Part shown: positions 1 through 64,000 of the stretch, one piece after another | Layout of the letters: every line of letters starts with the position of its first letter | How positions within the stretch are numbered: the first letter of the stretch is position 1 | Source: Candidatus Binatus sp. | Lineage (GTDB): Bacteria; Desulfobacterota; Binatia; Binatales; Binataceae | Direction: 5' to 3' | Assembly: GCF_049584895.1 (NCBI RefSeq) | Contig: NZ_JBAUYR010000097.1 | Coordinates: 2,921 to 66,920, forward strand | DNA length: 64,000 bases | The notes under the pieces: generated by a model | Told to the model about the DNA's origin: nothing | The model's database searches: none | The model's input: the letters and a program-made list of their open reading frames with translations, nothing else | Made by a program: the position numbers and the translations under genes

Positions 1-2708
1 CGGACCTCATTCAAAAAAGCGGTGAGCGCGTTTTCATTCAGCCACGCACGAGGCTCCGGCTCATGCGCGACGGCGGGCAAGCTCGCGGGTGCAGGCGCGG
101 GACTCATGTTGCCGAGCACGCTCTGATCACGAAGCTTAATAGTGCCGTCATCGCGAATCTCGACCGCGAACATCCTTTCGTGAATCACGTCGCCCAGCCC
201 ATCGACGACACGCGCCCGGAAGAAATCCACTCTCACTGGCGCATCTACGGCGAGCGAGTACAGGCACGCACCATCGGCGAAAGATTCACGAGCCCTATCG
301 AGGACGTGACGCCGAAGCGCCTCGAACATCGAGTGTCCCGGCGTTACCCATTCAAAGTTGTTCTTTTCGGCCGTCTCCCGATCGGTCGAGAATCGAGGAT
401 ACCGAGCGGCCAGCGCAGGCATTTTCCAATCGGGCTGGGTTTCATAACGACGCAGCGCCTGTGGAGTCGCCGCGGGATCGAACGTATGCGGCAGCGAGGG
501 CACGGGTTTAAGAGTGAACGGCACGTAAGGAGCGCCCTGACTCACGAAGCGAGCGATCGTCTCGGGAACGAGCCGATGCTCCTGCGCACGCGCGCGCCGC
601 TCGACGAGCATTTGCAGATTCAGTTTTTTCGAGGCGAGACCCTCCAGCGCGTTCTGGCAGATTGCGCGGAAGCGATCCTCGCTTACATCGCGCAGAAGGC
701 GATCTTCCAGATCCGCCTCGCCGAGGTTGCCGGCATAGTAGTCGCGCAGGATGCGTTCCATTTGAGCCGCTGGAAGAATTTCTCCCACAACATTGAAAAC
801 CGTGTCGTCCTCAAGCGCCTTGCGAATCTCGTTGAGCTTTTCAAGCAAGCGGTCGAGGATGTGTCCCTCGACCGTGTTGGTCGCGACAAAATTGAAAATC
901 AGGCAGTCACGCGTCTGCCCGTAGCGATGGATACGGCCCATCCGCTGTTCGAGCCGGTTCGGATTCCACGGAATGTCGTAATTGAACATGATGTGGCAGC
1001 ACTGAAGATTGATTCCTTCGCCGGCCGCTTCTGTAGCCACCAGCACCTGGATCGCGCCCTCCCGAAACTGCTGTTCTGCGTGGAGCCTGCTGCCCTTCAC
1101 ATCGCGTGAGCCGATTTGCATCCCGCCGTGGATGAAGCCGACCTTGAAACCCCAGTTCGCGAGCTTGAGGACAAGGTAGTCGAGCGTGTCCTTGAATTCG
1201 GTGAAAATCAGAAGCCGCTCACTCGAATCGTCGAAGAATCCTTGCTCCTTAAGGACCTCCTTGAGCTTCGCGAGCTTGGCCTCGCCTTCGGCGTCTTCCA
1301 GAGCGCCCGCACGCTTCGCGAGTTCCTCGAGATCTGCGATCTCTTCGCGGACCAGCGTAGGGTTTTGTGCAAGTGTGACTGCTTCCAGCACGCGCTCGAT
1401 GCGATCGCGCTCGGCCTCTTCCATCTCCTCCATATCTTCTGCGTCCGGCAAATCGGAAGCGGTCAGCGCAATGTCCTGCGCGCGCTTCAATCCTTCCGCT
1501 AGACGTCGCGCTCGATTTTCCAGCGAGTGCCGAAGAGCATGTGCGCTCGAAGCGAGTCGGCGCTGATAAAGAGCCATCAAGAAGCCAACGGCGCGAGCCC
1601 GCGGATCATCACCTTTCGCTGCAGCCCGAGACGATTGAGATTTCACGAAGGAGGTGACATCGCGGTACAAATCGAACTCGTCGCCATCGATGGTGAAATC
1701 TGCGGTCCGAGGATCGCGCTTGGTGAAAAGCTTTCGTGCGACCCAACTGCCGTCGGCCTGTCGCTCGGGAAAATAGACCATCGCCTCCTTGGTGCGCCGA
1801 AGATAAAAAGGCGCCACGCGTCGCGTGATGGCCTCACGAATCGACTTCACGTCTGCATAGGCATCCTGATCGAGTAGCTGAAGAAAGAGACTGAAGTTCT
1901 CCGGATCGCCCTTGTGCGGAGTCGCTGTCAACATCAGGAAATGGTCGGAGTGATCTCGCAAAAGCTCGCCGAGTGCGTAGCGCGCTGTCTTCCGAGCCGG
2001 TGGAGACCACGACATTCGGTGCGCTTCGTCGACGATGACCAGATCCCATTGGACCTGCCGCAAACCAGGCAGAATTGTCTCCCGCTTCGCGAGATCGAGT
2101 GACGTGATGATCTGGCGGTTTTCGAGCCACTGGTTAATACCGAACTGCTCGCGAATATCACCGCCCTTCAGAACGATAAACTTTTCGTCAAACTTCTCCT
2201 TGAGTTCGCGCTGCCATTGGAACGTGAGGTTTGCCGGGCACAGCACGAGAACCCGCTCTACCAGCCCGCGAAGCTTCAGCTCCCTGACGAGGAGACCCGC
2301 CATGATTGTTTTGCCCGCACCCGCATCGTCGGCCAAGAGAAATCGCACCCGCGCCAACTTGAGCAGGTAGTCGTAAACAGCTTCGAGTTGATGAGGAAGC
2401 GGATCTACACGGGAAATCGATAGACCGAAGTACGGGTCGAACTCGTAGGCGATACCGAGCATGTACGCTTGGAGTCCGAGCCGCAGGAGTTCAGAATCGC
2501 CTGCGTAAGAGCAATTCGTCTCCTGGATCGTCAACTTTTGGAGATCAGCCGCCGTCAGCGTTACGTTCCGAAAACGCTCGGACTGAACCCCTACTAGCCC
2601 GACGCTCCAAGTGTCGCCATTTACTGGCCTGACGGTTTCGACCCGCATCGGTTCGTTGAAAAGCGAACCGACCAAGACTTGGCCTTCCTGCACCGATTGA
2701 TTGCCCAC
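1..2708 (-). CDS. SNF2/Swi2-family helicase; N-terminus and core present, C-terminus runs off the window start
   Basis: Own minus-strand translation. GTG at 2708 is preceded by GGGGGAG and by in-frame TGA TGA. Motifs seen: motif I LLADDAGAGKT (~2300-2340), DEAH box LVIVDEAH (~2021-2050), and motifs V-VI EGINLQCCHIMFNYDIPWNPNRLEQRMGRIHRYGQ (~930-1020). It is absent from the ORF track because there is no stop inside the window. The + strand ORF 63..1109 is its antisense shadow. Confidence 0.9.
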   Translation of the reverse strand, partial: MGNQSVQEGQVLVGSLFNEPMRVETVRPVNGDTWSVGLVGVQSERFRNVTLTAADLQKLTIQETNCSYAGDSELLRLGLQAYMLGIAYEFDPYFGLSISRVDPLPHQLEAVYDYLLKLARVRFLLADDAGAGKTIMAGLLVRELKLRGLVERVLVLCPANLTFQWQRELKEKFDEKFIVLKGGDIREQFGINQWLENRQIITSLDLAKRETILPGLRQVQWDLVIVDEAHRMSWSPPARKTARYALGELLRDHSDHFLMLTATPHKGDPENFSLFLQLLDQDAYADVKSIREAITRRVAPFYLRRTKEAMVYFPERQADGSWVARKLFTKRDPRTADFTIDGDEFDLYRDVTSFVKSQSSRAAAKGDDPRARAVGFLMALYQRRLASSAHALRHSLENRARRLAEGLKRAQDIALTASDLPDAEDMEEMEEAERDRIERVLEAVTLAQNPTLVREEIADLEELAKRAGALEDAEGEAKLAKLKEVLKEQGFFDDSSERLLIFTEFKDTLDYLVLKLANWGFKVGFIHGGMQIGSRDVKGSRLHAEQQFREGAIQVLVATEAAGEGINLQCCHIMFNYDIPWNPNRLEQRMGRIHRYGQTRDCLIFNFVATNTVEGHILDRLLEKLNEIRKALEDDTVFNVVGEILPAAQMERILRDYYAGNLGEADLEDRLLRDVSEDRFRAICQNALEGLASKKLNLQMLVERRARAQEHRLVPETIARFVSQGAPYVPFTLKPVPSLPHTFDPAATPQALRRYETQPDWKMPALAARYPRFSTDRETAEKNNFEWVTPGHSMFEALRRHVLDRARESFADGACLYSLAVDAPVRVDFFRARVVDGLGDVIHERMFAVEIRDDGTIKLRDQSVLGNMSPAPAPASLPAVAHEPEPRAWLNENALTAFLNEV

Positions 2709-3135
2709 GACTCCCCCGAACGAGCATCATCAGACTACGACGCTCCACCCGTTCTTACAACGCGGGCACCTTCGCTCCGGCCCCTCTCGCACCCTTCAAA
2801 CCCACGTCTCAAGAGGCGGCCCTGCGCTGTGAGCCGCCCCGCGAGCAGCTCCGTAAACTCCGCGTCACGCCCTTCCCCTTACCCCTTTGCCCATGCGGCT
2901 CCGCTTCGCGCCGCTCTAAGTGGTGGCGTTCGCTGCGCTAGCACGACGCGCCAGCCCTGACGGGCCGCTTTCGCTCTGGCACGTCCTGCCGCCCGCTCCG
3001 CTCGCGCATCTAGAAATCTGCGCAGGGACCTCCAGTTCCGGTGAGAGGTCCCCGCGAAAATGTTGCGCGGGAATGAAGGCAAAACGCAGCATGCCCTGCC
3101 CGATGACGGGAAGCGGGCGAAAGGAGAACACAACG

Positions 3136-3345
3136 ATGCGACGCAGGTTCAAATGCGATCCCAAGTGGATCACCGTCCGGTATCCGGCTAGGTGCGCCGA
3201 GCCGAATTGCCAAGCACCAATCAATGCTGGCGACCGCGCCTTCTATTACCCGAGCGATCGAGCCCTCTACGGCTCCGGTTGCGGTCATGGGGAAAAGGCC
3301 GAACGCGATTTCGCCGCGCACCAAATCGACGAAGACGGCTATTGA
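3136..3345 (+). CDS. Small Cys-rich (zinc-ribbon-like) hypothetical protein, 69 aa
   Basis: ATG at 3136 with AAGGAG at 3121-3126. Sequence MRRRFKCDPKWITVRYPARCAEPNCQAPINAGD...GSGCGHG has CxxxxC and CGH motifs. It lies immediately upstream of ssb in the same orientation. Confidence 0.5.
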   Translation: MRRRFKCDPKWITVRYPARCAEPNCQAPINAGDRAFYYPSDRALYGSGCGHGEKAERDFAAHQIDEDGY

Positions 3346-3381
3346 GCGAAACCCAAGGAACAAAGAACGGAGGTTCTAATC

Positions 3382-3765
3382 ATGTCAGTCAACAAAGTGA
3401 TCGTAATCGGAAATCTTGGCGCTAACCCCCAGGTTCGGACTCTGCCGAACTCCGGTCAAAACGTGGCGAATTTCTCGCTGGCGACGACCGCGCGTTTCAA
3501 GGATCGCAACGGCGACCAGCAGAAGCGGACCGAATGGCATCGCGTGGTTGCCTTCGGGAAACTCGCGGACACCTGCCAGCAGTTTCTAGCCAAAGGCCGC
3601 CAGGTCTACGTCGAGGGACGGCTGACGACCCGCCAGTACGAGGCGAAGGACGGGAGCGGCACGCGCTATCGGACGGAGATCGTGGCGCTGCAAATGCGCT
3701 TGCTCGGGAATCGCGCGAACGGCAACGCGTCCAAGGCGCAAGCGTCCGACGATATCCCCTTCTAA
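3382..3765 (+). CDS. ssb: Single-stranded DNA-binding protein
   Basis: Starts MSVNKVIVIGNLGANPQVR...TEWHRVVAFGKLA...YVEGRLTTRQYE, a classic OB-fold SSB, and ends in the acidic tail DDIPF. GGAGG sits 7 nt upstream of the ATG. Confidence 0.93.
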   Translation: MSVNKVIVIGNLGANPQVRTLPNSGQNVANFSLATTARFKDRNGDQQKRTEWHRVVAFGKLADTCQQFLAKGRQVYVEGRLTTRQYEAKDGSGTRYRTEIVALQMRLLGNRANGNASKAQASDDIPF

Positions 3766-3778
3766 GGCTCATCAATCA

Positions 3779-3807
3779 GGAGAGAGCCGCGCAAGCGGCT
3801 CCCTCCT
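3779..3807 (+). terminator. Stem-loop after ssb (GGAGAGAGCCGC-GCAA-GCGGCTCCCTCC)
   Basis: 12-bp stem with one mismatch and a GCAA tetraloop, 14 nt after the ssb stop. There is only a weak T-rich run downstream, so it may be an attenuator rather than a full terminator. Confidence 0.4.
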
Positions 3808-3840
3808 CAAATCAACAATTTCATTTTGGAGATTACGACA

Positions 3841-4713
3841 ATGGATGTGTATGCGATTGTCACCGAAAAGATCATCAATCTACTTGAACAAGGCGTGGCG
3901 CCGTGGCGCAGACCGTGGACCACGACCGGATTGCCGCGCAATCTTGTGAGCAAGAAACCGTATCGTGGCGTCAACGTTTTCCTACTTTCTGCGTCGAAGT
4001 ACGTTTCGCCGTTTTGGTTGACCATCCGCCAAGCGAACGAACTCGGCGGCCATGTCCGCAAAGGCGAGGAATCTACCGCCGTGGTGTTTTGGAAAGTCGA
4101 AGACTTGAAGCAGCGTACGGACGACCTCGCCGACGGCGAATCCGAGGCGAACACGCGCCGGCGTTTTCTCCTCAGATTTTATCGGGTTTGGAACCTCGAA
4201 CAATGCGAGCTGCCGCAATCCGTCATCGACAAGCTTCCGAAGATCGAAACGCACGAGCACGATCCGATCGAAGCGGCCGAGCGAATCATCGCCGGAATGC
4301 CCAACCCGCCGGAAATTCAGTACGCAGGTTCAAAAGCGTTCTACAGCTCGATCACCGATCGAATCACTCTGCCGCCGCGCAGTCTCTTCGAGTCCGTCGA
4401 AGAATTTTATGCAACCCTCGATCACGAAATCATCCATGCGTGTGGTTCGCCGAAACGATTGAATCGCGAATCTGTCGCCGAGGCGGCCCCGTTTGGCTCG
4501 CCAACATACTCGCGCGAGGAAATGGTCGCGGAGCTTGGAGCGGCATTTCTTTGCGCGGAAGCTGGAATCTCAAACGCCGTCCTCCCGAATCAGGCCGCCT
4601 ATGTCTCCGGCTGGCTGAAGAAACTTCGCGACGATCGCAGGCTTCTGATTCATGCTGCCGCCCAGGCACAGCGCGCGGCGGATTATATCCTCAACCGCAC
4701 TTGCCAAGAGTAG
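3841..4713 (+). CDS. ardC: ArdC-like anti-restriction protein (N-terminal ssDNA-binding DUF1738 domain plus C-terminal zincin-like metallopeptidase domain)
   Basis: N-terminus MDVYAIVTEKIINLLEQGVAPWRRPW...KPYRGVNVFLL, then a C-terminal HEIIHA (HExxH) motif. The ATG at 3841 has GGAG upstream; the ORF track offers an alternative TTG at 3826. Confidence 0.85.
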   Translation: MDVYAIVTEKIINLLEQGVAPWRRPWTTTGLPRNLVSKKPYRGVNVFLLSASKYVSPFWLTIRQANELGGHVRKGEESTAVVFWKVEDLKQRTDDLADGESEANTRRRFLLRFYRVWNLEQCELPQSVIDKLPKIETHEHDPIEAAERIIAGMPNPPEIQYAGSKAFYSSITDRITLPPRSLFESVEEFYATLDHEIIHACGSPKRLNRESVAEAAPFGSPTYSREEMVAELGAAFLCAEAGISNAVLPNQAAYVSGWLKKLRDDRRLLIHAAAQAQRAADYILNRTCQE

Positions 4714-4721
4714 GCTGCGCG

Positions 4722-4752
4722 CGGCGCGCCCGCGCGTTGCGCGGGCGCGCCG
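4722..4752. terminator. Perfect 13-bp GC-only hairpin between convergent ardC and abiEii
   Basis: GGCGCGCCCGCGC-GTT-GCGCGGGCGCGCC at 4723-4751, followed on the + strand by GTTATTTCC. It sits in the 49-bp gap between two stop codons and is a candidate bidirectional terminator. Confidence 0.55.
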
Positions 4753-4762
4753 TTATTTCCCA

Positions 4763-5678
4763 TCACCCGTCCGAGTGAAAAAGCACATCTTCGAGTCGTG
4801 ACACCAACTCCGCACGTTTCCTCTTGGTCAATCCGCCGAGATTTTTTTCCCGCCACTTGACCGCAGGAAGGCCGGCCGCTTCTGGAAGGCCAAGCAGGGA
4901 CCAGCCCGGTTCTCCCTTCTCGAACGAAATCAAAAAACGACGATGCTCCTCGGGCATCCGTCCGACAACCAGCTCGATCATCTCCTTCTGGGCGTCAACC
5001 AGCTCGCGTAGCAACACCCGCTCGGCCGTCATCCCTTCGAACCCGTGGTTGAATTCTTTGCTGATGTCTCGCCGGGTTCCTGCCAATACCTCGAACATCG
5101 GCCGGTCGTGACTAACGAGATAGACGACATAGGCGCGTCGCAACGAATCGTCTATGCCCTCGTTTTGCAGAAGATGGTGCACATCAAAGATGTCGCGAGG
5201 ATGCTGGCGGTCGAAAGCCGCCACGATTTTTCCGCCATAGATGTCGGCGAACGAAACGACGCGCGTTTCTGCAAACCCGAAAGCCTCTTCAACGCTTGAA
5301 GAAACGGCGCGGAGTTCGGCCTGGTAGACGGAGCCACGCAGAACCGGCGTCACTTCGATCTTTATCAGCACGCCTTCGGCGCGCACCAGTAGTTTTGTCG
5401 CGATGCCTTCCGGGCGGAGCAGCTCGTGCGTCGTTCGCGACCCGCGGATCCTCTTCTTTATCCCTTGCTCGATCCGCCTCATAGCGGCGTCGATAGCAGC
5501 GAGAGATTTGAACGGGCAAATACGTCAGATCGATATCGACCGACAGACGCGGCATGTCGCGAATGAACAGATTGATGCCCGTGCCTCCCTTGAGCGCGAA
5601 GCAGTCTTCGCGCGCAACTTCGGGCAGGGCTCGCACGACGAGCGCGGCCTGCTTGCGATAGACTTCACTGAACGGCAT
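4763..5678 (-). pseudogene. abiEii: AbiEii/AbiGii-family nucleotidyltransferase toxin (type IV TA), split by a frameshift near 5500-5515
   Basis: ORF 5289..5678 encodes MPFSEVYRKQAALVVRALP...FALKGGTGINLF...RLSVDIDLTYLPV and then turns into low-complexity Arg-rich junk. ORF 4763..5482, preceded in its frame by KSLAAIDAA, continues the family sequence (MRRIEQGIKK...IYGGKIVAAFDRQHPRDIFDVHHLL). The two frames meet at GAGAGATTTGAACGGGCAA (5501-5519). Confidence 0.8.
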
Positions 5679-6504
5679 CGAGGTTTCGGGGCACCGTTAT
5701 CTGATACGCAAGATCTAGCTTGCCACCCTTCGCAAGCATGCGCTTGCCTTTGCCGAGGTCAACTGCGGCCCGATCGATCCGTTTCAACCACGCGTGCTGA
5801 TGACGGTCGGCGAAGAAGAAGAAAAGCCTTTTCACCTTTATGCTTTGACAGCGAGCCAGCAGCTTTTGGAGCTGCTGCGGACGCATATTCGAGAGCCCCT
5901 CCATCAGCTTGTCCGCGTGTTCAAAACTTTCTCGCCCCGGCAACTCATCGAGCAACTCAAGAATCGCCCGCTCGGGCGCCGACAGCGCGAGGCCCAAATC
6001 CCACTCCCCCCAAGGCTGGACGAGAAAGCCAGCGTCCGCCCCTCGGCTCGGTTGCGCCTTAACGCCCTTGATCAAGTTCGTGAACGACCTTTGATCCGCT
6101 TCGGCCGAGAAAAGCCTGCCGCTGTAGCGATAGATGAAACGGACCTTGCCCGGCAGCCTGTTGAGCCAATTTGGCGGCGGTTCCGGTCCGTAGAGGTACA
6201 CCTCTTTCATCGTTGGCCGAAGGTAGTGCGCATACCCCTGTACTTCGAGCGAGGTACGTCCGCCAACCACCAGAGGTTCTTTCAGAATCGTCTGAAGCGA
6301 GATCACGATTTGCCGCCAGGTTAAGGAGCCGCGGGGCCGCTGATAGACGCCGCGTGTCGGTTGCCGCAGCCAGCCGCTCCGCACGTAATGGCTGACGAGC
6401 TGACGGGAATAGCCGTGCCGTATGAGCCAGGACGAAGTAACGACCAGCCCCTCGGGGAGCTGCTTCTGGAGTAGGTTTAAGTGTTGGGCTCGCTGTCCAG
6501 CCAC
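5665..6504 (-). CDS. abiEi: AbiEi-family type IV antitoxin / transcriptional regulator
   Basis: GTG start at 6504. N-terminus is LPEGLVVTSSWLIRHGYSRQLVSHYVRSGWLRQPTRGVY (wHTH), followed by a C-terminal AbiEi_4-like region. It overlaps the abiEii start by 14 nt. Confidence 0.85.
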   Translation of the reverse strand: MAGQRAQHLNLLQKQLPEGLVVTSSWLIRHGYSRQLVSHYVRSGWLRQPTRGVYQRPRGSLTWRQIVISLQTILKEPLVVGGRTSLEVQGYAHYLRPTMKEVYLYGPEPPPNWLNRLPGKVRFIYRYSGRLFSAEADQRSFTNLIKGVKAQPSRGADAGFLVQPWGEWDLGLALSAPERAILELLDELPGRESFEHADKLMEGLSNMRPQQLQKLLARCQSIKVKRLFFFFADRHQHAWLKRIDRAAVDLGKGKRMLAKGGKLDLAYQITVPRNLDAVQ

Positions 6505-6599
6505 ATTTGATATATTAGCATAAGATCAAACCAACCGTCTAGTTTGGAACTTAGCCATATTATCCAATCACATTTGATAAATAAGACGTATCTCAAACC
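6502..6599 (-). promoter_or_regulatory. Two ~31-bp imperfect direct repeats, each with TTTGAT..(A/C)TCAAA half-sites, at and upstream of the abiEi start; putative AbiEi operators
   Basis: R1 is at 6502-6532 (CACATTTGATATATTAGCATAAGATCAAACC). R2 is at 6569-6599 (CACATTTGATAAATAAGACGTATCTCAAACC). They share 23/31 positions including an identical 11-mer, and lie in a conspicuously AT-rich patch. Confidence 0.5.
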
Positions 6600-6772
6600 C
6601 CTGGAGGAGCAACAACTTTCTATGGAACCAGCCTAAGTATCCACCGCGAAGCCAAAACGGCCCTACGAATGTAAGCCCCACTGAGAGGCAACTGCCGCAG
6701 CGGAATTCGCCGAAAACAACAAGAGCGCGAAGTAGAAACAACTGCGAAAACACGAGAGGTACCGCTATCCCC

Positions 6773-7147
6773 ATGCCACAAACGCCTGTGACCATTGATG
6801 ATCTGCTCGCCGATCCTTCACGCTCCGTTGGGCTAACGCGCGGAGCCATCCAGCAACTCTACATCCAGCTCGCATCACGCATCGGCACGCTCAAAGCTCT
6901 TGAAAGTGTCTTGCTATCGATGCTCCTACGCCAACCGACCGACAGTGACCCCGCCTCTCAACCTTCCGGTCAATTGCTGACCGCCCCTGAGATGGCGAAA
7001 ATCTTAAACGTTCCCGAGTCATGGGTAAGAGAACAAGCTAGGCTCGGCGAATTGCCCTCCGTAAAGTTAGGCCACTATGTCCGCTTCCGGTCGGATGAGG
7101 TGAAGGCTCTGTTCACCCGGAGCCCATCAGGAAGGCCTGCTCGATAG
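6773..7147 (+). CDS. Excisionase-family / MerR-like helix-turn-helix DNA-binding protein
   Basis: The C-terminal half, LLTAPEMAKILNVPESWVREQARLGELPSVKLGHYVRFRSDEV, matches the excisionase-type HTH pattern. Confidence 0.65.
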   Translation: MPQTPVTIDDLLADPSRSVGLTRGAIQQLYIQLASRIGTLKALESVLLSMLLRQPTDSDPASQPSGQLLTAPEMAKILNVPESWVREQARLGELPSVKLGHYVRFRSDEVKALFTRSPSGRPAR

Positions 7148-7217
7148 CGGCACACAGCCGCCCGCAATGCGTCGGGCCTTTCCAGCGGGCGCAGTCCTGA
7201 GGCCGTGCAGACACAAT

Positions 7218-7643
7218 CTAAGGACGCCGAATTTCAGAATACCCAGACTCGCGTGCGCATGGATCACAAAGGGTTTTATACCAGCGTCCCTTTTCTCGGA
7301 GCTTCGCGGGCCCGCCGCAAAGTTCACAGATTCTCGCGCTCTGTTTTTCAGCTTCGTCGATTAGCCTTGAAAACTCGTCCGTCGCAGGCATCGCATAGAA
7401 CCGCAGCGTTCCGAACTTCTCCTTGACTTGAAGTGCACGCGGCCAATCTGTTGAATCCGGCGCAGCGCCACAACGGCGTGCGCTGCGCTCCAGTTTTTCC
7501 GATAGTCGAAAGATGAGATTGAACCAACCGTCCCTGCATTCGAAGAAGAATCGCGGAGCGCTGTCGGTGGCCCTCGGGCGGTCGGCTCCACAGTATAGCA
7601 CCGGAAACGATTCGACCAGAGCTTTCGTGTTTTGAGCGTTCAT
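7218..7643 (-). CDS. Conserved hypothetical Cys-rich protein (phage/plasmid-type)
   Basis: MNAQNTKALVESFPVLY...FFFECRDGWFNLIFRLSEKLE...LQVKEKFGTLRFYA...ARICELCGGPAKL...LCDPCA. The start was chosen at the ATG at 7643. The longer ORF upstream to 7937 looks non-coding and overlaps the next gene. Confidence 0.5.
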   Translation of the reverse strand: MNAQNTKALVESFPVLYCGADRPRATDSAPRFFFECRDGWFNLIFRLSEKLERSARRCGAAPDSTDWPRALQVKEKFGTLRFYAMPATDEFSRLIDEAEKQSARICELCGGPAKLREKGRWYKTLCDPCARESGYSEIRRP

Positions 7644-7806
7644 TCGTCCGACTCGCCGACCGTATTTTTCCACGCCTCGCGGGTGGACTCCACGATAATT
7701 TCTCATGCTTTCAAGATGCTGTCTATATGCGTTTGACCTGCTAAGTCTGTGACGATAAGCTGACCTTAGAAAGAGAGGCAACCGCCAAACTTCCGGAGGC
7801 CGACCG

Positions 7807-8199
7807 ATGGTCAGATCGCACACACAAGCCGCGACCGCGTTCCACGAAGCGCGAATCTTGAGAGATGCAACAGACGAGAACGGGCGATACGAAGCTGCGA
7901 AGATCGCACATCTGCTCGACTGGACCGTAAGCGACATCGCGCGTTATCTGGATAGGGACGCCTCAACAATTTCCCGCTTTGGCGCATCGCCGGTGCACCA
8001 GGAAAAGCTCGCCGCCCTCGCTTCGTTGACGCAAGAGGTCTTCGAGATAATGCGTGAGGATCTGCGGGGAACTCGGGCGTGGTTTCGGACCCCGATCAGA
8101 GCGCTAGACGGCAAGTCCCCCCAGCAACTAATCCTGAGCGGTTACTTCCGTAGAGTCTTCGGTCTTATCGAAGAATCCCGAAGCGGCTTGGCCTTCTAG
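7807..8199 (+). CDS. Xre/MbcA/ParS-family antitoxin (DUF2384 C-terminal toxin-binding domain)
   Basis: An HTH-like segment (IAHLLDWTVSDIARYLDRDASTISRF) is followed by TRAWFRTPIRALDGKSPQQLI, the signature of DUF2384 antitoxins. Confidence 0.6.
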   Translation: MVRSHTQAATAFHEARILRDATDENGRYEAAKIAHLLDWTVSDIARYLDRDASTISRFGASPVHQEKLAALASLTQEVFEIMREDLRGTRAWFRTPIRALDGKSPQQLILSGYFRRVFGLIEESRSGLAF

Positions 8200-8245
8200 G
8201 GGGCCCTGTTCAACCCCTCGCAATTGAGATAACCTTACAGACACG

Positions 8246-8479
8246 ATGAGTTCTTTCTACACAAGGGAATCTCGATCACACCCGCAGGCCGAAACGGAAG
8301 AGCGCCGGGCTGAGGACGGGCGTACGTTCGCCACGTTGTTCTCACATTCCGGTGCTCTTTGGTTTACGGAAATTGCCAATCGTGCGATCCAGGGCGCCAA
8401 AGCGCGTCTCCGAGCGTTCGGCATAGATCCCGAGGATCCTTCCTCAGAAGACGAGGATCCGAGATACCGTCTGAGCTAG
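8246..8479 (+). CDS. Small acidic hypothetical protein (77 aa), possible antitoxin of the downstream kinase
   Basis: Open frame with an acidic C-terminus (DPEDPSSEDEDPRY). It ends in a TAG that is in the same frame as, and 12 nt before, the next ORF. Coding status is uncertain. Confidence 0.3.
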   Translation: MSSFYTRESRSHPQAETEERRAEDGRTFATLFSHSGALWFTEIANRAIQGAKARLRAFGIDPEDPSSEDEDPRYRLS

Positions 8480-8491
8480 CGTCTTTCTCTC

Positions 8492-9148
8492 TTGGCTTGG
8501 TTCCTCCTCATTGCCGGTCCAAATGGTGCTGGTAAAACCACTTTCACGGGCTCGCCGGATTTCCAGAACGCCCTCAAGCTTTTCCCGGGTGGCCCAGTAC
8601 GGCTGCTGAATCCTGATGATGCTGCTAGGGCCTACTACTCTGGCAACCCTGGTGTCACACGGGATGCGGCCGACTACTGGGCTGCGAAAGAGATTCCTTC
8701 GCAGGTCGTCAAATGCATCGATGCTGGAGAAAACGTAGCCGTCGAAACAGTCCTTAGCAGCGACAAATACGAACCCATAATCCAACATGCGCAGCGGCAA
8801 GGATACCAAGTTGGAATCATTTATCTGGCGCTGGAGAGCGCGAAGGTTTCAAAAGAGCGCGTAGCAAAGCGCGTAGCCAGCGGAGGCCATCCGGTGCCGC
8901 AAACAAAAATCGCGGATCGTTGGGAACGGTCTCTCGATCGGCTGGTCAAATTCGTCCCGCTAGTGGATGGCCTTCTCCTGTTTCTGAGTACTTCGGGAGG
9001 CGTCGATCTCCTTTCAGAAAAACATCAAGGGCAGGTCATTTGGTATGGCGGAGCAAAATTCCCGGACCTGAAGGCACGCCTTGGAGCGAAAGATTTTCCT
9101 CAATCCGGTCCGAAAACCGGAGGCATGCCATTTCCGCACAAACCCTGA
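8492..9148 (+). CDS. Zeta-toxin-like / COG4185-type P-loop kinase
   Basis: Walker A lies right at the N-terminus (LLIAGPNGAGKTTF), with ETVLSS and a later RVASGGHPVP segment typical of zeta/AAA_33-like kinases. TTG start with no obvious SD. Confidence 0.65.
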   Translation: MAWFLLIAGPNGAGKTTFTGSPDFQNALKLFPGGPVRLLNPDDAARAYYSGNPGVTRDAADYWAAKEIPSQVVKCIDAGENVAVETVLSSDKYEPIIQHAQRQGYQVGIIYLALESAKVSKERVAKRVASGGHPVPQTKIADRWERSLDRLVKFVPLVDGLLLFLSTSGGVDLLSEKHQGQVIWYGGAKFPDLKARLGAKDFPQSGPKTGGMPFPHKP

Positions 9149-9286
9149 TCCTCAGACAACCGGTGGAGATTTCCTCGGATCAATCTGCGGACCATCCGAG
9201 CATTTGTATCAAAGCGTGATCCGCAGTCGCTCCGGGAAACCTCTCGCGATGCCATATGCTGCCGTCTTCCACGCGGCCGATGCTGC

Positions 9287-10267
9287 TCAGGTTCTCGGAT
9301 TCCGATCGTTAGATCGGCTGGACCTTCGCTCTCGTGGCTGGAATCCGTTTTTGTGCAGCATGACGTAGAGTGAGCGCCTCGAAACTCCAAGAATGTCCGC
9401 AGCGCGACTGCGGTTGTTACCCGTCGCCTCCAACGTCCTCCGGATGAGTTCGTGCTCTACCGCTTCCAGCGTCGATCCAACGCGGACGACAAACTCAGCT
9501 TCGCTGTGCCTGACCTCGTAAAATTCCTCGGGAAGATCGTGGAGCGCTATCCGGCCTTGCTCTCGCGTGACTACGGCCCGCTCGATCGCGTTCCGAAGCT
9601 CCCGCACGTTGCCCGGCCAATCGTACGCCCTGAACGCGGCCAGAGATTCGGCGTCGAGGCCGTCAACATCCTTTCCGTGCTCCTGATTGAGTTCCTCAAC
9701 GAAGTGGGCAACAAGCAAATCGAGGTCCTCAAGTCGCTCGCGCAACGGAGGGATCGTGATCTTGAGAACGTTAAGGCGGTAGTACAAGTCCTCCCGCAGT
9801 TTCCTGCTTTCGAGAGCTTCGTGAAGCGGGCGGTTAGTGGCGGCGATCACACGAACGTTAACCTGGATGCTTTCTTCGCCGCCAACCCTTCTGATCTTGT
9901 GGTCTTCGAGAACGCGAAGAAGTTTCGGCTGAAGCTCCGGCTTCATCTCGGTTATTTCGTCCAAGAAGACGGTCCCGCCATTGGCCTGCTCGAAGATCCC
10001 GAGCCGCCGGGCGGATGCGCTCGTGAACGCACCGCGTTCGTGCCCGAACAGCTCACTCTCGATTAGATCGCCAGGAATCGCGGCGCAGTTTACCGCAAGA
10101 AATCGTCCGCTCCGCTTCGAGCGAGCATGAATCTCGTTCGAGGCGACATCCTTGCCGACGCCGCTCTCGCCAATGATTAGAACTGTAGATCCTGATCGAG
10201 CAGCCTTGTCGATCAGCTCCTGCACGCGGAGAATCGCTTGCGATCCGCCAACAAACATTGGACGCAA
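9287..10267 (-). CDS. Sigma-54-dependent transcriptional activator (bEBP): AAA+ domain plus C-terminal Fis-type HTH, no N-terminal sensor domain (PspF-like architecture)
   Basis: Motifs seen: Walker A GESGVGKD, ESELFGHERGAFTSA (GAFTGA loop), Walker B GGTVFLDEI, YRLNV, WPGNVRELRNAIERA, and HTH NRSRAADILGVSRRSLY. The AAA+ domain begins within ~10 residues of the start (TTG at 10267 or ATG at 10258). Confidence 0.88.
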   Translation of the reverse strand: MRPMFVGGSQAILRVQELIDKAARSGSTVLIIGESGVGKDVASNEIHARSKRSGRFLAVNCAAIPGDLIESELFGHERGAFTSASARRLGIFEQANGGTVFLDEITEMKPELQPKLLRVLEDHKIRRVGGEESIQVNVRVIAATNRPLHEALESRKLREDLYYRLNVLKITIPPLRERLEDLDLLVAHFVEELNQEHGKDVDGLDAESLAAFRAYDWPGNVRELRNAIERAVVTREQGRIALHDLPEEFYEVRHSEAEFVVRVGSTLEAVEHELIRRTLEATGNNRSRAADILGVSRRSLYVMLHKNGFQPRERRSSRSNDRNPRT

Positions 10268-10626
10268 GCATCAGAGTCTCTCCGCTACCGCGTCCACCAC
10301 CACCTCAGGTCGAGTACCTCTAACGCCCTCTCACTACTCCAATAACGCCCTAAACTGCGGACGGCACCAAGGGTCCACGTCGGAAGCTGAACCCGAAGTT
10401 TAAACCTGTGAACCGGTAGTTCCGCCCGTTTCGCAGCCGTGAACTCCTGAACGCCGCACGACGGTCTGCGCTGTTAAAGGATGCACATCGTGTTACGATT
10501 TGTCTACCCAGAAAATGTTTCTCTCAGGCTTCATCCCAAAGGCCCCATTTTCGAAATGGTGTCCAGCGGCCCAGCCCTCGCATTTCTGCCACGCTCATCC
10601 TGCGGCGAGCGTGTGTTTCCGCTATC

Positions 10627-11985
10627 TTGCGATCGAGGGCTGAGAACCAAGAAAAGGGGAACTTTTTGCGCGGTCGTAACAATCCGCTCCGGAATGTCGC
10701 TGACGCTGAAATCAACGCGAAACTCGCTTCCGTCGTCGAATGGTTTGGCGAGAATTGGTTGGAGAAAGGCAGTAAGAACCCTGTGCAGAGAATCTGGCAT
10801 CGACAGGATGGGCTCGCGACAGACGAGCTTGTGATTCTGGGAGACGCCCTCCAGAGGCTTGAATCAGAAAACGAGCGCTGGGTTCAGAAAACCGTTAACA
10901 AAATTAAGACGGCCGATGACAACAATCGAAGCGGTGCAGTTTTCGAACTGATCGGACTGAGCCTTTTCGAGGCTGGCGACCAGAAGGTCACTTGTGCGCG
11001 CGACAGCAATCCTGGTTACGACGGCGAGATAGTTTTTCAAGGCGGCCAACGACTACTGCTATCGCTCAAGAGTTATGGAGACTCCGTTCATGAGCGCGAG
11101 ATAGTTCGGCAGTCTCGCTTGGTAGAGGCGACATTTGCTTCCGCGATGCAACGTACATCGCGGAATGGCCTCGGAATTCGAATTTTGGCAACGACTTTTC
11201 CATCTCAATCAGACTGGAACTCTTTGCGCTCGGCTATTTCCTCATTCACCGAAGCGCGCAGTGGCGCCAGCTCGGCCCCCTTTGCGATAAACAACATATG
11301 GGGGGCTATGATTCACCCACTAGCCGACTCCTTTTCACCATTGAGCGCGCAATATCTATCGTATGTGATGCTGGTGCTAGTGCCATTTCACAAAAATGAG
11401 CAGCAGAATCTGATTGCAAAAGTTGAAGCGGCGTGCGCGAACTTTGCGGCGCATCCGGGTCCGGGCTCCCCACAGGTCTGCCGCGCCGCATTCATCCGGT
11501 TGCCTCCGTCCGGATCCGTCGTCATTTGCCAAAAAACCGTACGCCAATACTTCTCGGACACTCCGGACAGTCCGATAGATGGAGTAATTCTCTATCAACC
11601 AACTGTATCTAGAGACTTGAAGACCAGCCAGTCTATCATCACTCACTACCTTGCATTTGCGGGAACCGTTAAGTTCGAGACTTGGTCCGCAACACTGCCG
11701 CACCCTATGAGCATCCGGACAATCGTCGGCGGCGTTTCGACGAAGCCTACGCAGATGATGCTGAATGATGGAACCATCTCTGTACCGATTGATGGCTGCT
11801 ACGCATTTCAAAGCGGCAACGTGTATCGCGAGTTTCGGTTGAACGAGAAAGGCGAGTCCACAAGCGAACTCGGTAGTCCCGCGCCTGGAGTTCTGACGCA
11901 TGCCGTACAGGAGTGTCTGCCCGGCCAGTGGTTACTTATCCAGGGCAAACTCCCAATCGACGAGCACTTCGAGGTGCTTGGATAG
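10627..11985 (+). CDS. Hypothetical protein, 452 aa, no family recognised
   Basis: Long clean ORF, visibly less GC-rich than the core genes. A possible PD-(D/E)xK-like string is present (AVFELIGLSLFE ... GYDGEIVF ... LLLSLKSY), but this is weak. The start is uncertain: TTG at 10627, or TTG at 10666 after AAGGGG. Confidence 0.6.
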   Translation: MRSRAENQEKGNFLRGRNNPLRNVADAEINAKLASVVEWFGENWLEKGSKNPVQRIWHRQDGLATDELVILGDALQRLESENERWVQKTVNKIKTADDNNRSGAVFELIGLSLFEAGDQKVTCARDSNPGYDGEIVFQGGQRLLLSLKSYGDSVHEREIVRQSRLVEATFASAMQRTSRNGLGIRILATTFPSQSDWNSLRSAISSFTEARSGASSAPFAINNIWGAMIHPLADSFSPLSAQYLSYVMLVLVPFHKNEQQNLIAKVEAACANFAAHPGPGSPQVCRAAFIRLPPSGSVVICQKTVRQYFSDTPDSPIDGVILYQPTVSRDLKTSQSIITHYLAFAGTVKFETWSATLPHPMSIRTIVGGVSTKPTQMMLNDGTISVPIDGCYAFQSGNVYREFRLNEKGESTSELGSPAPGVLTHAVQECLPGQWLLIQGKLPIDEHFEVLG

Positions 11986-12019
11986 CCTGCGAACTTAGAG
12001 CGCCCCATTTGGGTTCAGT

Positions 12020-12847
12020 TTGAAGCTTCTGGAGAGAGCCGGTATCCGAACGACCGACGCGGCAGGCGCCGCGGCGGTAAGTTTTCACGAGTACGTCTCC
12101 GATCGTTCTGCGGCTCTACTCCTACGTGAGCAGCCCGAGATGTTGGAGATCGGCTCAGTCGTATGCCTCAAGATAGAGGATCGCTATCTGGCTGCGACAG
12201 CTGCGCATAACGTCCGGCATTTAGATCCCCCGCGGATAGAGATTGTGCCAGCTGGCGAACGGAACGCGGAAGCACTCCGTGTCTGCCGTATCGGATATCC
12301 AACCAACACTGAGGACGAAGATGTCGCGTGTCTCGAGCTGGATCCGCAACAGTGCGCGCGAGCCCAGCGGGTTCGATTCGTTCACCTAAATCAGATCGCG
12401 CCCTTGACGGAACAGTCAGAACCTCAAGTCTGTTTTCTTCAAGGGTATCCCGCGCAAAATATCGAAAAGCCGGCGCATGCCCAGCACCGCCCGCTCGCCG
12501 AGTCCGACGGCCTTTTAACGCTGGTCATTCCTCTTCCGATGCGTCCCGCCGCTCAGGATCCACGCGTAATTGGCATCGAGTATCCTCCTCACGACGACAG
12601 CCTTAAGAAAGCTGGACTGCCGCATCCCGCAGGTTTAAGCGGCGGCGCTGTGTGGCTGTTTCCGACATTTAGAGAGAACTTGGTCTGGTCTCCTGACAAG
12701 GCGAGACTCGTTGCGATCGAGCGAGGATGGTGGCGGGAAGAGAAAGAAGTCATAGCAACCCGCATCGAAGTATGGCTCCGCCTGGTAGCCACGCAGATTC
12801 CGAAGCTTCGCTCCACAATCGAGGCCAAGTTCGGCCCACTCGCGTAG
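12020..12847 (+). CDS. Trypsin-fold (S1-like) serine protease, 275 aa
   Basis: Catalytic-triad motifs occur in the canonical order: TAAHN (His63, 12206-12208), DVACLEL (Asp101, ~12320) and GLSGGAVW (Ser207, ~12638). No signal peptide seen. TTG start, 35 nt after the upstream ORF. Confidence 0.65.
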   Translation: MKLLERAGIRTTDAAGAAAVSFHEYVSDRSAALLLREQPEMLEIGSVVCLKIEDRYLAATAAHNVRHLDPPRIEIVPAGERNAEALRVCRIGYPTNTEDEDVACLELDPQQCARAQRVRFVHLNQIAPLTEQSEPQVCFLQGYPAQNIEKPAHAQHRPLAESDGLLTLVIPLPMRPAAQDPRVIGIEYPPHDDSLKKAGLPHPAGLSGGAVWLFPTFRENLVWSPDKARLVAIERGWWREEKEVIATRIEVWLRLVATQIPKLRSTIEAKFGPLA

Positions 12848-13135
12848 AAGGCCCCTTTCACAGAGACTGATTTCGAGATCTGCGGAAACCGATGCGCGGA
12901 AATCCTGCATGCATCCTGACAACCGTGATTCGAGCCGACGCGCCCGGAAAATGCGGGAACTCGACGCGAAAGTGTGTGTGCGAAATCTGCACACTGCACA
13001 CTTTTTGCTGTTGGTCCGTCGCCCCGCGAGCCGCGATCGTCCACATCCCCGAAGGTCCCTGACTTGCACCATACGCGAACCGGCAGAGGTGTGGCGGAGT
13101 GGAGGTGGACACACCAAATCAGGAGGACTCCGCAA

Positions 13136-13346
13136 ATGCCTGACGCTCAAGTTTCCCCCAGCCCCGAGACGCGCGACTACCTCAATATCACAGAGACTGC
13201 AGATCGTTCGCGCTTGGCCGTGAAGACGCTCTATAATTGGATCAGCCTTGGCCGACTCGGACCCCGCGAAGGTGTCTGCCACGTCGGACGCAAGGTTGTG
13301 ATTCATTGGCCAACGTTTGAGGCGGCGGTGATGAGGAGAGGCGAAA

Positions 13347-13360
<14 letters not shown>
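13136..13360 (+). CDS. xis: Excisionase / AlpA-like HTH protein
   Basis: ATG at 13136 with AGGAGGA at 13121-13127. Sequence is YLNITETADRSRLAVKTLYNWISLGRL. It overlaps the integrase start by 14 nt. Confidence 0.7.
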
Positions 13361-14707
<1,347 letters not shown>

Positions 14708-14840
14708 TCTGGGCCGAGTCTAGGTACCGCCTTGCGAAGTGTCAATTGAGTCTTCGCCAACTTCGCCTGAATCAACCCTCCTGCGAATACAAGCACACCT
14801 CGGGATTGACTTCGTTGCCTCCGATCGAAAAGTCTCACGT

Positions 14841-15464
14841 ATGAGCCATCGGTTTCCGGCCGTCGCCGCGAGTGCGTCTCGACCTTCGCTCCATCTAACT
14901 ATTGTTTCGCTAATCGTCGGGGCGCTGACGCTGGCATCCGCCGGATGCTCTCTTTTTGGAGCGAAGTCGAATTCCGCAAACCCTCCGACCGAGCAGCAGT
15001 TGGAAAGTTACGCCACGCAGCAGACGGCCCTTCGAGATAACGCGAGCAATCCCGGCGGAGCCACACAGCAGAGTTGCGATCAGCTCGCCGCGGCCACGCC
15101 CGGCGTCGAGGAACTTCGGATCAACCAGGGCGCCGTCGAGAGCCGCCAATGGACGCTCATCGGAAATGGCTCGGAGCACCGCTGGGTTTTCGTAAAGGCT
15201 CCCGATGCCTCTGCCGGCGGCTGGGCGCCCAAGCCTGGCCTCGACAAGCTCGACTTCCAGCCGCCCGTTGATCCTGCGCTCGCATCGGGTTCCAGCCACT
15301 TCCTTGCCTACGCTCCAGTTCAGAGCCAGAGCCTCGCGGAGAGCGAAAAATCCGACGCCATCAGAGGGGTGTTCGGCGCGCCGCAAGGGGAGTTTACCTG
15401 GCGCGGACGAAAGTACAGTTACACTCTGACGCCCGAATTGCCCTGCTTTCCACAACTGCAATAA
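14841..15464 (+). CDS. Hypothetical lipoprotein
   Basis: Signal peptide with lipobox: MSHRFPAV...LIVGALTLASAGC. ATG at 14841. Confidence 0.6.
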   Translation: MSHRFPAVAASASRPSLHLTIVSLIVGALTLASAGCSLFGAKSNSANPPTEQQLESYATQQTALRDNASNPGGATQQSCDQLAAATPGVEELRINQGAVESRQWTLIGNGSEHRWVFVKAPDASAGGWAPKPGLDKLDFQPPVDPALASGSSHFLAYAPVQSQSLAESEKSDAIRGVFGAPQGEFTWRGRKYSYTLTPELPCFPQLQ

Positions 15465-15472
15465 AAGTCGCG

Positions 15473-16078
15473 ATGAGCCCGTCGCGAAAGCTGCCGCGTG
15501 AGTTTTACGCACGCCCGGTACTGCTGGTCGCGCGCGAATGTATCGGTAAAATTCTCGTACATCGTACCTCCGAAGGCGTCGCAGCCGGCCGAGTGGTCGA
15601 GGTCGAAGCGTATCGCGGTCCACTCGATCTTGCGGCTCATAGCGCGCGCGGACTTACAAAACGAACCGCCGTCATGTATGGGCCGCCAGGTCACGCGTAT
15701 GTGTACTTGCTATACGGAATCAGTTGGGCATTGAACCTTGTGACTACTGCCGATGGCGAGCCGCACGCAGTACTGATCAGAGCAATCGAGCCGCTGCGAG
15801 GTATTCCTTTGATGGCGCGGCGGCGACGCAAGCCACCCGATTCTCGTGAACTGACTAATGGCCCCGGCAAACTAACTAATGCACTGGCTATTACGGGCGC
15901 CGACTATGGACGCGATCTATGTGGTGGACGGCTCTACCTGGAGCATTCCGAAGTTTCGGTTGGGCGAATCGGCCGCTCCCCGAGAATCAACGTGGACTAC
16001 GCCGGCATTTGGGCATCGAAGCGATGGCGTTTTTATGAGCGCGGCAACCGCTACGTTTCGGTAGCACCTCGCGACTAA
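15473..16078 (+). CDS. mpg: DNA-3-methyladenine glycosylase (Mpg/AAG family)
   Basis: LPREFYARPVLLVARECIGKILV...EVEAYRGPLDLAAHSARGLTKRTAVMYGPPGHAYVYLLYG is the family signature. Confidence 0.85.
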   Translation: MSPSRKLPREFYARPVLLVARECIGKILVHRTSEGVAAGRVVEVEAYRGPLDLAAHSARGLTKRTAVMYGPPGHAYVYLLYGISWALNLVTTADGEPHAVLIRAIEPLRGIPLMARRRRKPPDSRELTNGPGKLTNALAITGADYGRDLCGGRLYLEHSEVSVGRIGRSPRINVDYAGIWASKRWRFYERGNRYVSVAPRD

Positions 16079-17541
16079 CTGATCGGAGCCTTCTGCAGAC
16101 AACCTGCGGGCCGCGAAACCACGGTAATATTTTTGAATTTAGAGACGATTATCGGGTACTCCCGGCGTATCGCGGCGGCCTCTTCGGGCGACACAGTCGG
16201 CGATAGAATCACGACTCGGGGCGCTTTATGTTCGGCTTCGTCAAAAGGAAAGCGGACTATTTTCACGGTACGACGATTCGCTGCAGGCATGTAATAGCTA
16301 ACCAGGTAGACCTCGCTGCTGGCGCCGACACACTGCCTCGCACAGGAATTCGATAGCGCTATCTCGCACGCGTCGCGCCAGCGGTTGTCTCCTGCCCTTA
16401 AATCCGCCGACGCTCTTAGTACACAGAGACTGACTATTGCGATTAATGCAACTGAACGGAGTTGTCGCGATTGTACGGACTCAATACCTATTGCAGTGAG
16501 TATAAACAAGGGAACGAAAGAGGATATCAGGTATCGCGTAATCAGCATCGGAGTAATCAAATAAGATCCGGCGAAGAGGATAATCGGCGGCACCACGATC
16601 CAGAGAATCAGCAGCATTGCCTGATCTCGAGACGAGCGCCAAAGCCGAAGCCCGCCCAAAATTGAGAATATCGCCAAGAGCGGAAATGTCAGGGTGCCGA
16701 GTGCGCTCTCGAACGTCGCTATCGGTTCCCATCGACCCGGCGGTTTGATCCAATCGTAATCACCCCGCGCTACGCCCTCGACGCCGTATCGCAAACCGGC
16801 AAAAAACGGCAGCAACAACACTATCGAGGCGGCGAGCGCGACCCCCATCATCCATTCTGTCGAGCGTCGGGTCGTCTCATCGCTTGGCGCATAGACAAGC
16901 CGCAGGTAAATCAACCACAGCACTTCGGCGGGAATCACCAGCGCCGCCGTGAAGTTGGTGGCGACAGCAATCGCCGAAAAAATTGTGAGACCAGCGTAAT
17001 TCGCCAGCCCGCCTAGCCGACGCGCGCGGAGCAGAAAGATTATCTGCACGAGAATCCACGCCTGCATCATCGAATACATCCGCGCCTGGCGCGCGATCTC
17101 CACCGACGGAAGCGCAACCGCAAAAATCAGTGCGCACACCGCCGCCACAATGTAGATGCGGCCTTCGTCGCTTTCGTCCGCTCGCCGCGATGTAGCCGCC
17201 AACATCAATTCCACACCCAGGATGAAGACCAGCACGATCGACAGCGAACCGATCAGCGCCGACAACGACCGCATCGCCGCTTCGCTTTCACCGAAAACCC
17301 GCATCCATCCGTGTTGCGCGATTTCGTAAATCGGGAATTTGCCCGAATCCAACTGATGCTGCACGCGCAAAACTGCCTTGATGTTGTGCCCGGAAGACTC
17401 GGCCCACGAAAGCGATTCGTCAATCGACAACTCACGCGAGCCTAGCCGAAAAAATCTGAGCGTCGCGCCCAATGCGACAGCTATCAGCAGTAGTGCTCCG
17501 GCCTGTCCTCGCCATACGCCCGACAGAAAGTTGCGCTTCAT
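16075..17541 (-). CDS. GT39/PMT_2-type membrane glycosyltransferase (ArnT-like)
   Basis: Polytopic membrane protein with an N-terminal FFRLGSRELSIDESLSW loop motif typical of GT-C enzymes. Confidence 0.65.
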   Translation of the reverse strand: MKRNFLSGVWRGQAGALLLIAVALGATLRFFRLGSRELSIDESLSWAESSGHNIKAVLRVQHQLDSGKFPIYEIAQHGWMRVFGESEAAMRSLSALIGSLSIVLVFILGVELMLAATSRRADESDEGRIYIVAAVCALIFAVALPSVEIARQARMYSMMQAWILVQIIFLLRARRLGGLANYAGLTIFSAIAVATNFTAALVIPAEVLWLIYLRLVYAPSDETTRRSTEWMMGVALAASIVLLLPFFAGLRYGVEGVARGDYDWIKPPGRWEPIATFESALGTLTFPLLAIFSILGGLRLWRSSRDQAMLLILWIVVPPIILFAGSYLITPMLITRYLISSFVPLFILTAIGIESVQSRQLRSVALIAIVSLCVLRASADLRAGDNRWRDACEIALSNSCARQCVGASSEVYLVSYYMPAANRRTVKIVRFPFDEAEHKAPRVVILSPTVSPEEAAAIRREYPIIVSKFKNITVVSRPAGCLQKAPIS

Positions 17542-17617
17542 TGATCTGGATCTGTTGCTGCGTGACTCGAAGTCAGGAAATTGCGCGCCAGCATGGTTTC
17601 GCGGTCTACTATCTGCG

Positions 17618-18454
17618 ATGCCGACGCTCGTGCAACGCCCCTTTCCCCTCGCGATATTAACCGATTTCAGCTACCGCGACCATTACGTCGGGGTAATGAA
17701 GGGGGTCATCGCATCGATTGCTCCTGGAGCCAGCGTGATCGACATCACGCACGGCGTCGTTGCACAATGCACGGTCGCGGGAGCGATCGCGCTACGCGAA
17801 TCGTGGCGCTATTTTCCAAGGCGCACGGTATTTCTCGCGGTGGTCGATCCAGGCGTCGGCACCGCGCGCTCGCCGATTGCCATCGAAACCCGCGCCGGCG
17901 CCCGCTTCGTCGGGCCTGACAACGGTCTGCTTTGGCTTGCCGCGAATGATGCCGGTATCACGAGAATCGTGAAACTAACGTCGGCCCGCCATCGTCTTAC
18001 CAACGTGAGTGCTACCTTTCACGGCCGCGACATCTTCGCACCCGCCGCGGCGTATCTGTGGCGGGGCACGCCGATTTCCGCGCTGGGGCCAACCCTCGAC
18101 CCGGACTCGATCGTAACGCTCGACTTGCCGTGTTCGGTGGAGTCACCGCGCCGGGTGCGCGGCGAAGTGATCTACGTCGACGGCTTCGGCAATCTGGTGA
18201 GCAATATCGATCGCCCTACGGCCGAGCGGTTCGGCACTCGCTTTCGCCACAAATCCCTTTCCGTTAGGATCAAAAGTGGCGCGACGATGCGAATACTTGA
18301 CGCTTATGGTGACGCGCCCAAAGGTGTTCCTCTCGCAATATTCGGAAGCTTCGGCCTGCTCGAAGTCGCAATTCGCGACGGCAACGCTGCCACACACTTC
18401 GCTGCTGGACCCGGCACATCGGTATCTCTGATCGCGGACGTAGGCCGCATTTGA
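17618..18454 (+). CDS. SAM hydrolase / SAM-dependent halogenase family protein (DUF62)
   Basis: LAILTDFSYRDHYVGVMKGVI...VVDPGVGT...FHGRDIFAPAAAYL...YVDGFGNLVSNI. The start was taken at the ATG at 17618; upstream of that the ORF is antisense to the GT39 gene. Confidence 0.85.
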   Translation: MPTLVQRPFPLAILTDFSYRDHYVGVMKGVIASIAPGASVIDITHGVVAQCTVAGAIALRESWRYFPRRTVFLAVVDPGVGTARSPIAIETRAGARFVGPDNGLLWLAANDAGITRIVKLTSARHRLTNVSATFHGRDIFAPAAAYLWRGTPISALGPTLDPDSIVTLDLPCSVESPRRVRGEVIYVDGFGNLVSNIDRPTAERFGTRFRHKSLSVRIKSGATMRILDAYGDAPKGVPLAIFGSFGLLEVAIRDGNAATHFAAGPGTSVSLIADVGRI

Positions 18455-18457
18455 ATC

Positions 18458-19540
18458 ATGGATGAAATAATCACACACAAGGACGCCCCCACCGTCCTGA
18501 CGGAGATTCCGCGTTATACGGCGCCGGCTGAACCGGCCGCTCGCGCGCTCGACCGCCCGCGAATTCCGCCGCTCAACCTTGTGCTGCTGTTGCTCACCTT
18601 CCTGACCACCACGACCGCCGGCGCGTACATGAATGGCGAGGACGTATCTTTCATGCATCCGCTGCTCGCGATTGCGGCGCTGCGTTCGGGCCTCTCGTTC
18701 TCGATTCCGCTACTGATGATTCTGTTCGCGCATGAGATGGGCCACTACCTGACCTCGCGCTACCACAACGTCGATGCCTCCCTGCCTTACTTCATTCCGG
18801 CGCCACCTTCGATTTTCATCATCGGCACTTTCGGCGCGTTCATCCGGATGCGCGAGCCTGCGCGCACTCGCCGCGTGATGTTCGACATCGGCGCCGCCGG
18901 CCCGTGGGCTGGTGTGATGCTCGCGATACCCGCGGTCGTCATCGGGCTCTATCTTTCCGACGTGACGCCGCTGGACAAATCCGCCGGCGGCCTCGAGCTC
19001 GGCAACTCAATCTTGTTCCTGGGCCTCTCTCATCTGGTGCTCGGCGTCGATCCTTCGACGGTCAACGTGAATCTCAGTCCGATCGCGTTCGCCGGATGGC
19101 TTGGGCTTTTCGTCACCACGCTGAACCTGCTTCCGGTCGGACAGCTTGACGGCGGCCACGTGATCTACGCGCTGTTCCCACGCCGTCATCGCACGATCTC
19201 GGTGCTGTTCGTTATCTCATGCGTGCTGATGGTGCTGGTGCCGCTCGCGCTCGGCTACAATCTCTGGTGGGGCTGGCTGCTATGGGCAGTGCTGGTGATG
19301 GCGCTTGGATTGGGACATCCCTCGACCATCGATCGCGACACGCCGTTGAATCCGCGCCGCGCCCTCGCCGCGTGGGCTACGGTCGCGCTCTTCATCGTCA
19401 CGTTCAGCCCGGTGCCGCTCTCCTTCGTGCAGCCCGAAGCGCCGGTGCCGACCGAGGAAAATAGCCACAGCCAGGAAATAATCCATCACATGCCGCACTA
19501 CGATCAGATGCTGCGGCAACTCGGTCATGTTAAAATCTGA
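18458..19540 (+). CDS. M50-family site-2 metalloprotease
   Basis: HEMGHY (HExxH) in a TM helix, with a downstream NLLPVGQLDGGH motif. Confidence 0.85.
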   Translation: MDEIITHKDAPTVLTEIPRYTAPAEPAARALDRPRIPPLNLVLLLLTFLTTTTAGAYMNGEDVSFMHPLLAIAALRSGLSFSIPLLMILFAHEMGHYLTSRYHNVDASLPYFIPAPPSIFIIGTFGAFIRMREPARTRRVMFDIGAAGPWAGVMLAIPAVVIGLYLSDVTPLDKSAGGLELGNSILFLGLSHLVLGVDPSTVNVNLSPIAFAGWLGLFVTTLNLLPVGQLDGGHVIYALFPRRHRTISVLFVISCVLMVLVPLALGYNLWWGWLLWAVLVMALGLGHPSTIDRDTPLNPRRALAAWATVALFIVTFSPVPLSFVQPEAPVPTEENSHSQEIIHHMPHYDQMLRQLGHVKI

Positions 19541-19571
19541 GCGCGCGTAACCGAGCGATCGAGGGAAGGTA

Positions 19572-20075
19572 TTGGCCGAAATTCCGACTATCAAACCGAA
19601 TCATCCGCCGAGGCCCAATCGTCCGAGCTGGGACCAGTACTTCATGACGATTACGCGCGAGGTCGCGGAGCGCTCGACCTGCCTGCGCGCCCAGGTCGGC
19701 GCCGTCATCGTTCGCGACCGCAGTATTCTTGCGACCGGCTACAACGGATCGCCGGCAGGATTGCCGCATTGCACCCAAGTCGGATGCCTCATCTACGAAT
19801 CGCGCACGCCCGACGGTGAACTCGAGCAGAACTGCTACCGCACCATCCACGCCGAGATCAACGCGATCTCGCAAGCAGCCCGCAACGGTGCCGCGATCCG
19901 CGACGCCGACATTTACGTCACTCACACGCCGTGCATCCACTGCCTCAAGGTGCTCATCAACACCGGCGTCCGCACGGTGTACTATGCGCGTCCGTACAAG
20001 CTGCATACCGTAGCCGACATGCTTAAAGGCGCGACTATCAAGCTGGTCGAGGTCCCGGCCGCAGCCTCAGCATGA
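19572..20075 (+). CDS. Deoxycytidylate (dCMP) deaminase
   Basis: RPSWDQYFM...RSTC...HAEINAI...PCIHCLKVLI (zinc ligands H, C, C). TTG start. Confidence 0.88.
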   Translation: MAEIPTIKPNHPPRPNRPSWDQYFMTITREVAERSTCLRAQVGAVIVRDRSILATGYNGSPAGLPHCTQVGCLIYESRTPDGELEQNCYRTIHAEINAISQAARNGAAIRDADIYVTHTPCIHCLKVLINTGVRTVYYARPYKLHTVADMLKGATIKLVEVPAAASA

Positions 20076-20554
20076 CCTCGACAAAGCCCGCGTGCGGAAT
20101 CTGCGCGATGATCGGTCGCATCAAGGCCGGCGCCTTCCCCGATTTTATTGCGGAGCTGAAAAGCTGCTACGTGATCCTCGGCGATCAGCAATTCTATCGC
20201 GGCTATTGCGTGCTATTCGCGAAACTCCACGCGACCGAGCTCTATCTGATGCCCGCGGACACAGCGCGGCTGCTGTCAGACGAGATGCGTCTCGTCGCCG
20301 AAGCGATCGCCGCCGTCGTCCAGCCGTGGAAGATGAACTACGAATGCCTGGGAAATTCAGAGCCGCACGTGCATTGGCATCTGCTGCCGCGCAGCAAAAA
20401 CGAACCCGAGGAACTACGGCGCGGACCGATCTGGCTGCGACCCGAATCCGAACGCAAGGTGCCTCTCGACGAAAATGACCGCCGCGCACTGATCGGCTCC
20501 CTCCGCCACCAGCTTGCTATCCGCTTTCCCGATGCGCGCATTCCGACCGCTTAA
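20072..20554 (+). CDS. HIT-family protein
   Basis: Histidine-triad-like HVHWHLLPR near the C-terminal third; 4-nt overlap with the preceding gene. Confidence 0.7.
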   Translation: MTSTKPACGICAMIGRIKAGAFPDFIAELKSCYVILGDQQFYRGYCVLFAKLHATELYLMPADTARLLSDEMRLVAEAIAAVVQPWKMNYECLGNSEPHVHWHLLPRSKNEPEELRRGPIWLRPESERKVPLDENDRRALIGSLRHQLAIRFPDARIPTA

Positions 20555-20840
20555 CCGAAGTCTGCGCGCCGCATTCATTCTCGCGTTCGTGGGCCTCGTC
20601 ATTTCAGGATGCAAACCCGCGTCACTGCCCGATGCGACCAGCCCCGCCGCGCAGCTCTACGTAAGTCGATGCGGCAACTGCCACGTGCCCTACCCTCCGC
20701 ACGAAATGACGGCCGCGATGTGGGACACGCAAGTCACGATGATGGAAACGAAGATTCAAGCGGCCGGCATGCGCCCGCTGACGTCAGAGGAGCGCGCGTC
20801 GATCCTCGATTATCTGAAGCGCAACGCCGGCACCGAATAA
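20514..20840 (+). CDS. Small lipoprotein with a single CxxCH haem-binding motif
   Basis: Lipobox LVISGC, and CGNCH followed by conserved-looking MWDTQVTMME. The start may instead be at 20532. Confidence 0.5.
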   Translation: MLSAFPMRAFRPLNRSLRAAFILAFVGLVISGCKPASLPDATSPAAQLYVSRCGNCHVPYPPHEMTAAMWDTQVTMMETKIQAAGMRPLTSEERASILDYLKRNAGTE

Positions 20841-20945
20841 TTGTCATTTGACTCTGCGACCCGCGTGGTCTTAAGTGACCCTCAGATGCTGCCGCACCGA
20901 AGTTGCAGCGCGCACGAAAACAAAAAATTACGCGAGGAATTGTTC

Positions 20946-21149
20946 ATGGCTCGAATGATCAGACACGAAAAGAACTCACCGTACGAAGTACCGGAAGGCA
21001 CCGAGCTGCCAATCTACATCTGCGCGTGCGGACTTTCGAAGAACAAACCCTTTTGCGACGGCTCGCACAAAAAAACGCGCGACGAAAATCCCGCCGACGT
21101 CTACGTCTATGACGACATCGGCCGCGCCCGCGTCAAAACCGAATACTAG
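20946..21149 (+). CDS. CDGSH iron-sulfur domain protein
   Basis: [17 protein letters not shown] is the CDGSH 2Fe-2S signature. ATG at 20946. Confidence 0.8.
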
Positions 21150-21181
21150 CCATTCCAGTCCACCCTCCTTCCGCGATTGCC

Positions 21182-21217
21182 CCCCTTCCCGTATGGGAAG
21201 GGGTTTAGGGGTTAGGT
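21182..21217 (+). repeat. REP-like element copy 1: CCCCTTCCC-GTAT-GGGAAGGGG hairpin plus TTTAGGGGTTAGGT tail
   Basis: Read directly from the sequence. Intergenic, between CDGSH and the GT39 gene. Confidence 0.8.
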
Positions 21218-21228
21218 TTCTGCCTCTC

Positions 21229-23070
21229 GTGCCCGAACAGATTGTGCGCGCCGACTCCGAGCCGACTCCACCTCCGAGCGACGAGACCAGCAAAGCTCCG
21301 CCGGACTGGCTCCAGTACATCGCCGAGCCGCGCCACGCATGGCCCATCCTGCTAATCGTCGGCGTGGCCCTCTACCTGGTAAATCTGGGCGGCTACCCGC
21401 TCTATACCAAGGGCGAGCCGCGCGAGGCCGTCACCGTTTTCGATATCGTTCACGGCGGCGGCATCATATTGCCGCAGCGTGCCGGCGTCGAAATTCCCTC
21501 CAAGCCTCTCCTGATGCATTGGATCGCAGCCCTTGTCTCGATCGTGGCGGGCGGCGTGAACGAATTTTCCGTGCGGCTGCCGTCCGCCGGTCTCGCTATC
21601 GCCGGCGTGATCGTTTGCTACTTCTATGTGCGCCGCCTGTTCGACGATGTGACCGCACTGATCGCCGCGCTGATACTCGGCACTACTTTTCAATACCTGC
21701 AAGCTGGGACGGGCGCCCGCGTCGATATGACGCTGACCTTCTTCATGGAAGTCGCGTTCTTCGAATTTATTTTGATGGCCGAAGGTTTGACCCGCCGGCG
21801 GATGCTTCTCTACGTCGCAATCGCGCTGGCAGTTTTGACCAAGGGTCCCATCGGTTTGATTCTTCCTGGCCTGGTCGCCCTGATATGGATCGCTCTCGAA
21901 AAACGCTGGAGCTTTCTCGGCGAGATGAATCTCGTCCGCGGCGCGATCGTCGTGCTAGTGCTCGCGGGAGGATGGTACGTCGCGGCGCTGATCGAAGGAG
22001 GGCCCGATTTTTTTCGCAAGCAGGTTCTCGCCGAAAATCTGCTTCGCTTCGCTGGCGGCAGCGATTTTCACGAAGGCCACATCCACCCCTTCTATTATAT
22101 GGAGCTCGCGCTCCTGGCCGGCTTCATGCCGTGGACGTTTCTGCTGCCGATCGTCGGCGTCCAGGTCGCGCGCACGCCGCTCACCGCCGATTCGCGCCTC
22201 AAATACATCTTCGTCTGGTTTGCCGCCGTCGTGATCTTCTACAACCTTCCGCAGAGCAAGCGCGGCGTATACCTGCTCTGCATGTATCCCGCTTTTGCGA
22301 CTCTGGTCGCGATTTATTTGAGACAGGCCGTCGTGCGGCCTGCGCCGTCTGCTACGCTGGCCCATTGGCTCGCGCGACTGTATGGCGTCGCGATGCTGCT
22401 GTCTGGGAGCGCCGCTCTGGTCGCGCTCGCGATGCTCATAGCCTCGCCACACGAGTTCGCCGACCTGCTGCAAGTGGGGAACGTTCGCGCGTCTGCCTTT
22501 GCGCCGAACCTCGCCTCGGCCGTGGACGAACATTGGATACTGGCGCTCGCGATGCCGCTGACGGTCGTCGTGCTCGGCGTGCGGCTGATAGTCACGCGGC
22601 CACTGGTCGAACGAATCGTGTTCGCAATCGCGTCCGCGATGGTCTTCGTCACCGTTGCGGTCAACGTCATCGTGGTGCCGGCTATCGCCAACACCCTCTC
22701 ACTGAAGGAGTTTACCGATCGCGCGATGAAAGTCGTCGACGACAATCCCGTCGGCTACCTGAATGCGCTCAACTACGACGTCGCCTTTTACAGCCGCCGC
22801 ACAATTCCGATCGTCTCGCAAAAAGATCCCGACATGCCCCGGTACGTGATCGCATGGCGCACGCTCTTCGATGCGCTGCCCGCGTCGAAGAGCAGCCGTT
22901 TCGAAATCGTGATGGTATCGAACCCGACTTCGCTCGACGGCAGCGACGAGATGCTCCTGCTCCGCCAGCGCGCGGGTGCAGCAACTCCGCCGCCCAAGCC
23001 TTCCGATGACTACATCCAGGCCACCACCAATCCGGTTCCCCTTCCCACGTGGGAAGGGGTTAGGGGTTAG
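21229..23070 (+). CDS. GT39/ArnT-like membrane glycosyltransferase
   Basis: LYLVNLGGYPLYTKGEPREAVTVFDIV... followed by many TM helices. The start was moved to an in-frame GTG at 21229, because the track ORF (21109) reads through the CDGSH 3' end and repeat copy 1. The last ~11 codons and the stop are supplied by repeat copy 2. Confidence 0.75.
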   Translation: MPEQIVRADSEPTPPPSDETSKAPPDWLQYIAEPRHAWPILLIVGVALYLVNLGGYPLYTKGEPREAVTVFDIVHGGGIILPQRAGVEIPSKPLLMHWIAALVSIVAGGVNEFSVRLPSAGLAIAGVIVCYFYVRRLFDDVTALIAALILGTTFQYLQAGTGARVDMTLTFFMEVAFFEFILMAEGLTRRRMLLYVAIALAVLTKGPIGLILPGLVALIWIALEKRWSFLGEMNLVRGAIVVLVLAGGWYVAALIEGGPDFFRKQVLAENLLRFAGGSDFHEGHIHPFYYMELALLAGFMPWTFLLPIVGVQVARTPLTADSRLKYIFVWFAAVVIFYNLPQSKRGVYLLCMYPAFATLVAIYLRQAVVRPAPSATLAHWLARLYGVAMLLSGSAALVALAMLIASPHEFADLLQVGNVRASAFAPNLASAVDEHWILALAMPLTVVVLGVRLIVTRPLVERIVFAIASAMVFVTVAVNVIVVPAIANTLSLKEFTDRAMKVVDDNPVGYLNALNYDVAFYSRRTIPIVSQKDPDMPRYVIAWRTLFDALPASKSSRFEIVMVSNPTSLDGSDEMLLLRQRAGAATPPPKPSDDYIQATTNPVPLPTWEGVRG

Positions 23071-23072
23071 GT
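23038..23072 (+). repeat. REP-like element copy 2: CCCCTTCCC-ACGT-GGGAAGGGG hairpin plus TTAGGGGTTAGGT tail
   Basis: Read directly from the sequence. It lies between convergent GT39 (stop 23068-23070, inside the tail) and Sir2 (stop 23075-23077). Confidence 0.8.
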
Positions 23073-23074
23073 TC

Positions 23075-23872
23075 CTAGGACAAAGCTTCTCGTCGAATTT
23101 CGGCGGCGGCCTTCACCAACCGCGGCAGCACGTCTGCCGAAGTGCCGCGCAAACTGACGTCGCATATCTGCGTGATCTCTGAATCGTAGAGATTCACTTC
23201 GATTAAAGTTCCGCCGCGCTGCTTCACTTCGAGCGCGAATCCTGCCGCCGGATAAACCGTTGCCGAGGTGCCGGCAACAATCACCAGGTCCGCCTTCGCC
23301 GAATGCTCCGCGCAAATGTTCAGCACGTCGATTGGAATCGGCTCGCCGAACGAGACCGTGTCCGACTTCAACAATCCCTCGCATCGCGGACACGCCGGCG
23401 GCAGCGTCTCGAGGCTGATCGCGTCGCCATGAAACCGCGTCCTGCAATCGAGGCATCGAATCAAAGTCCAGTTGCCGTGAATTTCAGCGAGCGCCTTCTG
23501 CCCAGCCTGCCGATGAAGGTCATCGACGTTCTGCGTAATCACAAAGCGCAGAACTCCGAACTGCTCCAGCTCGACCAACGCGAGATGACCCGGATTCGGC
23601 CGGGCCACCGACAGTGGTTTGTAGAGTTCGTCGTTGCGCTTGCTGAGCCTCTCCTCCCAGGCCTTTTTCGGATCGGCCATGAAGCGTTGGAACCCGTTCA
23701 TCGGCGGCTCGCCGTATTTGGTCCAGAGTCCGCCAGGGCCGCGAAAAGGAGGTATGCCGCTTTCGACCGACATCCCCGCGCCAGTCAGCGCGATCGGGTA
23801 TCGCGCTGCCAGAATCGTTCTTGCAGCATCGCGAATGTCGTCGTCGCTTGCACGCTGGTTCGGTTTTGCCAT
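23075..23872 (-). CDS. cobB: NAD-dependent protein deacylase, Sir2 family
   Basis: GAGMSVESGIPPFRGPGGLW, QNVDDLH, zinc ribbon CLDC...CPRC, and VIVAGTS. Confidence 0.88.
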   Translation of the reverse strand: MAKPNQRASDDDIRDAARTILAARYPIALTGAGMSVESGIPPFRGPGGLWTKYGEPPMNGFQRFMADPKKAWEERLSKRNDELYKPLSVARPNPGHLALVELEQFGVLRFVITQNVDDLHRQAGQKALAEIHGNWTLIRCLDCRTRFHGDAISLETLPPACPRCEGLLKSDTVSFGEPIPIDVLNICAEHSAKADLVIVAGTSATVYPAAGFALEVKQRGGTLIEVNLYDSEITQICDVSLRGTSADVLPRLVKAAAEIRREALS

Positions 23873-23916
23873 CGGGAATTACACCCTCCGCGGAAAATCC
23901 GACTAGTCAGTCGCCA

Positions 23917-24897
23917 TCAACTGGCTACACACGAAATAAACGTGAATGCATATACGGCCAGCCCTGCTGCTTCGGCTCGAATAGACACTGAGCCTGAAAC
24001 TACCGACTCATTCGCGACGACGTTGTACATCCGCGGGCGGTTCACCGTGATAAATCCGCGGTCGCCTTCGAATTTCACGTCCTCGCCCGCGCGCTGCGTA
24101 CCTTCCAGAGTAATCTCTGCGCGCACGCTGGCCCCCGCCGGCGGCGCCATCACCAGATTCACATCTTTCGCCGTGTACCTGAGCGAGATCGCCGCGCCCA
24201 ACGCTTCGCTGCGAGCGCTTTCCTGCTCCACGAGCCATCGGCCCGCGAGATAGGTCATGCCCTCGACATGCGGCCCGAGGTCGCGATAGTCGTGCGGCCG
24301 ATCGCGGACCACGCCCTCGAAATTTCCGAACTGGCCGCGCGCATAACCGAGGTACAGCTCCGGCGTGACGCGATAGCAGACGGCGCCGGGTCGATCGCTG
24401 TCGCGCACGGGCTCCAACGGCGGCGGCAAACTCGCGCTCGGATTCAGTTCGCGGAGCAATCCCTGAATAGCTACTTCGGTTTCCTGGTACGCACCTTCGC
24501 CGAAGTGGTAATAGCGAATGCGTCCCTTCGCATCGACCAGGTATTTCGCCGGCCAGAAGCGATTCGAGTACGCCCGCCAGATTGCGTATTCGTTGTCGAG
24601 CACGATTGGGTATTCCAGACCGAATCGGGCAGCCGCTTCCGCGACGTGCGATCCTTCGCGCGCAAAGGAAAACTCAGGCGCGTGCACGCCGACAACCACT
24701 AAGCCGCTATCCTTGTATCTTTTGTTCCACGCCACCACGTACGGCAGGGTTCGGATGCAATTAACGCAGGTGTAGTCCCAAAAATCGACCAGCACCACTG
24801 CCTTGTCGCGCAGGGCCTTGAGGCTGACGGGGCCGTGCTGAATCCAATTCCCGCCCTCCGGTTCAGGCGCGTAAATTGTCTCGGACAACTGTGGCAT
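23917..24897 (-). CDS. Thioredoxin-fold redoxin with DipZ-like C-terminal domain
   Basis: VLVDFWDYTCVNCIRTLPY (CxxC) followed by a ~150-aa beta-rich C-terminal domain. Confidence 0.7.
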   Translation of the reverse strand: MPQLSETIYAPEPEGGNWIQHGPVSLKALRDKAVVLVDFWDYTCVNCIRTLPYVVAWNKRYKDSGLVVVGVHAPEFSFAREGSHVAEAAARFGLEYPIVLDNEYAIWRAYSNRFWPAKYLVDAKGRIRYYHFGEGAYQETEVAIQGLLRELNPSASLPPPLEPVRDSDRPGAVCYRVTPELYLGYARGQFGNFEGVVRDRPHDYRDLGPHVEGMTYLAGRWLVEQESARSEALGAAISLRYTAKDVNLVMAPPAGASVRAEITLEGTQRAGEDVKFEGDRGFITVNRPRMYNVVANESVVSGSVSIRAEAAGLAVYAFTFISCVAS

Positions 24898-25115
24898 CGC
24901 AATCTCCTCGATGATCCGGAGCGTAGCACAGGCCCGGTTTCACCTCTAAATCGGGCGGCGCGCCAATGCAGTGGGCTCAGTCTGACTTGTACTACACGGC
25001 GGGCAGTGTTGTATTGTTGTCTCGATTTAGCAACTGAACCCCGGGGAGAGCGCAATGACAATGTCCATGTCCATTCAGAGAGCGGTTTCAACCCATCAGA
25101 AGGACATGGTGTTTC

Positions 25116-26935
25116 ATGCGAATAGTACGTTCCGAAGGTTCGGGGCGCGTCGGCGCCGATAAATCAAGGGCAGGCGCGCGGGCGGCGACGCGATTCGCGG
25201 GCTCGCGAGCCAAAAAGTTCCTCTCCTACTACAAGCCGTATCGAGGTCTGCTTTTTGCGGACCTTTTGTCCGCCGTCATCATATCGGCGGCGGCATTGCT
25301 AATGCCGGTCTGTGCGAATTTCATCACCAAGAACCTGCTTGGAAGCGCCGCCGTGCCCGGCGCGATCGACAAGATCTATCTGCTTGGCGGTGTGATGCTC
25401 GCGCTCGTCGGCATCCAGACCCTGTGCACGTTGTTCGTCGATTATCAGGGACATGTGATGGGGGCGAAGATGGAACGCGACATGCGGCGAGAGCTGTTCG
25501 AGCATTATCAGAAACTCTCGTTCAGCTTTTACGACCGGCAGAGAACCGGCCAGCTCATGACGCGGATCACCAACGATCTCTATTCCCTCGCCGAGCTTTA
25601 TCATCACGGACCGGAAGATCTCGCGATCGCGCCACTGGAAATGACAGGGGTGCTGATCATCCTTGCGCATATCGACAGGACGCTCACGCTGATCGTGCTG
25701 GGCTTCCTGCCCGTGATGTTCCTGTTCGCGCTGCATTTCAGCCGGCGCATGACAGCCGCGCTGAGATTGAGCAAAGACCGCATCGGCGATATCAACGCGC
25801 GGGTCGAAGACTCGCTCGCGGGAATCCGGGTGGTTAAGTCCTTCACCAACGAGGGGTTCGAGACCACGCGCTTCAACTACGAGAACGATCGCTTTCTTGC
25901 GAGCAGGAGCGAGGAATATCGGAGCGAGGCGTGGTTCTCAGGCGGGATGGCCGCATTCACACAGCTCATCACGATTGCCGTGATCGTATTCGGCGCGGCG
26001 GGGATCGCGCGGTCGGCGCTCGATCTCGCCGACCTGCTTACCTTCCTGATGTGCATCGCCGTGCTCATTGACCCCATTCGCCGGCTGGTGAATTTCGCAC
26101 GGCTCTATCAGGAAGGCAGCACCGGGTTTGACCGCTTCTTTGAAATGCTGCAGATGGAGCAGGACCTGCCCGACCAAACTGGCGCGGCAGAACTGACGGA
26201 TGTGCGGGGAGATATTTCGTTCCGCAGTGTGAGCTTCCGATACAGCGACGATTCGCCCATGGTGCTGAAGGATTTGTCGCTCGAGATAAGAGCCGGCGAA
26301 TTTGTCGCGCTGGTGGGGCTTCGGGCGTCGGCAAGACCACGCTCTGCTCGCTGATCCCGCGCTTCTATGATGCGACCGCGGGCGACATTCTGATCGATGG
26401 CAGGAACGTGAGAGATATCCGACCACACTCCCTGCGGCGAAATATCGGCATCGTGCAGCAGGACGTTTATCTGTTCGCGGGGACAGTTGCGGAGAATCTT
26501 CGCTATGGCAAGCCCGACGCGCGCGGCGAGGAGATCATTGAGGCCGCGAAACAGGCGCATGCGCACGATTTCATCATGACGCTGCCGAACGGCTATGACA
26601 CGGAGATCGGCGAGCGCGGGGTGCGGCTCTCTGGCGGCCAAAAGCAACGGCTCAGCATCGCGCGCGTGTTTCTCAAAAATCCACCTATCCTGATCTTCGA
26701 CGAGGCAACGAGCGCGCTCGACAATGAGAGCGAACGATCGATCCAGGAGTCGCTACAGCGGCTGGCGCACAATCGCACCACGATCGTCATTGCGCACCGG
26801 CTATCCACAGTGAGACATGCGGGGAGAATTGTAGTGCTGACCGAGGATGGGATCGTCGAAGAAGGTACGCATGCCGAGCTGGTCACGTCGGGCGGCGCGT
26901 ATGCGCGACTCTACAACACTCAGGCGAGCATATGA
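25116..26935 (+). pseudogene. ABC exporter (fused TMD-NBD, MsbA-like) interrupted by a -1 frameshift inside the Walker A motif
   Basis: ORF 25116..26354 carries the TMD and ends ...EFVALVG then junk. Shifting one base at the G4 run 26315-26318 restores [31 protein letters not shown], which joins ORF 26408..26935 ([27 protein letters not shown]). Confidence 0.8.
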
Positions 26936-26988
26936 GAGATGGCTAAAATGCAGAGACCGATTTCGGGCAGCGATGGTCCCAGGAAGAA

Positions 26989-27468
26989 TTGACGACGCGT
27001 CCATCGCGCGCTACTCACTGGCTTGTGAACGAATCTACGCGCATCAAGGTGATTGAGATCGAGTCGCCGGGGGACATGCAGCGCGCCCTGGCGATTCGGC
27101 GCCGCGTGTTTATCGAAGAACAAAATGTTCCCGAAGAAATCGAATTGGATGCGTCTGACGAGCACGCGTTTCACGCATTGGCGATTCTCGACGGCGTCGC
27201 GATCGGATGCGGCCGGATGCTCGAGCATGGGGCAAGCGAAGTTAAGATCGGCCGTATGGCGGTCTTGCTCGAATTTCGTAAGACCGGGGTCGGCGCTCAA
27301 ATCCTGCGCTTCCTGATCGAGCGCGCGCGCGAGCGCGGATTCCGAAAAGCGATCCTGCACGCGCAGCTGACCGCCGAGGGCTTCTATCTCAAGGAAGGAT
27401 TCAATCCGGTGGGCGGCGTTTTCGACGAGGCCGGAATCGCGCACCGCACAATGGAGCGGGACCTCTAG
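26989..27468 (+). CDS. GNAT-family N-acetyltransferase
   Basis: RRRVFIEEQNVPEEIELD...IGRMAVLLEFRKTGVGAQIL... Confidence 0.8.
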   Translation: MTTRPSRATHWLVNESTRIKVIEIESPGDMQRALAIRRRVFIEEQNVPEEIELDASDEHAFHALAILDGVAIGCGRMLEHGASEVKIGRMAVLLEFRKTGVGAQILRFLIERARERGFRKAILHAQLTAEGFYLKEGFNPVGGVFDEAGIAHRTMERDL

Positions 27469-28298
27469 CGGTACAGGCTGGCGGCGAACTCCTCGATCAC
27501 GCGCGCGACCTCGGCGGGCTTCTCGAGGATCACGTGATGATGCGCGTCGGCGATCGTCACCAGGCGCGTCTGCGGGTTTGATGCGCGCGCATGCTCGGCG
27601 GCCTCGGCGGTCATGATGCGGCTGTGATCGGCGCGCACCAGCATCGTGGGAATCCTGATCTCCCTGATCGTCTCGAGCACCTCGAGTCCGTCGCCGCCGA
27701 GAAAACTTTCGCGATCGAACTTGAGCGTCCACCGCCCTTCATCAGTCCGCGCCAGGCTTCGCTCGGCGATCTCGAGAAGCACTTCGTCGGGAATTCCACC
27801 CTCCTTCGGCATCAGACGAAACCTCGCTTTCGCGGTCGCGAGATCGGGATACGTCACGACCGGCAGTCCCTTCAGCCGGCGTAGATATCGATCACGGCCG
27901 CGGCTCGAGGTGACGGCGACGTCAATCGCCATCGCGCCACGCACGCTTTCCGGATGCTGGCGCGCAAACGCCAGCACGTTCAGCCCGCCCATGCTGTGAC
28001 CGACGACGACCGGCTTCTCCGCGTTGGGCGCGATGTGCTGGACGAATCTCGCGATGTCGCTCGCGTAATCCGCCGGCGAGTACGCGACCGGACGCGCCCA
28101 TTCGCTGTCACCATGCCCGCGCTGATCAAGCGCCAGCAGGCGGTACTCCGGCGCAATCACGCGGGCCAACGGCTCCCACCACCACGCATTCGCCGAGTTG
28201 CCGTGCAGCAATACGATCGTGCGCGACGCGTCCGGATTCCATTCCAGGTAGTGGAGCCGCGGCGAGCCCTCGAGCAGGTGACTATGCGGAGCGGTCAC
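27465..28298 (-). CDS. Alpha/beta hydrolase
   Basis: LLHGNSANAWWW, nucleophile elbow GHSMGG, DQRGHGDS. Confidence 0.8.
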   Translation of the reverse strand: MTAPHSHLLEGSPRLHYLEWNPDASRTIVLLHGNSANAWWWEPLARVIAPEYRLLALDQRGHGDSEWARPVAYSPADYASDIARFVQHIAPNAEKPVVVGHSMGGLNVLAFARQHPESVRGAMAIDVAVTSSRGRDRYLRRLKGLPVVTYPDLATAKARFRLMPKEGGIPDEVLLEIAERSLARTDEGRWTLKFDRESFLGGDGLEVLETIREIRIPTMLVRADHSRIMTAEAAEHARASNPQTRLVTIADAHHHVILEKPAEVARVIEEFAASLYR

Positions 28299-29140
28299 TT
28301 AAACTCGCTGACAAATTTTCGGATTACTTCGATCAGCGCCGCCGGATTGTCCAGCATCACGTGATGATACGAGTCGTCGACCTCCGCCAGGCGCGCGTTC
28401 GGAAATTGCATGACCATTTTCTTCGCGACCTCACGATCCAGCAGCGGACTCTTCGTGATCTTCACGATCAGCGCAGGGCAGGTGATGCGATGCAAGGATT
28501 TCCACACGCGCGAGGGTTCACGAATCATCGTGCGCCGATCGATTTTATGGATCCAGGAACCGTCGTCGTCCTGCCGGAAGCTGCGGAGCGCGACGTGTTC
28601 GAGGATTTCTTTCTTTGCCAGCGTCTCGCGCGGGAGAACCTTGAAATTGCGCGCGGCGTCGTCGAGCGAGCCAAATCTGCGCGCCGGTTTTTCCGCGATC
28701 GACTGCAAAAATTCGACGGCGCGCTCGGTGTAGTCCGGCGGCGGATCGAGCGCGAGGATCGCGCGCAGTTTTTCGCTGTGTTCAGCGGCGAATGCAAGCA
28801 CGTTATGCGCGCCCATCGAATGCCCAACCAAAATCGGCGCGCCGAATGTCCACTGGCCGATCACTTGATCCAGGTCCGACACGTAGTGCCGCGAGCCGTA
28901 CGCCCATTCATCGGCCCACTCGCTTTCGCCATGCCCGCGTTGATCCAGAGCCAGCACATGGAAATCTTCGACGAAGGCGGGCGCGACAAAATCCCACCAA
29001 TGCGCGTGCGCGGAGCCGCCATGCAGGAACAGGAGCGGCGGCTTGCCCTCGCCGCCGTAGTCGAGACAATTCAGCGTTAGCCCGTTGGCGATGAAGCGAT
29101 GGGTTTTCACTTTTTCAAGTACCGCAATTTCTTTTTTCAT
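28295..29140 (-). CDS. Alpha/beta hydrolase (paralogue of the downstream gene)
   Basis: FLHGGSAHAHWW, DQRGHGES, GHSMGA. The start was taken at the ATG at 29140 (MKKEIAV...); upstream of that the track ORF looks non-coding. Confidence 0.78.
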   Translation of the reverse strand: MKKEIAVLEKVKTHRFIANGLTLNCLDYGGEGKPPLLFLHGGSAHAHWWDFVAPAFVEDFHVLALDQRGHGESEWADEWAYGSRHYVSDLDQVIGQWTFGAPILVGHSMGAHNVLAFAAEHSEKLRAILALDPPPDYTERAVEFLQSIAEKPARRFGSLDDAARNFKVLPRETLAKKEILEHVALRSFRQDDDGSWIHKIDRRTMIREPSRVWKSLHRITCPALIVKITKSPLLDREVAKKMVMQFPNARLAEVDDSYHHVMLDNPAALIEVIRKFVSEFK

Positions 29141-29309
29141 ATCGACGATGCCAGTAGGCGGGCACGGCGCCCCGCCCACTATCAAGCCTCGCCCCTGGTC
29201 CCTCTCCCTTTTAGACAGGCGAACAGGAGGGTCGGATACATGATAGCTTTGCATCGCGACCCTTTCATGCCACGATTTAAGGGTTGAGTCTTGTGCACGA
29301 CCTGATGCC

Positions 29310-29876
29310 ATGCGAGATCGAACCGCGCTGAAACCACTGACGCTCGTCGCCATCCTGATATCTGCGCTTGCGTGTTTTCCATTTTCGGCGCGCGCGCAGG
29401 ACGCCAATGCGGCCAAGGCGCGCGCGCTGGTCGACGCCGCAATCAAAATGAGCGACAGCGACGCGGCTGTAAAGCTGCTCTGGCAGGCGACCGACATCGC
29501 TCCGGCGGACGAAGACGCGTACGTTTATCTCGGCCTCTACTACAATTCGCGATCCGACTTCACCAACGTCGTTAAGGTTTATCAAAAGCTGGTGAAATAT
29601 CAGCCCAACCAGGTCAGCGCCTATCTGAATATCGGCGAGGCGTACATGTCGTTTTCACCGCCGAAGACCGACGACGCGCTGGTCTACTATCGCAAGGCAT
29701 ACGAGATCGATCCAAAGAATACTTTCGCCGCGCTCAGAATTGGACAACTGCTCGCGCAGACCGGCCAACGCGATGACGCGCTGAAATATCTGAAGATTGC
29801 GCTCGGCGACAGCGCGAAGAATCCGACGGTCGCGTCGGAAGCGGAAAAAACCCTCAAGCAGATGGGCGCGCTCTGA
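29310..29876 (+). CDS. Secreted TPR-repeat protein
   Basis: Signal peptide, then TPR-like AxxYxxLGxxY repeats. Confidence 0.7.
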   Translation: MRDRTALKPLTLVAILISALACFPFSARAQDANAAKARALVDAAIKMSDSDAAVKLLWQATDIAPADEDAYVYLGLYYNSRSDFTNVVKVYQKLVKYQPNQVSAYLNIGEAYMSFSPPKTDDALVYYRKAYEIDPKNTFAALRIGQLLAQTGQRDDALKYLKIALGDSAKNPTVASEAEKTLKQMGAL

Positions 29877-29977
29877 GCGAAAGATCCGTCGCCAATAAAC
29901 CTCATTGTAGCTAAATAGAACTGATAGTTTCGTCTCTGTAGCGGTGCTATGATGGCGGCTCGGGGAGGGGAACTACA

Positions 29978-30523
29978 ATGCGAATCCGGGACAGTTTGAT
30001 TGTTCTGTCAGCTGCTTGTTTGCTGGCCAGTTGCGCAACGGCATATCAGCCGGACGGGATTTCGGGAGGATATACCGACCAGGTGCGGAGCAGTAGTACC
30101 GCGCAGGTTTCTTTTCGCGGCAATGGATTAACACCGCCAGAGACCGTTCACTCCTACATTCTCAGAAGGTGCGCAGAGTTAACGCTCGAGGATGGTTACA
30201 GCTACTTTGTGCTGGTGCATATACAGGCGCCGAGTGCAGAAACCGACAGGCTGTACAGTATGAAGGTCGAAACGGCGACGATCGAAATGCACCAGGGGAT
30301 CAAACCTCAACACCTTGCAAACGCCTACGACGCAATTTCCACGCTCAGAACGATTCTTGCTGAACAGGGTGAGAGCGAGGAGCCCTTACCGCCTTCTGTG
30401 GTTGCAAGCGACGACAAGGTAGCGAGCGCAAACGCGGTGTCCATGTCGGCCTCCCGTTCAACCCTCGCAAACACGAATCCGAACGCTCTGACCAACGAGG
30501 CGGTCCATTTCGATCACTGGTAG
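29978..30523 (+). CDS. Hypothetical lipoprotein
   Basis: Lipobox LLASC. Confidence 0.6.
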   Translation: MRIRDSLIVLSAACLLASCATAYQPDGISGGYTDQVRSSSTAQVSFRGNGLTPPETVHSYILRRCAELTLEDGYSYFVLVHIQAPSAETDRLYSMKVETATIEMHQGIKPQHLANAYDAISTLRTILAEQGESEEPLPPSVVASDDKVASANAVSMSASRSTLANTNPNALTNEAVHFDHW

Positions 30524-30562
30524 GCGGACCGCGATAGAACATGCGCTGGAAAGCCCCTGAGG

Positions 30563-30970
30563 CTACAGGCTCTCCGTCATAATCAGCAGCTGGCCTTCGA
30601 GGCCGGCCTCACGATGGACGCTGATTTCCTGAACTTCTGGCAGCGTCACGATTCGCTGGAACGCGGCACGCGATGGATACTCCATGATCGCGGCGACGTC
30701 CCACACTCCCTCGATTTCGCCGATCACCACGCCGGCGATCCTGCCCGCGAACAAAATCCTGCCACCTTCGCGCTCGACAATTTTCGTCATCGCGTTGGAG
30801 TAGCGCTGGTAAGCTTCGCGGCCCGAGATGACATCGGGTCGGCCGTCCTTGTACACAGCCTTCTCGCGGAACTTAAGCAGGTTCAGCATCGCGATCTTCG
30901 TCGACGACGTATCGCGAGCCAGCGCCTTGATTCCATCGGCGGTCGGATAACCTGCGTTTTCAACCTTCAT
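30563..30970 (-). CDS. DUF1330 domain protein
   Basis: IAMLNLLKFREKA...YQRYSNAM...VWDVAAIMEYPSRAAF. Confidence 0.7.
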   Translation of the reverse strand: MKVENAGYPTADGIKALARDTSSTKIAMLNLLKFREKAVYKDGRPDVISGREAYQRYSNAMTKIVEREGGRILFAGRIAGVVIGEIEGVWDVAAIMEYPSRAAFQRIVTLPEVQEISVHREAGLEGQLLIMTESL

Positions 30971-31332
30971 TCATTTCTCCCTTCATTTGGTCGAGGCGAT
31001 AAATGTATGGATCAGATCGGGATGAGAGGTTCGAGCTTATGTATTGTCACTACGAGTGCCATTTTTATTGGTCCGCGGTCAAAGGACCGTCATGCCTCTG
31101 CATTCAAGCTCGAGACTACGCCGATCCTAGAGCCTTATTCTCTTACCAAGTCTTTGGGCGCATCAAAACCTAGTTCTTGCAGATTCTTAGCCTATCTTCG
31201 CAATTACTCAGCCATCGTTGAACTGACTAATTTCTGATTACCTACTTTAGATTCGCGCACACTTGTGACAAAATCTTGGCCGGCAACGGGGACTCGCGGA
31301 GTTCAAGTTGGGCGGGTTGAGGAGGTGGTCAG

Positions 31333-32250
31333 ATGTCCGTTGTTAGGCAGCCTTTTCCTGGTATTTCCAGGGCCGACACAAACGATCGAACAGCTCAGAC
31401 CAACCTGGTCAGGTTGAGTGACGTTGATCGCGTGCAAGATGATCGTGACGAAATCGCATTTCGCCACGGGCCACGCGACACCTCTTCGATGTTTGTGTTC
31501 GAAACAAATCTCCAAGGTGCGCACAACCCGCCGAGCCCAGACGATGCGGTCGAGCGCGTGTCGCCAAGCGAGGATGGCTGGTCGGGTCTCGACGCCGATC
31601 AGACGCTGGGCCAGCTGATGACAGAGACGCGCAAGCATCTAGGTCTCTCGCGAGATCAGGTGAGCGAGCGAACGCACATTCCGGCGTACTACGTCAGGAT
31701 GATAGAGAGCGACAGCTACGACGCGATCCCCGATCAACTTTACCTGCTGCCTTTTTTCCGACGGTATGCGGATTTCCTCGGACTTGACGCACAGAAAGTG
31801 GTGTCGCGTTTCATCTGTGATTTCGAGAAGGCTGAGAACGAAGTAGTCGCGGCGCCGACCCCGACTGCGTACTCGAAGGCTCTACTGAAATGGCGCCAGA
31901 TTGCGGCGGCAGCGGTGGTCGGCGCAATTCTGCTCCCGTGTATCGCATGGGCAGTTGGAGCAGTGCGCGTCGCGTATCGCAGGCAGGCAGATAGTACGCT
32001 GGGGGCATCGCATTCGCCTGGCACGCGGCCGTCGACGACGATCGCTTCCACGGACGCGCGATCCATGCCCGCACAGGATCATTCTCAAACTCCTGATGCG
32101 GTCGCGGTATCTCCCGCTTCAGCGCCTACTACTTTAGCTGATACAAAGGCAGGATCTCAGGTCGCTCCGCAGATCAAACCGTCGCGGACGGGTCACCGTC
32201 ACAGGCTCATTCATCATTTGAGGCGTTGGAGGCAGAGGCATCTCATATAG
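31333..32250 (+). CDS. RodZ-like HTH (HTH_25) membrane protein
   Basis: GAGGAGG lies 7 nt before the ATG at 31333. HTH is TLGQLMTETRKHLGLSRDQVSERTHIPAYYVRMIE, followed by one TM segment and a Pro/Ser/Ala-rich tail. Confidence 0.65.
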   Translation: MSVVRQPFPGISRADTNDRTAQTNLVRLSDVDRVQDDRDEIAFRHGPRDTSSMFVFETNLQGAHNPPSPDDAVERVSPSEDGWSGLDADQTLGQLMTETRKHLGLSRDQVSERTHIPAYYVRMIESDSYDAIPDQLYLLPFFRRYADFLGLDAQKVVSRFICDFEKAENEVVAAPTPTAYSKALLKWRQIAAAAVVGAILLPCIAWAVGAVRVAYRRQADSTLGASHSPGTRPSTTIASTDARSMPAQDHSQTPDAVAVSPASAPTTLADTKAGSQVAPQIKPSRTGHRHRLIHHLRRWRQRHLI

Positions 32251-32259
32251 AGATCTCGC

Positions 32260-32694
32260 CTAGTTCTGAGGTGCTGGGGATGGGGGCGGCGAGGGAGCTC
32301 CTTGTTCGGAAGGCACCTGGTCATCATCTTCACCATTATCGTGATGCCCGTGATGCTCCCACGGGCGGGTGAAGTCGCGATCGAAAATCTTCTGTTGATC
32401 AGGCGTCAGGATGCCGCGAATGTCGCTCATTCCCTGCCAGAAAAGCTGATGTCGCCGATGCACATAATCCTGGTGCGCCTGCATCACCTTGAAGCGGGTA
32501 TCGCGCAGGATATCGGCGATTCGATCGCTTTGGGCAGGCGTCAGATTGAGCTCATGATTCATTCGGCCGATCAGCCCGCCGCCTGGCACGTGCAAGTAGC
32601 GGTACCGATAGGCCATCGTGCTCAGCGCGAAACCAATCAGGATGCAGGAGACTCCGATCAGTAAGCCGAACCAGATATTCGACCTAGCTGGCAA
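32260..32694 (-). CDS. Periplasmic Spy/CpxP-family (LTxxQ) protein
   Basis: Two LTxxQ motifs (LTPAQSDRI, LTPDQQKIF) and a His-rich C-terminus. Confidence 0.7.
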   Translation of the reverse strand: MPARSNIWFGLLIGVSCILIGFALSTMAYRYRYLHVPGGGLIGRMNHELNLTPAQSDRIADILRDTRFKVMQAHQDYVHRRHQLFWQGMSDIRGILTPDQQKIFDRDFTRPWEHHGHHDNGEDDDQVPSEQGAPSPPPSPAPQN

Positions 32695-33142
32695 GATCGC
32701 TCTCTGTCAGCGGCATCTCCGGCGCCAATGGGTCGCCTGTAGTGTCAGAAGTCATGTTGGACTCGGGGACAGATAGCGCTTCGCCAATTGAATCATTCGG
32801 GGTTCGCACCGAAAGATACGCCGCACTGGTCGCAAACACAAATATCGCCGCAGCCGCAGCCATCGGGAGCCATCGATTCGACCGCGACACCTCGCGCGAC
32901 GCCGAAGCAAATCGGGACGGCCGATCCGCCAGGGAAAACTCGCGACGTGCTGGCCGCAACGCTCGCGACGCCGGCTGTTCCATCTCGCCGTACAGAACAG
33001 GGGCCGTCAGCGCAAAGACGCGAAAGGCATGGTCGCACTTCTCGCATCCCTTCAGATGTGCCAGCAGATCGTTGCGCCGATCCGCAGTTACCGTCTTGCG
33101 CCACAGCGCGGGAAATTCCTGTCGTGCTTCAAAACAATTCAT
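32684..33142 (-). CDS. Anti-sigma factor (zf-HC2)
   Basis: N-terminal HLKGCEKCDHAF motif, one TM segment, and overlapping stop/start with its neighbours. Confidence 0.75.
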   Translation of the reverse strand: MNCFEARQEFPALWRKTVTADRRNDLLAHLKGCEKCDHAFRVFALTAPVLYGEMEQPASRALRPARREFSLADRPSRFASASREVSRSNRWLPMAAAAAIFVFATSAAYLSVRTPNDSIGEALSVPESNMTSDTTGDPLAPEMPLTESDLAS

Positions 33143-33147
33143 GACCG

Positions 33148-33777
33148 TTACCTGTTGCGTCCCATTGCGAGCATCCGCTCGGCCTGCTTGCGCAGTGCCT
33201 GTCGTGCGCGGAATGCGCGAATTTTTACCTTGGCCTCACTCCAGCCAAGCGTCTCGGCGATTTCGCTGACGCTTAAATCTTCACTCTCTTTGAGCACCAT
33301 CACCATCCGATCCTCAGGCTTCAACGTGTCGAGCAGGCGATGCGCCAAGTCGTAGGCTTCGCGCCGCTCTTCAGCCTCACCAACCAGATCCTCCGGCGAC
33401 GCGACGTGCGCGGTCTGCATCCATTGCACTTCCGGCGCGCTGAAATCTCCAACCAGCTCCTCGGGACGCCGCCTGCGCCGACGCAGCTCGTCGTAGCACA
33501 GGTTTACGACGATCGCGCGCAGCCACCCGCCAAATGGCATCTCGGCCCGATAGGTTGCCAGCGCAGTGTAAGCCCGAATGAAACTTTCCTGCGCGATATC
33601 CCGCGCCATCTCTTCGTCTGAAAAAAATCGTCTGCATAACCGTTCCACTCGTGGCCGATGCCGCGCCGCTAACTCGGAGAAGGAGTCGGTCTGCCCGCCG
33701 AGGACTTCCGTTATCAGCTCCTCGTCGGGTTTGTCGCTCAAACTGCGCCCTGCCCTTCGGCCAGCAAGGCGACCCAA
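33148..33777 (-). CDS. ECF-type RNA polymerase sigma-70 factor
   Basis: Region 2 is FIRAYTALATYR...WLRAIVVNLCYDELRRR; region 4 is LSVSEIAETLGWSEAKVKIRAFRARQAL. The true start may be the TTG at 33741. Confidence 0.88.
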   Translation of the reverse strand: MGRLAGRRAGRSLSDKPDEELITEVLGGQTDSFSELAARHRPRVERLCRRFFSDEEMARDIAQESFIRAYTALATYRAEMPFGGWLRAIVVNLCYDELRRRRRRPEELVGDFSAPEVQWMQTAHVASPEDLVGEAEERREAYDLAHRLLDTLKPEDRMVMVLKESEDLSVSEIAETLGWSEAKVKIRAFRARQALRKQAERMLAMGRNR

Positions 33778-33793
33778 TATAACTGTTTATTAA

Positions 33794-33819
33794 TACGCAT
33801 CGACTCGCTAACGGTTACA
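33794..33819 (-). promoter_or_regulatory. Candidate ECF-type promoter TGTAAC-N16-CGTA upstream of the ECF sigma gene
   Basis: The minus strand reads TGTAAC CGTTAGCGAGTCGATG CGTA. This resembles the AAC-N16/17-CGT architecture of autoregulated ECF promoters. Confidence 0.35.
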
Positions 33820-33968
33820 GTTTTCGCCGGATTTACGCCCCCAAAAGGAGATCTGCTAGAGGCGGAAATTGATCGCAACTCACGCATATTGCCTTTATTC
33901 TATATGTCTTCTGGAAGATTTTCTTCCATGCCAGGTTGGCAGGCTGAAGATAATAGTTTGGTAGGGAC

Positions 33969-34574
33969 TCATACGGTCGGAGGCGGCGGCAGGCCGGCGC
34001 GGGCCAGGTCGGACGGCGTGTCGAGGTCGAGATTAATTCCAGGATCGTCCATGTCGACGTAGACGACCCGCGATGCGTCGGCGTTTACCACGTGGCGGGC
34101 GCCCTCTTCTTCCGGCGCGGATTGTAGTTCGGCGAATATTGCGCGGTCGAAGATCACTGGGTGGCCTCGGTGGCCTTCGTAGCGCGCGATCGCTATTGGC
34201 TGGCCGGTTTGATTGTAGGAATCGACGAGGGTGCGGAACGTTTCTGCGCGGACCATCGGATGGTCTCCAAGATGAACCAGCGCGGCGGTCGAGTCCGGCT
34301 GAATCGCGCTGAGGCCGACCTTCAGCGAGGACAGCTGGCCGCGCGAATATTTGGGATTCTCGACGATCACGATTCTCTGGTCGCGCGAAATCACGGCACG
34401 CGCTCGATCGCTGTGCGCCCCGAGAACAATCACCAGCCGCGGCACGACTGTGAGCATCGATTGGGCGATGCGCTCGATGAAAGTTTGTCCATCGATTTTG
34501 AGCAGCGGCTTCGGATAGCCCATGCGCCGCGACTCGCCCGCGGCCAACAGGATTCCCTCGAGATGCGTCGGCAT
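33969..34574 (-). CDS. mocA: Molybdenum cofactor cytidylyltransferase-like NTP transferase
   Basis: GILLAAGESRRMGYPKPLL... The start was taken at the ATG at 34574; the upstream part of the track ORF is Ser/Ala/Arg junk antisense to xdhC. Confidence 0.75.
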   Translation of the reverse strand: MPTHLEGILLAAGESRRMGYPKPLLKIDGQTFIERIAQSMLTVVPRLVIVLGAHSDRARAVISRDQRIVIVENPKYSRGQLSSLKVGLSAIQPDSTAALVHLGDHPMVRAETFRTLVDSYNQTGQPIAIARYEGHRGHPVIFDRAIFAELQSAPEEEGARHVVNADASRVVYVDMDDPGINLDLDTPSDLARAGLPPPPTV

Positions 34575-34584
34575 CGATGCGCGC

Positions 34585-35745
34585 TTACTTCGAGCGTTTG
34601 AGGTTGCCGAAGCGGACGCCGAGGGTGAACTCGTCGCGCTCTTCGGTGCGGCGCTCGCGGATAATTTCGGCGATGATCGAGATTGCGATTTCCTCCGGCG
34701 TCTCACCGCCAATCGCGACCCCGAGCGGCGCGTGAACGTCGGCGAGGCGATCTTTGGGCACACCACTCGCGCCGATTCTTTCGAGGGTGGCCTTCACGCG
34801 GCGGCGCGAACCGATCATCCCGACGAATCCGCACGGTTGCATCAGCGCGGCGCGTACGACTTCTTCGTCGAACGAATGACCGCGCGTCACGGACACCAGG
34901 TAGCAGTGGCCGTCGAGCGCGAGCGAGTCGATCGCGTCGGTGAAAGGCTTGGCGATTATGTCGTCGGCTTGCGGGAACCGTTCGCGGTTGGCGAACGACG
35001 CGCGATCGTCGATCACCGTGACGTGAAATCCCAGCATTGCGCCGAGCGCGCACAGCGGCACCGCGATATGGCCCGCACCGACGATTATCAGGCGCTGCGC
35101 ACCGACGATAGGATCGACGAACAATCGCATGCCGCCGTTCGGTTCGAGATGGGTCACAGGTTGCATACCACCGGCGCCGTCAAGCTCGAGCAGAGTCGGA
35201 ATCGCGTCGGTGGTCCGATCGACAATCTGCGCGAATCCCGCCGCTGGCAGATCGATTGGTCCCGAATCGCGCGCGCTCGAATCTCGAGGATCGATGAACG
35301 TCCGCGAGCCGGCCAGGAGCTCCGCGCGCGCACCGGAATCGATCACCGTCAGCAACGCGCCAGGAGCGCTGCGTCCGGCAAAATCGGCCAGTTTTCGCGC
35401 GATACTCAGGTCGCGCGACGGCGACCACAAATCGACGAAGACATCCATGATGCCGCCGCAGGTGCCGATCTCGCGCTGGTCGAAATCGCCGGTGAGATCG
35501 ACTTCGGCCAGCCGCGCGCCGCGGTCACTTTTTTCTTCAAGTAACACACGAGCTTTTCGAAAGACCTCGGCCTCGCCGCATCCGCCGCCGATAGTGCCGA
35601 ATTGCCCGTCCTCGCGGACAATCATCTTGGCGCCGACTTCACGCGGGGTAGAGCCGCGAACATTCACGACGGTCGCCAAGGCAAACGATTGCCCGCGCTC
35701 CAGCGTGCGCAGAGCTTCAGCCCAGATTTGATCCGAACCACTCAT
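34585..35745 (-). CDS. xdhC: XdhC/CoxI-family molybdoenzyme maturation protein
   Basis: N-terminal FALATVVNVRGSTPREVGAKM...GGGCGE, plus a Rossmann part IIVGAGHIAVPL. Confidence 0.85.
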   Translation of the reverse strand: MSGSDQIWAEALRTLERGQSFALATVVNVRGSTPREVGAKMIVREDGQFGTIGGGCGEAEVFRKARVLLEEKSDRGARLAEVDLTGDFDQREIGTCGGIMDVFVDLWSPSRDLSIARKLADFAGRSAPGALLTVIDSGARAELLAGSRTFIDPRDSSARDSGPIDLPAAGFAQIVDRTTDAIPTLLELDGAGGMQPVTHLEPNGGMRLFVDPIVGAQRLIIVGAGHIAVPLCALGAMLGFHVTVIDDRASFANRERFPQADDIIAKPFTDAIDSLALDGHCYLVSVTRGHSFDEEVVRAALMQPCGFVGMIGSRRRVKATLERIGASGVPKDRLADVHAPLGVAIGGETPEEIAISIIAEIIRERRTEERDEFTLGVRFGNLKRSK

Positions 35746-35806
35746 TGAGGACCCTGATTAGAACTTACCAGAACCGGCGCGCGCGATGAATGCGGCGCCG
35801 CTGGTG

Positions 35807-36112
35807 TCACTGCAGATGCGCGCGCAGGTGGCGCAGAATGTCGCGAGCCTTTGAGAGGTTCTCCTGGGCATATTTGTAATCGCCGGATTTGATAGCAGCT
35901 TCGCCTTTCTGCTCAAACTGGCTCGCGTCGAAGAGCTGCTTGCGCTGGTCAGGATCGGTGGGGCCGCTGTCGCGCACGTGCGCCAACTCCAGCGACACCT
36001 GGCGCTCCATCTCGACCAGGTCAGGCGGCGGTGACTCGGCAATCGCGGGAGAGACCTCAACGAAAATAGCGAATACGGCAATTGGCGCGAAGAGTCGAGC
36101 GAGCTTCCTCAT
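35807..36112 (-). CDS. Small secreted hypothetical protein
   Basis: Signal peptide MRKLARLFAPIAVFAIFVEVSPAIA. Confidence 0.5.
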   Translation of the reverse strand: MRKLARLFAPIAVFAIFVEVSPAIAESPPPDLVEMERQVSLELAHVRDSGPTDPDQRKQLFDASQFEQKGEAAIKSGDYKYAQENLSKARDILRHLRAHLQ

Positions 36113-36263
36113 CGATGGAATTGTTATCGAAGCGACATCAGTTTGCCAGAGTGAGAAAGAACTTAATTTAATGTGAAACCCGCCGTGGCTTTCCGCTTCC
36201 TTGGGCAGGGGTGACCTCCTTCGGCTTCGCTCAGGACAGGTTCTGCACCCAGTGTTAAGAGGC

Positions 36264-37607
36264 TTAAAGAGTTGGCTGGACTCCGAGGCGGTGGGGATTT
36301 TCGGCGATTCCGTAGCGGGTCAGCATCCGGTAGAGGGTCGAGCGCGAGACGCCGAGCAAGTCGGCGGCGCGGCGGCGATTTCCTTCAGTCTCTTCCAGTG
36401 AACGCATCAAAGTCTTCTTGATCACGTCGTCGAGCAAGAACCCCAGCGGCTCTGAGCCGAAATCTATCTGAGGTGCGCTATGGACGGCCGGCGCTGGATC
36501 GTGGCCGTGGGCGGGAGGATCTACCGGCGAGTTCAACAACTCGGCGCCGGTTCCGTCCACGATCTGCTCGGGGAGATCGGTCACGACAATACGATTGTTC
36601 TCGCTCAAAATGACCGCGCTTTCGATTGCGTTGGAAAGTTCCCGGACATTTCCCGGCCATTGGTACCCGCATAGAACGTCGATCGCGGCGCGCGAGATCT
36701 CTGAGACGTCTTTGCCGAAAAGACGATTGTATTGTTCGATGAAATATCCGATGAAGGCCGGGATCGCCTCGCGTCGTTCGCGCAAGGGCGGAATAAAGAT
36801 CGCTGCCGCGCTCATGCGGAAGTAGAGGTCGTCGCGAAACGTTCCCGCTTTAACCATCGCGCGCAAGTCGCGATTGGTCGCCGCAACCAATCGCAGATTG
36901 ACCTTGTAGCAATGCGACGAGCCGACGGGCTGAACCTCATGTGTCTCGACCGAGCGCAGCAGCTTGGGCTGGAGCTTGAGCGGCAACTCGCCGATCTCGT
37001 CAAGGAACAGCGTGCCGCCATTGGCCGCGCGGAAGTAACCTTGCGATTCGTCGCGCGCGTCGGTAAAGGCGCCACGGATGTGGCCGAATAACTGCGACTC
37101 GGCCAGCGCTTCGACCAGGTTGGAGCAATTCAGCGTCACGAATGGACCATTCGGAACCGGACCGAGGGTATGGAGTGCGCGCGCGACCAGTTCCTTGCCG
37201 GTGCCGGATTCACCCGAAATCAAAACCGTCGCCTTGTACGGACTCAGTTGCGTAACCGACTTCAGGACCTTGCGCACCTGCGCCGAGCGCACGACCATCC
37301 CGCCGAGCCGGTCCGCGCTATGCACAAGATGACTGAGCGAGACCATCTCGCTTGCGCCGGTCCCGTTGGCAGTGGCCGATGTAGGCTGAGTTCCTGAAGG
37401 CGGTTGAGTGTCGTCGTGCTGCACCAATCCTCCTGCGTCGGCATGCGATGACAGGTCGATAGCTATCTTGAGAGCAATTGATGGGCCATTGTCGCGGAAT
37501 CGGAACACTCGCTGAACGATTGTCTGCAATAGGCACAGCCGCGCAACTGACCGGATACGGGAGTCGATGCGCCATTTCGATGGCGTAAGAGGGTCAGGAG
37601 GCGACAT
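36264..37607 (-). CDS. Sigma-54-dependent Fis-family transcriptional activator
   Basis: GESGTGKE, ESQLFGHIRGAFTDA, GGTLFLDEIG, WPGNVRELSNAIE, and C-terminal HTH NRRRAADLLGVSRSTLY. The ~130-aa N-terminal region is unrecognised. Confidence 0.88.
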   Translation of the reverse strand: MSPPDPLTPSKWRIDSRIRSVARLCLLQTIVQRVFRFRDNGPSIALKIAIDLSSHADAGGLVQHDDTQPPSGTQPTSATANGTGASEMVSLSHLVHSADRLGGMVVRSAQVRKVLKSVTQLSPYKATVLISGESGTGKELVARALHTLGPVPNGPFVTLNCSNLVEALAESQLFGHIRGAFTDARDESQGYFRAANGGTLFLDEIGELPLKLQPKLLRSVETHEVQPVGSSHCYKVNLRLVAATNRDLRAMVKAGTFRDDLYFRMSAAAIFIPPLRERREAIPAFIGYFIEQYNRLFGKDVSEISRAAIDVLCGYQWPGNVRELSNAIESAVILSENNRIVVTDLPEQIVDGTGAELLNSPVDPPAHGHDPAPAVHSAPQIDFGSEPLGFLLDDVIKKTLMRSLEETEGNRRRAADLLGVSRSTLYRMLTRYGIAENPHRLGVQPTL

Positions 37608-37627
37608 TGGTTTGCCGCTATCGCCCG

Positions 37628-38434
37628 CTAGTGGGCAGGGATGAGTAGCTTCGGCAGATCGCGCAGGTCGGTGAGCTCGATATCTGGTACAGGATGACTC
37701 ACGCTGAGTGTGCGCTTGTAGCGATTGATCCAGATCGTCCCGATGCCGGCGTCGCGAGCGCCGGCGATGTCGCGGTTGAGGCTGTCACCTATCATCACTG
37801 CTTCGTGCGGCGCGACCTTCAGCCGTTCCAATGCCAATTGAAAAATCCTGAGGTCGGGCTTTCCAAATCCGTGATCGCCCGAGATGATGATCGTTTCGAA
37901 AAAGCTGGCGAGGTTGGAGCCGTCGATTTTGGTGCCCTGGATATCGGGCGCGCCGTTGGTGATTAACGCTAGACGAAACTTTTTCTTCAACTCATGCAGA
38001 ACCTGCTCTGACTCGGCAAACACGACGTGGCGGCGGCTTCGATCGATCGCGAAGAATTCCGCGAGCTCCGCGGCGAGGGCTGGGTCGTCGATGCCGACTT
38101 CTTCCAAGGCGCCCGTCCACGAATGCATCCGGTAGGTGGGCATCCAGTTGCGAAGCTGGACGAGCGAAGAATCGTCGCCGGTGAACGAACCCCATAGTGC
38201 TTCGCGCGCGCTGATGCCGATGTCGCGGCAGTAGTCGATCATGGGGCCGCTGAGGAACAGCTCGCGCGAACGCATCCGCAAGGCGGTGAGGAGTGCGACG
38301 CGATCGACGCCGTGGCGCGCCACGGCAATATCGGCAGCGGTCAGCGCAGACGCGTCGTTGGAGGTCTCCTCCTCGATCAGCGTTTCGTCGAGATCGAAAA
38401 TGACGGCGCGGACTTTCATCTGAGGATGCGGCAT
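37628..38434 (-). CDS. HAD-family hydrolase
   Basis: DxD motif VIFDLDETL; later ITNG and GDSLNRDI. Confidence 0.8.
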   Translation of the reverse strand: MPHPQMKVRAVIFDLDETLIEEETSNDASALTAADIAVARHGVDRVALLTALRMRSRELFLSGPMIDYCRDIGISAREALWGSFTGDDSSLVQLRNWMPTYRMHSWTGALEEVGIDDPALAAELAEFFAIDRSRRHVVFAESEQVLHELKKKFRLALITNGAPDIQGTKIDGSNLASFFETIIISGDHGFGKPDLRIFQLALERLKVAPHEAVMIGDSLNRDIAGARDAGIGTIWINRYKRTLSVSHPVPDIELTDLRDLPKLLIPAH

Positions 38435-38437
38435 CGG

Positions 38438-38884
38438 TCACACGCCAAGAATGTCGGCGAGTACGCGGGCCGGATGGTCGCGAGGATCGACCTGGTCGTA
38501 TACCCGCTCGATCGCGCCGTTTTCATCTATCAGGAAACTCACGCGGTCGGGATACCTGGCGTCCCGGCCCGAACAAGCCCCGTAGGCCATCGCGACGGCG
38601 TGATTCGTGTCGCTCAGAAGCGGGAATCCGAATTCGTGGCGGCGGGCGAAAGCCGCATTGTCTTCCGGCGAATCGAAACTCACGCCGACGACGCGGATGT
38701 TGTTCTCGTCGTAGTACGATTGATGGTCGCGAAAGCCGCGACCTTCGAGGGTGCAGCCGGGCGTGTTGGCCTCGACGAAGAACCACAGCAACACTTTGGC
38801 GCTACGAAGACTCGCGAGCGAGAGAGTTGTGCCGTCGTGCGCGGGCAGCGTGAAATCAGGCGCCGGCTCTCCAACTTTGATCAT
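38438..38884 (-). CDS. bcp: Peroxiredoxin (Bcp-type thiol peroxidase)
   Basis: GEPAPDFTLP...VLLWFFVEANTPGCTLE. Confidence 0.85.
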   Translation of the reverse strand: MIKVGEPAPDFTLPAHDGTTLSLASLRSAKVLLWFFVEANTPGCTLEGRGFRDHQSYYDENNIRVVGVSFDSPEDNAAFARRHEFGFPLLSDTNHAVAMAYGACSGRDARYPDRVSFLIDENGAIERVYDQVDPRDHPARVLADILGV

Positions 38885-38918
38885 TTCAATTCAACCCGGT
38901 TCGATTCGCGTCGATGGT

Positions 38919-39440
38919 TCAATTCAACAAGGCGCGGAGTTGCGCCAGCGAAGAAACACAAATTGGATCACCGGGCGCGAATTTTAGCGCGCCTTCGAAC
39001 TCGTCGATCGCCCGCTTCACCATTCCCTTGGCAGCGTAGATGCGGCCCAGATTCATGAACGGAAAGTGACGCGGATCGTAGCGCGGCGCGGTCTTGGCTT
39101 TCTCGAGCCATAGGATCGCCTCATCAAGCTCACCCTTGGCGATAAGATAGGCGCCGATATCGTTGTACGGATTGCCAAAGGCGGGATCGATTTCGATGGC
39201 TCGATGGCATTCGGCGATAGCGTCGTCGATGCGGCCCATTCCCTCGAACGCCCATCCCCGAAAGGTGTAGGCCTCCGCAGTAGGGAAGACCTCAATCGAT
39301 TTTGTGTAGAGCTCGACGGCGCGATCGAGATCGTGGTTCATGTGAAAGCGCATCGCCTCGTTCCACAACTCGAGGGCCCGCCTGCGCGGTTCCGAATCAG
39401 CCATGATCCGATCGGTATTGTGCCGATCCGCCCGGGTCAA
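38919..39440 (-). CDS. TPR-repeat protein at the distal end of the tad operon (TadD-like position)
   Basis: Three to four TPR units. It lies directly downstream of tadC on the same strand. Confidence 0.6.
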   Translation of the reverse strand: MTRADRHNTDRIMADSEPRRRALELWNEAMRFHMNHDLDRAVELYTKSIEVFPTAEAYTFRGWAFEGMGRIDDAIAECHRAIEIDPAFGNPYNDIGAYLIAKGELDEAILWLEKAKTAPRYDPRHFPFMNLGRIYAAKGMVKRAIDEFEGALKFAPGDPICVSSLAQLRALLN

Positions 39441-39452
39441 GAGCGAGGGTCG

Positions 39453-40400
39453 CTATTGGGTGTGGACGCCGGTGAGGGCGCGCATGATTTGAATCATCGC
39501 GGGGCCGACGATCACAGCCATCATTGCGGGCAGGATGAAGAGCACGAGCGGAAAGAGAATCTTGACGGTGGTTTTTGCGGCGGCTTCTTCGGCGCGGAGC
39601 CGGCGGGTGGTGCGCATCGTGTCCGAGATCGACCGCAGTGCAGGGCCGATTTGCGCGCCAAGCTTTTCGCTTTGCACCAGCGTGGCCGCGAGCGGCCGGA
39701 TGTCTTCGACGGCGGTGCGATCGGCGAAACTCCTGAGCGCCTGGCCCAGCGTGCTGCCGGCAGCGAGCTCGCCGGACACCATCGAGAGTTCGGCCCCTAT
39801 CTCCTGCTTTTGGCGGAGCGATTCGGAGCCGACTATCTTGATCGCTTCGCTGAGGCCGAGGCCGGCTTCGACGCATACAACCAGCAAATCCAAAACGTCG
39901 GAGAGTTGGCTGGCGATTTTATCGCGGCGGCTCCTGGCTCTGCGACCGATGTAGTAGCTCGGGGCGAACGCGCCAACGCCCGCGCCAATCAACATTACTA
40001 TGAGCGGCTTGATGCCGTGGAGACCAAAAGCTATCGAGACCACCATCGCGATAAGCGCGGTTCCGGCAGTCGATGCGAGACGGGCGAAGTGAAAGGTTCG
40101 GACGGCGCTTGACCCCGGAAAGCCGGCGCGAACCAAGGTCTGCGAGAGCTTCTCGCGCTCCGGAGTGTTCATCGCGGGTTCGGGAAGATGTTTAGCGACC
40201 CATCGGAAAAGCGAGTTGGCGAAAGTATCGGAATCCATGTCCACGTTGTCTGGATTTCCGTATGCAACGCGCATCTTGACGCCGATCTCGGCGATGCGAT
40301 CGTCAAACGGGCGATTGATTCCGTAGATGGCGGCGTAAATCGCGACCGAGACTGCACCGAACAAGAGAAACACGGTCAGACTTGCATAGATTGCCGGCAT
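39453..40400 (-). CDS. tadC: Type II secretion system F-family protein, TadC
   Basis: GSPII_F-like domain (...LPDVLDLLVVCVEAGLGLSEAI...) in a TadB/TadC pair. Confidence 0.82.
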   Translation of the reverse strand: MPAIYASLTVFLLFGAVSVAIYAAIYGINRPFDDRIAEIGVKMRVAYGNPDNVDMDSDTFANSLFRWVAKHLPEPAMNTPEREKLSQTLVRAGFPGSSAVRTFHFARLASTAGTALIAMVVSIAFGLHGIKPLIVMLIGAGVGAFAPSYYIGRRARSRRDKIASQLSDVLDLLVVCVEAGLGLSEAIKIVGSESLRQKQEIGAELSMVSGELAAGSTLGQALRSFADRTAVEDIRPLAATLVQSEKLGAQIGPALRSISDTMRTTRRLRAEEAAAKTTVKILFPLVLFILPAMMAVIVGPAMIQIMRALTGVHTQ

Positions 40401-40408
40401 GGCGATCC

Positions 40409-41371
40409 TCAGTACTTCACTTTCAGCAACTTACGAATTGAAAGAAACGCGAGGACGTCGAGCACGGCGGCGACTTCGAGAATCTTCTGGCCACTTGGAT
40501 CGAAGAAGAGCGTGTTGGTGTAGCTTGGCTGAATGACGCTGAAAGCCGCCAGCATTACGATCGGCAGGAACCCGACCGGTATCCCGCTCATTTTGGATTG
40601 AGCGGTGAGAGCCTTGATTTGCTGCTGCAGCCGCTGCCGAGTGCGAACTATTTCCGACAGGCGGCCGAGTATGATCGCCAGCGAGCTGCCGACTTCCGCT
40701 TGTACGCGCACCGCTACTACCAGAAGGCGGAGATCGTCCTGCGGCACGCGCTTGAGCATCTCTTCGAGTGCGCGCGGGAGAGGCAGGCCGAGGCGGCTCT
40801 GTTCGATAGCGGAACGGAATTCGGTTGCAATCGGATCGGCAAACTCCGCCACCACGACTTGCAATCCGCGCAGCAGGGAATGGCCGGCTTCGAGCGACGA
40901 TTTGATCAAATCGAGTGCATAGGGCAGTTGTTTGGCGAATGCCTTGAGACGCCGCTGTCTGCGGATGCGGATATAGACAATCGGTAGACTTCCCATTGCC
41001 GCGCCGATCGCTATCGAGACGAGTTCCCGTCCCCAAATGGCTTCACCCGCAAACAGGCCCGCCGTAAACATCAGCAGGATCACGAGCAGGACGTCGGCGA
41101 TGCGCGCATAGATTCCCGCCTGCCATAAGTTTTCCTCGAGCTTTTGAAGCAGATTGAGCCCGTAAAACCGGGTCAGGAACTCACGCCCAGTCAACCGGCG
41201 AGAATCGGTTTTAGTGATACCGCCTTCGAGGCCGAGGTCCGGACGCGACATGCGTCGCATCACGTTGCGGTTTACGCCGGGACGGACGTCGCGGCGCAAG
41301 AACCATAGCGCGCAGGCAACCAGCACGAAGCCGGCGACGGCAGCCGGGATCTGCAGGTCTTCGCGGTTCAT
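40409..41371 (-). CDS. tadB: Type II secretion system F-family protein, TadB
   Basis: ATG at 41371 overlaps the cpaF stop (ATGA). [24 protein letters not shown]. The longer track ORF (to 41707) is out-of-frame overlap with cpaF. Confidence 0.82.
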
Positions 41372-42750
41372 CGGGCGGCGGTTTTGATGACTTTCGACTC
41401 GGTTTTGTAGCCGGCTGTTTCGAGGCGCTGCGTGTAGGAAGAACGGATGCCGGTGGATTGAAAGGCGCCGTTGATTTTTCCCGCTGCGGTAGTGTCGGCG
41501 CGGACAAATTCGAACAAGTCCTGCATCATAATCATCTCGCCTTCCATGCCGCTGATCTCGGAGATTTTCATGACCTTGCGCGAACCGTCGGACAGGCGGC
41601 TGACGTGAACAATTATGTTGATGGCCGAGGCGATCTGCTGCCGCATCGCGCGCTGCGGAATCGAAACGCCCGACAACAGCATCATCATCTCGAGCCGGCC
41701 CAAGCATTCGCGCGGGCTATTGGCGTGGATGGTTGCGATAGAACCGTCATGGCCAGTGGACATGGCCTGCAACATATCGAAGACTTCCGCGCCGCGAACC
41801 TCGCCGACAACGATTCGGTCGGGGCGCATTCGGAGACAATTCTTGACCAGGTCGCGCTGGGTGACTTCGCCGCGGCCTTCGAGGTTGGACGGCCGCGTCT
41901 CGAGCCGCACCACGTGAGGCTGTTGCAGGGACAGTTCGGCAGAATCCTCGATGGTGACGATACGTTCGTTTTCGGGGACGAACGCGGACAGACAATTGAG
42001 CATCGTGGTCTTGCCCGAGCCGGTACCTCCGCAGACGATTACGTTCAGGCGTGCGCGAACGACGGCGAGCAGAAACTCGACCAGGTCCCAGGTGAGCGCG
42101 TCTCTTTCGACCAGCGCGCCGATGTCGAAGCGATGCTTCCCGAAACGCCGGATTGACAGCGCCGGCCCGTCGAGCGCGAGTGGCGGTATGATGGTGTTGA
42201 TACGCGAGCCGTCGGGCAATCGCGCATCGACCATCGGCGATGATTCGTCGACGCGGCGGCCAACCCGAGAGACGATGCGATCGATGATCAGCATCAGATG
42301 GGCGTCGTCCTGGAAGACCACGTCGGTGCCGTAGAGCTTGCCGCGCTTTTCGACGTAGACCTGGTTGTGGCCGTTGACGAGGATGTCGGTGATTTCGTCG
42401 TCGCGGAGCAGCGGCTCGAGCGGGCCGAGGCCGAGCAGTTCGTTCTTGAGTTCCTCGACCAGCCGGCCGCGGTCGGCGTCGGTCAGCAGACGGCCGTCCT
42501 CGTTAAGGATGTCGTTGATGGCGGCGGTAACCTTGCTGGAAACCATCGCGGGCTCGAGGGTCTCGAGCTTGGAGACGTCGATGGTTTCGAACAGCTTGTT
42601 GTGAACCTTGACCTTCAAGCGGCGCGAGCTATCCGCAATCGCGTCCTTGCGGCGGCGGACGGTCGCGCCGATGAGCGAACCGCCGCCGGAGGCAGTCTCA
42701 GGCGGGCGTCCGCCGGTGCTAACATGCTGGAGCCTGTCAGTCAGTCCCAT
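41368..42750 (-). CDS. cpaF: CpaF/TadA-family pilus assembly ATPase
   Basis: Walker [30 protein letters not shown], and His box ATIHANS. Confidence 0.92.
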
Positions 42751-42760
42751 CTTGCATACC

Positions 42761-43990
42761 TCATCGACTTTGATGCGTGACGAAGGCGGATTTGAGCCGC
42801 GAGATGAATGTTTCAGGCAGCGCAGCCTGTTCCGTATGCGGCATTACGAGAGCGGCCAGATCGAGCATCGCGCGCGCGACGGCGGACGATGGCGCGACCT
42901 GGAAGAGGTCCTGCGCTTTCATCTCGATCGTTTCGAAGGTGCGATCGTCGGCCGGAATCCTGGCGTAGATGGGCTTGGCGAGAGTCGATTCGATGGCCTT
43001 TTCGGTCAACGGATGCGACGGCCGGTAGCGATCGAGGACGAAGTGCGGCTCGAGCGTAGTCAGCCCCAGGCGCTCGAACAGGTCGATGAATCGCCATGCG
43101 GATCGGGCCGCCGCGATCGACTGATTGAGCACGTAAAACAGGTGGTCGGAGCGCTCCCACGCGGCAACCCCGTTCTCGTCGACGTGGTCGCCGCAATCGA
43201 CGATAACGTAGTCGAACAACTGGCGCGTCAGGTCGAGCACCGTGCCGACCGTAATGTCCGAGACCAGTTCGCCTTCTTCGATTCGCTTGGGCGCGGCCAG
43301 CAGGCAGACGCCTGACGAATGCTTGGTCAAGGCGGATTCGAGCTGGATCGAGTCGAGCTTATGCTCGAGGCGCACCAGCGGCATGATTGTCACTTCGGGA
43401 TCGAGGTTGAGAAAAACCGCGAGACCTCCGGTCTGAAGATCGAGATCGACCAACGCCACGCGCTGATGCAACGACTCGAGCGCCAAAGCGAGGTTGGCAG
43501 CGAGCGAAGTCACCCCGACACCGCCGACCAGGCTGGTGACGGAAATGACGATGCCACCTTCGCGGCGCTCGGTGCGCCAACGGGCCTCGCTTACTTTCAG
43601 CAAGGCGCGGGTGGCCTCGCCAGGGTCGAGTGGGATGAACAGAATTTCGTCGGCGCCGGAGCGCAACGCCCGCTTCATCAGACCGGGTGAGCGCGCGCTC
43701 AACAATGCGAGCAGGGTCGGGCGCGGCGAATGGAGCGACTGGCTTTGGAGAAAGCTCAAGGCGGCTTCCTCGTTGCCGTTGACTATCACCAGGGTTGCGT
43801 CCGGCGGCACGGAGGCATTCTCGGAAAGATTGGCGGCGGTGGCAGCCTCACCCTCGACAATCTCGAGTTGAGGTTCAACCAATCCCGCCAGAACCGCTTT
43901 GAGCTGGGTGCGTTCGTCGCCGGGATCGCCGACTAGCATGACTTTCATCGAGCTGCGACGACTCTCGCCGTTTGAACCGTTAAATGGCAC
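42761..43990 (-). CDS. cpaE: CpaE/TadZ-like protein (receiver-like N-domain plus MinD/ParA-type ATPase domain)
   Basis: MKVMLVGD... N-terminal region, and a deviant P-loop region [16 protein letters not shown]. Confidence 0.8.
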
Positions 43991-44015
43991 TCACTCTCTC
44001 CCTTGAGTATGCGTT

Positions 44016-45908
44016 CTAGAATCGAGGACGGGCCGCGTCCGGCGGCACGAGGGTCTGGGTCCTGATCTCGTCTGGAGTTAACTCGGAGCGACCGGTGGGC
44101 AGGTATACCTGGCCAGTTGGGGGCAGCGGGCGGACTATCTCGGGCGTCACGCTCATGACGAGGTCGCTTTCCTTGTTCGACCAAGAGGTGTTGCGGAAAA
44201 GACCGGCCAGATAGGGGATGTCTCCCAGATAAGGCACCTTCTGCACCTGAGAGACTTTTTCATGAAGAATCAGCCCGGCGATGATGAGCGTCTGGCGGTC
44301 CTTGAGTCGGGCCATCGTCTCGGCCCGCCGGGTTACGAAGGCCGGAACGGTGAAGCCGAAGAGCTCGACGCCGTGCGTATAATCCGGTTCCGAGACCTCG
44401 GGTTTCACAATCAGCTCGATATCGTCGCGGCCTACGACGGTCGGGATGAACTCGACCGAGGTGCCGAAGGTTTTGAATACGATGGTCGAGTTCAGCGCCT
44501 GGGCAATGACGATGGGTATTTCGCCACCCGATAGGAATTTGGCTTTTTCTCCCGAGTTCGCCAGCAGATGCGGCTCCGCCAGAACTTTGCCGAGGTTGTG
44601 AGTCTCGATAAACTGAAAGAATCCCTGCCATTGAACGTTCGAGTTTCCCGCAGAGAGTCCATAGGTCAGGTTCGGTGACAGCAGCATTGGAATCAACTGG
44701 CCGGGACCGGGCAAGATTCCGCTCGGTGAGGTAGTGCCGGACAACGCTCCTGCCGAAGCCGAGCTCTGAAGAGTGCTGGCTGCGTTGTAGGGCGTGGCGA
44801 CCGCGCCAGGCAGACCGACCAGCGAGATGCCGATTTTGGTGAGCGCGACCGACAGGTCAACTCCCTGGTTCTCGAGTTCAGTGCGGTCGAGTTCGGCTAC
44901 AATAGTGTTGAGCATCACCTGCTGTTTGCCGCTGGCGTCGACTCGAACCGTGCGTTCGTCGTAGCGGCCTTCGGCGTCCCAAATGGCGAGCGTCGTGAAG
45001 CCGGGCTGATGAGCGATTAGATTGAGCTGGAACGGATCGATCACCTGCACATCGGCAATCTTGGAGTCGGCGACGGAAACTCGCGTGATGCGGTGCTGAA
45101 AATCGATTACCTCGGAGGTGCCGATCATGAGCGATACGGCTTCCTCCGGCAGATAGTGCTTTCCGCCGGAGACACTGTCGCTCAGGTATCCCCGGCCTGG
45201 ATCCACGACCGACGGATCGTTTCGATAACGAGCCGTGCTGATTGCGGACGGTGCAACCGATTGGCGCGGCTCATAAGGCTGAGAACCCTTATCCGGCTGA
45301 GGCGGCACATTCCATGAGGCGTCATCATAAGAAATGGGCGCTTTGTCGGCGACCGTCGCGGTGTAAGGTGAAGCTACTGATGGAGTCGCGCGCAGTGAAG
45401 AAATGGTTCCCAACTCCGGCGTTGCAGAGGACGTCGAGGTTGACGGCGCCGCTCCCGGCCGCGAGTTTAGTCCCTCATCGCTAATCGAGGGCGGCGCTTT
45501 GCCGGGGGTAAGCGGCGCGCCGGGTTTGGCAACAGCGAACGCATTGACGTCGTAGCTGACTTCGCGATCCGACCTATTGGTGACGGTAACTATCCAACGC
45601 CCCGCGCCAGCACTCAGCATCGTGAGCTTGCCCGGCGGCGAGTCGTAGCTGACGAAGGCATTTGGATTTTGCTCGACCTTAAACGACGGTTTGGTGCCCG
45701 GTTTGATATCGTTGATCACGTAGGTCTCGCCTGCGTTCATCGAAACCGGCACCCAATCGGACGGGTCTTTTGCCTGCGCCGATACGCTTGCCGCGCTGAC
45801 GATCAGAATCAATCCGGCGGCCGCGAGTAGCCGACAGATTCTTTCTGCCGACAGAATGTTTACGTATCTGTTTTTGCATCTCCTCATGGCCTTTCCCCCT
45901 TTAGCCAC
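44016..45908 (-). CDS. cpaC: Secretin (CpaC/RcpA, type II/III secretion system family)
   Basis: BON/pilus-N domain (ITRVSVADSKIADVQVI), and a C-terminal secretin domain ...GGEIPI...VPYLGDIPYLGALF-like (VPYLGDIPYLAGLFR). Confidence 0.88.
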   Translation of the reverse strand: MAKGGKAMRRCKNRYVNILSAERICRLLAAAGLILIVSAASVSAQAKDPSDWVPVSMNAGETYVINDIKPGTKPSFKVEQNPNAFVSYDSPPGKLTMLSAGAGRWIVTVTNRSDREVSYDVNAFAVAKPGAPLTPGKAPPSISDEGLNSRPGAAPSTSTSSATPELGTISSLRATPSVASPYTATVADKAPISYDDASWNVPPQPDKGSQPYEPRQSVAPSAISTARYRNDPSVVDPGRGYLSDSVSGGKHYLPEEAVSLMIGTSEVIDFQHRITRVSVADSKIADVQVIDPFQLNLIAHQPGFTTLAIWDAEGRYDERTVRVDASGKQQVMLNTIVAELDRTELENQGVDLSVALTKIGISLVGLPGAVATPYNAASTLQSSASAGALSGTTSPSGILPGPGQLIPMLLSPNLTYGLSAGNSNVQWQGFFQFIETHNLGKVLAEPHLLANSGEKAKFLSGGEIPIVIAQALNSTIVFKTFGTSVEFIPTVVGRDDIELIVKPEVSEPDYTHGVELFGFTVPAFVTRRAETMARLKDRQTLIIAGLILHEKVSQVQKVPYLGDIPYLAGLFRNTSWSNKESDLVMSVTPEIVRPLPPTGQVYLPTGRSELTPDEIRTQTLVPPDAARPRF

Positions 45909-45914
45909 CTGCGA

Positions 45915-47054
45915 TCATGGAACCTGATAGGTCTTTGGCGCTGGCACGTAACCCCGATCCCCCGGTCTGAGCGGCGCGACATCGGTCATGGCGTGGCCGT
46001 CGATTGCGTCGCTTCGAACTGCTGCGAATGCACTCGGCGGCGGCTCGGCGAAGCTCGCCGACCAGACCGGCTTCACCGACGAGACTGGAGATTCAGGCGC
46101 ATTATTGTCCGGCTCTGCCGGCGCCGCGGGCATCGGCGGTTCCGAAAGGGCGGGCGTGTCCTGATGGGCCTGGAAAGATGAATGTGTGCCCGCGCCGGAA
46201 TGGACAAAGGAAATCGCCTCTGACGACTTGCCGTCGCGCATCACTTCGATTCGAAAAGCGGTGGGTCCGTGCGCGGGACGAGCGGTCAGACCCGGCGCCG
46301 GTTGTATTTGCATCACGGGCAAGGTTGAGGCGGGTATTCCGCCACCTTCATGGAGCAGATCGGGCAGTCCGATTCCCTTGGTCGCGACGATTTTGGCGTC
46401 GCTGTAATTGCGCATCGCCAGGCGCAGCAGTCCCTCGCGGCTGGCCAGGGTGAGTTTTTCGGCGTCGGGCGGAGTCACCAGCAAGGTGACGACTTTGACC
46501 ACTTCAGGCTGGTCCTTGAGGTGTTCGATTTCCTGCGCGACTGCCAGAACTTCGATGTTCTGCAGAACGATGCGCGAGAATGAAGGCTCGCCCGGACCGG
46601 TGCCCGCAACGGCGACCAGGATGTCGACGCGGGTGTGCGGCGCAACGAAGCCGGCAATGTCCGAGACCTCGTCGACCGGGACCGACATCGCACGCATCCC
46701 GGGTGGAATCAGCAGTGGCATAACGCCGGAGGTTTTTTCGCCCATGAAGAGCTTGCTGGCGACAATCGGTTCATTGGCTTCGAACTCGGTCTTGGCGAAC
46801 GAGTCTGCGATCGCCTGCGGATCGGTGAAACCGCCCTGCGGAACGCTGTCGCGCGACCATCGAACGAGCTTGACGGAATCGGGCTCGAGCTTGGTGCCGA
46901 GCGGAATATCGTTTGCAGCGACGACGATTTCGACGGTTTGGGCCATCGCGCGCTGGACTTCGGACTCGCGTTTTCTGATTGCGGAGAAGACCACAATCGC
47001 GGCCAGCATCGCGCCCAACGCGGCCAGGATTACGAACACTATCGGTCGTTTCAT
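45915..47054 (-). CDS. cpaB: Flp pilus assembly protein CpaB (with a long Pro/Ala-rich C-terminal extension)
   Basis: An N-terminal TM segment, then SAF/CpaB domain AANDIPLGTKLEPDSVKLVRW... Confidence 0.85.
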   Translation of the reverse strand: MKRPIVFVILAALGAMLAAIVVFSAIRKRESEVQRAMAQTVEIVVAANDIPLGTKLEPDSVKLVRWSRDSVPQGGFTDPQAIADSFAKTEFEANEPIVASKLFMGEKTSGVMPLLIPPGMRAMSVPVDEVSDIAGFVAPHTRVDILVAVAGTGPGEPSFSRIVLQNIEVLAVAQEIEHLKDQPEVVKVVTLLVTPPDAEKLTLASREGLLRLAMRNYSDAKIVATKGIGLPDLLHEGGGIPASTLPVMQIQPAPGLTARPAHGPTAFRIEVMRDGKSSEAISFVHSGAGTHSSFQAHQDTPALSEPPMPAAPAEPDNNAPESPVSSVKPVWSASFAEPPPSAFAAVRSDAIDGHAMTDVAPLRPGDRGYVPAPKTYQVP

Positions 47055-47168
47055 CTATGCCCCCTGCTTGGCCCCCGGTTTGCGCGACCAGTCGATCCCG
47101 ACTTTTCAACTGGCCCCCACGCGCAAAATTCAATCGATCGCACTTCCGCCTCAACCTCAGGATTTTGC

Positions 47169-47194
47169 GCGGCGGAGACTTAAGTCTCCGCCGC
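47169..47194 (-). terminator. Perfect 12-bp palindrome GCGGCGGAGACT-TA-AGTCTCCGCCGC between flp and cpaB
   Basis: Read directly from the sequence. It lies 48 nt downstream of the flp-1 stop. There is no U-tract on the transcribed strand, so it is more likely an attenuator or RNA-stabilising hairpin than a classical terminator. Confidence 0.45.
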
Positions 47195-47241
47195 CTGTCC
47201 CACGCGGCTTGTATTCGGCTGCGCAGGGTTGAGGGCTATTC

Positions 47242-47421
47242 TCACGCACCCGTCAGACTCGCGGTCACGTTGGCGATGATCGTGTTGATTCCGCCTTCGA
47301 GGCCCTGGTACGCGATGTAGCCGGCCACCGCGATCGCCGCGATAATCAGCACATACTCAGTCATCGTCTGACCCTTCTGGCTTTCGCGGACGCGACTGAC
47401 GAATTGGTCGAAATATTTCAT
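47242..47421 (-). CDS. flp: Flp-family type IVb pilin, copy 1 (59 aa)
   Basis: MKYFDQFVSRVRESQKGQTMTEYVLIIAAIAVAG... has the Flp G/xxxxEY processing motif. The start was taken at the ATG at 47421. Confidence 0.88.
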   Translation of the reverse strand: MKYFDQFVSRVRESQKGQTMTEYVLIIAAIAVAGYIAYQGLEGGINTIIANVTASLTGA

Positions 47422-47486
47422 CGTCGATGTCCTTCTTTCGCGTTTGCGTCGGCGCATCCGCGACTGGTTTGCGAAAGGCCAGTGGT

Positions 47487-47666
47487 CTACGCACCCTTCA
47501 GGGTGGCGGTCACGTTAGAGATGATCGTGTTGATTCCGCCTTCGAGGCCCTGGTACGCGATGTACCCGGCCACAGCGATGGCCGCGATAATCAGCACATA
47601 CTCAGTCATCGTCTGTCCCTTTTTGCTTTCGCGGACCCGAACCATGAGTTTGTTGATGTAGTTCAT
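47487..47666 (-). CDS. flp: Flp-family type IVb pilin, copy 2 (59 aa; below the ORF-track size cut-off)
   Basis: Own translation: MNYINKLMVRVRESKKGQTMTEYVLIIAAIAVAGYIAYQGLEGGINTIISNVTATLKGA. AAAGGAGGA lies upstream. It is 48/59 identical to copy 1. Confidence 0.85.
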   Translation of the reverse strand: MNYINKLMVRVRESKKGQTMTEYVLIIAAIAVAGYIAYQGLEGGINTIISNVTATLKGA

Positions 47667-47849
47667 TTTTGATGTCCTCCTTTGCGCGTTTAGTCAGCGC
47701 AATCGATTTGTTTCACACCAGCCGGACAGTTAATCGAACCGGATGTGTTGCCTGCCGAACTGACTTGATTTCTGCGACAACCCCTCTTGTCCAAGTTCAA
47801 CCTGCGCTCGGTTCAGTATTCAGCTGCGTGCCTTGCTGTGAGTCTTAGG

Positions 47850-47865
47850 TGCACCACTTGTGCCA
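47850..47865 (-). promoter_or_regulatory. Candidate sigma-54 (-24/-12) promoter TGGCAC-AAGTG-GTGCA upstream of the flp genes
   Basis: The minus strand reads TGGCACAAGTGGTGCA against consensus TGGCACG-N4-TTGCW, with correct GG-N10-GC spacing. It lies ~185 nt upstream of the flp-2 ATG. Confidence 0.5.
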
Positions 47866-48037
47866 GCAGCCGATGCGAGCGAAAGACCGCATAGCCACGC
47901 AGGGCAAATCGTAAACGAGCCAATCTGACACCGCTGGTCGCGGCGCGGTACATCGAATGATTCAGTCGCCGGAGCGGCGTTCCATTTCTGGTCTTTTTGG
48001 GTAGGCAATCGGCTGTCTCCTTTGCCATAATCGGGTC

Positions 48038-48973
48038 ATGCTTGGCCAAAATCGCACTTCGATTCTGCCCTGCCCTTTCCTGCGAATTGCGGGCCAAGAG
48101 GTAGTTGCGATCGCGCTCGCCGTTGCGCTGTCAGCATGCGCACCGTCGGCACTGACCTCGGCGCGCAGCCAAATTGCCGCCGCCAATTATCCGGCAGCGC
48201 GTCAAGAACTGGTCGTTCTGTCGGCCCGCACGGACCTGAGCGAGAGCGAGCGGATCGAGGTGAAGGACGATCTATGTCTATGCGATTTCAAGATCGGGCG
48301 GCCGACTTACACGCTGGCCGAGCAACGCGGCGTGTGCATGGACGCCGCGAAGGAGCCGGGCAGCCAGAGCGCTTCGATAGTCGCGCAAATCGACGAGGCC
48401 GAGCGCCTCAAGGATACGCAGTTAGTAGAAGCCGCCCTGACCGAGCGTGACCTGGCCGACGCCGAGAGCGCAGCCACTGACTATCAGCGGATGCCTGGAG
48501 CCGATCCCGCAACGGTTGCGCGATGGTCGAAGGAAATCTGGACGCTGGCAGATACGCAGGTGTTCGCGGATTCGGTGGCCAAGAAGCATTCGCTCGGAGG
48601 CGCCATCGCCGAGGCACGCAAAAACCATCCGAAGGTCGCAAAGATGAGTCCGAGCCAATTCGACCAGTGGGTGGTCATGACTTCGACGGTTTCGGGAACC
48701 GCACTGGTGTCGAACGTAGAAATTAAGGACTCGACGCTTAATCTTTCGGTCGACGAAGCGAACTTGCCGGTGGTCGCGCTCAGCCTCGACCGACTTGCCA
48801 CTATCAACGACGCGATGGTGGCTCGATGCGGTTGCGACGCGCGCACCAATGTGGCCGTCGCTGAGACCGGCTTCCCCGCCTACTTCATCAGGCTGGATCC
48901 CGAGACTCGGATGTCCGAAGTAATGATTCTGCCGCGCGGGGACCACGCGATCGTATCGGCCAACTCGAACTGA
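48038..48973 (+). CDS. Hypothetical lipoprotein
   Basis: Lipobox LAVALSAC. No family recognised. Confidence 0.5.
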   Translation: MLGQNRTSILPCPFLRIAGQEVVAIALAVALSACAPSALTSARSQIAAANYPAARQELVVLSARTDLSESERIEVKDDLCLCDFKIGRPTYTLAEQRGVCMDAAKEPGSQSASIVAQIDEAERLKDTQLVEAALTERDLADAESAATDYQRMPGADPATVARWSKEIWTLADTQVFADSVAKKHSLGGAIAEARKNHPKVAKMSPSQFDQWVVMTSTVSGTALVSNVEIKDSTLNLSVDEANLPVVALSLDRLATINDAMVARCGCDARTNVAVAETGFPAYFIRLDPETRMSEVMILPRGDHAIVSANSN

Positions 48974-49064
48974 GCTCTGGCTCGCCCAACTCTTCGGCGT
49001 TCCTGGGCCGCTTAGTCATAAAAAATGTTTTGTGCTAGTCATGCCAACTGACTAAGTATCGCAA

Positions 49065-50165
49065 TTGCGTAACCGCGGTCGGCCGCGCGGTCTGGGAGCT
49101 GCGAAAATCTTGTACGCACTTATGCAGCGCTGGTGCCTGACGATTGCTGTTATCGGTTGCGCCCCGGTTGCCGCATTAGCCGACGACTGGGGGATGGGCG
49201 CTTCCAACTCGAAGATTCCCCCGAGCGGCGTCTTCGATGCCGTTTCGACCCCTGCTCACGAAATTAACACCGTCGCATTCTTTGTAATCTCGATCACGGC
49301 GGTAATTTTCCTTATTGTCGCCGGACTGCTCGTTTACAGCATCGTGCGATTTCGCGTCCGCCCGGGCGACGACGGCCGCGAACCGCCGCAGGTCTACGGC
49401 AGCAATCCGATCGAGTTCGCATGGACGACGGTCCCCGTCCTCATTGTATTGGTACTCACGCTCGTCACGATCCGCACCATATATACGGTGCAGGCGCGGG
49501 CGCGGCCGCCCGGCGCGCTGAGCGTCCATGTGATAGCGCATCAGTGGTGGTGGGAGTTCCGCTATCCCGGCTTCGGCATCGTCACCGCCAACGAACTTCA
49601 CGTCCCGCTCAGCGATCCCAAAAGCCCCACGCCGACGTTTCTCGACCTCGAGTCGGCTGACGTCGCGCACAGTTTCTGGGTCCCTCGCCTGGCGGGCAAG
49701 ACTGACGTAATCCCCAACAAGAAAAATTCGATGTGGATCGATCCGCACGTCGCCGGCACCTACCTCGGGAATTGCGCCGAGTTCTGCGGCACCGAGCACG
49801 GCATGATGTTGCTGCGGGTAATCGTCGAGCCGCGCGCCGATTTCGATCGATGGGTCTCCGCGCAGAAGGAGCCGCCGGCGATGGACGCGTCGGCTGTGCA
49901 CGGACGCCAGGTCTTCGAATCGACCGCGTGCGTAAACTGTCACACGATTCGCGGCACTCAGGCCGACGGGCGGTTCGGTCCCGACCTCACACATCTGATG
50001 ACTCGCGAGACGATTGGCGCCGGCGTCGCGATGAATACTCGCGATCACCTCAAAATCTGGGTGAACGATCCGAGCATCATGAAACCCGGCGCGTTGATGC
50101 CGGCGATGAACCTCGGCGACAAGGACCTCGACGACCTCGTCGCCTACCTGGCGACCTTGCGCTGA
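49065..50165 (+). CDS. ctaC: Cytochrome c oxidase subunit II with fused C-terminal cytochrome c domain (caa3-type)
   Basis: CuA site CAEFCGTEHGMM and C-terminal CVNCH. The start is uncertain (TTG at 49065 or ATG at 49122). Confidence 0.9.
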   Translation: MRNRGRPRGLGAAKILYALMQRWCLTIAVIGCAPVAALADDWGMGASNSKIPPSGVFDAVSTPAHEINTVAFFVISITAVIFLIVAGLLVYSIVRFRVRPGDDGREPPQVYGSNPIEFAWTTVPVLIVLVLTLVTIRTIYTVQARARPPGALSVHVIAHQWWWEFRYPGFGIVTANELHVPLSDPKSPTPTFLDLESADVAHSFWVPRLAGKTDVIPNKKNSMWIDPHVAGTYLGNCAEFCGTEHGMMLLRVIVEPRADFDRWVSAQKEPPAMDASAVHGRQVFESTACVNCHTIRGTQADGRFGPDLTHLMTRETIGAGVAMNTRDHLKIWVNDPSIMKPGALMPAMNLGDKDLDDLVAYLATLR

Positions 50166-50178
50166 TGGAGATGAGAGC

Positions 50179-51864
50179 ATGGCGGGCACTATCGATCAGC
50201 AGATTGCTCTCGGCGCGATAGACGACGCGCAAGCGCTGCCGCTGCTCGGTAAGCTGCACGAGTGGGTCGTCACGGTAGATCACAAGCGGCTCGGCCTCAT
50301 GTACATCGGGGGCGGCCTCTTCTTTTTTCTGATAGCCGGCCTGCAAGCTGCGACGATCCGGCTTCAGCTCGCGTTCCCCGACGGCGCCATCGTGCCGCCG
50401 CAGGTATTCAATCGCCTACTGACGATGCATGGCACCGCGATGGTCTTCCTGGTTGGGATGCCGATCCTTACCGGCTTCTTCAACTACCTGGTGCCCCTGA
50501 TGATTGGAGCGCGCGACCTCGCGTTCCCGCGGCTCAACGCCTTCGGCTTCTGGCTGTGGTTCTTCGGCGCGATTCTCCTCTACTTCAGTTATATCGGCGG
50601 CGACGGTCTCTACGGCGCGGGCAGTGCGCCCGACGTCGGATGGTTCGCGTACGCACCGCTCACCGAGCTGCCGTTCTCGCGGGGCAACAGTACTGATTAT
50701 TGGATACTGAGTATTTTTCTGACCAGCGTCGGCACGACGGCAACCGCAATCAACATAATCGCCAGCGCGTTCTGCATGCGGTGCGAAGGGATGACGCTCA
50801 GCAAGATGCCGGTGCTGGTGTGGCTGGCGGTCGTCGTCGCATTCCAGATGCTGGTCGCGTTGCCGCCGCTGTCAGCCGCGCAGGCGATGCTGCTATTGGA
50901 TCGCTTCCTCGGTGCGCACTTTTTCGACACGCAGGCGGGCGGTTCGGCTATACTGTGGCAGCACTTCTTCTGGATCTTCGGCCATCCCGAAGTTTATATC
51001 CTGGTGATTCCCGCTTTTGCTTTCGCCTCCGAGATCATCCCGGTCTTCTCGCGCAAAGTGATTTTCGGTTACAGCGTCATGGTCGCTGCGTCGGCCGCGA
51101 TTGCGTTCGTGAGCCTGAGCGTGTGGGCGCATCATATGTTCTCGGTCGGCATGACGCCCGTCGGCAACTCGTTTTTCGCCGCCTCCTCGATGCTGGTAGG
51201 TGTGCCGACCGGCATCAAGATTTTCAACTGGCTCGGCACAATCTGGGGCGGGAAACTTCGCTTCAAAGTGCCGATGTTGTTCAGCCTCGCATTTATTTTT
51301 CAGTTTCTCGTCGCGGGGCTGACCGGCATCATGTTGGCCGTCGCGCCCTTCGATTGGCAAGTTACGGATACCTACTTCGTCGTCGCTCATTTCCACTATG
51401 TACTAGTCGGAGCGATTGTATTCATGGATTTTGCCGCTATCTACTATTGGTTCCCAAAGGCTACTGGGCGAATGCTCAGTGAGGCATTGGGTAGGTGGCA
51501 TTTCTGGCTATTCTTCATAGGCTTTCATCTGACATTTGACACTATGCACTTTGCGGGACTGCGCGGGATGCCCCGGCGCATCTATACCTATCAGCCGGGA
51601 CGCGGACTCGAGACGCTCAATCTGGTTGAGTCGATTGGCGCGCTGTTCCAGGGCATCGCCGTGCTCATACTAGTAATCAATATTGTTCGCTCGCTCCGCT
51701 CCGGCGAACGGGCAGGCAACGACCCGTGGGATGCTTGGACGCTCGAATGGTCAACGAGCTCACCACCACCGGAATACAATTTCGCCGAAGCGCCTAAGGT
51801 ACTCAGTCGCCGTCCGCTGTGGGACCTTAAACATCCGGAAGACCCGGACTGGAAGTACGAATGA
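50179..51864 (+). CDS. ctaD: Cytochrome c oxidase subunit I
   Basis: Canonical haem-copper oxidase sequence (WFFGHPEVYILVIPAF, HHMF, VAHFHYVL). Confidence 0.95.
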   Translation: MAGTIDQQIALGAIDDAQALPLLGKLHEWVVTVDHKRLGLMYIGGGLFFFLIAGLQAATIRLQLAFPDGAIVPPQVFNRLLTMHGTAMVFLVGMPILTGFFNYLVPLMIGARDLAFPRLNAFGFWLWFFGAILLYFSYIGGDGLYGAGSAPDVGWFAYAPLTELPFSRGNSTDYWILSIFLTSVGTTATAINIIASAFCMRCEGMTLSKMPVLVWLAVVVAFQMLVALPPLSAAQAMLLLDRFLGAHFFDTQAGGSAILWQHFFWIFGHPEVYILVIPAFAFASEIIPVFSRKVIFGYSVMVAASAAIAFVSLSVWAHHMFSVGMTPVGNSFFAASSMLVGVPTGIKIFNWLGTIWGGKLRFKVPMLFSLAFIFQFLVAGLTGIMLAVAPFDWQVTDTYFVVAHFHYVLVGAIVFMDFAAIYYWFPKATGRMLSEALGRWHFWLFFIGFHLTFDTMHFAGLRGMPRRIYTYQPGRGLETLNLVESIGALFQGIAVLILVINIVRSLRSGERAGNDPWDAWTLEWSTSSPPPEYNFAEAPKVLSRRPLWDLKHPEDPDWKYE

Positions 51865-51889
51865 AGGCGTTCTCTCATTTGCGATTGTC

Positions 51890-51924
51890 CCCCTTCCCTC
51901 GAGGGAAGGGGTTAGGGGTTAGGT
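51890..51924 (+). repeat. REP-like element copy 3: CCCCTTCCC-TCGA-GGGAAGGGG hairpin plus TTAGGGGTTAGGT tail
   Basis: Read directly from the sequence. It fills the ctaD-ctaE gap, and the tail ends 1 nt before the ctaE ATG. Confidence 0.8.
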
Positions 51925-51925
51925 A

Positions 51926-52528
51926 ATGGCCGCCGCACCTACCGTGATGCCCACTCCCGCAGTGACTTGGGCGGACACGCTCCCACGACGCGGCCGCGTC
52001 GGCATTATGGCGCTGATTCTCACCGAGTCCGTGTTCTTCTCGATTTTCGTAGTCGCCTACATCTTTTATCTTGGCAAAAGCCTGACCGGCCCGTACCCTA
52101 AAGACGTCCTGTCGCCTCCAATCCTGAATACCATCTGCCTGCTTTCGAGCAGCATCACGATCGTCCTCGCGATCCGAGCCCTGCGCGCCGGTTCGATCGG
52201 CACCTTTGCCCTATGGTGGTTCGTCACTTTCGCCCTCGGCGCCGAATTCCTGACCGGCACGGCCCTCGAATGGCATCGACTCATCTACCATGAGGGTCTA
52301 TCGATTCGCACCAACCTTTTTGGAACTACCTATTACTCATTAGTGGGTCTGCACGCGATCCACGTCACTGTTGGATTACTACTTATTCTGCTCGTGCTGA
52401 TACTGACTATGTGCGGATACATGAACGAACGACACATCGAGCGGACTGATGTGCTCTCATGGTATTGGCACTTCGTGGACGCCGTTTGGGTTGTAGTATT
52501 CCTGACCGTGTACGTGATCGGTCGATGA
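51926..52528 (+). CDS. ctaE: Cytochrome c oxidase subunit III
   Basis: Polytopic protein with a TYYSLVGLHAIHV motif; position right after subunit I. Confidence 0.85.
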   Translation: MAAAPTVMPTPAVTWADTLPRRGRVGIMALILTESVFFSIFVVAYIFYLGKSLTGPYPKDVLSPPILNTICLLSSSITIVLAIRALRAGSIGTFALWWFVTFALGAEFLTGTALEWHRLIYHEGLSIRTNLFGTTYYSLVGLHAIHVTVGLLLILLVLILTMCGYMNERHIERTDVLSWYWHFVDAVWVVVFLTVYVIGR

Positions 52529-52537
52529 GCTAATGCA

Positions 52538-53368
52538 ATGGCTATGCAGGAAAATCGCGACAACGTAATCGAAGTGCCTGCACCGACGCCATGGCCGATG
52601 CTTTTTGCGATCGGCTTGACGCTGTCCTTTGCCGGCCTCGTCACCGCCTTCACCGTCAGCATGGTCGGCTTCGTGCTCACGATCGCCGGCGCCGTCGGAT
52701 GGTTTCGCGAAGTGCTTCCGGTCGAACATCGCGAGACGGTTCGCGTCACGCCGATCGAGGAAGTCATCGTTCCCGCAAAAATCGGCGTCGACTATCTGCG
52801 AGTCGGCGAGCTGGGTAATCGCGCTGTGCTGCCGCTGGAAATCTATCCGTACTCGGCTGGCATCAAAGGCGGGATCGCGGGCGGCGTCGCGATGGCTGTT
52901 CTCGCTGTGGCGCAAGGCGTCATTTTTCACGGCAGTCTCTGGTACACAATCAACATTCTCGCCGCGACCGCGATGGCGAATCTCTCCAACGCCGACACGG
53001 CGACGCTTTGCAGATTCATCCCGGAAGCATTCGTCGTCGCACTGATAATTCACGCCTCGGCTTCGATCCTGGTTGGACTGCTCTACGGCGTGATGCTTCC
53101 GATGTTTCCGCGCTACCCGGCGCTGTGGGCCGCGATCGTCGCGCCGCTGCTGTGGACCGGTCTGCTGTGGTCGTCGCTACGCGTGATCAATCCGCTGCTC
53201 GACGCGCGCATCGAATGGCGCTGGTTCATTCTGTGCCAGATTGGGTTCGGCGCGGTCGCTGGTTTCGTAGTCAATCAAACAGAGCGCGTACATACGCTGC
53301 AGCATCTGCCATTCGCCGTTCGCACGGGGATCGAGGCGCCTGGTCTCGGCGAAGAGCGCAAGGACTAG
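52538..53368 (+). CDS. Polytopic membrane protein of unknown function embedded in the respiratory cluster
   Basis: ~7 predicted hydrophobic segments. No motif recognised. Tightly packed between ctaE and the dihaem cytochrome c gene. Confidence 0.6.
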   Translation: MAMQENRDNVIEVPAPTPWPMLFAIGLTLSFAGLVTAFTVSMVGFVLTIAGAVGWFREVLPVEHRETVRVTPIEEVIVPAKIGVDYLRVGELGNRAVLPLEIYPYSAGIKGGIAGGVAMAVLAVAQGVIFHGSLWYTINILAATAMANLSNADTATLCRFIPEAFVVALIIHASASILVGLLYGVMLPMFPRYPALWAAIVAPLLWTGLLWSSLRVINPLLDARIEWRWFILCQIGFGAVAGFVVNQTERVHTLQHLPFAVRTGIEAPGLGEERKD

Positions 53369-53375
53369 CATCAAG

Positions 53376-54080
53376 TTGAACGCGCGCAAGTCCAAATCGC
53401 TCCTCGCGAGCGCGGCGCTAACGGCAATCCTGTTCGCAGGGTGCGATTCGCTGCCCGGCCGCCCCACGCAAGCCGAGCTTCCACTGCGCCCTACCAATGT
53501 GACCGACTTCGCGACTCTGTACGGCGACAATTGCGCTGGATGCCACGGCGCCGACGGTAAGTCGGGCGCCGCAATCGCAATGAACAATCCCGTGTATCTC
53601 GCGATCATCGACGACGCTTCGATGCGCCGCGTCGTCGCCAACGGAGTTCCCGGCACTGCGATGCCGCCGTTCGCGCAAAGCGCCGGCGGTTCGCTGACTG
53701 ATCAACAGATCGAGATTCTGATCGCGGGCATCCGCAAAAGCTGGGCTGGCGCTGCGGATGCTGCCGCGGGTGCTCCGCCATATTCCAGTTCCACGCCAGG
53801 CGATTCGAACAATGGCGTGCAGGTATACGCGGCGAACTGTCAATCGTGTCACGGCCCCGATGGCAAAGGCGGAACGGCGGGTTCCATCGTCGATCCTTCA
53901 TACCTTGCGCTCGTCAGCGACCAGTACTTGCGCACGGTGGTGATCGCGGGACGCCCCGAGCTCGGCCATCCTGATTGGAAAAGTTCCGCCGGCGGACAAC
54001 CGCTAACTCCCCAACAAGTCTCCGACGTAGTCGCGTGGCTTGCATCGAAACGTCCCGCTCCGTTGGCACTGAGTAATTGA
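53376..54080 (+). CDS. Dihaem c-type cytochrome lipoprotein (QcrC-like position)
   Basis: Lipobox LFAGC and two CxxCH motifs (CAGCH, CQSCH). Confidence 0.82.
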   Translation: MNARKSKSLLASAALTAILFAGCDSLPGRPTQAELPLRPTNVTDFATLYGDNCAGCHGADGKSGAAIAMNNPVYLAIIDDASMRRVVANGVPGTAMPPFAQSAGGSLTDQQIEILIAGIRKSWAGAADAAAGAPPYSSSTPGDSNNGVQVYAANCQSCHGPDGKGGTAGSIVDPSYLALVSDQYLRTVVIAGRPELGHPDWKSSAGGQPLTPQQVSDVVAWLASKRPAPLALSN

Positions 54081-54081
54081 A

Positions 54082-54591
54082 ATGACTCAATCGGCTGAAA
54101 AGACCACTCGTCGGAATTTCCTATTTCGGATCGGAATAGTCATCAATGTGATCGCCGCTGCACTATTCGCAATACCTATTGTCGGCTACGTACTATCGCC
54201 TGCACGGCGCTTCACCTGGCTCGACTGGATAGCGCTCGGCCCACTGACTGGCTATCCGGAAAACCAGACGCGCCTCGCCGAGTATATAAACCCGTTCAAG
54301 AAGTCGTGGGACGGCGCGACCGCAAAAATCCCTTGCTGGGTGCGCCGGATGGAAGGCGATCAGTTCCAGGTCTTCGCAATCAACTGCACTCATCTTGGAT
54401 GCCCGGTGCGATGGTTCGCCGAATCCGAATTGTTCATGTGTCCATGTCACGGTGGCGTCTTCTACTCCGACGGCAGGCACGCATCGGGACCTCCGCCGCG
54501 ACGGCTCTATCAATACAAATACAAGGTCGAGGCGGGACAGCTCTGGATTTACGCCGGCCAGTTGCCGACGCTGGGCCAGCCGCAAGCATGA
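54082..54591 (+). CDS. Rieske 2Fe-2S protein (QcrA-like position)
   Basis: CTHLGCPVRW ... CPCHGGVF. Confidence 0.88.
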   Translation: MTQSAEKTTRRNFLFRIGIVINVIAAALFAIPIVGYVLSPARRFTWLDWIALGPLTGYPENQTRLAEYINPFKKSWDGATAKIPCWVRRMEGDQFQVFAINCTHLGCPVRWFAESELFMCPCHGGVFYSDGRHASGPPPRRLYQYKYKVEAGQLWIYAGQLPTLGQPQA

Positions 54592-56060
54592 TCGACGTGC
54601 TCAAATCAGTCTGGCGATGGCTCGACGCCCGCCTGCAAGTCGGCGGCACGATTGCCGAGGTTGCTGCGCATCCTGTTCCGCGCAGTTCCGCGAGCTGGTG
54701 GTACGTCTTCGGCAGCGCCACGCTGGTCGTCTTCATCTTGCAAGTAGTCACCGGCATCTGTCTCGCGACTGTCTACACGCCCGCCGCCGATCGCGCCTGG
54801 GACAGCCTGATCTACCTGAACTACCAGCAGCCGCTCGGATGGTATCTGCGCGCGCTGCACGGTTGGGGCTCCAACTTCATGGTCGCCCTGATGTTCATCC
54901 ACATGATCCAGGTCTTCCTGTTCGGCGCGTACAAATTCCCGCGCGAACTCACCTGGGTCGCCGGATGCGTCCTGCTTTTATCCACGCTCGGCATGGCATT
55001 CACCGGCCAGGTGCTTCGCTTCGATCAGAACGCATACTGGGGCCTCGGCATCGGCGCGTCGATCGCCGGCCGCACTCCGATCATCGGCTTCAAAGTCGTC
55101 GATCTGATTCTCGGCGGCCCAATCATCGCCGGCGAGACCCTGTCGCGATTCTTCGCGCTGCACGTATTCGTGATCCCGGGTCTGCTGATCGCCTTCGTCG
55201 GCCTGCATCTCTTCCTGGTATTGCGATTAGGCATTAACGAATGGCCGATGCCCGGTCGAATAGTCAGACGCAATACCTACTTGCAAGAGTACCAGGAGTT
55301 AGTACACAAAGACGGCGAACCGTTCATGCCATTCGCGGCGCAAAAGGATCTGGTCTTCGCCGGCCTCATCATATTGAGCCTGCTCGTCGTCGCCGCCGTC
55401 GAGGGGCCAATCGGTCCCAACGGCCAGCCCGATCCGACGATCATCCAGACGGTTCCGCGCCCCGACTTCTTTTTCCTCTGGCTATTCTCGCTGTTCGCAC
55501 TGTTGCCGCCGTGGACCGAGACCTTCCTGATGCTCACTGGTCCGGTCGCCGTCATCGGACTTATCTTCGCGTTGCCCTTCATCTCCCCCACTGGCGAGAA
55601 GAGCTGGCGGCGACGACCGATCTCAGTGGTGATCGTGATTCTCGTCGTCACGACTATCGCCACGCTAACCTGGCTGGGGACGTTCTCGCCGTGGTCGCCG
55701 GTGATGGACGCTTGGAGCGCCGCGCCGACGCCCATCGATTACGTGAAGGGCCGCACTCCGCTGGAACTACAGGGCGCGCTGCTGGTGCAGAGCAAGCAGT
55801 GCCGCAATTGCCACTCGCTCGGCGGCAACGGCGGGATGCGCGGTCCGGCACTCGATGACACGGCGACGCGCCTGACGCGCGATCAGATCGTTCGCCAGAT
55901 AGTTCAAGGCGGTGGCAACATGCCGGCCTACGGCAAGAACCTCACTCCCCCGCAGGTCAACGCGATCGTCGCATTCCTCGCCACGATGCATCCCGCGGGC
56001 GAACCTCCCGCGCGCGATTCGGCGCATCCCGCCATTCCCGCATCAGAATCGACCTACTGA
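54588..56060 (+). CDS. Cytochrome b (b plus subunit-IV-like part) with fused C-terminal monohaem cytochrome c domain
   Basis: ATG at 54588 overlaps the Rieske stop (ATGA). There are four His ligands in RALHGWG, MFIHMIQ, FALHVFV and VGLHLFL, and C-terminal CRNCH...MPAY. Upstream of 54588 the track ORF overlaps the Rieske gene out of frame. Confidence 0.85.
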   Translation: MIDVLKSVWRWLDARLQVGGTIAEVAAHPVPRSSASWWYVFGSATLVVFILQVVTGICLATVYTPAADRAWDSLIYLNYQQPLGWYLRALHGWGSNFMVALMFIHMIQVFLFGAYKFPRELTWVAGCVLLLSTLGMAFTGQVLRFDQNAYWGLGIGASIAGRTPIIGFKVVDLILGGPIIAGETLSRFFALHVFVIPGLLIAFVGLHLFLVLRLGINEWPMPGRIVRRNTYLQEYQELVHKDGEPFMPFAAQKDLVFAGLIILSLLVVAAVEGPIGPNGQPDPTIIQTVPRPDFFFLWLFSLFALLPPWTETFLMLTGPVAVIGLIFALPFISPTGEKSWRRRPISVVIVILVVTTIATLTWLGTFSPWSPVMDAWSAAPTPIDYVKGRTPLELQGALLVQSKQCRNCHSLGGNGGMRGPALDDTATRLTRDQIVRQIVQGGGNMPAYGKNLTPPQVNAIVAFLATMHPAGEPPARDSAHPAIPASESTY

Positions 56061-56068
56061 ATTTCACA

Positions 56069-56962
56069 GTGAACTCCGCAATACAAACCGCCTTCGATTC
56101 GTGGACGCCGCCCATCGCTACGATCGCGATGCTACTGATCACCGCCGGAATTTATGCGCGCGGTTTTTCTCGCCTACACCGCCAGATGCCTGATCGATTC
56201 CCCATCTGGCGACTCGCGATGTTCATGGCGGGGATCGCCGCGCTCTTCATCGCGGTCGCCTCGCCGCTCGAGGAGCTCGACGACCTGCTGCTGCAAATTC
56301 ACATGACGCAGCATCTGTTGCTGATGCTGGTCGCACCGTCGCTCCTGCTGGCAGGTGCGCCGGCGATCGCACTCGTGCGCGGACTTCCTCCGCGCATCGC
56401 CAGGGCAATCGTCGGCCCGATTCTCCGATCAGATGTCGTACGCCGATTCTTCGCATGGCTGACGGATCCGCTGGTGTGCTGGATAGCATTCGTCGTCGCA
56501 ACCTGGGGATGGCATTTGCCGGCAACGTTTCAGCTCGCGCTCCGCTCCGACGGATGGCACGTGGTCGAGCACGTATGCTTCTTCACGACCGCACTGATGT
56601 TCTGGTATCCGGTCATTCAGCCGTGGCCAAGCGCCGCGCGCTGGCCGCGATGGGCGATGCTTCCCTATCTCTTACTGGCAGACGGACAGAACACCATCCT
56701 CGCCGCACTCTTCATGTTTTCCGATCGGCTGATTTATCCTTTCTATGCGACCTCGCCGCAGGTCGCGGGTTTCACGCCTCTTGGCGACCAGGTTGTCGCC
56801 GGCGCTATCATGTGGGTGCCCGGTTCGATTTTTTATCTCGTGCCCGCAGCGCTGATCATGTTTCAGATGCTCGCGCCGCAAAGCCTGTCGCGCCAATCCG
56901 CGCACGAAGCTGACTTTCATCGCCGGGTCACGCGCGAGGTGCCGGCGGCGCCGCATTTGTAG
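56069..56962 (+). CDS. ctaG: Cytochrome c oxidase assembly factor CtaG (caa3_CtaG family membrane protein)
   Basis: HMTQHLLLMLVAPSLLLAG...WHVVEHVCFF... Confidence 0.75.
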   Translation: MNSAIQTAFDSWTPPIATIAMLLITAGIYARGFSRLHRQMPDRFPIWRLAMFMAGIAALFIAVASPLEELDDLLLQIHMTQHLLLMLVAPSLLLAGAPAIALVRGLPPRIARAIVGPILRSDVVRRFFAWLTDPLVCWIAFVVATWGWHLPATFQLALRSDGWHVVEHVCFFTTALMFWYPVIQPWPSAARWPRWAMLPYLLLADGQNTILAALFMFSDRLIYPFYATSPQVAGFTPLGDQVVAGAIMWVPGSIFYLVPAALIMFQMLAPQSLSRQSAHEADFHRRVTREVPAAPHL

Positions 56963-56981
56963 TTCGTAAAAGGAGACGCCC

Positions 56982-58619
<1,638 letters not shown>

Positions 58620-58698
58620 CGACATTACTAGCGTCTTCGGACGATCCATTTAATGGGAGGCGTCGCTATAGAGTCTCCAGTTTTCCCTTGCTTTTGGT

Positions 58699-58989
58699 TC
58701 ATCGGGCGAGTGCTCGGCTAACCGCCTTCGGTTCGCGCGCGATTACAGTCAAAAACACGCGGGCTGTTCTATCCGGCTTTCTGCGACGTTGCTCCCAATC
58801 TTGCACCGCGTCGATCGCAAGTCCAAAACGCCGGGAGAATTCCGATTGCGAGCACTTCAGCTTTTTTCTCAATGCCTTAACGTCGACATCTTCCGGCACA
58901 TGCACTACGAAACCATCGGTAGTTTCTCCGCGCGCGAATGCGCGAGCTTCCTTGGCAGCTCCGATAAGCCGCGTCCCAATTTTAGACAT
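58699..58989 (-). CDS. XRE/HigA-type HTH antitoxin
   Basis: [37 protein letters not shown] at 58989 overlaps the toxin stop by 8 nt. Confidence 0.75.
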
Positions 58990-59335
58990 GGCGCTTAACT
59001 CCCTTCCTGTACGCACGAACGATGTCGCGTAAAATTCCCTTCAACTCATTCCTCTCCGCTTTCGTCAGATTCGCTTTCTCGTCCTTACGATAGACCGCCA
59101 GCAAAAAGACCGGAACGTCTTTTCCTGAATAAAACGTGATGACTCGATATCCACCGCTCTTTCCCTTGCCACGACCTGCGACGCGGACTTTGCGGGCGCC
59201 ACCGGTGCCGCGGATTTCGTCACCAGCTATAGGATTGTTCGCGATCGCTTCGACCACCGCTTCCCTTTCGCGCTCCGTCAGTCCATTCGCCCTGGCGTCA
59301 ACCAGATAAGCGGGAGTCTCGACGATTGTATGCAT
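58982..59335 (-). CDS. RelE/HigB-superfamily toxin
   Basis: [25 protein letters not shown]...[16 protein letters not shown]. Confidence 0.75.
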
Positions 59336-59383
59336 CGATTATGATATACGGCATTGCCGGAGGTGTCAAAAAAGATTGTTGCG

Positions 59384-60196
59384 CTATGAAGCTTTCTGCG
59401 CGACGGGCTGATCCTGCCAGAGCTTGATGCCGCCGAGCAGGCCGTCGGTGTTGCTGACTATCTTGACGTTTTCCGGCAGCTTGAAGTCGATGGTCGGGGC
59501 ATTGCCGCCCCCGATGTATAGCCGGTCGTAGTTGAAGGTCTTTGACAACTCGTCAATCGCTGCGCCCAGGATCCGGTTCCATTTCTTTTTGCCTTTCTTT
59601 CGGAACGCCTTGATGCCGAGCTCATCTTCATAGGTCTTGCCGTTGTGAAACGGATGATGCCCCAACTCGAGATGAATCCGATGCCCGTCGACGAACAGCA
59701 CCGATCCGAATCCGGTGCCGAGCGTGATTACCAGCTCGACGCCGTGGCCGGTGACGCATCCGAGGCCCTGCACGTCGGCGTCGTTGGCGATTCGCACGGG
59801 CACCTTGAGCTCCTTTTTGAGCGCCTTCTCGAGGTTGAACGCTTTCCATCCCTTGCCCAGGTTCGCGGCAGTATAGACGACGCCGTTTTTGATCACGCCG
59901 GGGAATCCTATTGACGCGCGATCGAACTCGCCGGCCATCTTCGCTAGCTCCTGGATGATGGCGATCACTTTCTTCGGCGTCGCGTTATGCGGTGTCTTGA
60001 TCTTTTGCCGCTCAGTGATCATTTTGCCTTTTTCGTCGAGCACCGCGGCCTTGATTCCAGTCCCGCCAACATCGACTGCAAGGGTGGTTGTCGACTTCGG
60101 CACTGACGTCGTCGCGGGTGTTGGCAATTTCACTACCGCCGCAGGTTTTGCGACTGGTTTTCCGGCCGGAATCTTCGCAAGTTGTTCTTCTTTCAT
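59384..60196 (-). CDS. ppgK: ROK-family polyphosphate glucokinase
   Basis: LAVDVGGTGIKAAV...GFPGVIKNG...NDADVQGLG. Confidence 0.85.
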   Translation of the reverse strand: MKEEQLAKIPAGKPVAKPAAVVKLPTPATTSVPKSTTTLAVDVGGTGIKAAVLDEKGKMITERQKIKTPHNATPKKVIAIIQELAKMAGEFDRASIGFPGVIKNGVVYTAANLGKGWKAFNLEKALKKELKVPVRIANDADVQGLGCVTGHGVELVITLGTGFGSVLFVDGHRIHLELGHHPFHNGKTYEDELGIKAFRKKGKKKWNRILGAAIDELSKTFNYDRLYIGGGNAPTIDFKLPENVKIVSNTDGLLGGIKLWQDQPVAQKAS

Positions 60197-60218
60197 TTGC
60201 TCACTCTTGGATTGAGGC

Positions 60219-61616
60219 GTGGCTGGATTGCGCGCGTGCTCGCGTTCGCTCCTTTATATAGCAAATATATCAAGCTGCACTTACACAGTTGGGGGACGCT
60301 TTCTATTGGCATCGCGAATCGGAAACTACTTCGGGCTGGAGGCCGCCGGCACCACCTTTCGACGCGAAGTGCTCGCGGGTGTCACCACCTTCGTCACGAT
60401 GTCGTACATAATCGCGGTCAACCCGGCAATCCTAAAAGCCGCGGGTATCCCCGAAGGGCCCTCGATGGTCGCGACCATCATGACCGCAATCGTCGGAACG
60501 CTCGTGATGGGTCTTTACGCCAACCGTCCGTTCGCGATTGCGCCGTACATGGGCGAGAACGCGTTCATCGCATTCACGGTGGTGAAGGTGCTTGGCTACC
60601 GTTGGCAAACCGCGATGGCAGCGGTGTTTCTGGCGGGCGTGATGTTCACGCTGTTGACCGTCGCTCGCGTGCGGGCATGGATGGTCGAAGCACTCCCGCC
60701 CGGGCTTAGTTACAGCTTCGGCGTGGGAATCGGATTGTTCCTGACCTTCATCGGACTCAACGAATCCGGGATCGTCGCGATTGGCGTGCCCGGCGCTCCG
60801 GTAAGACTCGGAAATCTCGCCACGCCTTCGGTCGAGATCGCGATTCTCAGCTTCGCGCTGATCGCGTTGATGATCGTCCGCCGGGTGTCGGGCGCAATCC
60901 TGCTCGGAATTTTGATCTCGGCCGCGACCGCCTTCGTCACCGGTGTCGCGAAGCCGCCGTCGGCGTGGGTCAGCATGCCACCGAGTCCGGCGCCGATCAT
61001 GATGCAAATCGATCTGCGCGGCGCCTTGAGCGTCGGATTTTTCGGCGTGCTGCTGACGATATTCGTGATCGCGTTGATCGACACGATGGGTTCGCTGATC
61101 GGAGTTTCCGCGCGCGCAGGCTTTCTCAACGCCGACGGCACCCTGCCGCAGATCGAACGCCCGATGCTCGCCGATGCGATCGCCACAATGTTCGCGGGTC
61201 TGGCCGGCACGACGACTGCCGGCGCGTATATCGAGTCCGCGGCCGGCGTCCAGGTCGGCGGACGGACAGGGCTGACCGCATTGGTGGTTGCCGCGCTGTT
61301 CGCGATGTCGCTGTTTTTCGCACCGCTGGTCGCCGCGATTCCCGCCGCCGCCTATGCGCCCGCGCTGATCGTGGTCGGCGCGATGATGGTCTCACCCGTC
61401 GTCGGAATCGACTTCGACGACTATACCGAGGCGATTCCCGCCTTCACTGTGATTGCGCTGATGAGCTTCACCTACAATATCGGCGTGGGCATCACGGCCG
61501 GCCTGGTTCTTTATCCGCTGCTCAAACTCGCCGCCGGCCGCTATCAGGAGATTCGCGCCGGATTGTGGATTTTATGCATTCTGTCGATCCTATTTTATGT
61601 TTTTTATCCATACTAA
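60219..61616 (+). CDS. NCS2/AzgA-family purine (adenine/guanine/hypoxanthine) permease
   Basis: YFGLEAAGTTFRREVLAGVTTFVTMSYIIAVNPAIL. The true start is probably an in-frame TTG near 60306. Confidence 0.85.
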   Translation: MAGLRACSRSLLYIANISSCTYTVGGRFLLASRIGNYFGLEAAGTTFRREVLAGVTTFVTMSYIIAVNPAILKAAGIPEGPSMVATIMTAIVGTLVMGLYANRPFAIAPYMGENAFIAFTVVKVLGYRWQTAMAAVFLAGVMFTLLTVARVRAWMVEALPPGLSYSFGVGIGLFLTFIGLNESGIVAIGVPGAPVRLGNLATPSVEIAILSFALIALMIVRRVSGAILLGILISAATAFVTGVAKPPSAWVSMPPSPAPIMMQIDLRGALSVGFFGVLLTIFVIALIDTMGSLIGVSARAGFLNADGTLPQIERPMLADAIATMFAGLAGTTTAGAYIESAAGVQVGGRTGLTALVVAALFAMSLFFAPLVAAIPAAAYAPALIVVGAMMVSPVVGIDFDDYTEAIPAFTVIALMSFTYNIGVGITAGLVLYPLLKLAAGRYQEIRAGLWILCILSILFYVFYPY

Positions 61617-61719
61617 TAGGCGAGGGTGGACAGTCTTCGAATCACATGGATTGATTTAGCGCCGTTACGAGCTTATGTTTATGGTGTGGAAAATTATCGA
61701 GTGTTTTCATGGGGTGAGT

Positions 61720-61992
61720 ATGGCTATTTTCACAAAGCGGTTTGCGGACGCCGATGAGTACGAGGAATGGCTGACCAAGGCCAGCGGCCGGGTCAACGTC
61801 CTTTCGATTAGCAAAACGCCTACCATCTTTGGTTCGACCACCATTCAGCCGAATGGTCCGGTCGTTTTGAAGTACCAGACTAATGATAAGTCGTTCGCTC
61901 CGGCAAAAGGTGCGGCGGCAAAGACCGTGGAGTATGCAATCGTAGGGGCCGCGTTCTTCGCGCTATTCGCCTACCTGATCACAGAACTCTAG
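61720..61992 (+). CDS. Small hypothetical protein with C-terminal TM anchor
   Basis: ATG at 61720 after GGGGTGAG. C-terminal hydrophobic segment is YAIVGAAFFALFAYLI. Confidence 0.45.
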   Translation: MAIFTKRFADADEYEEWLTKASGRVNVLSISKTPTIFGSTTIQPNGPVVLKYQTNDKSFAPAKGAAAKTVEYAIVGAAFFALFAYLITEL

Positions 61993-62022
61993 CCTCGACC
62001 GACCATTGTCCGCGGCCCATCT

Positions 62023-64000
62023 CTAATCGGACCGATCTCCGCTGACTGGCGCGGGACTCAAAGAGCCGGGTGCGCGCACGATATGCTCGGACTTGAGCCG
62101 CAGCTTGCGAGTCTGCTCGTTGAACAGTTGCGAGTAGACGCCCGTGCGTTTCACCAGCTCGGCATGCGATCCCACTTCGACGATCTTCCCGCGATCGAGC
62201 ACCACGATAACGTCGGCGTCGACAGCGCTGGCGAGCCGATGCGCAATCAGGAACGAGGTGCGTCCCTTCATCAGGCGGCGCACCGCGTCGTGAATCAGGT
62301 TCTCGACCTCAGAATCAAGTCCGGAGGTCGCTTCGTCGAGAATCAGGATCGGCGGATTTTTCAGAAACACGCGCGCGAGCGCGAGGCGCTGGCGCTGGCC
62401 GGTCGAAGGCCGCACACCGCCCTCGCCTATCATCGTGTCGAGCTGGTCGGGCAGTGACTCGACGAAGTCGCGGATGTTCGCTTGTTCGAGCGCGTGCCAG
62501 ATTTCCGGGTCGGGCGCACCCGGGCGGCCGTATTGCACGTTCTCGCGAATCGACGCGCTGAACAAAATCGCGTCCTGCGGCACGATCCCGATCGAATCGC
62601 GCAGTGACTTGAGCGTCACGCTCGAAATGTCGGTGCCGTCGATCAGGATCCGGCCAGCGGCGAGCTCGTAGAAGCGCGGGATCAGGCCGGCGAGCGTGGT
62701 CTTGCCGGCGCCCGATCGCCCGACCAGCGCGACTGTCGTCCCGGCCGGAACTGTAAGGTTCACGTCCTCGAGCGTGATGCGAATCGGGCCGCCGTCGAGC
62801 GGCTTGTAGCCAAACTGCAGATGCTCGATCTCGACCAGCCCGCTATTCACTTTGAGCGTCGACGCGCCCGGCCGATCATGCACCTCGGGCGTTTCGTCGA
62901 AGAACGCGAAGATGCGCTCGATCGCCGCCAGCGCTGTCGCCACGATCACCGACAACTCGGAGAAGCGTTGCAACGGCAGGTAGAGCGCAGGGAGAAGGCC
63001 GAAGAACGCGACCACGGTTCCAATAGTCATTTTACCGTGCATGATCATCAGCGCGCCCGCCCAGATGACGATCAGCGGTGCCGCGCGCGAGATGAACTCG
63101 GTGAACATCTGATGGGTCGACGAAAGTTTCACGCTCTCGATCGTCAGGTCGTACATTTCGGTGGTGCGCTGATGGAAGCGGCGCGCCTCATCGGCCTCGC
63201 GCGCGAACGATTTCACGGTCGAGACGCCGGCGACCCGTTCCTGCAACTCGCCCGAGAACTCCTCGACCACTTCCTGCAGGTCGTGGCTGGTCTCCTTGAT
63301 TCGCGGCGACAGAATCCTGATCACCGCGACGTAGAACGGAATGATGATGAGCGAGATCCAGGCCAGCCGCACGTTCAGAGAAAACAGCAGCCAGATCACG
63401 AAGCCGAGCGACACGCCGTCCATCCAGATGTTGATCATCGCGGAGCCGACGAAGTTCTGCGCCATCGAGATGTCGGAAATGAAGCGCGAGACCACCGCGC
63501 CCGACGTCGTGCGATCGAAAAATGAATGCGACAGGCGTTGCATGTGCTTATACAGCGCGTAGCGCAGGTCGAAGATCAGGCGATGGCCCGCCATGCTCGC
63601 CCAATAGTTGCGGAAGTAGGTCGCGATCGCCTGCACGAAGAACAGCGCGAACATCGCAGCGGTCAACGCTTCGAGCTTGGCGGCAGAGCCGGCGCCAAGA
63701 TGAAGCATCGCGGCGATTGCTATGCACCATCCATCGATCCTCGAGTTCCAATGCTCGAGATGCGGCTGCGGAACAAGCAGAACGTCGAAGACGTATTTGA
63801 AGGCGAGCGGGAACGCGAGCGGCAGTGTGAACTTCAGGATGCCCATGACGGAGCCGCCCGCCACCAGCCAGAGATGCGGCCGCACGTAGCCAAGAAATCG
63901 CACCAGGGCCGTGCGCGGAACCAGGCGGTCGAAGATGCGCCCGAAAAACCCGCGGCTACGTTGGTCGGGTTCGCTTTCGCTGGGAGCGCCACCCGGCTCC
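62023..64000 (-). CDS. ABC exporter (fused TMD-NBD, MsbA-like); N-terminus runs off the window end
   Basis: Walker A GRSGAGKTT, signature STGQRQRLALARVF, Walker B ILILDEATSGLD. The frame stays open upstream of the GTG at 63903 to the window edge. Confidence 0.88.
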   Translation of the reverse strand, partial: EPGGAPSESEPDQRSRGFFGRIFDRLVPRTALVRFLGYVRPHLWLVAGGSVMGILKFTLPLAFPLAFKYVFDVLLVPQPHLEHWNSRIDGWCIAIAAMLHLGAGSAAKLEALTAAMFALFFVQAIATYFRNYWASMAGHRLIFDLRYALYKHMQRLSHSFFDRTTSGAVVSRFISDISMAQNFVGSAMINIWMDGVSLGFVIWLLFSLNVRLAWISLIIIPFYVAVIRILSPRIKETSHDLQEVVEEFSGELQERVAGVSTVKSFAREADEARRFHQRTTEMYDLTIESVKLSSTHQMFTEFISRAAPLIVIWAGALMIMHGKMTIGTVVAFFGLLPALYLPLQRFSELSVIVATALAAIERIFAFFDETPEVHDRPGASTLKVNSGLVEIEHLQFGYKPLDGGPIRITLEDVNLTVPAGTTVALVGRSGAGKTTLAGLIPRFYELAAGRILIDGTDISSVTLKSLRDSIGIVPQDAILFSASIRENVQYGRPGAPDPEIWHALEQANIRDFVESLPDQLDTMIGEGGVRPSTGQRQRLALARVFLKNPPILILDEATSGLDSEVENLIHDAVRRLMKGRTSFLIAHRLASAVDADVIVVLDRGKIVEVGSHAELVKRTGVYSQLFNEQTRKLRLKSEHIVRAPGSLSPAPVSGDRSD

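Follow-up and report, generated by a model that had tools for sequence, protein, structure and literature searches.

How does a sensor-less sigma-54 activator (bEBP) carried by a mobile element compare with the systems already described? Activators of the PspF and HrpR-HrpS type are governed by a partner protein that acts in trans (PspA or HrpV); their binding sites are inverted repeats within a divergent intergenic region, and they often regulate their own expression. Enhancers for bEBPs classically take the form of an inverted repeat approximately 90 nt upstream. Among integrative elements, the ImmR/ImmA pair of ICEBs1 constitutes a protease-controlled excision switch, and P2 and P4 are known for their hotspots of cargo or defence genes. 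A further point of comparison is provided by restriction enzymes of the Cfr10I/NgoMIV type, in which a D...SxK variant of the PD-(D/E)xK motif, taking a compensating glutamate from a helix, is well established.

The locus considered here lies within a 64-kb window, by which we mean the whole stretch of DNA that was analysed. A preliminary description had identified three genes in an island next to a tRNA gene. The three open reading frames are real, and the island setting is as it was described, in that the genes for a Zeta-like toxin, xis, the integrase and tRNA-Gly(ccc) were all located at the flanks:

8492-9148: Zeta-like toxin
9287-10267, minus strand: bEBP (326 aa) with an AAA+ sigma-54 interaction domain, an AAA lid and a Fis-type HTH; backbone gene of the element
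10268-10515, no strand assigned: intergenic region on the bEBP side, conserved with related elements, homology ending near 10515 (alignment A5)
10627-11985, plus strand: 452-aa cargo gene; its family is widespread and unannotated and has a PD-(D/E)xK-like core
12020-12847, plus strand: protease (275 aa, TTG start), a cytoplasmic serine protease with a trypsin fold (PA clan), whose family lacks a model; backbone gene
13136-13357, plus strand: xis, encoding an excisionase-like HTH_17 protein of 73 aa (E = 4e-5, below the Pfam cut-off)
13347-14696, plus strand: tyrosine integrase (int) with Arm-DNA-bind_2 and Phage_integrase domains
14633-14707, minus strand: tRNA-Gly(ccc), the integration target

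A conserved backbone with an interchangeable slot

The bEBP and protease genes form part of the backbone of tRNA-integrating elements in Binatia-like bacteria, in which the gene order is AbiEii-AbiEi / bEBP <> variable slot / protease / xis / int / tRNA-Gly. The integrase reading frame overlaps the tRNA gene, which is on the opposite strand, by 64 nt, and xis is syntenic with a 74-aa gene 5' of int in the related element L010. In a blastn comparison, positions 505-1500 of L015 corresponded to 9333-10326 of the window (bEBP) and positions 2721-4247 to 12021-13548 (from the protease start codon into int). L010 behaved in the same way, homology to both elements resuming at the protease start codon. 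The bEBP, protease, xis and int genes thus keep their synteny, with 70-78% nucleotide identity, whereas those lying in between are exchanged: the slot contains the 452-aa gene in the window and in L008, a 263-aa gene in L015 and L016, and a 445-aa gene (YopA-like in L010) together with a 263-aa gene in L010-L013.

Both plus strand genes had been described as poorer in GC than their surroundings. This holds for the 452-aa gene (53.3%) but not for the protease gene, which has the same GC content as the bEBP gene (58.1% each; remaining window, 59.7%). The slot between bEBP and protease carries interchangeable cargo, and because the 452-aa gene has a lower GC content and is not part of the regions that are syntenic in L010 and L015, it arrived separately. 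Conserved flanks around a slot that differs between close relatives are reminiscent of the cargo hotspots of integrative elements and satellites such as P2/P4. The position of a protease gene beside a regulator and xis-int likewise recalls the ImmR/ImmA switch of ICEBs1, although the flanking genes here encode a bEBP and an S1-fold protease in place of the phage repressor and the M78 metalloprotease.

Do the three genes form one system?

The bEBP, the 452-aa protein and the protease had been proposed to constitute a single regulated defence or abortive-infection system, in which the activator would drive a divergent two-gene operon and the protease would work with its 452-aa partner. The layout is compact and divergent, with the second and third genes on the same strand and separated by 35 nt, and the mobile element also carries AbiE, a Zeta-like TA module and ArdC. 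The arrangement is identical in L008, a sister contig of 98% identity; L008, however, is the same element and hence provides no independent evidence. Conservation of the gene pair as neighbours had been named beforehand as one of the points on which a three-gene system would stand or fall, and the pair is not kept in other genomes. Neither an S1-type protease nor a bEBP was found near 452-aa homologues in any of 15 independent contexts (including by phmmer), and the 452-aa gene is absent beside protease homologues in approximately seven other lineages. No neighbour family other than transposases is common to the 15 contexts. Furthermore, unrelated genes replace the 452-aa gene in the closest related elements, the GC contents of the genes differ, PADLOC gave no match, and the 452-aa gene is not preceded by a credible sigma-54 promoter. 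As had already been noted, no convincing site is present in 10268-10626, where the best candidate, CGGCCCAGCCCTCGCA at 10567, reaches only 6.0 bits (PWM); 139 positions in the window score at least as highly, and approximately 0.4 would be expected in this interval.

Because the gene pair is not conserved as neighbours, the three-gene system is not supported; as a conserved system it is refuted by the neighbourhood data, and we regard the proposal as very improbable. A defence role, as proposed, is plausible only for the 452-aa gene, relatives of which occur in defence islands, and not for the three genes as a unit. The 452-aa and protease genes are probably co-transcribed here, given the 35-nt gap and the shared strand, and with co-transcription a local functional interaction between the two proteins is possible. 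On balance, we lean towards the view that the region is a mosaic rather than a three-gene machine, with the activator and the protease as backbone and the 452-aa gene as swappable cargo.

The 452-aa protein family

The NCBI annotation gives the 452-aa gene a TTG start at 10666 and a product of 439 aa; N-terminal similarity to P0002 favours the start at 10627. The protein was initially regarded as an orphan, but its family comprises 697 clusters at 50% identity. The family is unannotated, with no model or match in Pfam, NCBIfam, PADLOC or PHROGs. Across 98 diverse members (22-60% identity), G90, E94, D119, S133 and K135 (439-aa numbering) are invariant, and E245, on the next helix, is nearly so. 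Four of the invariant codons are located as follows:

10945-10947, plus strand: E94
11020-11022, plus strand: D119
11062-11064, plus strand: S133
11068-11070, plus strand: K135

In the AF2 model, helices at residues 85-99 and 141-163 and strands at 106-110, 120-124, 129-136 and 169-175 give a core of the order alpha-beta-beta-beta-alpha-beta, flanked by an N-terminal helical domain of approximately 85 residues and a C-terminal beta domain of approximately 90 residues. E94 is placed in helix 85-99, D119 opens strand 120-124, and S133 and K135 lie in strand 129-136. The PD-(D/E)xK-like string noted earlier is therefore present as a signature with invariant E, D, S and K, but it is not accompanied by a statistically significant nuclease match. 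The top Foldseek matches, none significant, were ACE1 (Cas4-like), HindIII, EcoO109I, EcoRV, VRR-NUC and small phage PD-(D/E)xK nucleases (best E 0.048 against the PDB and 0.0066 against the viral set; global TM < 0.2). A profile search against the PDB found nothing, and no Pfam nuclease family recurred across the 98 members, even at E<=5. With a glutamate in helix 1, an aspartate opening strand 2 and SxK in strand 3, the core resembles the D...SxK...E enzymes of the Cfr10I/NgoMIV/Bse634I group, which we take to be its nearest likeness. Judged from these residues and the model, the core is most likely a PD-(D/E)xK-type nuclease of the D...SxK variant with an upstream helix glutamate. Unlike restriction endonucleases, the family has no methyltransferase of its own nearby and carries additional N- and C-terminal domains.

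The neighbourhoods of the family are diverse. One member lies 35 nt 3' of hsdM-S-R (type I R-M), another follows PglZ-BrxL (BREX) and a PDC-S02 gene, and others adjoin a type III CBASS, mad3-like (MADS-like) and PDC-M37B-like genes or, on IncHI2 plasmids, genes for an Abi-family protein and an S-4TM effector. Plasmids carrying the family number 21, of which 18 are conjugative, and several contexts consist of IS elements or housekeeping genes only (L001, L033). The family is thus a widespread, horizontally scattered, solitary gene of defence islands and conjugative plasmids, in this respect like single-gene type IV-like defence nucleases. Since its members stand beside defence genes without a conserved partner, the 452-aa protein is most likely a stand-alone defence nuclease, its defence role being read wholly from its neighbourhood. 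It would work by itself, attacking incoming DNA in the manner of a restriction or abortive nuclease, and the helical N-terminal domain and the beta C-terminal domain may serve to sense the target.

Might the family instead serve mobile elements in some other accessory capacity? A role in, for instance, addiction, exclusion, anti-defence or the support of DNA repair or recombination, or DNA binding without catalysis by a restriction-endonuclease-like fold, would suit the absence of a significant nuclease match, the serine at the third motif position in place of the usual Asp/Glu, the many contexts with plasmids, IS elements or integrases and not defence genes, and the absence of the family from the phage collections searched. 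However, the invariant E, D and K occupy exactly the canonical secondary-structure positions, members repeatedly adjoin type I R-M, BREX, CBASS and a mad3-like gene, and a D...SxK motif with a compensating helix glutamate has precedent, in addition to the near-invariance of E245. We consider such an accessory role unlikely and favour the stand-alone nuclease.

The trypsin-fold protease

The His-Asp-Ser triad predicted for the protease was confirmed by its conservation, all three residues being invariant in 26 homologues, and the motifs are TAAHN, DVAxLE and GxSGG:

12206-12208, plus strand: H63
12320-12322, plus strand: D101
12638-12640, plus strand: S207

The predicted fold was likewise recovered: the AF2 model (pLDDT 87.6) is a double beta-barrel, to which a helical extension (residues 1-27) is added at the N-terminus and two helices at the C-terminus, and Foldseek matched it to trypsin-fold structures in the PDB (E 1e-7 to 1e-5, probability 1.0). 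Neither a hydrophobic N-terminus nor a TM segment was found, in agreement with the reported lack of a signal peptide. A SplE profile matches the first barrel (E = 7e-6); the protein falls below the Pfam thresholds for Trypsin and Trypsin_2, and its sole library match is phrog_36721, the function of which is not known. In its double barrel, triad order and C-terminal helix, the protease resembles S1B/glutamyl-endopeptidase-like enzymes (SplE, V8, exfoliative toxins) and DegS/HtrA, whereas its cytoplasmic nature, helical extensions and occurrence on mobile elements set it apart from them.

In most other lineages, protease homologues stand alone. The Gallionella homologue lies between truA and trpF, others are next to an SpbK-like TIR protein or near PIN, DUF4145 and IS genes, and one is fused to an MNT nucleotidyltransferase. 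Adjacency of bEBP and protease was seen in one further independent lineage of approximately seven, that of P0027 (45% identity).

The bEBP and its candidate target

The absence of an input domain from the bEBP was upheld by Pfam, which shows only Sigma54_activat (1e-64, residues 6-170), AAA_lid_14 and HTH_8 (residues 266-301). Two codons ahead of the TTG start there is a stop codon, and stops also abound in the remaining frames of that upstream stretch; the gene has therefore not lost a sensor domain. The same short architecture occurs in L010 (319 aa) and L015 (326 aa) at 66-68% identity. With only AAA+ and Fis-type HTH domains in approximately 325 aa and an intact GAFT-type loop, the protein resembles PspF and HrpR-HrpS. 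It differs from PspF in that no PspA-like gene is adjacent, it is carried on an integrative element, its loop is GAFTSA (aa 79-84, window 10016-10033) and its candidate target is xis-int, not a stress operon. Identity as a PspF orthologue was rejected (NCBIfam TIGR02974, score 260 against a cut-off of 443.55); every other NCBIfam equivalog cut-off was also missed, the best partial match being PrdR. rpoN is not in the 64-kb window, and sigma-54 is presumably present in the host because the host encodes another, full-length bEBP. The bEBP and protease travel together in the element backbone, and with the adjacency seen in the P0027 lineage it is therefore possible that the input-less activator is controlled by a protein partner or by proteolysis, as had been suggested.

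Two conserved blocks were found upstream of xis:

12969-13004, plus strand: palindrome AAAGTGTG...CACACTTT, putative enhancer (UAS) for the bEBP
13053-13068, plus strand: GG-N10-GC element AGGTCCCTGACTTGCA, sigma-54-like -24/-12 candidate

The palindrome core, TGTGC-N7-GCACA (12977-12993), overlaps two tandem TGCACAC repeats (12988-13001), and its exact form is found a single time in the 64 kb and likewise, in the corresponding position, a single time in L008, L010-L013 and L015. The GG-N10-GC element follows the palindrome centre by approximately 94 nt and precedes the xis ATG by approximately 68 nt. Both blocks are kept upstream of xis in four diverged elements, the second being invariant save for one spacer base. 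On its own, AGGTCCCTGACTTGCA is a weak promoter candidate: it scores 7.4 bits (PWM), 56 of 127,970 positions score as well, approximately 0.1 would be expected in the interval, and its -24 region (GGTCC) is atypical. We hypothesize that the best candidate for a sigma-54 target is the palindrome with this element upstream of xis-int, and not the front of the 452-aa gene, upstream of which no comparable site was found. Sigma-54 dependence of xis-int would be unusual, and no described case was found in a full-text literature search.

Alternatively, the bEBP and the protease might be functionally unconnected both with each other and with xis-int, and be no more than additional cargo or regulators with unrelated targets. 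The conserved blocks could then bind Xis or another regulator, as operators for Xis, Int or another repressor, at a promoter that does not depend on sigma-54. By chance alone, a GG-N10-GC score as low as this would turn up approximately once in every 2.3 kb of single strand, most other protease homologues stand alone, and the MNT fusion suggests an autonomous role in a conflict system. Nevertheless, the bEBP, protease, xis and int genes stay syntenic while the intervening genes change, and the protease adjoins a bEBP in a second lineage as well. Moreover, the sole variable base of the 16-nt element falls in the unconstrained spacer, the inverted repeat lies at the distance typical of bEBP enhancers, and a simple consensus scan shows no sigma-70-type promoter upstream of xis. 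Such independence thus seems to us somewhat unlikely, though a serious contender. From the conservation described, the most likely target of the sensor-less bEBP is the control region of its own element: the bEBP may bind the TGTGC-N7-GCACA palindrome and activate a sigma-54-type promoter before xis-int, and its input, by which it is released or limited, may be the protease.

The bEBP may also regulate itself, through TGCACA-like motifs in its own promoter region (10268-10515). On the minus strand of this region, TAGACA (10506-10501) and CATCCT (10483-10478), separated by 17 nt, form a candidate sigma-70-like promoter that the simple consensus scan did not call.

Organization of the element around the three genes

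The three open reading frames set out in the preliminary description are present as described, and toxin-antitoxin-type genes, then an excisionase gene (xis), an integrase gene (int) and tRNA-Gly(ccc), surround them as it stated. The features concerned are the following.

9287-10267, minus strand: sigma-54 activator of 326 aa (bEBP)
10627-11985, plus strand: 452-aa protein (439 aa if started at the TTG at 10666)
12020-12847, plus strand: 275-aa trypsin-fold protease
12969-13068: conserved palindrome, repeats and GG-N10-GC element
13136-13357: HTH_17 excisionase (xis)
13347-14696: tyrosine integrase (int)
14633-14707: tRNA-Gly(ccc)

Do these three genes constitute one conserved defence system, as the same description proposed? 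Two kinds of evidence speak against this. First, neither a protease nor a bEBP homologue was found by phmmer in any of the 15 independent contexts examined for the 452-aa family, and the 452-aa gene accompanies the protease in none of about seven other protease lineages. Second, the three genes behave differently in related elements. By blastn, these elements align with the window over the bEBP (9333-10326) and again from exactly the start codon of the protease (12021) onward through int. The GC content of the 452-aa gene is 53.3%, against 58.1% for both flanking genes; the low GC content earlier ascribed to both plus-strand genes is therefore real for the 452-aa gene, and the protease has the same value as the bEBP. 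In the related loci L010-L013 (protease identity 70%), AbiEii-AbiEi genes are followed by the bEBP on the minus strand and, divergently, by genes for a YopA-like 445-aa protein, a 263-aa protein, the protease, Xis and Int; in the related locus L015 (protease identity 84%) the order is AbiEi, bEBP on the minus strand and, divergently, the 263-aa protein, protease and Int. From the blastn blocks, the difference in GC content and the non-homologous slot filler, we deduced that the bEBP and the protease are genes of the element backbone, and that the 452-aa gene is an interchangeable cargo between them. The claim of a three-gene system is thus not supported and should be dropped in favour of mobile-element backbone regulators around a cargo slot, an architecture that is itself ordinary for a mobile element.

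The other genes around the three-gene region encode an SSB, ArdC, AbiEii/AbiEi, an HTH_17 protein, a ParS-like antitoxin and a Zeta-like kinase. The int open reading frame overlaps the tRNA-Gly(ccc) gene, which lies on the opposite strand, by 64 nt. No direct repeat of at least 12 nt of the tRNA end is present in 1-14400, which probably places the far end of the island beyond the window.

The slot in the sister elements (3746-5955 in L010, 1870-2661 in L015) is occupied by a YopA_M/YopA_C-type 445-aa protein, a weakly DUF5677-like 263-aa protein, or both. Homology of the 452-aa protein to its YopA-like counterpart in the L010 slot was rejected (hhalign probability 0.1%). The 263-aa gene immediately precedes the protease in L010, L012, L015 and L016 (also a related element), which might have made it a partner of the protease more widely; phmmer found it in L010-L016 only. 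A window-specific insertion at 6600-9332, absent from L015, forms a second variable slot of the backbone. It carries an HTH_17 protein (6773-7147) and an Xre/MbcA/ParS-type antitoxin (7807-8199) adjoining a Zeta/AAA_33 kinase-like toxin (8492-9148); a ParS-type antitoxin with a Zeta-like toxin is an unusual pairing.

A large family of nuclease-like proteins

The window is part of a Candidatus Binatus MAG. Its 452-aa reading frame corresponds, with 100% identity, to NCBI 'hypothetical protein WAU82_04550' and has no match in Pfam, PADLOC or NCBIfam. A word-indexed search returned only 10 relatives, and a first GTDB scan with alignment A1 gave no matches. The protein is nevertheless not the orphan that it had been taken for: an exhaustive HMM search collected 697 clusters at 50% identity (E ≤ 1e-3), 355 of them at E ≤ 1e-30, and nearly all are full-length at 420-460 aa. 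PADLOC, which had been proposed as a check on the defence reading, matched neither this protein, nor the protease, nor seven diverse members of the 452-aa family.

Exactly five residues are invariant among 98 members of 22-60% identity, namely G90, E94, D119, S133 and K135 (439-aa numbering). In the AF2 model (pLDDT 79), the core consists of helix 85-99, strands 106-110, 120-124 and 129-136, helix 141-163 and strand 169-175, that is, the alpha-beta-beta-beta-alpha-beta topology of PD-(D/E)xK (restriction-endonuclease-like) nucleases. E94 falls in the first helix, D119 at the start of strand 120-124, and S133 and K135 in strand 129-136. Thus, E94, D119 and K135 occupy the canonical positions of the PD-(D/E)xK motif, from which the family differs in that the residue two before the lysine is an invariant serine. 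D...SxK...E variants exist in the Cfr10I/NgoMIV group, and the serine of the present family recalls these.

The top Foldseek matches, all non-significant, were ACE1 (Cas4 family), HindIII, EcoO109I, EcoRV, VRR-NUC, AdnAB and small phage PD-(D/E)xK proteins, with best E-values of 0.048 (PDB) and 0.0066 (viral) and a global TM below 0.2. Local matches to small nucleases covered 52-58 columns with probabilities up to 0.97, but with E > 0.1. An hmmsearch of the family profile against the PDB found nothing, and there was no recurrent nuclease match in Pfam. Taking the modelled core together with the motif, we consider that the family probably, although by no means certainly, consists of nucleases. 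END nucleases (PMC12191111) are PLD-type enzymes unrelated to this family and serve as an analogy only for single-gene defence nucleases.

Members of the family are dispersed over Binatia, cyanobacteria, Desulfobacterota, Bacteroidota and Magnetococcales, as well as plasmids of Burkholderia and the IncHI2 and IncF plasmids of clinical Enterobacteriaceae. Among 21 plasmids that carry it, 18 are conjugative, and 3 of 5,426 complete E. coli genomes contain a member. Genes of restriction-modification, BREX, CBASS and Abi type recur as neighbours, as listed below.

Neighbourhoods of 452-aa family members
L001: TPR gene upstream, enoyl-CoA hydratase downstream
L002: after a Metallophos gene and an LmuB-like SMC ATPase; then IS, recombinase
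L003/L004: adjoins type III CBASS (SMODS, HORMA, TRIP13, SAVED) and HTH-M78/DUF3368
L026: Burkholderia glumae plasmid, amid IS elements
L027: IncHI2 plasmids; TPR gene, weakly AbiD-like gene, family member, Abi-family protein, with an S-4TM effector near
L028: IncF plasmid; RelE/ParE and a GNAT gene adjoin
L029-L031: 35 nt downstream of hsdM-hsdS-hsdR
L032, L033: with IS elements
L034, L036: cyanobacteria, with PIN and DUF29 genes
L035: Desulfomonile, after PglZ-BrxL and a PDC-S02 gene
L037: Chitinophaga, with an integrase and an M78 peptidase
L038: Magnetococcales, with mad3-like and PDC-M37B-like genes and a serine recombinase

An all-against-all comparison of these contexts revealed no shared neighbour family except transposases. 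A TPR protein, present in L001 and L027, was considered as a conserved partner, yet the same comparison did not retain it. A phage origin was likewise rejected: tblastn against phage records and scans of IMG/VR were negative for both the 452-aa protein and the protease, the phage collections searched yielded no member of the 452-aa family, and the bEBP matches in a 'phages' collection proved to be ZraR/NtrC on mis-binned bacterial contigs.

This is, then, a large unannotated family of nuclease-like proteins linked to defence islands. Its approximately 700 clusters are covered by no Pfam, NCBIfam, PADLOC or PHROGs model. A positive defence test would add a family to the catalogue. The IncHI2 cluster (L027 6430-10516, Klebsiella pneumoniae plasmid p2723-384k, with about 12 similar plasmids; homologue WP_008786706.1) supplies an E. 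coli-compatible homologue and makes the family a cheap single-gene candidate.

The protease

A search among 5.8 billion proteins found 30 homologues of the protease. In agreement with the preliminary description, the triad H63, D101 and S207 is conserved and indeed invariant, together with G205 and G209, in an alignment of 26 sequences of 33-84% identity. The AF2 model (pLDDT 87.6, pTM 0.88) is a double beta-barrel, and all 71 Foldseek matches in the PDB at E ≤ 1e-3 have the trypsin fold with probability 1.0; SplE, chymotrypsin, thrombin, DegS, HtrA1 and exfoliative toxins are among those with E between 1e-7 and 1e-5. The family profile also matches SplE (E 7e-6) over the first barrel, with the His and Asp motifs aligned. 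From the invariant triad, the predicted fold and the SplE match, we therefore assign the protein to the PA clan as a genuine protease, to the extent that a model permits. Its sequence family is without a curated model: no match to Pfam (Trypsin/Trypsin_2) or NCBIfam was obtained at E ≤ 0.01, PADLOC was empty, and the sole library match was phrog_36721 (function unknown).

Protease homologues without the 452-aa gene
L005 4675-5502, Gallionella sp. MAG: lone insert between truA and trpF-trpB-trpA, same strand
Beside an IS element and large helicases
Near a T4SS coupling protein and a TA pair
L019 1633-3485: SpbK-like TIR_2 protein 156 nt downstream (PADLOC E = 2e-13)
Near PIN or DUF4145 genes
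P0024, single homologous protein of 388 aa, ENA metagenome: C-terminal fusion to a minimal nucleotidyltransferase (PF18765/PF01909)

The nucleotidyltransferase of P0024 is of the MNT type known from HEPN-MNT modules. In the independent lineage of the homologue P0027, a 399-aa bEBP directly follows the protease. Since this is one recurrence among about seven other protease lineages, the link between bEBP and protease is weakly supported. The P0027 contig also carries, beside the protease-family member, an HTH_3-Peptidase_M78 fusion (about 360 aa) with a DUF3368 protein (about 167 aa), a pair found separately beside a 452-aa family member next to CBASS (L003/L004 3694-5264).

The sigma-54 activator and a candidate switch of excision

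The bEBP has, as first described, no N-terminal input domain. Pfam recognizes only Sigma54_activat, AAA_lid_14 and HTH_8, with the AAA+ domain beginning at residue 6 (PF00158, E 1e-64, profile positions 2-167 of 168) and the Fis-type HTH at residues 266-301 (PF02954, E 4.6e-13); the Walker A and B motifs, GESGVGK and FLDEI, are at residues 33 and 101, and the GAFTGA-type loop, GAFTSA, is at residue 79. Loss of a sensor domain by truncation was rejected, in that a stop lies two codons before the TTG start, every frame upstream is broken and relatives keep the short form. Nor is the protein a PspF orthologue: its bit scores are 260 for TIGR02974 (cut-off 443.55) and 218 for NF008622 (cut-off 529), it misses every equivalog cut-off in NCBIfam, PspF included, and no PspA gene adjoins it, both neighbours being without any Pfam domain. 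The PADLOC models of RtcR (CARF-AAA-HTH) match over positions 171-479 of 481, which correspond to AAA-HTH, whereas the CARF sensor is missing. Neither the bEBP, the 452-aa protein nor the protease contains a hydrophobic segment.

What might this activator control? It had been reported that 10268-10626 lacks a credible sigma-54 promoter, and a consensus scan with an approximate PWM agrees: the only candidate in this interval is a chance-level 6-bit site at 10567, in non-conserved sequence. The bEBP-proximal 250 nt of this intergenic region are conserved among the elements, with conservation stopping near 10515, before the cargo, and within them are a promoter-like element on the minus strand, TAGACA-17-CATCCT, and motifs resembling TGCACA.

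A second conserved region lies between the protease and xis. Here four diverged elements have in common the palindrome AAAGTGTG-N20-CACACTTT, whose core TGTGC-N7-GCACA occupies 12977-12993 and which is accompanied by two tandem TGCACAC repeats. About 70 nt past it is a GG-N10-GC element, AGGTCCCTGAnTTGCA (13053-13068), in which a single base, within the spacer, varies among the four. The whole region occurs in L008 (a 98%-identical sister contig), L010-L013 and L015, and in a variant form in L017; the exact palindrome core has a single copy in the 64-kb window, and each related element has one copy at the corresponding position. The GG-N10-GC site reaches only 7.4 bits on the approximate PWM, a score that chance would give to about 0.1 sites in the interval. 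With the inverted repeat preceding the predicted start by about 94 nt, we tentatively read this geometry as a bEBP enhancer with a sigma-54 promoter, at a little under even chances. A sigma-70 and terminator scan gave background level only, and Rfam identified the tRNA only.

The conserved placement of the bEBP and protease by a conserved palindrome and a -24/-12-like element suggests sigma-54 control of excision. The protease, being syntenic with the bEBP in the backbone, may feed into the bEBP switch. We speculate, while regarding the complete scheme as unlikely, that the bEBP, the cytoplasmic protease and the palindrome with its -24/-12 element could constitute an undescribed sigma-54-dependent, proteolysis-gated xis-int switch with a cargo hotspot inside, here carrying a new single-gene family of restriction-like defence nucleases. 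A full-text literature search yielded no described precedent for sigma-54 control of xis-int or of element excision. Both leads, the nuclease-like 452-aa family and the possible sigma-54/bEBP-controlled promoter of xis-int with its associated trypsin-fold protease, are of moderate interest.

No rpoN gene or RpoN box was found in the window. The core genome encodes a second, full-length bEBP of 506 aa (36267-37784, minus strand) with an N-terminal region of about 160 aa, implying that sigma-54 is in use in the host. Of the sigma-54-like sites in the window, the three that score best (13-14 bits; 47865, 61825 and 37488, the last on the minus strand) are all in the core part, outside the island.

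Follow-up and report, generated by a model that had tools for sequence, protein, structure and literature searches.

The BoxC/PIT/TMECO repeats have been known since the 1990s, with thousands of occurrences across bacteria, and their origin, spread and function are unexplained. They are G/C-rich class II intrastrand triplex repeats, described in E. coli and in some 260 further genomes (Hoyne et al. 2000; Holder et al. 2015, PMC4666352). The ITxF class II motif is composed of a 5' pyrimidine arm, a purine arm and a reverse-Hoogsteen strand at the 3' side, with stems of 6-15 nt, loops of 1-6 nt and at most one mismatched triplet (PMC4666352). The TMECO pattern is CCCTCNCCC-N3-6-GGGNGAGGG-N3-GGGNGAGGG, and Holder et al. 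report that mobility functions were never found next to it (PMC4666352). Individual E. coli strains carry from 1 to 29 TMECO (PMC4666352). RNA does not adopt triplexes of the purine-motif type (PMC4666352).

The repeat described here occurs three times in the window, which is the whole 64-kb stretch (64,000 nt) analysed of DNA from Candidatus Binatus, an uncultured genus of soil bacteria; the genome of the window (G000) is an assembly of 151 contigs. The tail that follows its hairpin is better read as a third strand and, by layout, the repeat is a predicted class II purine-motif intrastrand triplex repeat of the BoxC/PIT/TMECO kind. As in BoxC/TMECO, a 9-nt C-rich arm, a loop of 3-6 nt, a 9-nt G-rich arm, a 3-nt loop and a 9-nt G-rich third strand follow each other, and the TTA second loop is also present in some E. 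coli copies. Both are intergenic, have no overall strand preference, form inverted pairs and vary in their loci and in copy number among close relatives. The Binatus family differs from TMECO in its arms and third strand (CCCCTTCCC/GGGAAGGGG/GGGGTTAGG with T·A:T triplets, versus CCCTCNCCC/GGGNGAGGG), in an extra conserved outer flank of 7-9 nt, in its phylum (Binatota) and in being the terminal inverted repeat of DUF559 nuclease units; the triplex is in this case predicted from sequence. The window family does not match the strict TMECO/BoxC pattern, and other families of G000 and of the genome G039 (CCTCTCCC/GGTGAGGG, CCCTCTCCC/GGGTGAGGG) approach it.

REP/REPIN-RAYT systems share with the Binatus repeats the short palindromic intergenic sequences in about 100 copies, and the one or few nuclease genes that are bracketed by their own inverted repeat at orthologous loci, with a repeat type for each gene type. 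However, the Binatus enzyme is a Vsr/PD-(D/E)XK-type DUF559 protein and not a HUH Y1 transposase, the element lacks the conserved GTAG and carries a third-strand tail, and the genuine RAYT-like genes pair with other repeats. Small insertion sequences with terminal inverted repeats (TIR) and MITEs are comparable in the unit of about 480 bp, the TIR of about 45-50 bp, the single ORF and the many short gene-less derivatives. MITEs have two TIR and a target-site duplication, whereas the Binatus derivatives (solos) are single termini with no target-site duplication seen, and the unit gene encodes a nuclease in place of a DDE, serine or tyrosine recombinase. The EDxHD/Vsr-like homing endonucleases (I-Bth0305I, 3R3P) and the DUF559 structure 3HRL are related by protein homology and by the conserved D...E-x-D...H motif, but the Binatus gene is outside any intron or intein and is free-standing between triplex-type inverted repeats. 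The three window elements are probably solo copies of a triplex-type module that also serves as the ends of DUF559 units, with the nuclease as the putative mobiliser.

The module and its copies in the window

The hairpin pattern CCCCTTCCC-N4-GGGAAGGGG matches the window at three positions (Table 1) and has no match in 100 dinucleotide-preserving shuffles. The number of copies, their positions, their + strand and the loops GTAT, ACGT and TCGA are as given in the initial annotation. The extent of about 35 nt proposed there is too short for the conserved unit, which measures about 45 nt. This module contains an outer flank of 7-9 nt, a 9-nt pyrimidine arm, a loop of 4-5 nt, a 9-nt purine arm, TTA, a 9-nt G/T-rich strand and TT. 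The family pattern is CCCCTTCCC-N4-5-GGGAAGGGG-TTA-GGGGTTAGG, with a 9/loop/9/3/9 geometry. Conservation is 0.95-1.0 in the arms and 0.78-0.98 at tail positions 1-14, falls to background beyond, and begins in the 5' flank at position -7. The 7-9 nt conserved at the 5' side of the hairpin are GCGATTGYC or TCCGGTT and the conserved 3' tail has 14 nt. Copies 2 and 3 read TTAGGGGTTAGG and copy 1 reads TTTAGGGGTTAGG, with one T more. An Rfam search returned no family matching the element, the sole match in the window being a tRNA.

Table 1. Repeat copies and neighbouring genes in the window
Feature	Coordinates	Strand	Description
CDGSH iron-sulfur domain gene	20841..21149	+	Pfam zf-CDGSH, E 2.9e-12; upstream neighbour of copy 1
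Copy 1, solo	21173..21218	+	Outer flank GCGATTGCC 21173-21181; hairpin 21182-21203 (pyrimidine arm CCCCTTCCC 21182-21190, loop GTAT, purine arm GGGAAGGGG 21195-21203); tail TTTAGGGGTTAGGTT 21204-21218
GT39 / PMT_2 glycosyltransferase gene	21230..23070	+	Pfam PMT_2, E 4.5e-16, in frame 21109..23070
Copy 2, solo	23029..23073	+	Outer flank AATCCGGTT; hairpin 23038-23059, loop ACGT; tail TTAGGGGTTAGGTT 23060-23073
ctaD, cytochrome oxidase subunit I	50179..51864	+	Pfam COX1, E 3e-154; upstream neighbour of copy 3
Copy 3, solo	51881..51924	+	TCGA/GCGATTGTY subtype; flank GCGATTGTC; hairpin 51890-51911; tail TTAGGGGTTAGGT
ctaE, cytochrome oxidase subunit III	51926..52528	+	Pfam COX3, E 2.4e-17; ATG one base past the copy 3 tail

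With arms of 9 nt, a loop of 4-5 nt and a linker of 3 nt, the module falls within the class II definition. Across the 3-nt linker, at least 8 of the 9 possible triplets are G·G or T·A in 84/99 copies, and the other side of the hairpin, used as control, reaches at most 6/9. The whole of G000 contains 117 class II motifs with stems of at least 8 nt and its shuffled version none. The tails vary with the stems across families, where CCCCTTCCC is accompanied by GGGGTTAGG, CCTCTCCC by GGTGAGGG, CCCCCTTTCC by GGGGGATAGG and CCCCCTCTCC by GGGGGAGAGG. Read from the sequences, the family A tail makes 8/9 triplets with its own arm and 9/9 with the family B arm, and consequently Watson-Crick pairing appears better maintained than the triplex rule. 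A strict covariation of stem and tail between families A and B fails, being clear only against the CTCTC-type families.

The window copies are solos without a gene. They are located in the CDGSH/GT39, GT39/Sir2 and ctaD/ctaE junctions, as the initial annotation had it, and Pfam assigns the junction genes (COX1, COX3 and others). Copy 1 lies between the stop of the CDGSH gene (21149) and the likely start of the GT39 gene (GTG, 21230). All five relatives compared (5/5; regions of 78-90% identity) have an element at the orthologous position, with different loops, and the G058 copy is decaying. Copy 2 provides the final 15 codons of GT39 (TTNPVPLPTWEGVRG) and its stop (TAG, 23068-23070), and abuts the convergent Sir2 gene (23075-23872, minus strand), whose 3' end faces it. 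The orthologous site of copy 2 carries an element with another loop and flank in G021 and a decayed one in G054. G052, G051 and G058 have an empty site, and their GT39 sequences align without the element-derived codons or the tail stop at this point. The copy at the GT39 end is absent in 3/5 orthologues and so is not part of a conserved coding C-terminus. Copy 3, between the ctaD (COX1) stop and the ctaE (COX3) ATG, is present in G000 and the relative G054 only; eight other species have a spacer of 16-17 nt, four have an overlapping TAAATG, and relative to these empty sites the copy is a net insertion of 45 nt. Its AGGGG is 7 nt upstream of the ctaE ATG. The window copies look like passengers with local side effects, namely a new C-terminus and stop for GT39 (copy 2) and a 45-nt spacer between ctaD and ctaE (copy 3).

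These insertions also affect gene calling. Of the two long frames, Pfam matches 21109..23070, the true PMT_2/GT39 frame, and not 21339..23009. The stretch 21109-21229 of this ORF results from reading through copy 1, and the ORF ends inside copy 2, in keeping with the ORF inflation noticed earlier. The genes were called with a crude codon-usage ORF picker, and since the tail contains stop codons and TTG, the 5' ends called beside the elements are not reliable. The repeats both create false ORF extensions and supply real stops, and the family should be masked when genes are called in Binatus MAGs.

Distribution and turnover in Candidatus Binatus

The description of the element as three-copy and + strand is valid within the window and not for the genome, where 123 hairpin matches are found, 99 with an oriented tail, versus 0 expected, and both orientations occur. 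The family has about 100-120 copies in G000, nearly all of them intergenic or at gene ends. Within the genus Candidatus Binatus, 44/47 genomes contain 1-204 copies, and none of the 16 genomes of other genera in the class matches the family pattern. A scan of all species genomes gave, among the matches listed, almost exclusively Binatus-type MAGs. The search of the whole genome and of relatives therefore yields many more copies, and the view of a dispersed, intergenic, REP/MITE-like and lineage-specific family is upheld, this sequence version being confined to the genus.

The loops had been considered free to vary, with structure alone under selection. They are instead of discrete types (GCTC 36, TCGA 18, ACTAT 8 and others), and each change of loop type goes together with a change in the outer flank and in the DUF559 unit subtype. 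One orthologous site carries three subtypes in three species, the loop and the outer flank switching together. One site has an inverted element in G054 and none in G051.

DUF559 units bounded by the module

Complete modules, with flank, hairpin, loop and tail, form the terminal inverted repeats (about 45-50 nt) of one-gene DUF559 units of about 480 bp. The tails point inward and the stop codon of the gene is inside the right-hand repeat. G000 has 7 PF04480 matches, and the triplex hairpins at these loci were found by an explicit stem scan. Four of the genes (contigs C66, C77, C4 and C139) are bracketed by inverted triplex-type modules with the tails inward: the C66 gene has a family copy on each side, 23414(+) and 23858(-), the C77 gene has A-like copies, and the C4 and C139 genes have triplex hairpins of their own. 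A DUF559 fragment at the end of contig C14 has a triplex module on the assembled side, and the C8 gene has inverted repeats of about 60 bp of another kind. An internal TGA interrupts the A-type gene on C66, a pseudogene, and the sole intact gene is the divergent one on C77 (46% identity), which has A-like ends. The abundant solo subtypes GCTC and TCGA have no cognate unit in the 151-contig assembly, and the ORFs between copy pairs on C14, C97 and C147 of G000 all belong to phage or to housekeeping functions.

In 18 other Binatus genomes, the full unit is present at 28 of the 30 best loci. In these units the left and right loops are reverse complements of each other (GCTC/GAGC, ACTAT/ATAGT, ACAT/ATGT, TCGA, GCGC), each loop type is paired with an outer flank type, and the solo subtypes match the unit subtypes. 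Both DUF559 genes (2/2) of G039, which belongs to another Binatia family, are placed between TMECO-like inverted motifs with the tails inward. In the PDB, the DUF559 protein has matches to 3HRL (E 1e-18) and to 3R3P (E 3e-4), which is the homing endonuclease I-Bth0305I. Of 30 script-picked unit ORFs, 22 carry the motif DFxC...ExDGxxH, some of the other eight being wrong-strand picks, and most A-type matches in the protein search have no internal stop. One intact A-type gene, at G052:C5:40139-40519, encodes a protein of 127 aa. Neither the ctaD/ctaE insertion nor the sequence beyond the unit ends showed a target-site duplication or a consistent target motif. The exteriors of the units show a hint of a T-rich left and an A-rich right side.

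Gene and repeat occur together. The A-type gene (at least 67% identity) is present in 19 genomes, with 22-204 copies (median 86); in the 28 genomes that lack it the median is 6 (Mann-Whitney p = 6e-7, the related genomes not being independent of each other). The DNA search for units scored 13 candidates per genome, and absences were re-checked by protein search. From the architecture and this co-occurrence, we infer that the DUF559 nuclease mobilises the repeats. The nuclease would recognise the module, folded or duplex, and cut there. Subsequently, repair or transposition would copy single termini to new intergenic sites, and ectopic conversion would overwrite resident copies. Such a cycle of cutting, copying and conversion would keep arms and tails nearly identical across species while the loop-plus-flank subtypes swap at one site.

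The reverse relation, in which the repeats are targets and not cargo, is rather unlikely. The repeats would then form an older family spread by another, possibly extinct, mechanism, and selfish DUF559 genes would home into their inverted pairs; the nuclease would explain neither the origin nor the number of the solos. The kinship of the protein to a homing endonuclease (3R3P) and the inverted pairs without a gene (e.g., C17 2653/2795) speak for it. Several species also share units at orthologous positions, a sign of vertical inheritance more than of frequent hopping, and nine genomes with no A-type gene detected hold 19-117 solos, including G054 (117 copies, 92% complete). On the other hand, the loops and outer flanks of the unit ends are exact inverted copies of the same subtypes as the solos, as expected if the solos derive from unit ends. 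Furthermore, 19/19 genomes with the gene contain at least 22 copies, and 19/28 of those without it contain at most 11.

RNA, transposase and quadruplex readings, and wider meaning

A role at the RNA level, as a terminator or 3' mRNA stabiliser kept by selection at gene ends, is improbable. The GC-rich 9-bp stem is stable, the minimum free energy of the approximately 45-nt element being -18 to -24 kcal/mol as RNA and -9.8 kcal/mol as DNA with the hairpin part folded, and the stems and tail are kept at an old orthologous site. In G000, copies between genes of the same direction are in sense 36 times versus 16, and 23 copies are in convergent gaps. However, both orientations are common, 17 copies lie between divergent genes, and copy 3 is within the ctaD-ctaE operon junction, a place at which a terminator would do harm. 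The stem is followed by UUAGGGGUUAGGUU and not by a U-tract, so the element does not have the form of an intrinsic (Rho-independent) terminator, in which the conserved tail and outer flank would serve nothing. The PIT/BoxC elements have neither promoter nor terminator activity in E. coli (PMC4666352).

The proposal that a RAYT (Y1/HUH transposase) mobilises the repeats as a REP/REPIN family is largely refuted and its probability is very low, even though the repeat is short, intergenic and palindromic and inverted pairs occur. The partner gene suggested in the initial annotation was sought with PF01797, and G000 has two Y1_Tnp genes, both flanked by other repeats: the RAYT-like gene on C76 has AATCACAGGCTAAAGCCTGTGCCAC on both sides, the C13 gene adjoins GTAGGACGGAATTTATTCCGTC-type hairpins, and no family copy is near either. 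No RAYT is flanked by inverted family copies, and the abundance of the family does not follow that of the transposase. Y1_Tnp is found in 13/47 genomes with no significant association with copy number (p = 0.06-0.19); it is lacking in several genomes with 93-195 copies, among them G048 (195 copies, 3 contigs), G059 (121), G021 (122) and G054 (117), and present in G017, which has 0.

Least probable of all is a switch in which the purine arm and the tail (GGG-AA-GGGG-TTA-GGGG-TTA-GG), taken initially as telomere-like, fold into a G-quadruplex that competes with the hairpin: one strand does bear four G-tracts, but these have 3, 4, 4 and 2 Gs, short of the motif of four tracts of at least 3 Gs with short loops, and because the last has only two Gs the fold would hold at most two tetrads against a 9-bp GC hairpin, while the tail mirrors the purine arm by the G·G/T·A rules and the tails of other G000 families follow their own purine arm (GGTGAGGG, GGGGGAGAGG), as the mirror/triplex rule predicts and as would not be expected of a quadruplex.

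The one DUF559 gene annotated in E. coli K-12 is ycjD. About 160 nt downstream of it lies a BoxC copy whose tail is directed away from the gene, and the ycjD stop is overlapped by a degenerate hairpin. This is adjacency alone, unlike the Binatus architecture.

Beyond the solos, DUF559 (Vsr/EDxHD-like) endonucleases and triplex-forming terminal repeats may constitute, as a tentative proposal with somewhat less than even chances, an undescribed nuclease-and-repeat system parallel to RAYT/REPIN, in which the nuclease would cut the folded Y-R-RH module and drive copying, conversion and local rearrangement. If the system is general, it would supply BoxC/PIT/TMECO in E. coli, in cyanobacteria and in hundreds of further genomes with an enzyme that mobilises them, and would account for the genomic instability reported around them.

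Triplex-type hairpins at gene junctions

In a pattern search of the entire window, CCCCTTCCC-N4-GGGAAGGGG matches at 21182, 23038 and 51890 only, and dinucleotide-preserving shuffles of the window give no match. The tail (T)TTAGGGGTTAGG directly follows the hairpin on the + strand in all three copies, which lie at the CDGSH/GT39 (copy 1), GT39/Sir2 (copy 2) and ctaD/ctaE (COX1/COX3; copy 3) junctions. Pattern match, shuffles and Pfam neighbours thus bear out the initial annotation, which placed three + strand copies at gene junctions. Its claim that the element inflates open reading frames holds at the 5' end of GT39, where the frame extends across copy 1, ahead of the probable GTG start at 21230. 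It does not hold at the 3' end, where copy 2 truly terminates the gene: the frame finishes with ...NPVPLPTWEGVRG-TAG, the TAG (23068-23070) being within the copy 2 tail.

Genes and sites considered in the window, on other contigs (C) of its genome and in E. coli K-12
Feature	Sequence	Position	Strand	Detail
tRNA gene	window	14636-14707	minus	sole Rfam match in window
CDGSH gene	window	20841-21149		Pfam
PMT_2/GT39 glycosyltransferase	window	frame 21109..23070		Pfam
Sir2	window	23075-23872	minus	Pfam
COX1	window	50179-51864		Pfam
COX3	window	51926-52528		Pfam
DUF559 gene	C66	23552-23833		one internal TGA; family copies at 23414(+) and 23858(-), tails inward, 467-bp unit
DUF559 gene	C77			intact, 128 codons; flanked by A-like copies, with family B copies as an outer pair
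DUF559 gene	C4			bracketed by own triplex hairpins
DUF559 gene	C139			bracketed by own triplex hairpins
DUF559 fragment	C14	contig end		C4-type hairpin on assembled side
DUF559 gene	C8			bracketed by ~60-bp inverted repeats of another kind
Y1_Tnp gene	C76	11218-11772 (L001 1414-1968)	minus	RAYT-like motifs
Y1_Tnp gene	C13	1626-2210 (L002 1288-1872)	plus	RAYT-like motifs
L227 sites	NC_000913.3	1351194-1351244 and 1351390-1351420

The whole-genome search suggested in the initial annotation yields many further copies: the genome of the window (G000; 5.17 Mb, 151 contigs, 59.8% GC) contains 123 sites in a relaxed hairpin search, 99 of them with an oriented tail (54 and 45 on the two strands). Among these 99, both arms are conserved at 95-100% and tail positions 1-14 (TTAGGGGTTAGGTT) at 78-98%, with background beyond, while 5' flank conservation begins at position -7. 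The ctaD/ctaE spacer is 62 nt in G000 and the comparison genome G054, 16-17 nt in eight other species, and reduced to an overlapping TAAATG in four; the net gain of 45 nt corresponds to GCGATTGTC, the hairpin and TTAGGGGTTAGGT. This junction provides an independent boundary for the element. The loops, previously thought to vary freely, fall into discrete types (dominantly GCTC, 36 copies; TCGA, 18 copies; and ACTAT-like), each with its own outer flank: GCTC with TCCGGTT or TCTGGTT, TCGA with GCGATTGTY. Tail-less copies at C15:43403, C53:3248 and C135:10273 are bounded at either end by the outer flank (TCCGGTT-hairpin-AACCGGA), forming a 16-bp perfect palindrome.

In class II triplexes the pyrimidine arm is followed by the purine arm and by a reverse-Hoogsteen strand antiparallel to the latter, with G*G:C and A/T*A:T triplets; the TMECO pattern is CCCTCNCCC-N3-6-GGGNGAGGG-N3-GGGNGAGGG (Holder et al. 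2015, PMC4666352). In Binatus the element shares the BoxC/PIT/TMECO geometry (9/4-5/9/3/9) and departs from the strict TMECO pattern. Its GGGGTTAGG, reversed, pairs with GGGAAGGGG in 8/9 triplet positions, and at least 8/9 triplets with a 3-nt linker are found in 84/99 copies, versus at most 6/9 when the opposite flank of these hairpins is scored. A genome-wide scan counts 117 class II motifs whose stem is 8 or longer in G000 and 0 in the shuffled genome. In other families of this genome the tail tracks its own stem: CCTCTCCC with GGTGAGGG (~32 copies), CCCCCTTTCC with GGGGGATAGG, and CCCCCTCTCC with GGGGGAGAGG. Since the tail of family A (the window's family) fits the arm of family B, another triplex-type family, in 9/9 positions and its own arm in only 8/9, the triplex rule is less strictly kept than the Watson-Crick stem. 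Judged by motif layout, it extends the known class II triplex-motif repeats by a new sequence member.

The alternatives fare less well, and the element failed all REP/RAYT, MITE, terminator and quadruplex tests. The telomere-like, G-quadruplex tail initially proposed is a weak reading, because there are two Gs in the last tract and the hairpin is a stable one (about -18 to -24 kcal/mol as RNA for the whole element, -9.8 kcal/mol as DNA). According to rough gene calls in G000, copies occur between genes or overlapping gene ends only; between same-direction genes the element is sense in 36 cases versus antisense in 16, and convergent and divergent spacers contain 23 and 17 copies. As no U-tract follows the hairpin and PIT elements in E. 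coli are reported to have neither promoter nor terminator activity (PMC4666352), a terminator role is at most a side effect.

Distribution, neighbouring repeats and turnover

The exact 34-nt pattern is present in 17/24 sampled genomes of Candidatus Binatus and in 0/16 from other genera of the class. With one mismatch permitted in the 21-nt arm-plus-tail core, 44/47 genomes of the genus contain 1-204 copies, a distribution that upholds the proposed lineage specificity. Among the matches listed when one genome of each prokaryotic species was scanned, almost all are soil and peat MAGs whose titles read Candidatus Binatus or 'uncultured delta proteobacterium'. The sole exception among them, an exact copy on a 2-kb contig that was assigned to a Roseiarcus sp. 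bin (L077, JBAQGU010000447.1, 1956 bp), is probably a mis-binned Binatus contig. No Rfam family matches the element. Exact copies occur on two IMG/VR viral contigs (L236, L237). Eight copies and a terminal DUF559 fragment lie on a prophage-like contig of G000 (C14:1-12434) with portal-like, terminase-like and lysozyme-like ORFs called by eye. At C147:112749-115100, ~2.3 kb without a called gene, flanked by ORFs resembling mnmE and yidC (by eye), contain three copies in the same orientation, ~0.9 kb apart.

A search for the suggested RAYT/TnpA(REP) gene found two Y1_Tnp genes in G000, both beside other repeats and away from any copy of the window's family. The C76 gene has on both sides AATCACAGGCTAAAGCCTGTGCCAC (pattern AATCACAGGCT(A/G)AAGCCTGTGCCAC), from a separate REP family of ~45 copies; gene and repeat look like a classical REP/RAYT pair with no relation to the window's family. 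Its coding sequence includes HRLKPVP, a peptide also encoded by the flanking repeat, which may be a repeat insertion. The C13 gene has GTAGGACGGAATTTATTCCGTC-type hairpins (GTAG plus palindrome) at its ends. Y1_Tnp occurs in 13/47 genomes of the genus, without significant association with copy number: it is absent from G048 (195 copies, 3 contigs), G059, G021, G054, G011 and G009, and G017 (0 copies) has it. A RAYT partner is therefore rejected. Family elements are also stacked with other repeat families within one spacer, similarly to BIME mosaics. Another dispersed composite repeat of ~85 nt (AATGTGAAACCCGCCGTGG...CTTCCTTGGGCAGGGGTGACC...CTGCACCCAGTG) lies at window 36168-36255; its k-mers occur 45-90 times in G000, often adjoining family A and B copies.

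For 17 G000 copies, the joined flanks ('empty site' queries) were searched in three close relatives, and ten sites were aligned. Most sites are also occupied there; their arms and tail are near-identical despite diverged surrounding intergenic DNA. Subtypes switch at a single site, loop and outer flank changing together; C29:108811 has GAGC in G000, ATAGT in G052 and TCGAG with ACAATCGC in G054. Insertions are polymorphic: at C14:6241, on the prophage-like contig, the element is inverted in G054 (C21:421978-422525, L170) relative to G000 and G052 and absent in G051, and at C29:85598 it is missing from G054 and G051. Each of the five relatives compared has an element in the place of copy 1 (loops GTAT, TCGA, TGA, TCGAT; a decaying one in G058). 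The counterpart of copy 2 is of another subtype in G021 and decayed in G054; in G052, G051 and G058 it is absent, together with the element-derived codons and tail stop. Copy 3 occurs in G000 and G054 alone. Whole-module replacement at fixed sites is consistent with recurrent cleavage repaired from other copies, or with a strong hot spot of insertion, and inconsistent with neutral decay of a fossil element.

DUF559 nuclease units and their single termini

PF04480 (DUF559) has seven matches in G000. With the C66 unit as DNA query, one to six units, a nuclease gene between two inverted modules, are found in each of 18 other Binatus genomes at 69-95% identity. In 28/30 retrieved loci the ends are inverted repeats of ~45-50 nt, outer flank and loop included. 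Left and right loops pair as GCTC/GAGC, GCGC/GCGC, ACTAT/ATAGT, TCGA/TCGA and ACAT/ATGT, with one outer flank per loop pair (TATCTGGTT...AACCAGATA, GCGATTGTT...AACAATCGC, ACCGGTT...AACCGGT). Since solo modules have the same loop-plus-flank combinations and stop precisely at the boundary of the unit's inverted repeat, they are single termini of units.

The unit ORF (~127 aa) starts ~25 nt past the left tail and often finishes ...EPNP-TAA within the right tail. The encoded product has matches to 3HRL, a DUF559 structure (E 1e-18), and to I-Bth0305I, a homing endonuclease (3R3P, E 3e-4). DFxC...ExDGxxH is present in 22/30 script-picked ORFs, some of the remaining eight being wrong-strand picks, not broken genes. 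Several units occupy orthologous loci in different species (for example L205/L207/L218, L213/L214 and, between G000 and G051, the C66 locus), which suggests vertical inheritance. RAYTs are likewise inherited vertically.

Nuclease and repeat co-occur. A protein search separates A-type genes (at least 67% identity) from other DUF559 paralogues (at most 56%). Where an A-type gene or pseudogene is present (19 genomes), copies number 22-204 (median 86), versus a median of 6 in the 28 without (at most 11 in 19/28). The other nine, mostly 63-92% complete MAGs, have 19-117 copies (G054, 117). The association (Mann-Whitney p = 6e-7, Fisher p = 1.5e-6) is overstated, as the genomes are related. In other taxonomic families of the class, DUF559 is absent from 4/5 genomes; the fifth, G039, has two such genes, both within TMECO-like inverted motifs with tails inward. 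A literature search found nothing connecting DUF559, ycjD or Vsr-like with triplex. In E. coli K-12, a BoxC/TMECO copy ~160 nt downstream of the annotated DUF559 gene ycjD (L227) has its tail directed away from ycjD, whose stop codon is overlapped by a degenerate pyrimidine/purine hairpin. As this arrangement differs from the Binatus units, the adjacency is only a lead.

Proposed spread of the family

The DUF559 nuclease would recognise the module, possibly folded on single-stranded DNA, and cut there. Single termini would then be copied into new intergenic sites, and resident copies overwritten via ectopic conversion. The tail-less palindromes at C15:43403, C53:3248 and C135:10273 could be the remnant of a unit whose interior was deleted between its two hairpins. 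The main rival holds the repeats to be landing sites for a homing DUF559 gene and not its products; it is considered unlikely. Under the preferred reading, in which the repeats derive from the units, the family may at present be largely static in G000, because the A-type gene there is dead (internal TGA) and the divergent C77 gene is the sole intact one.
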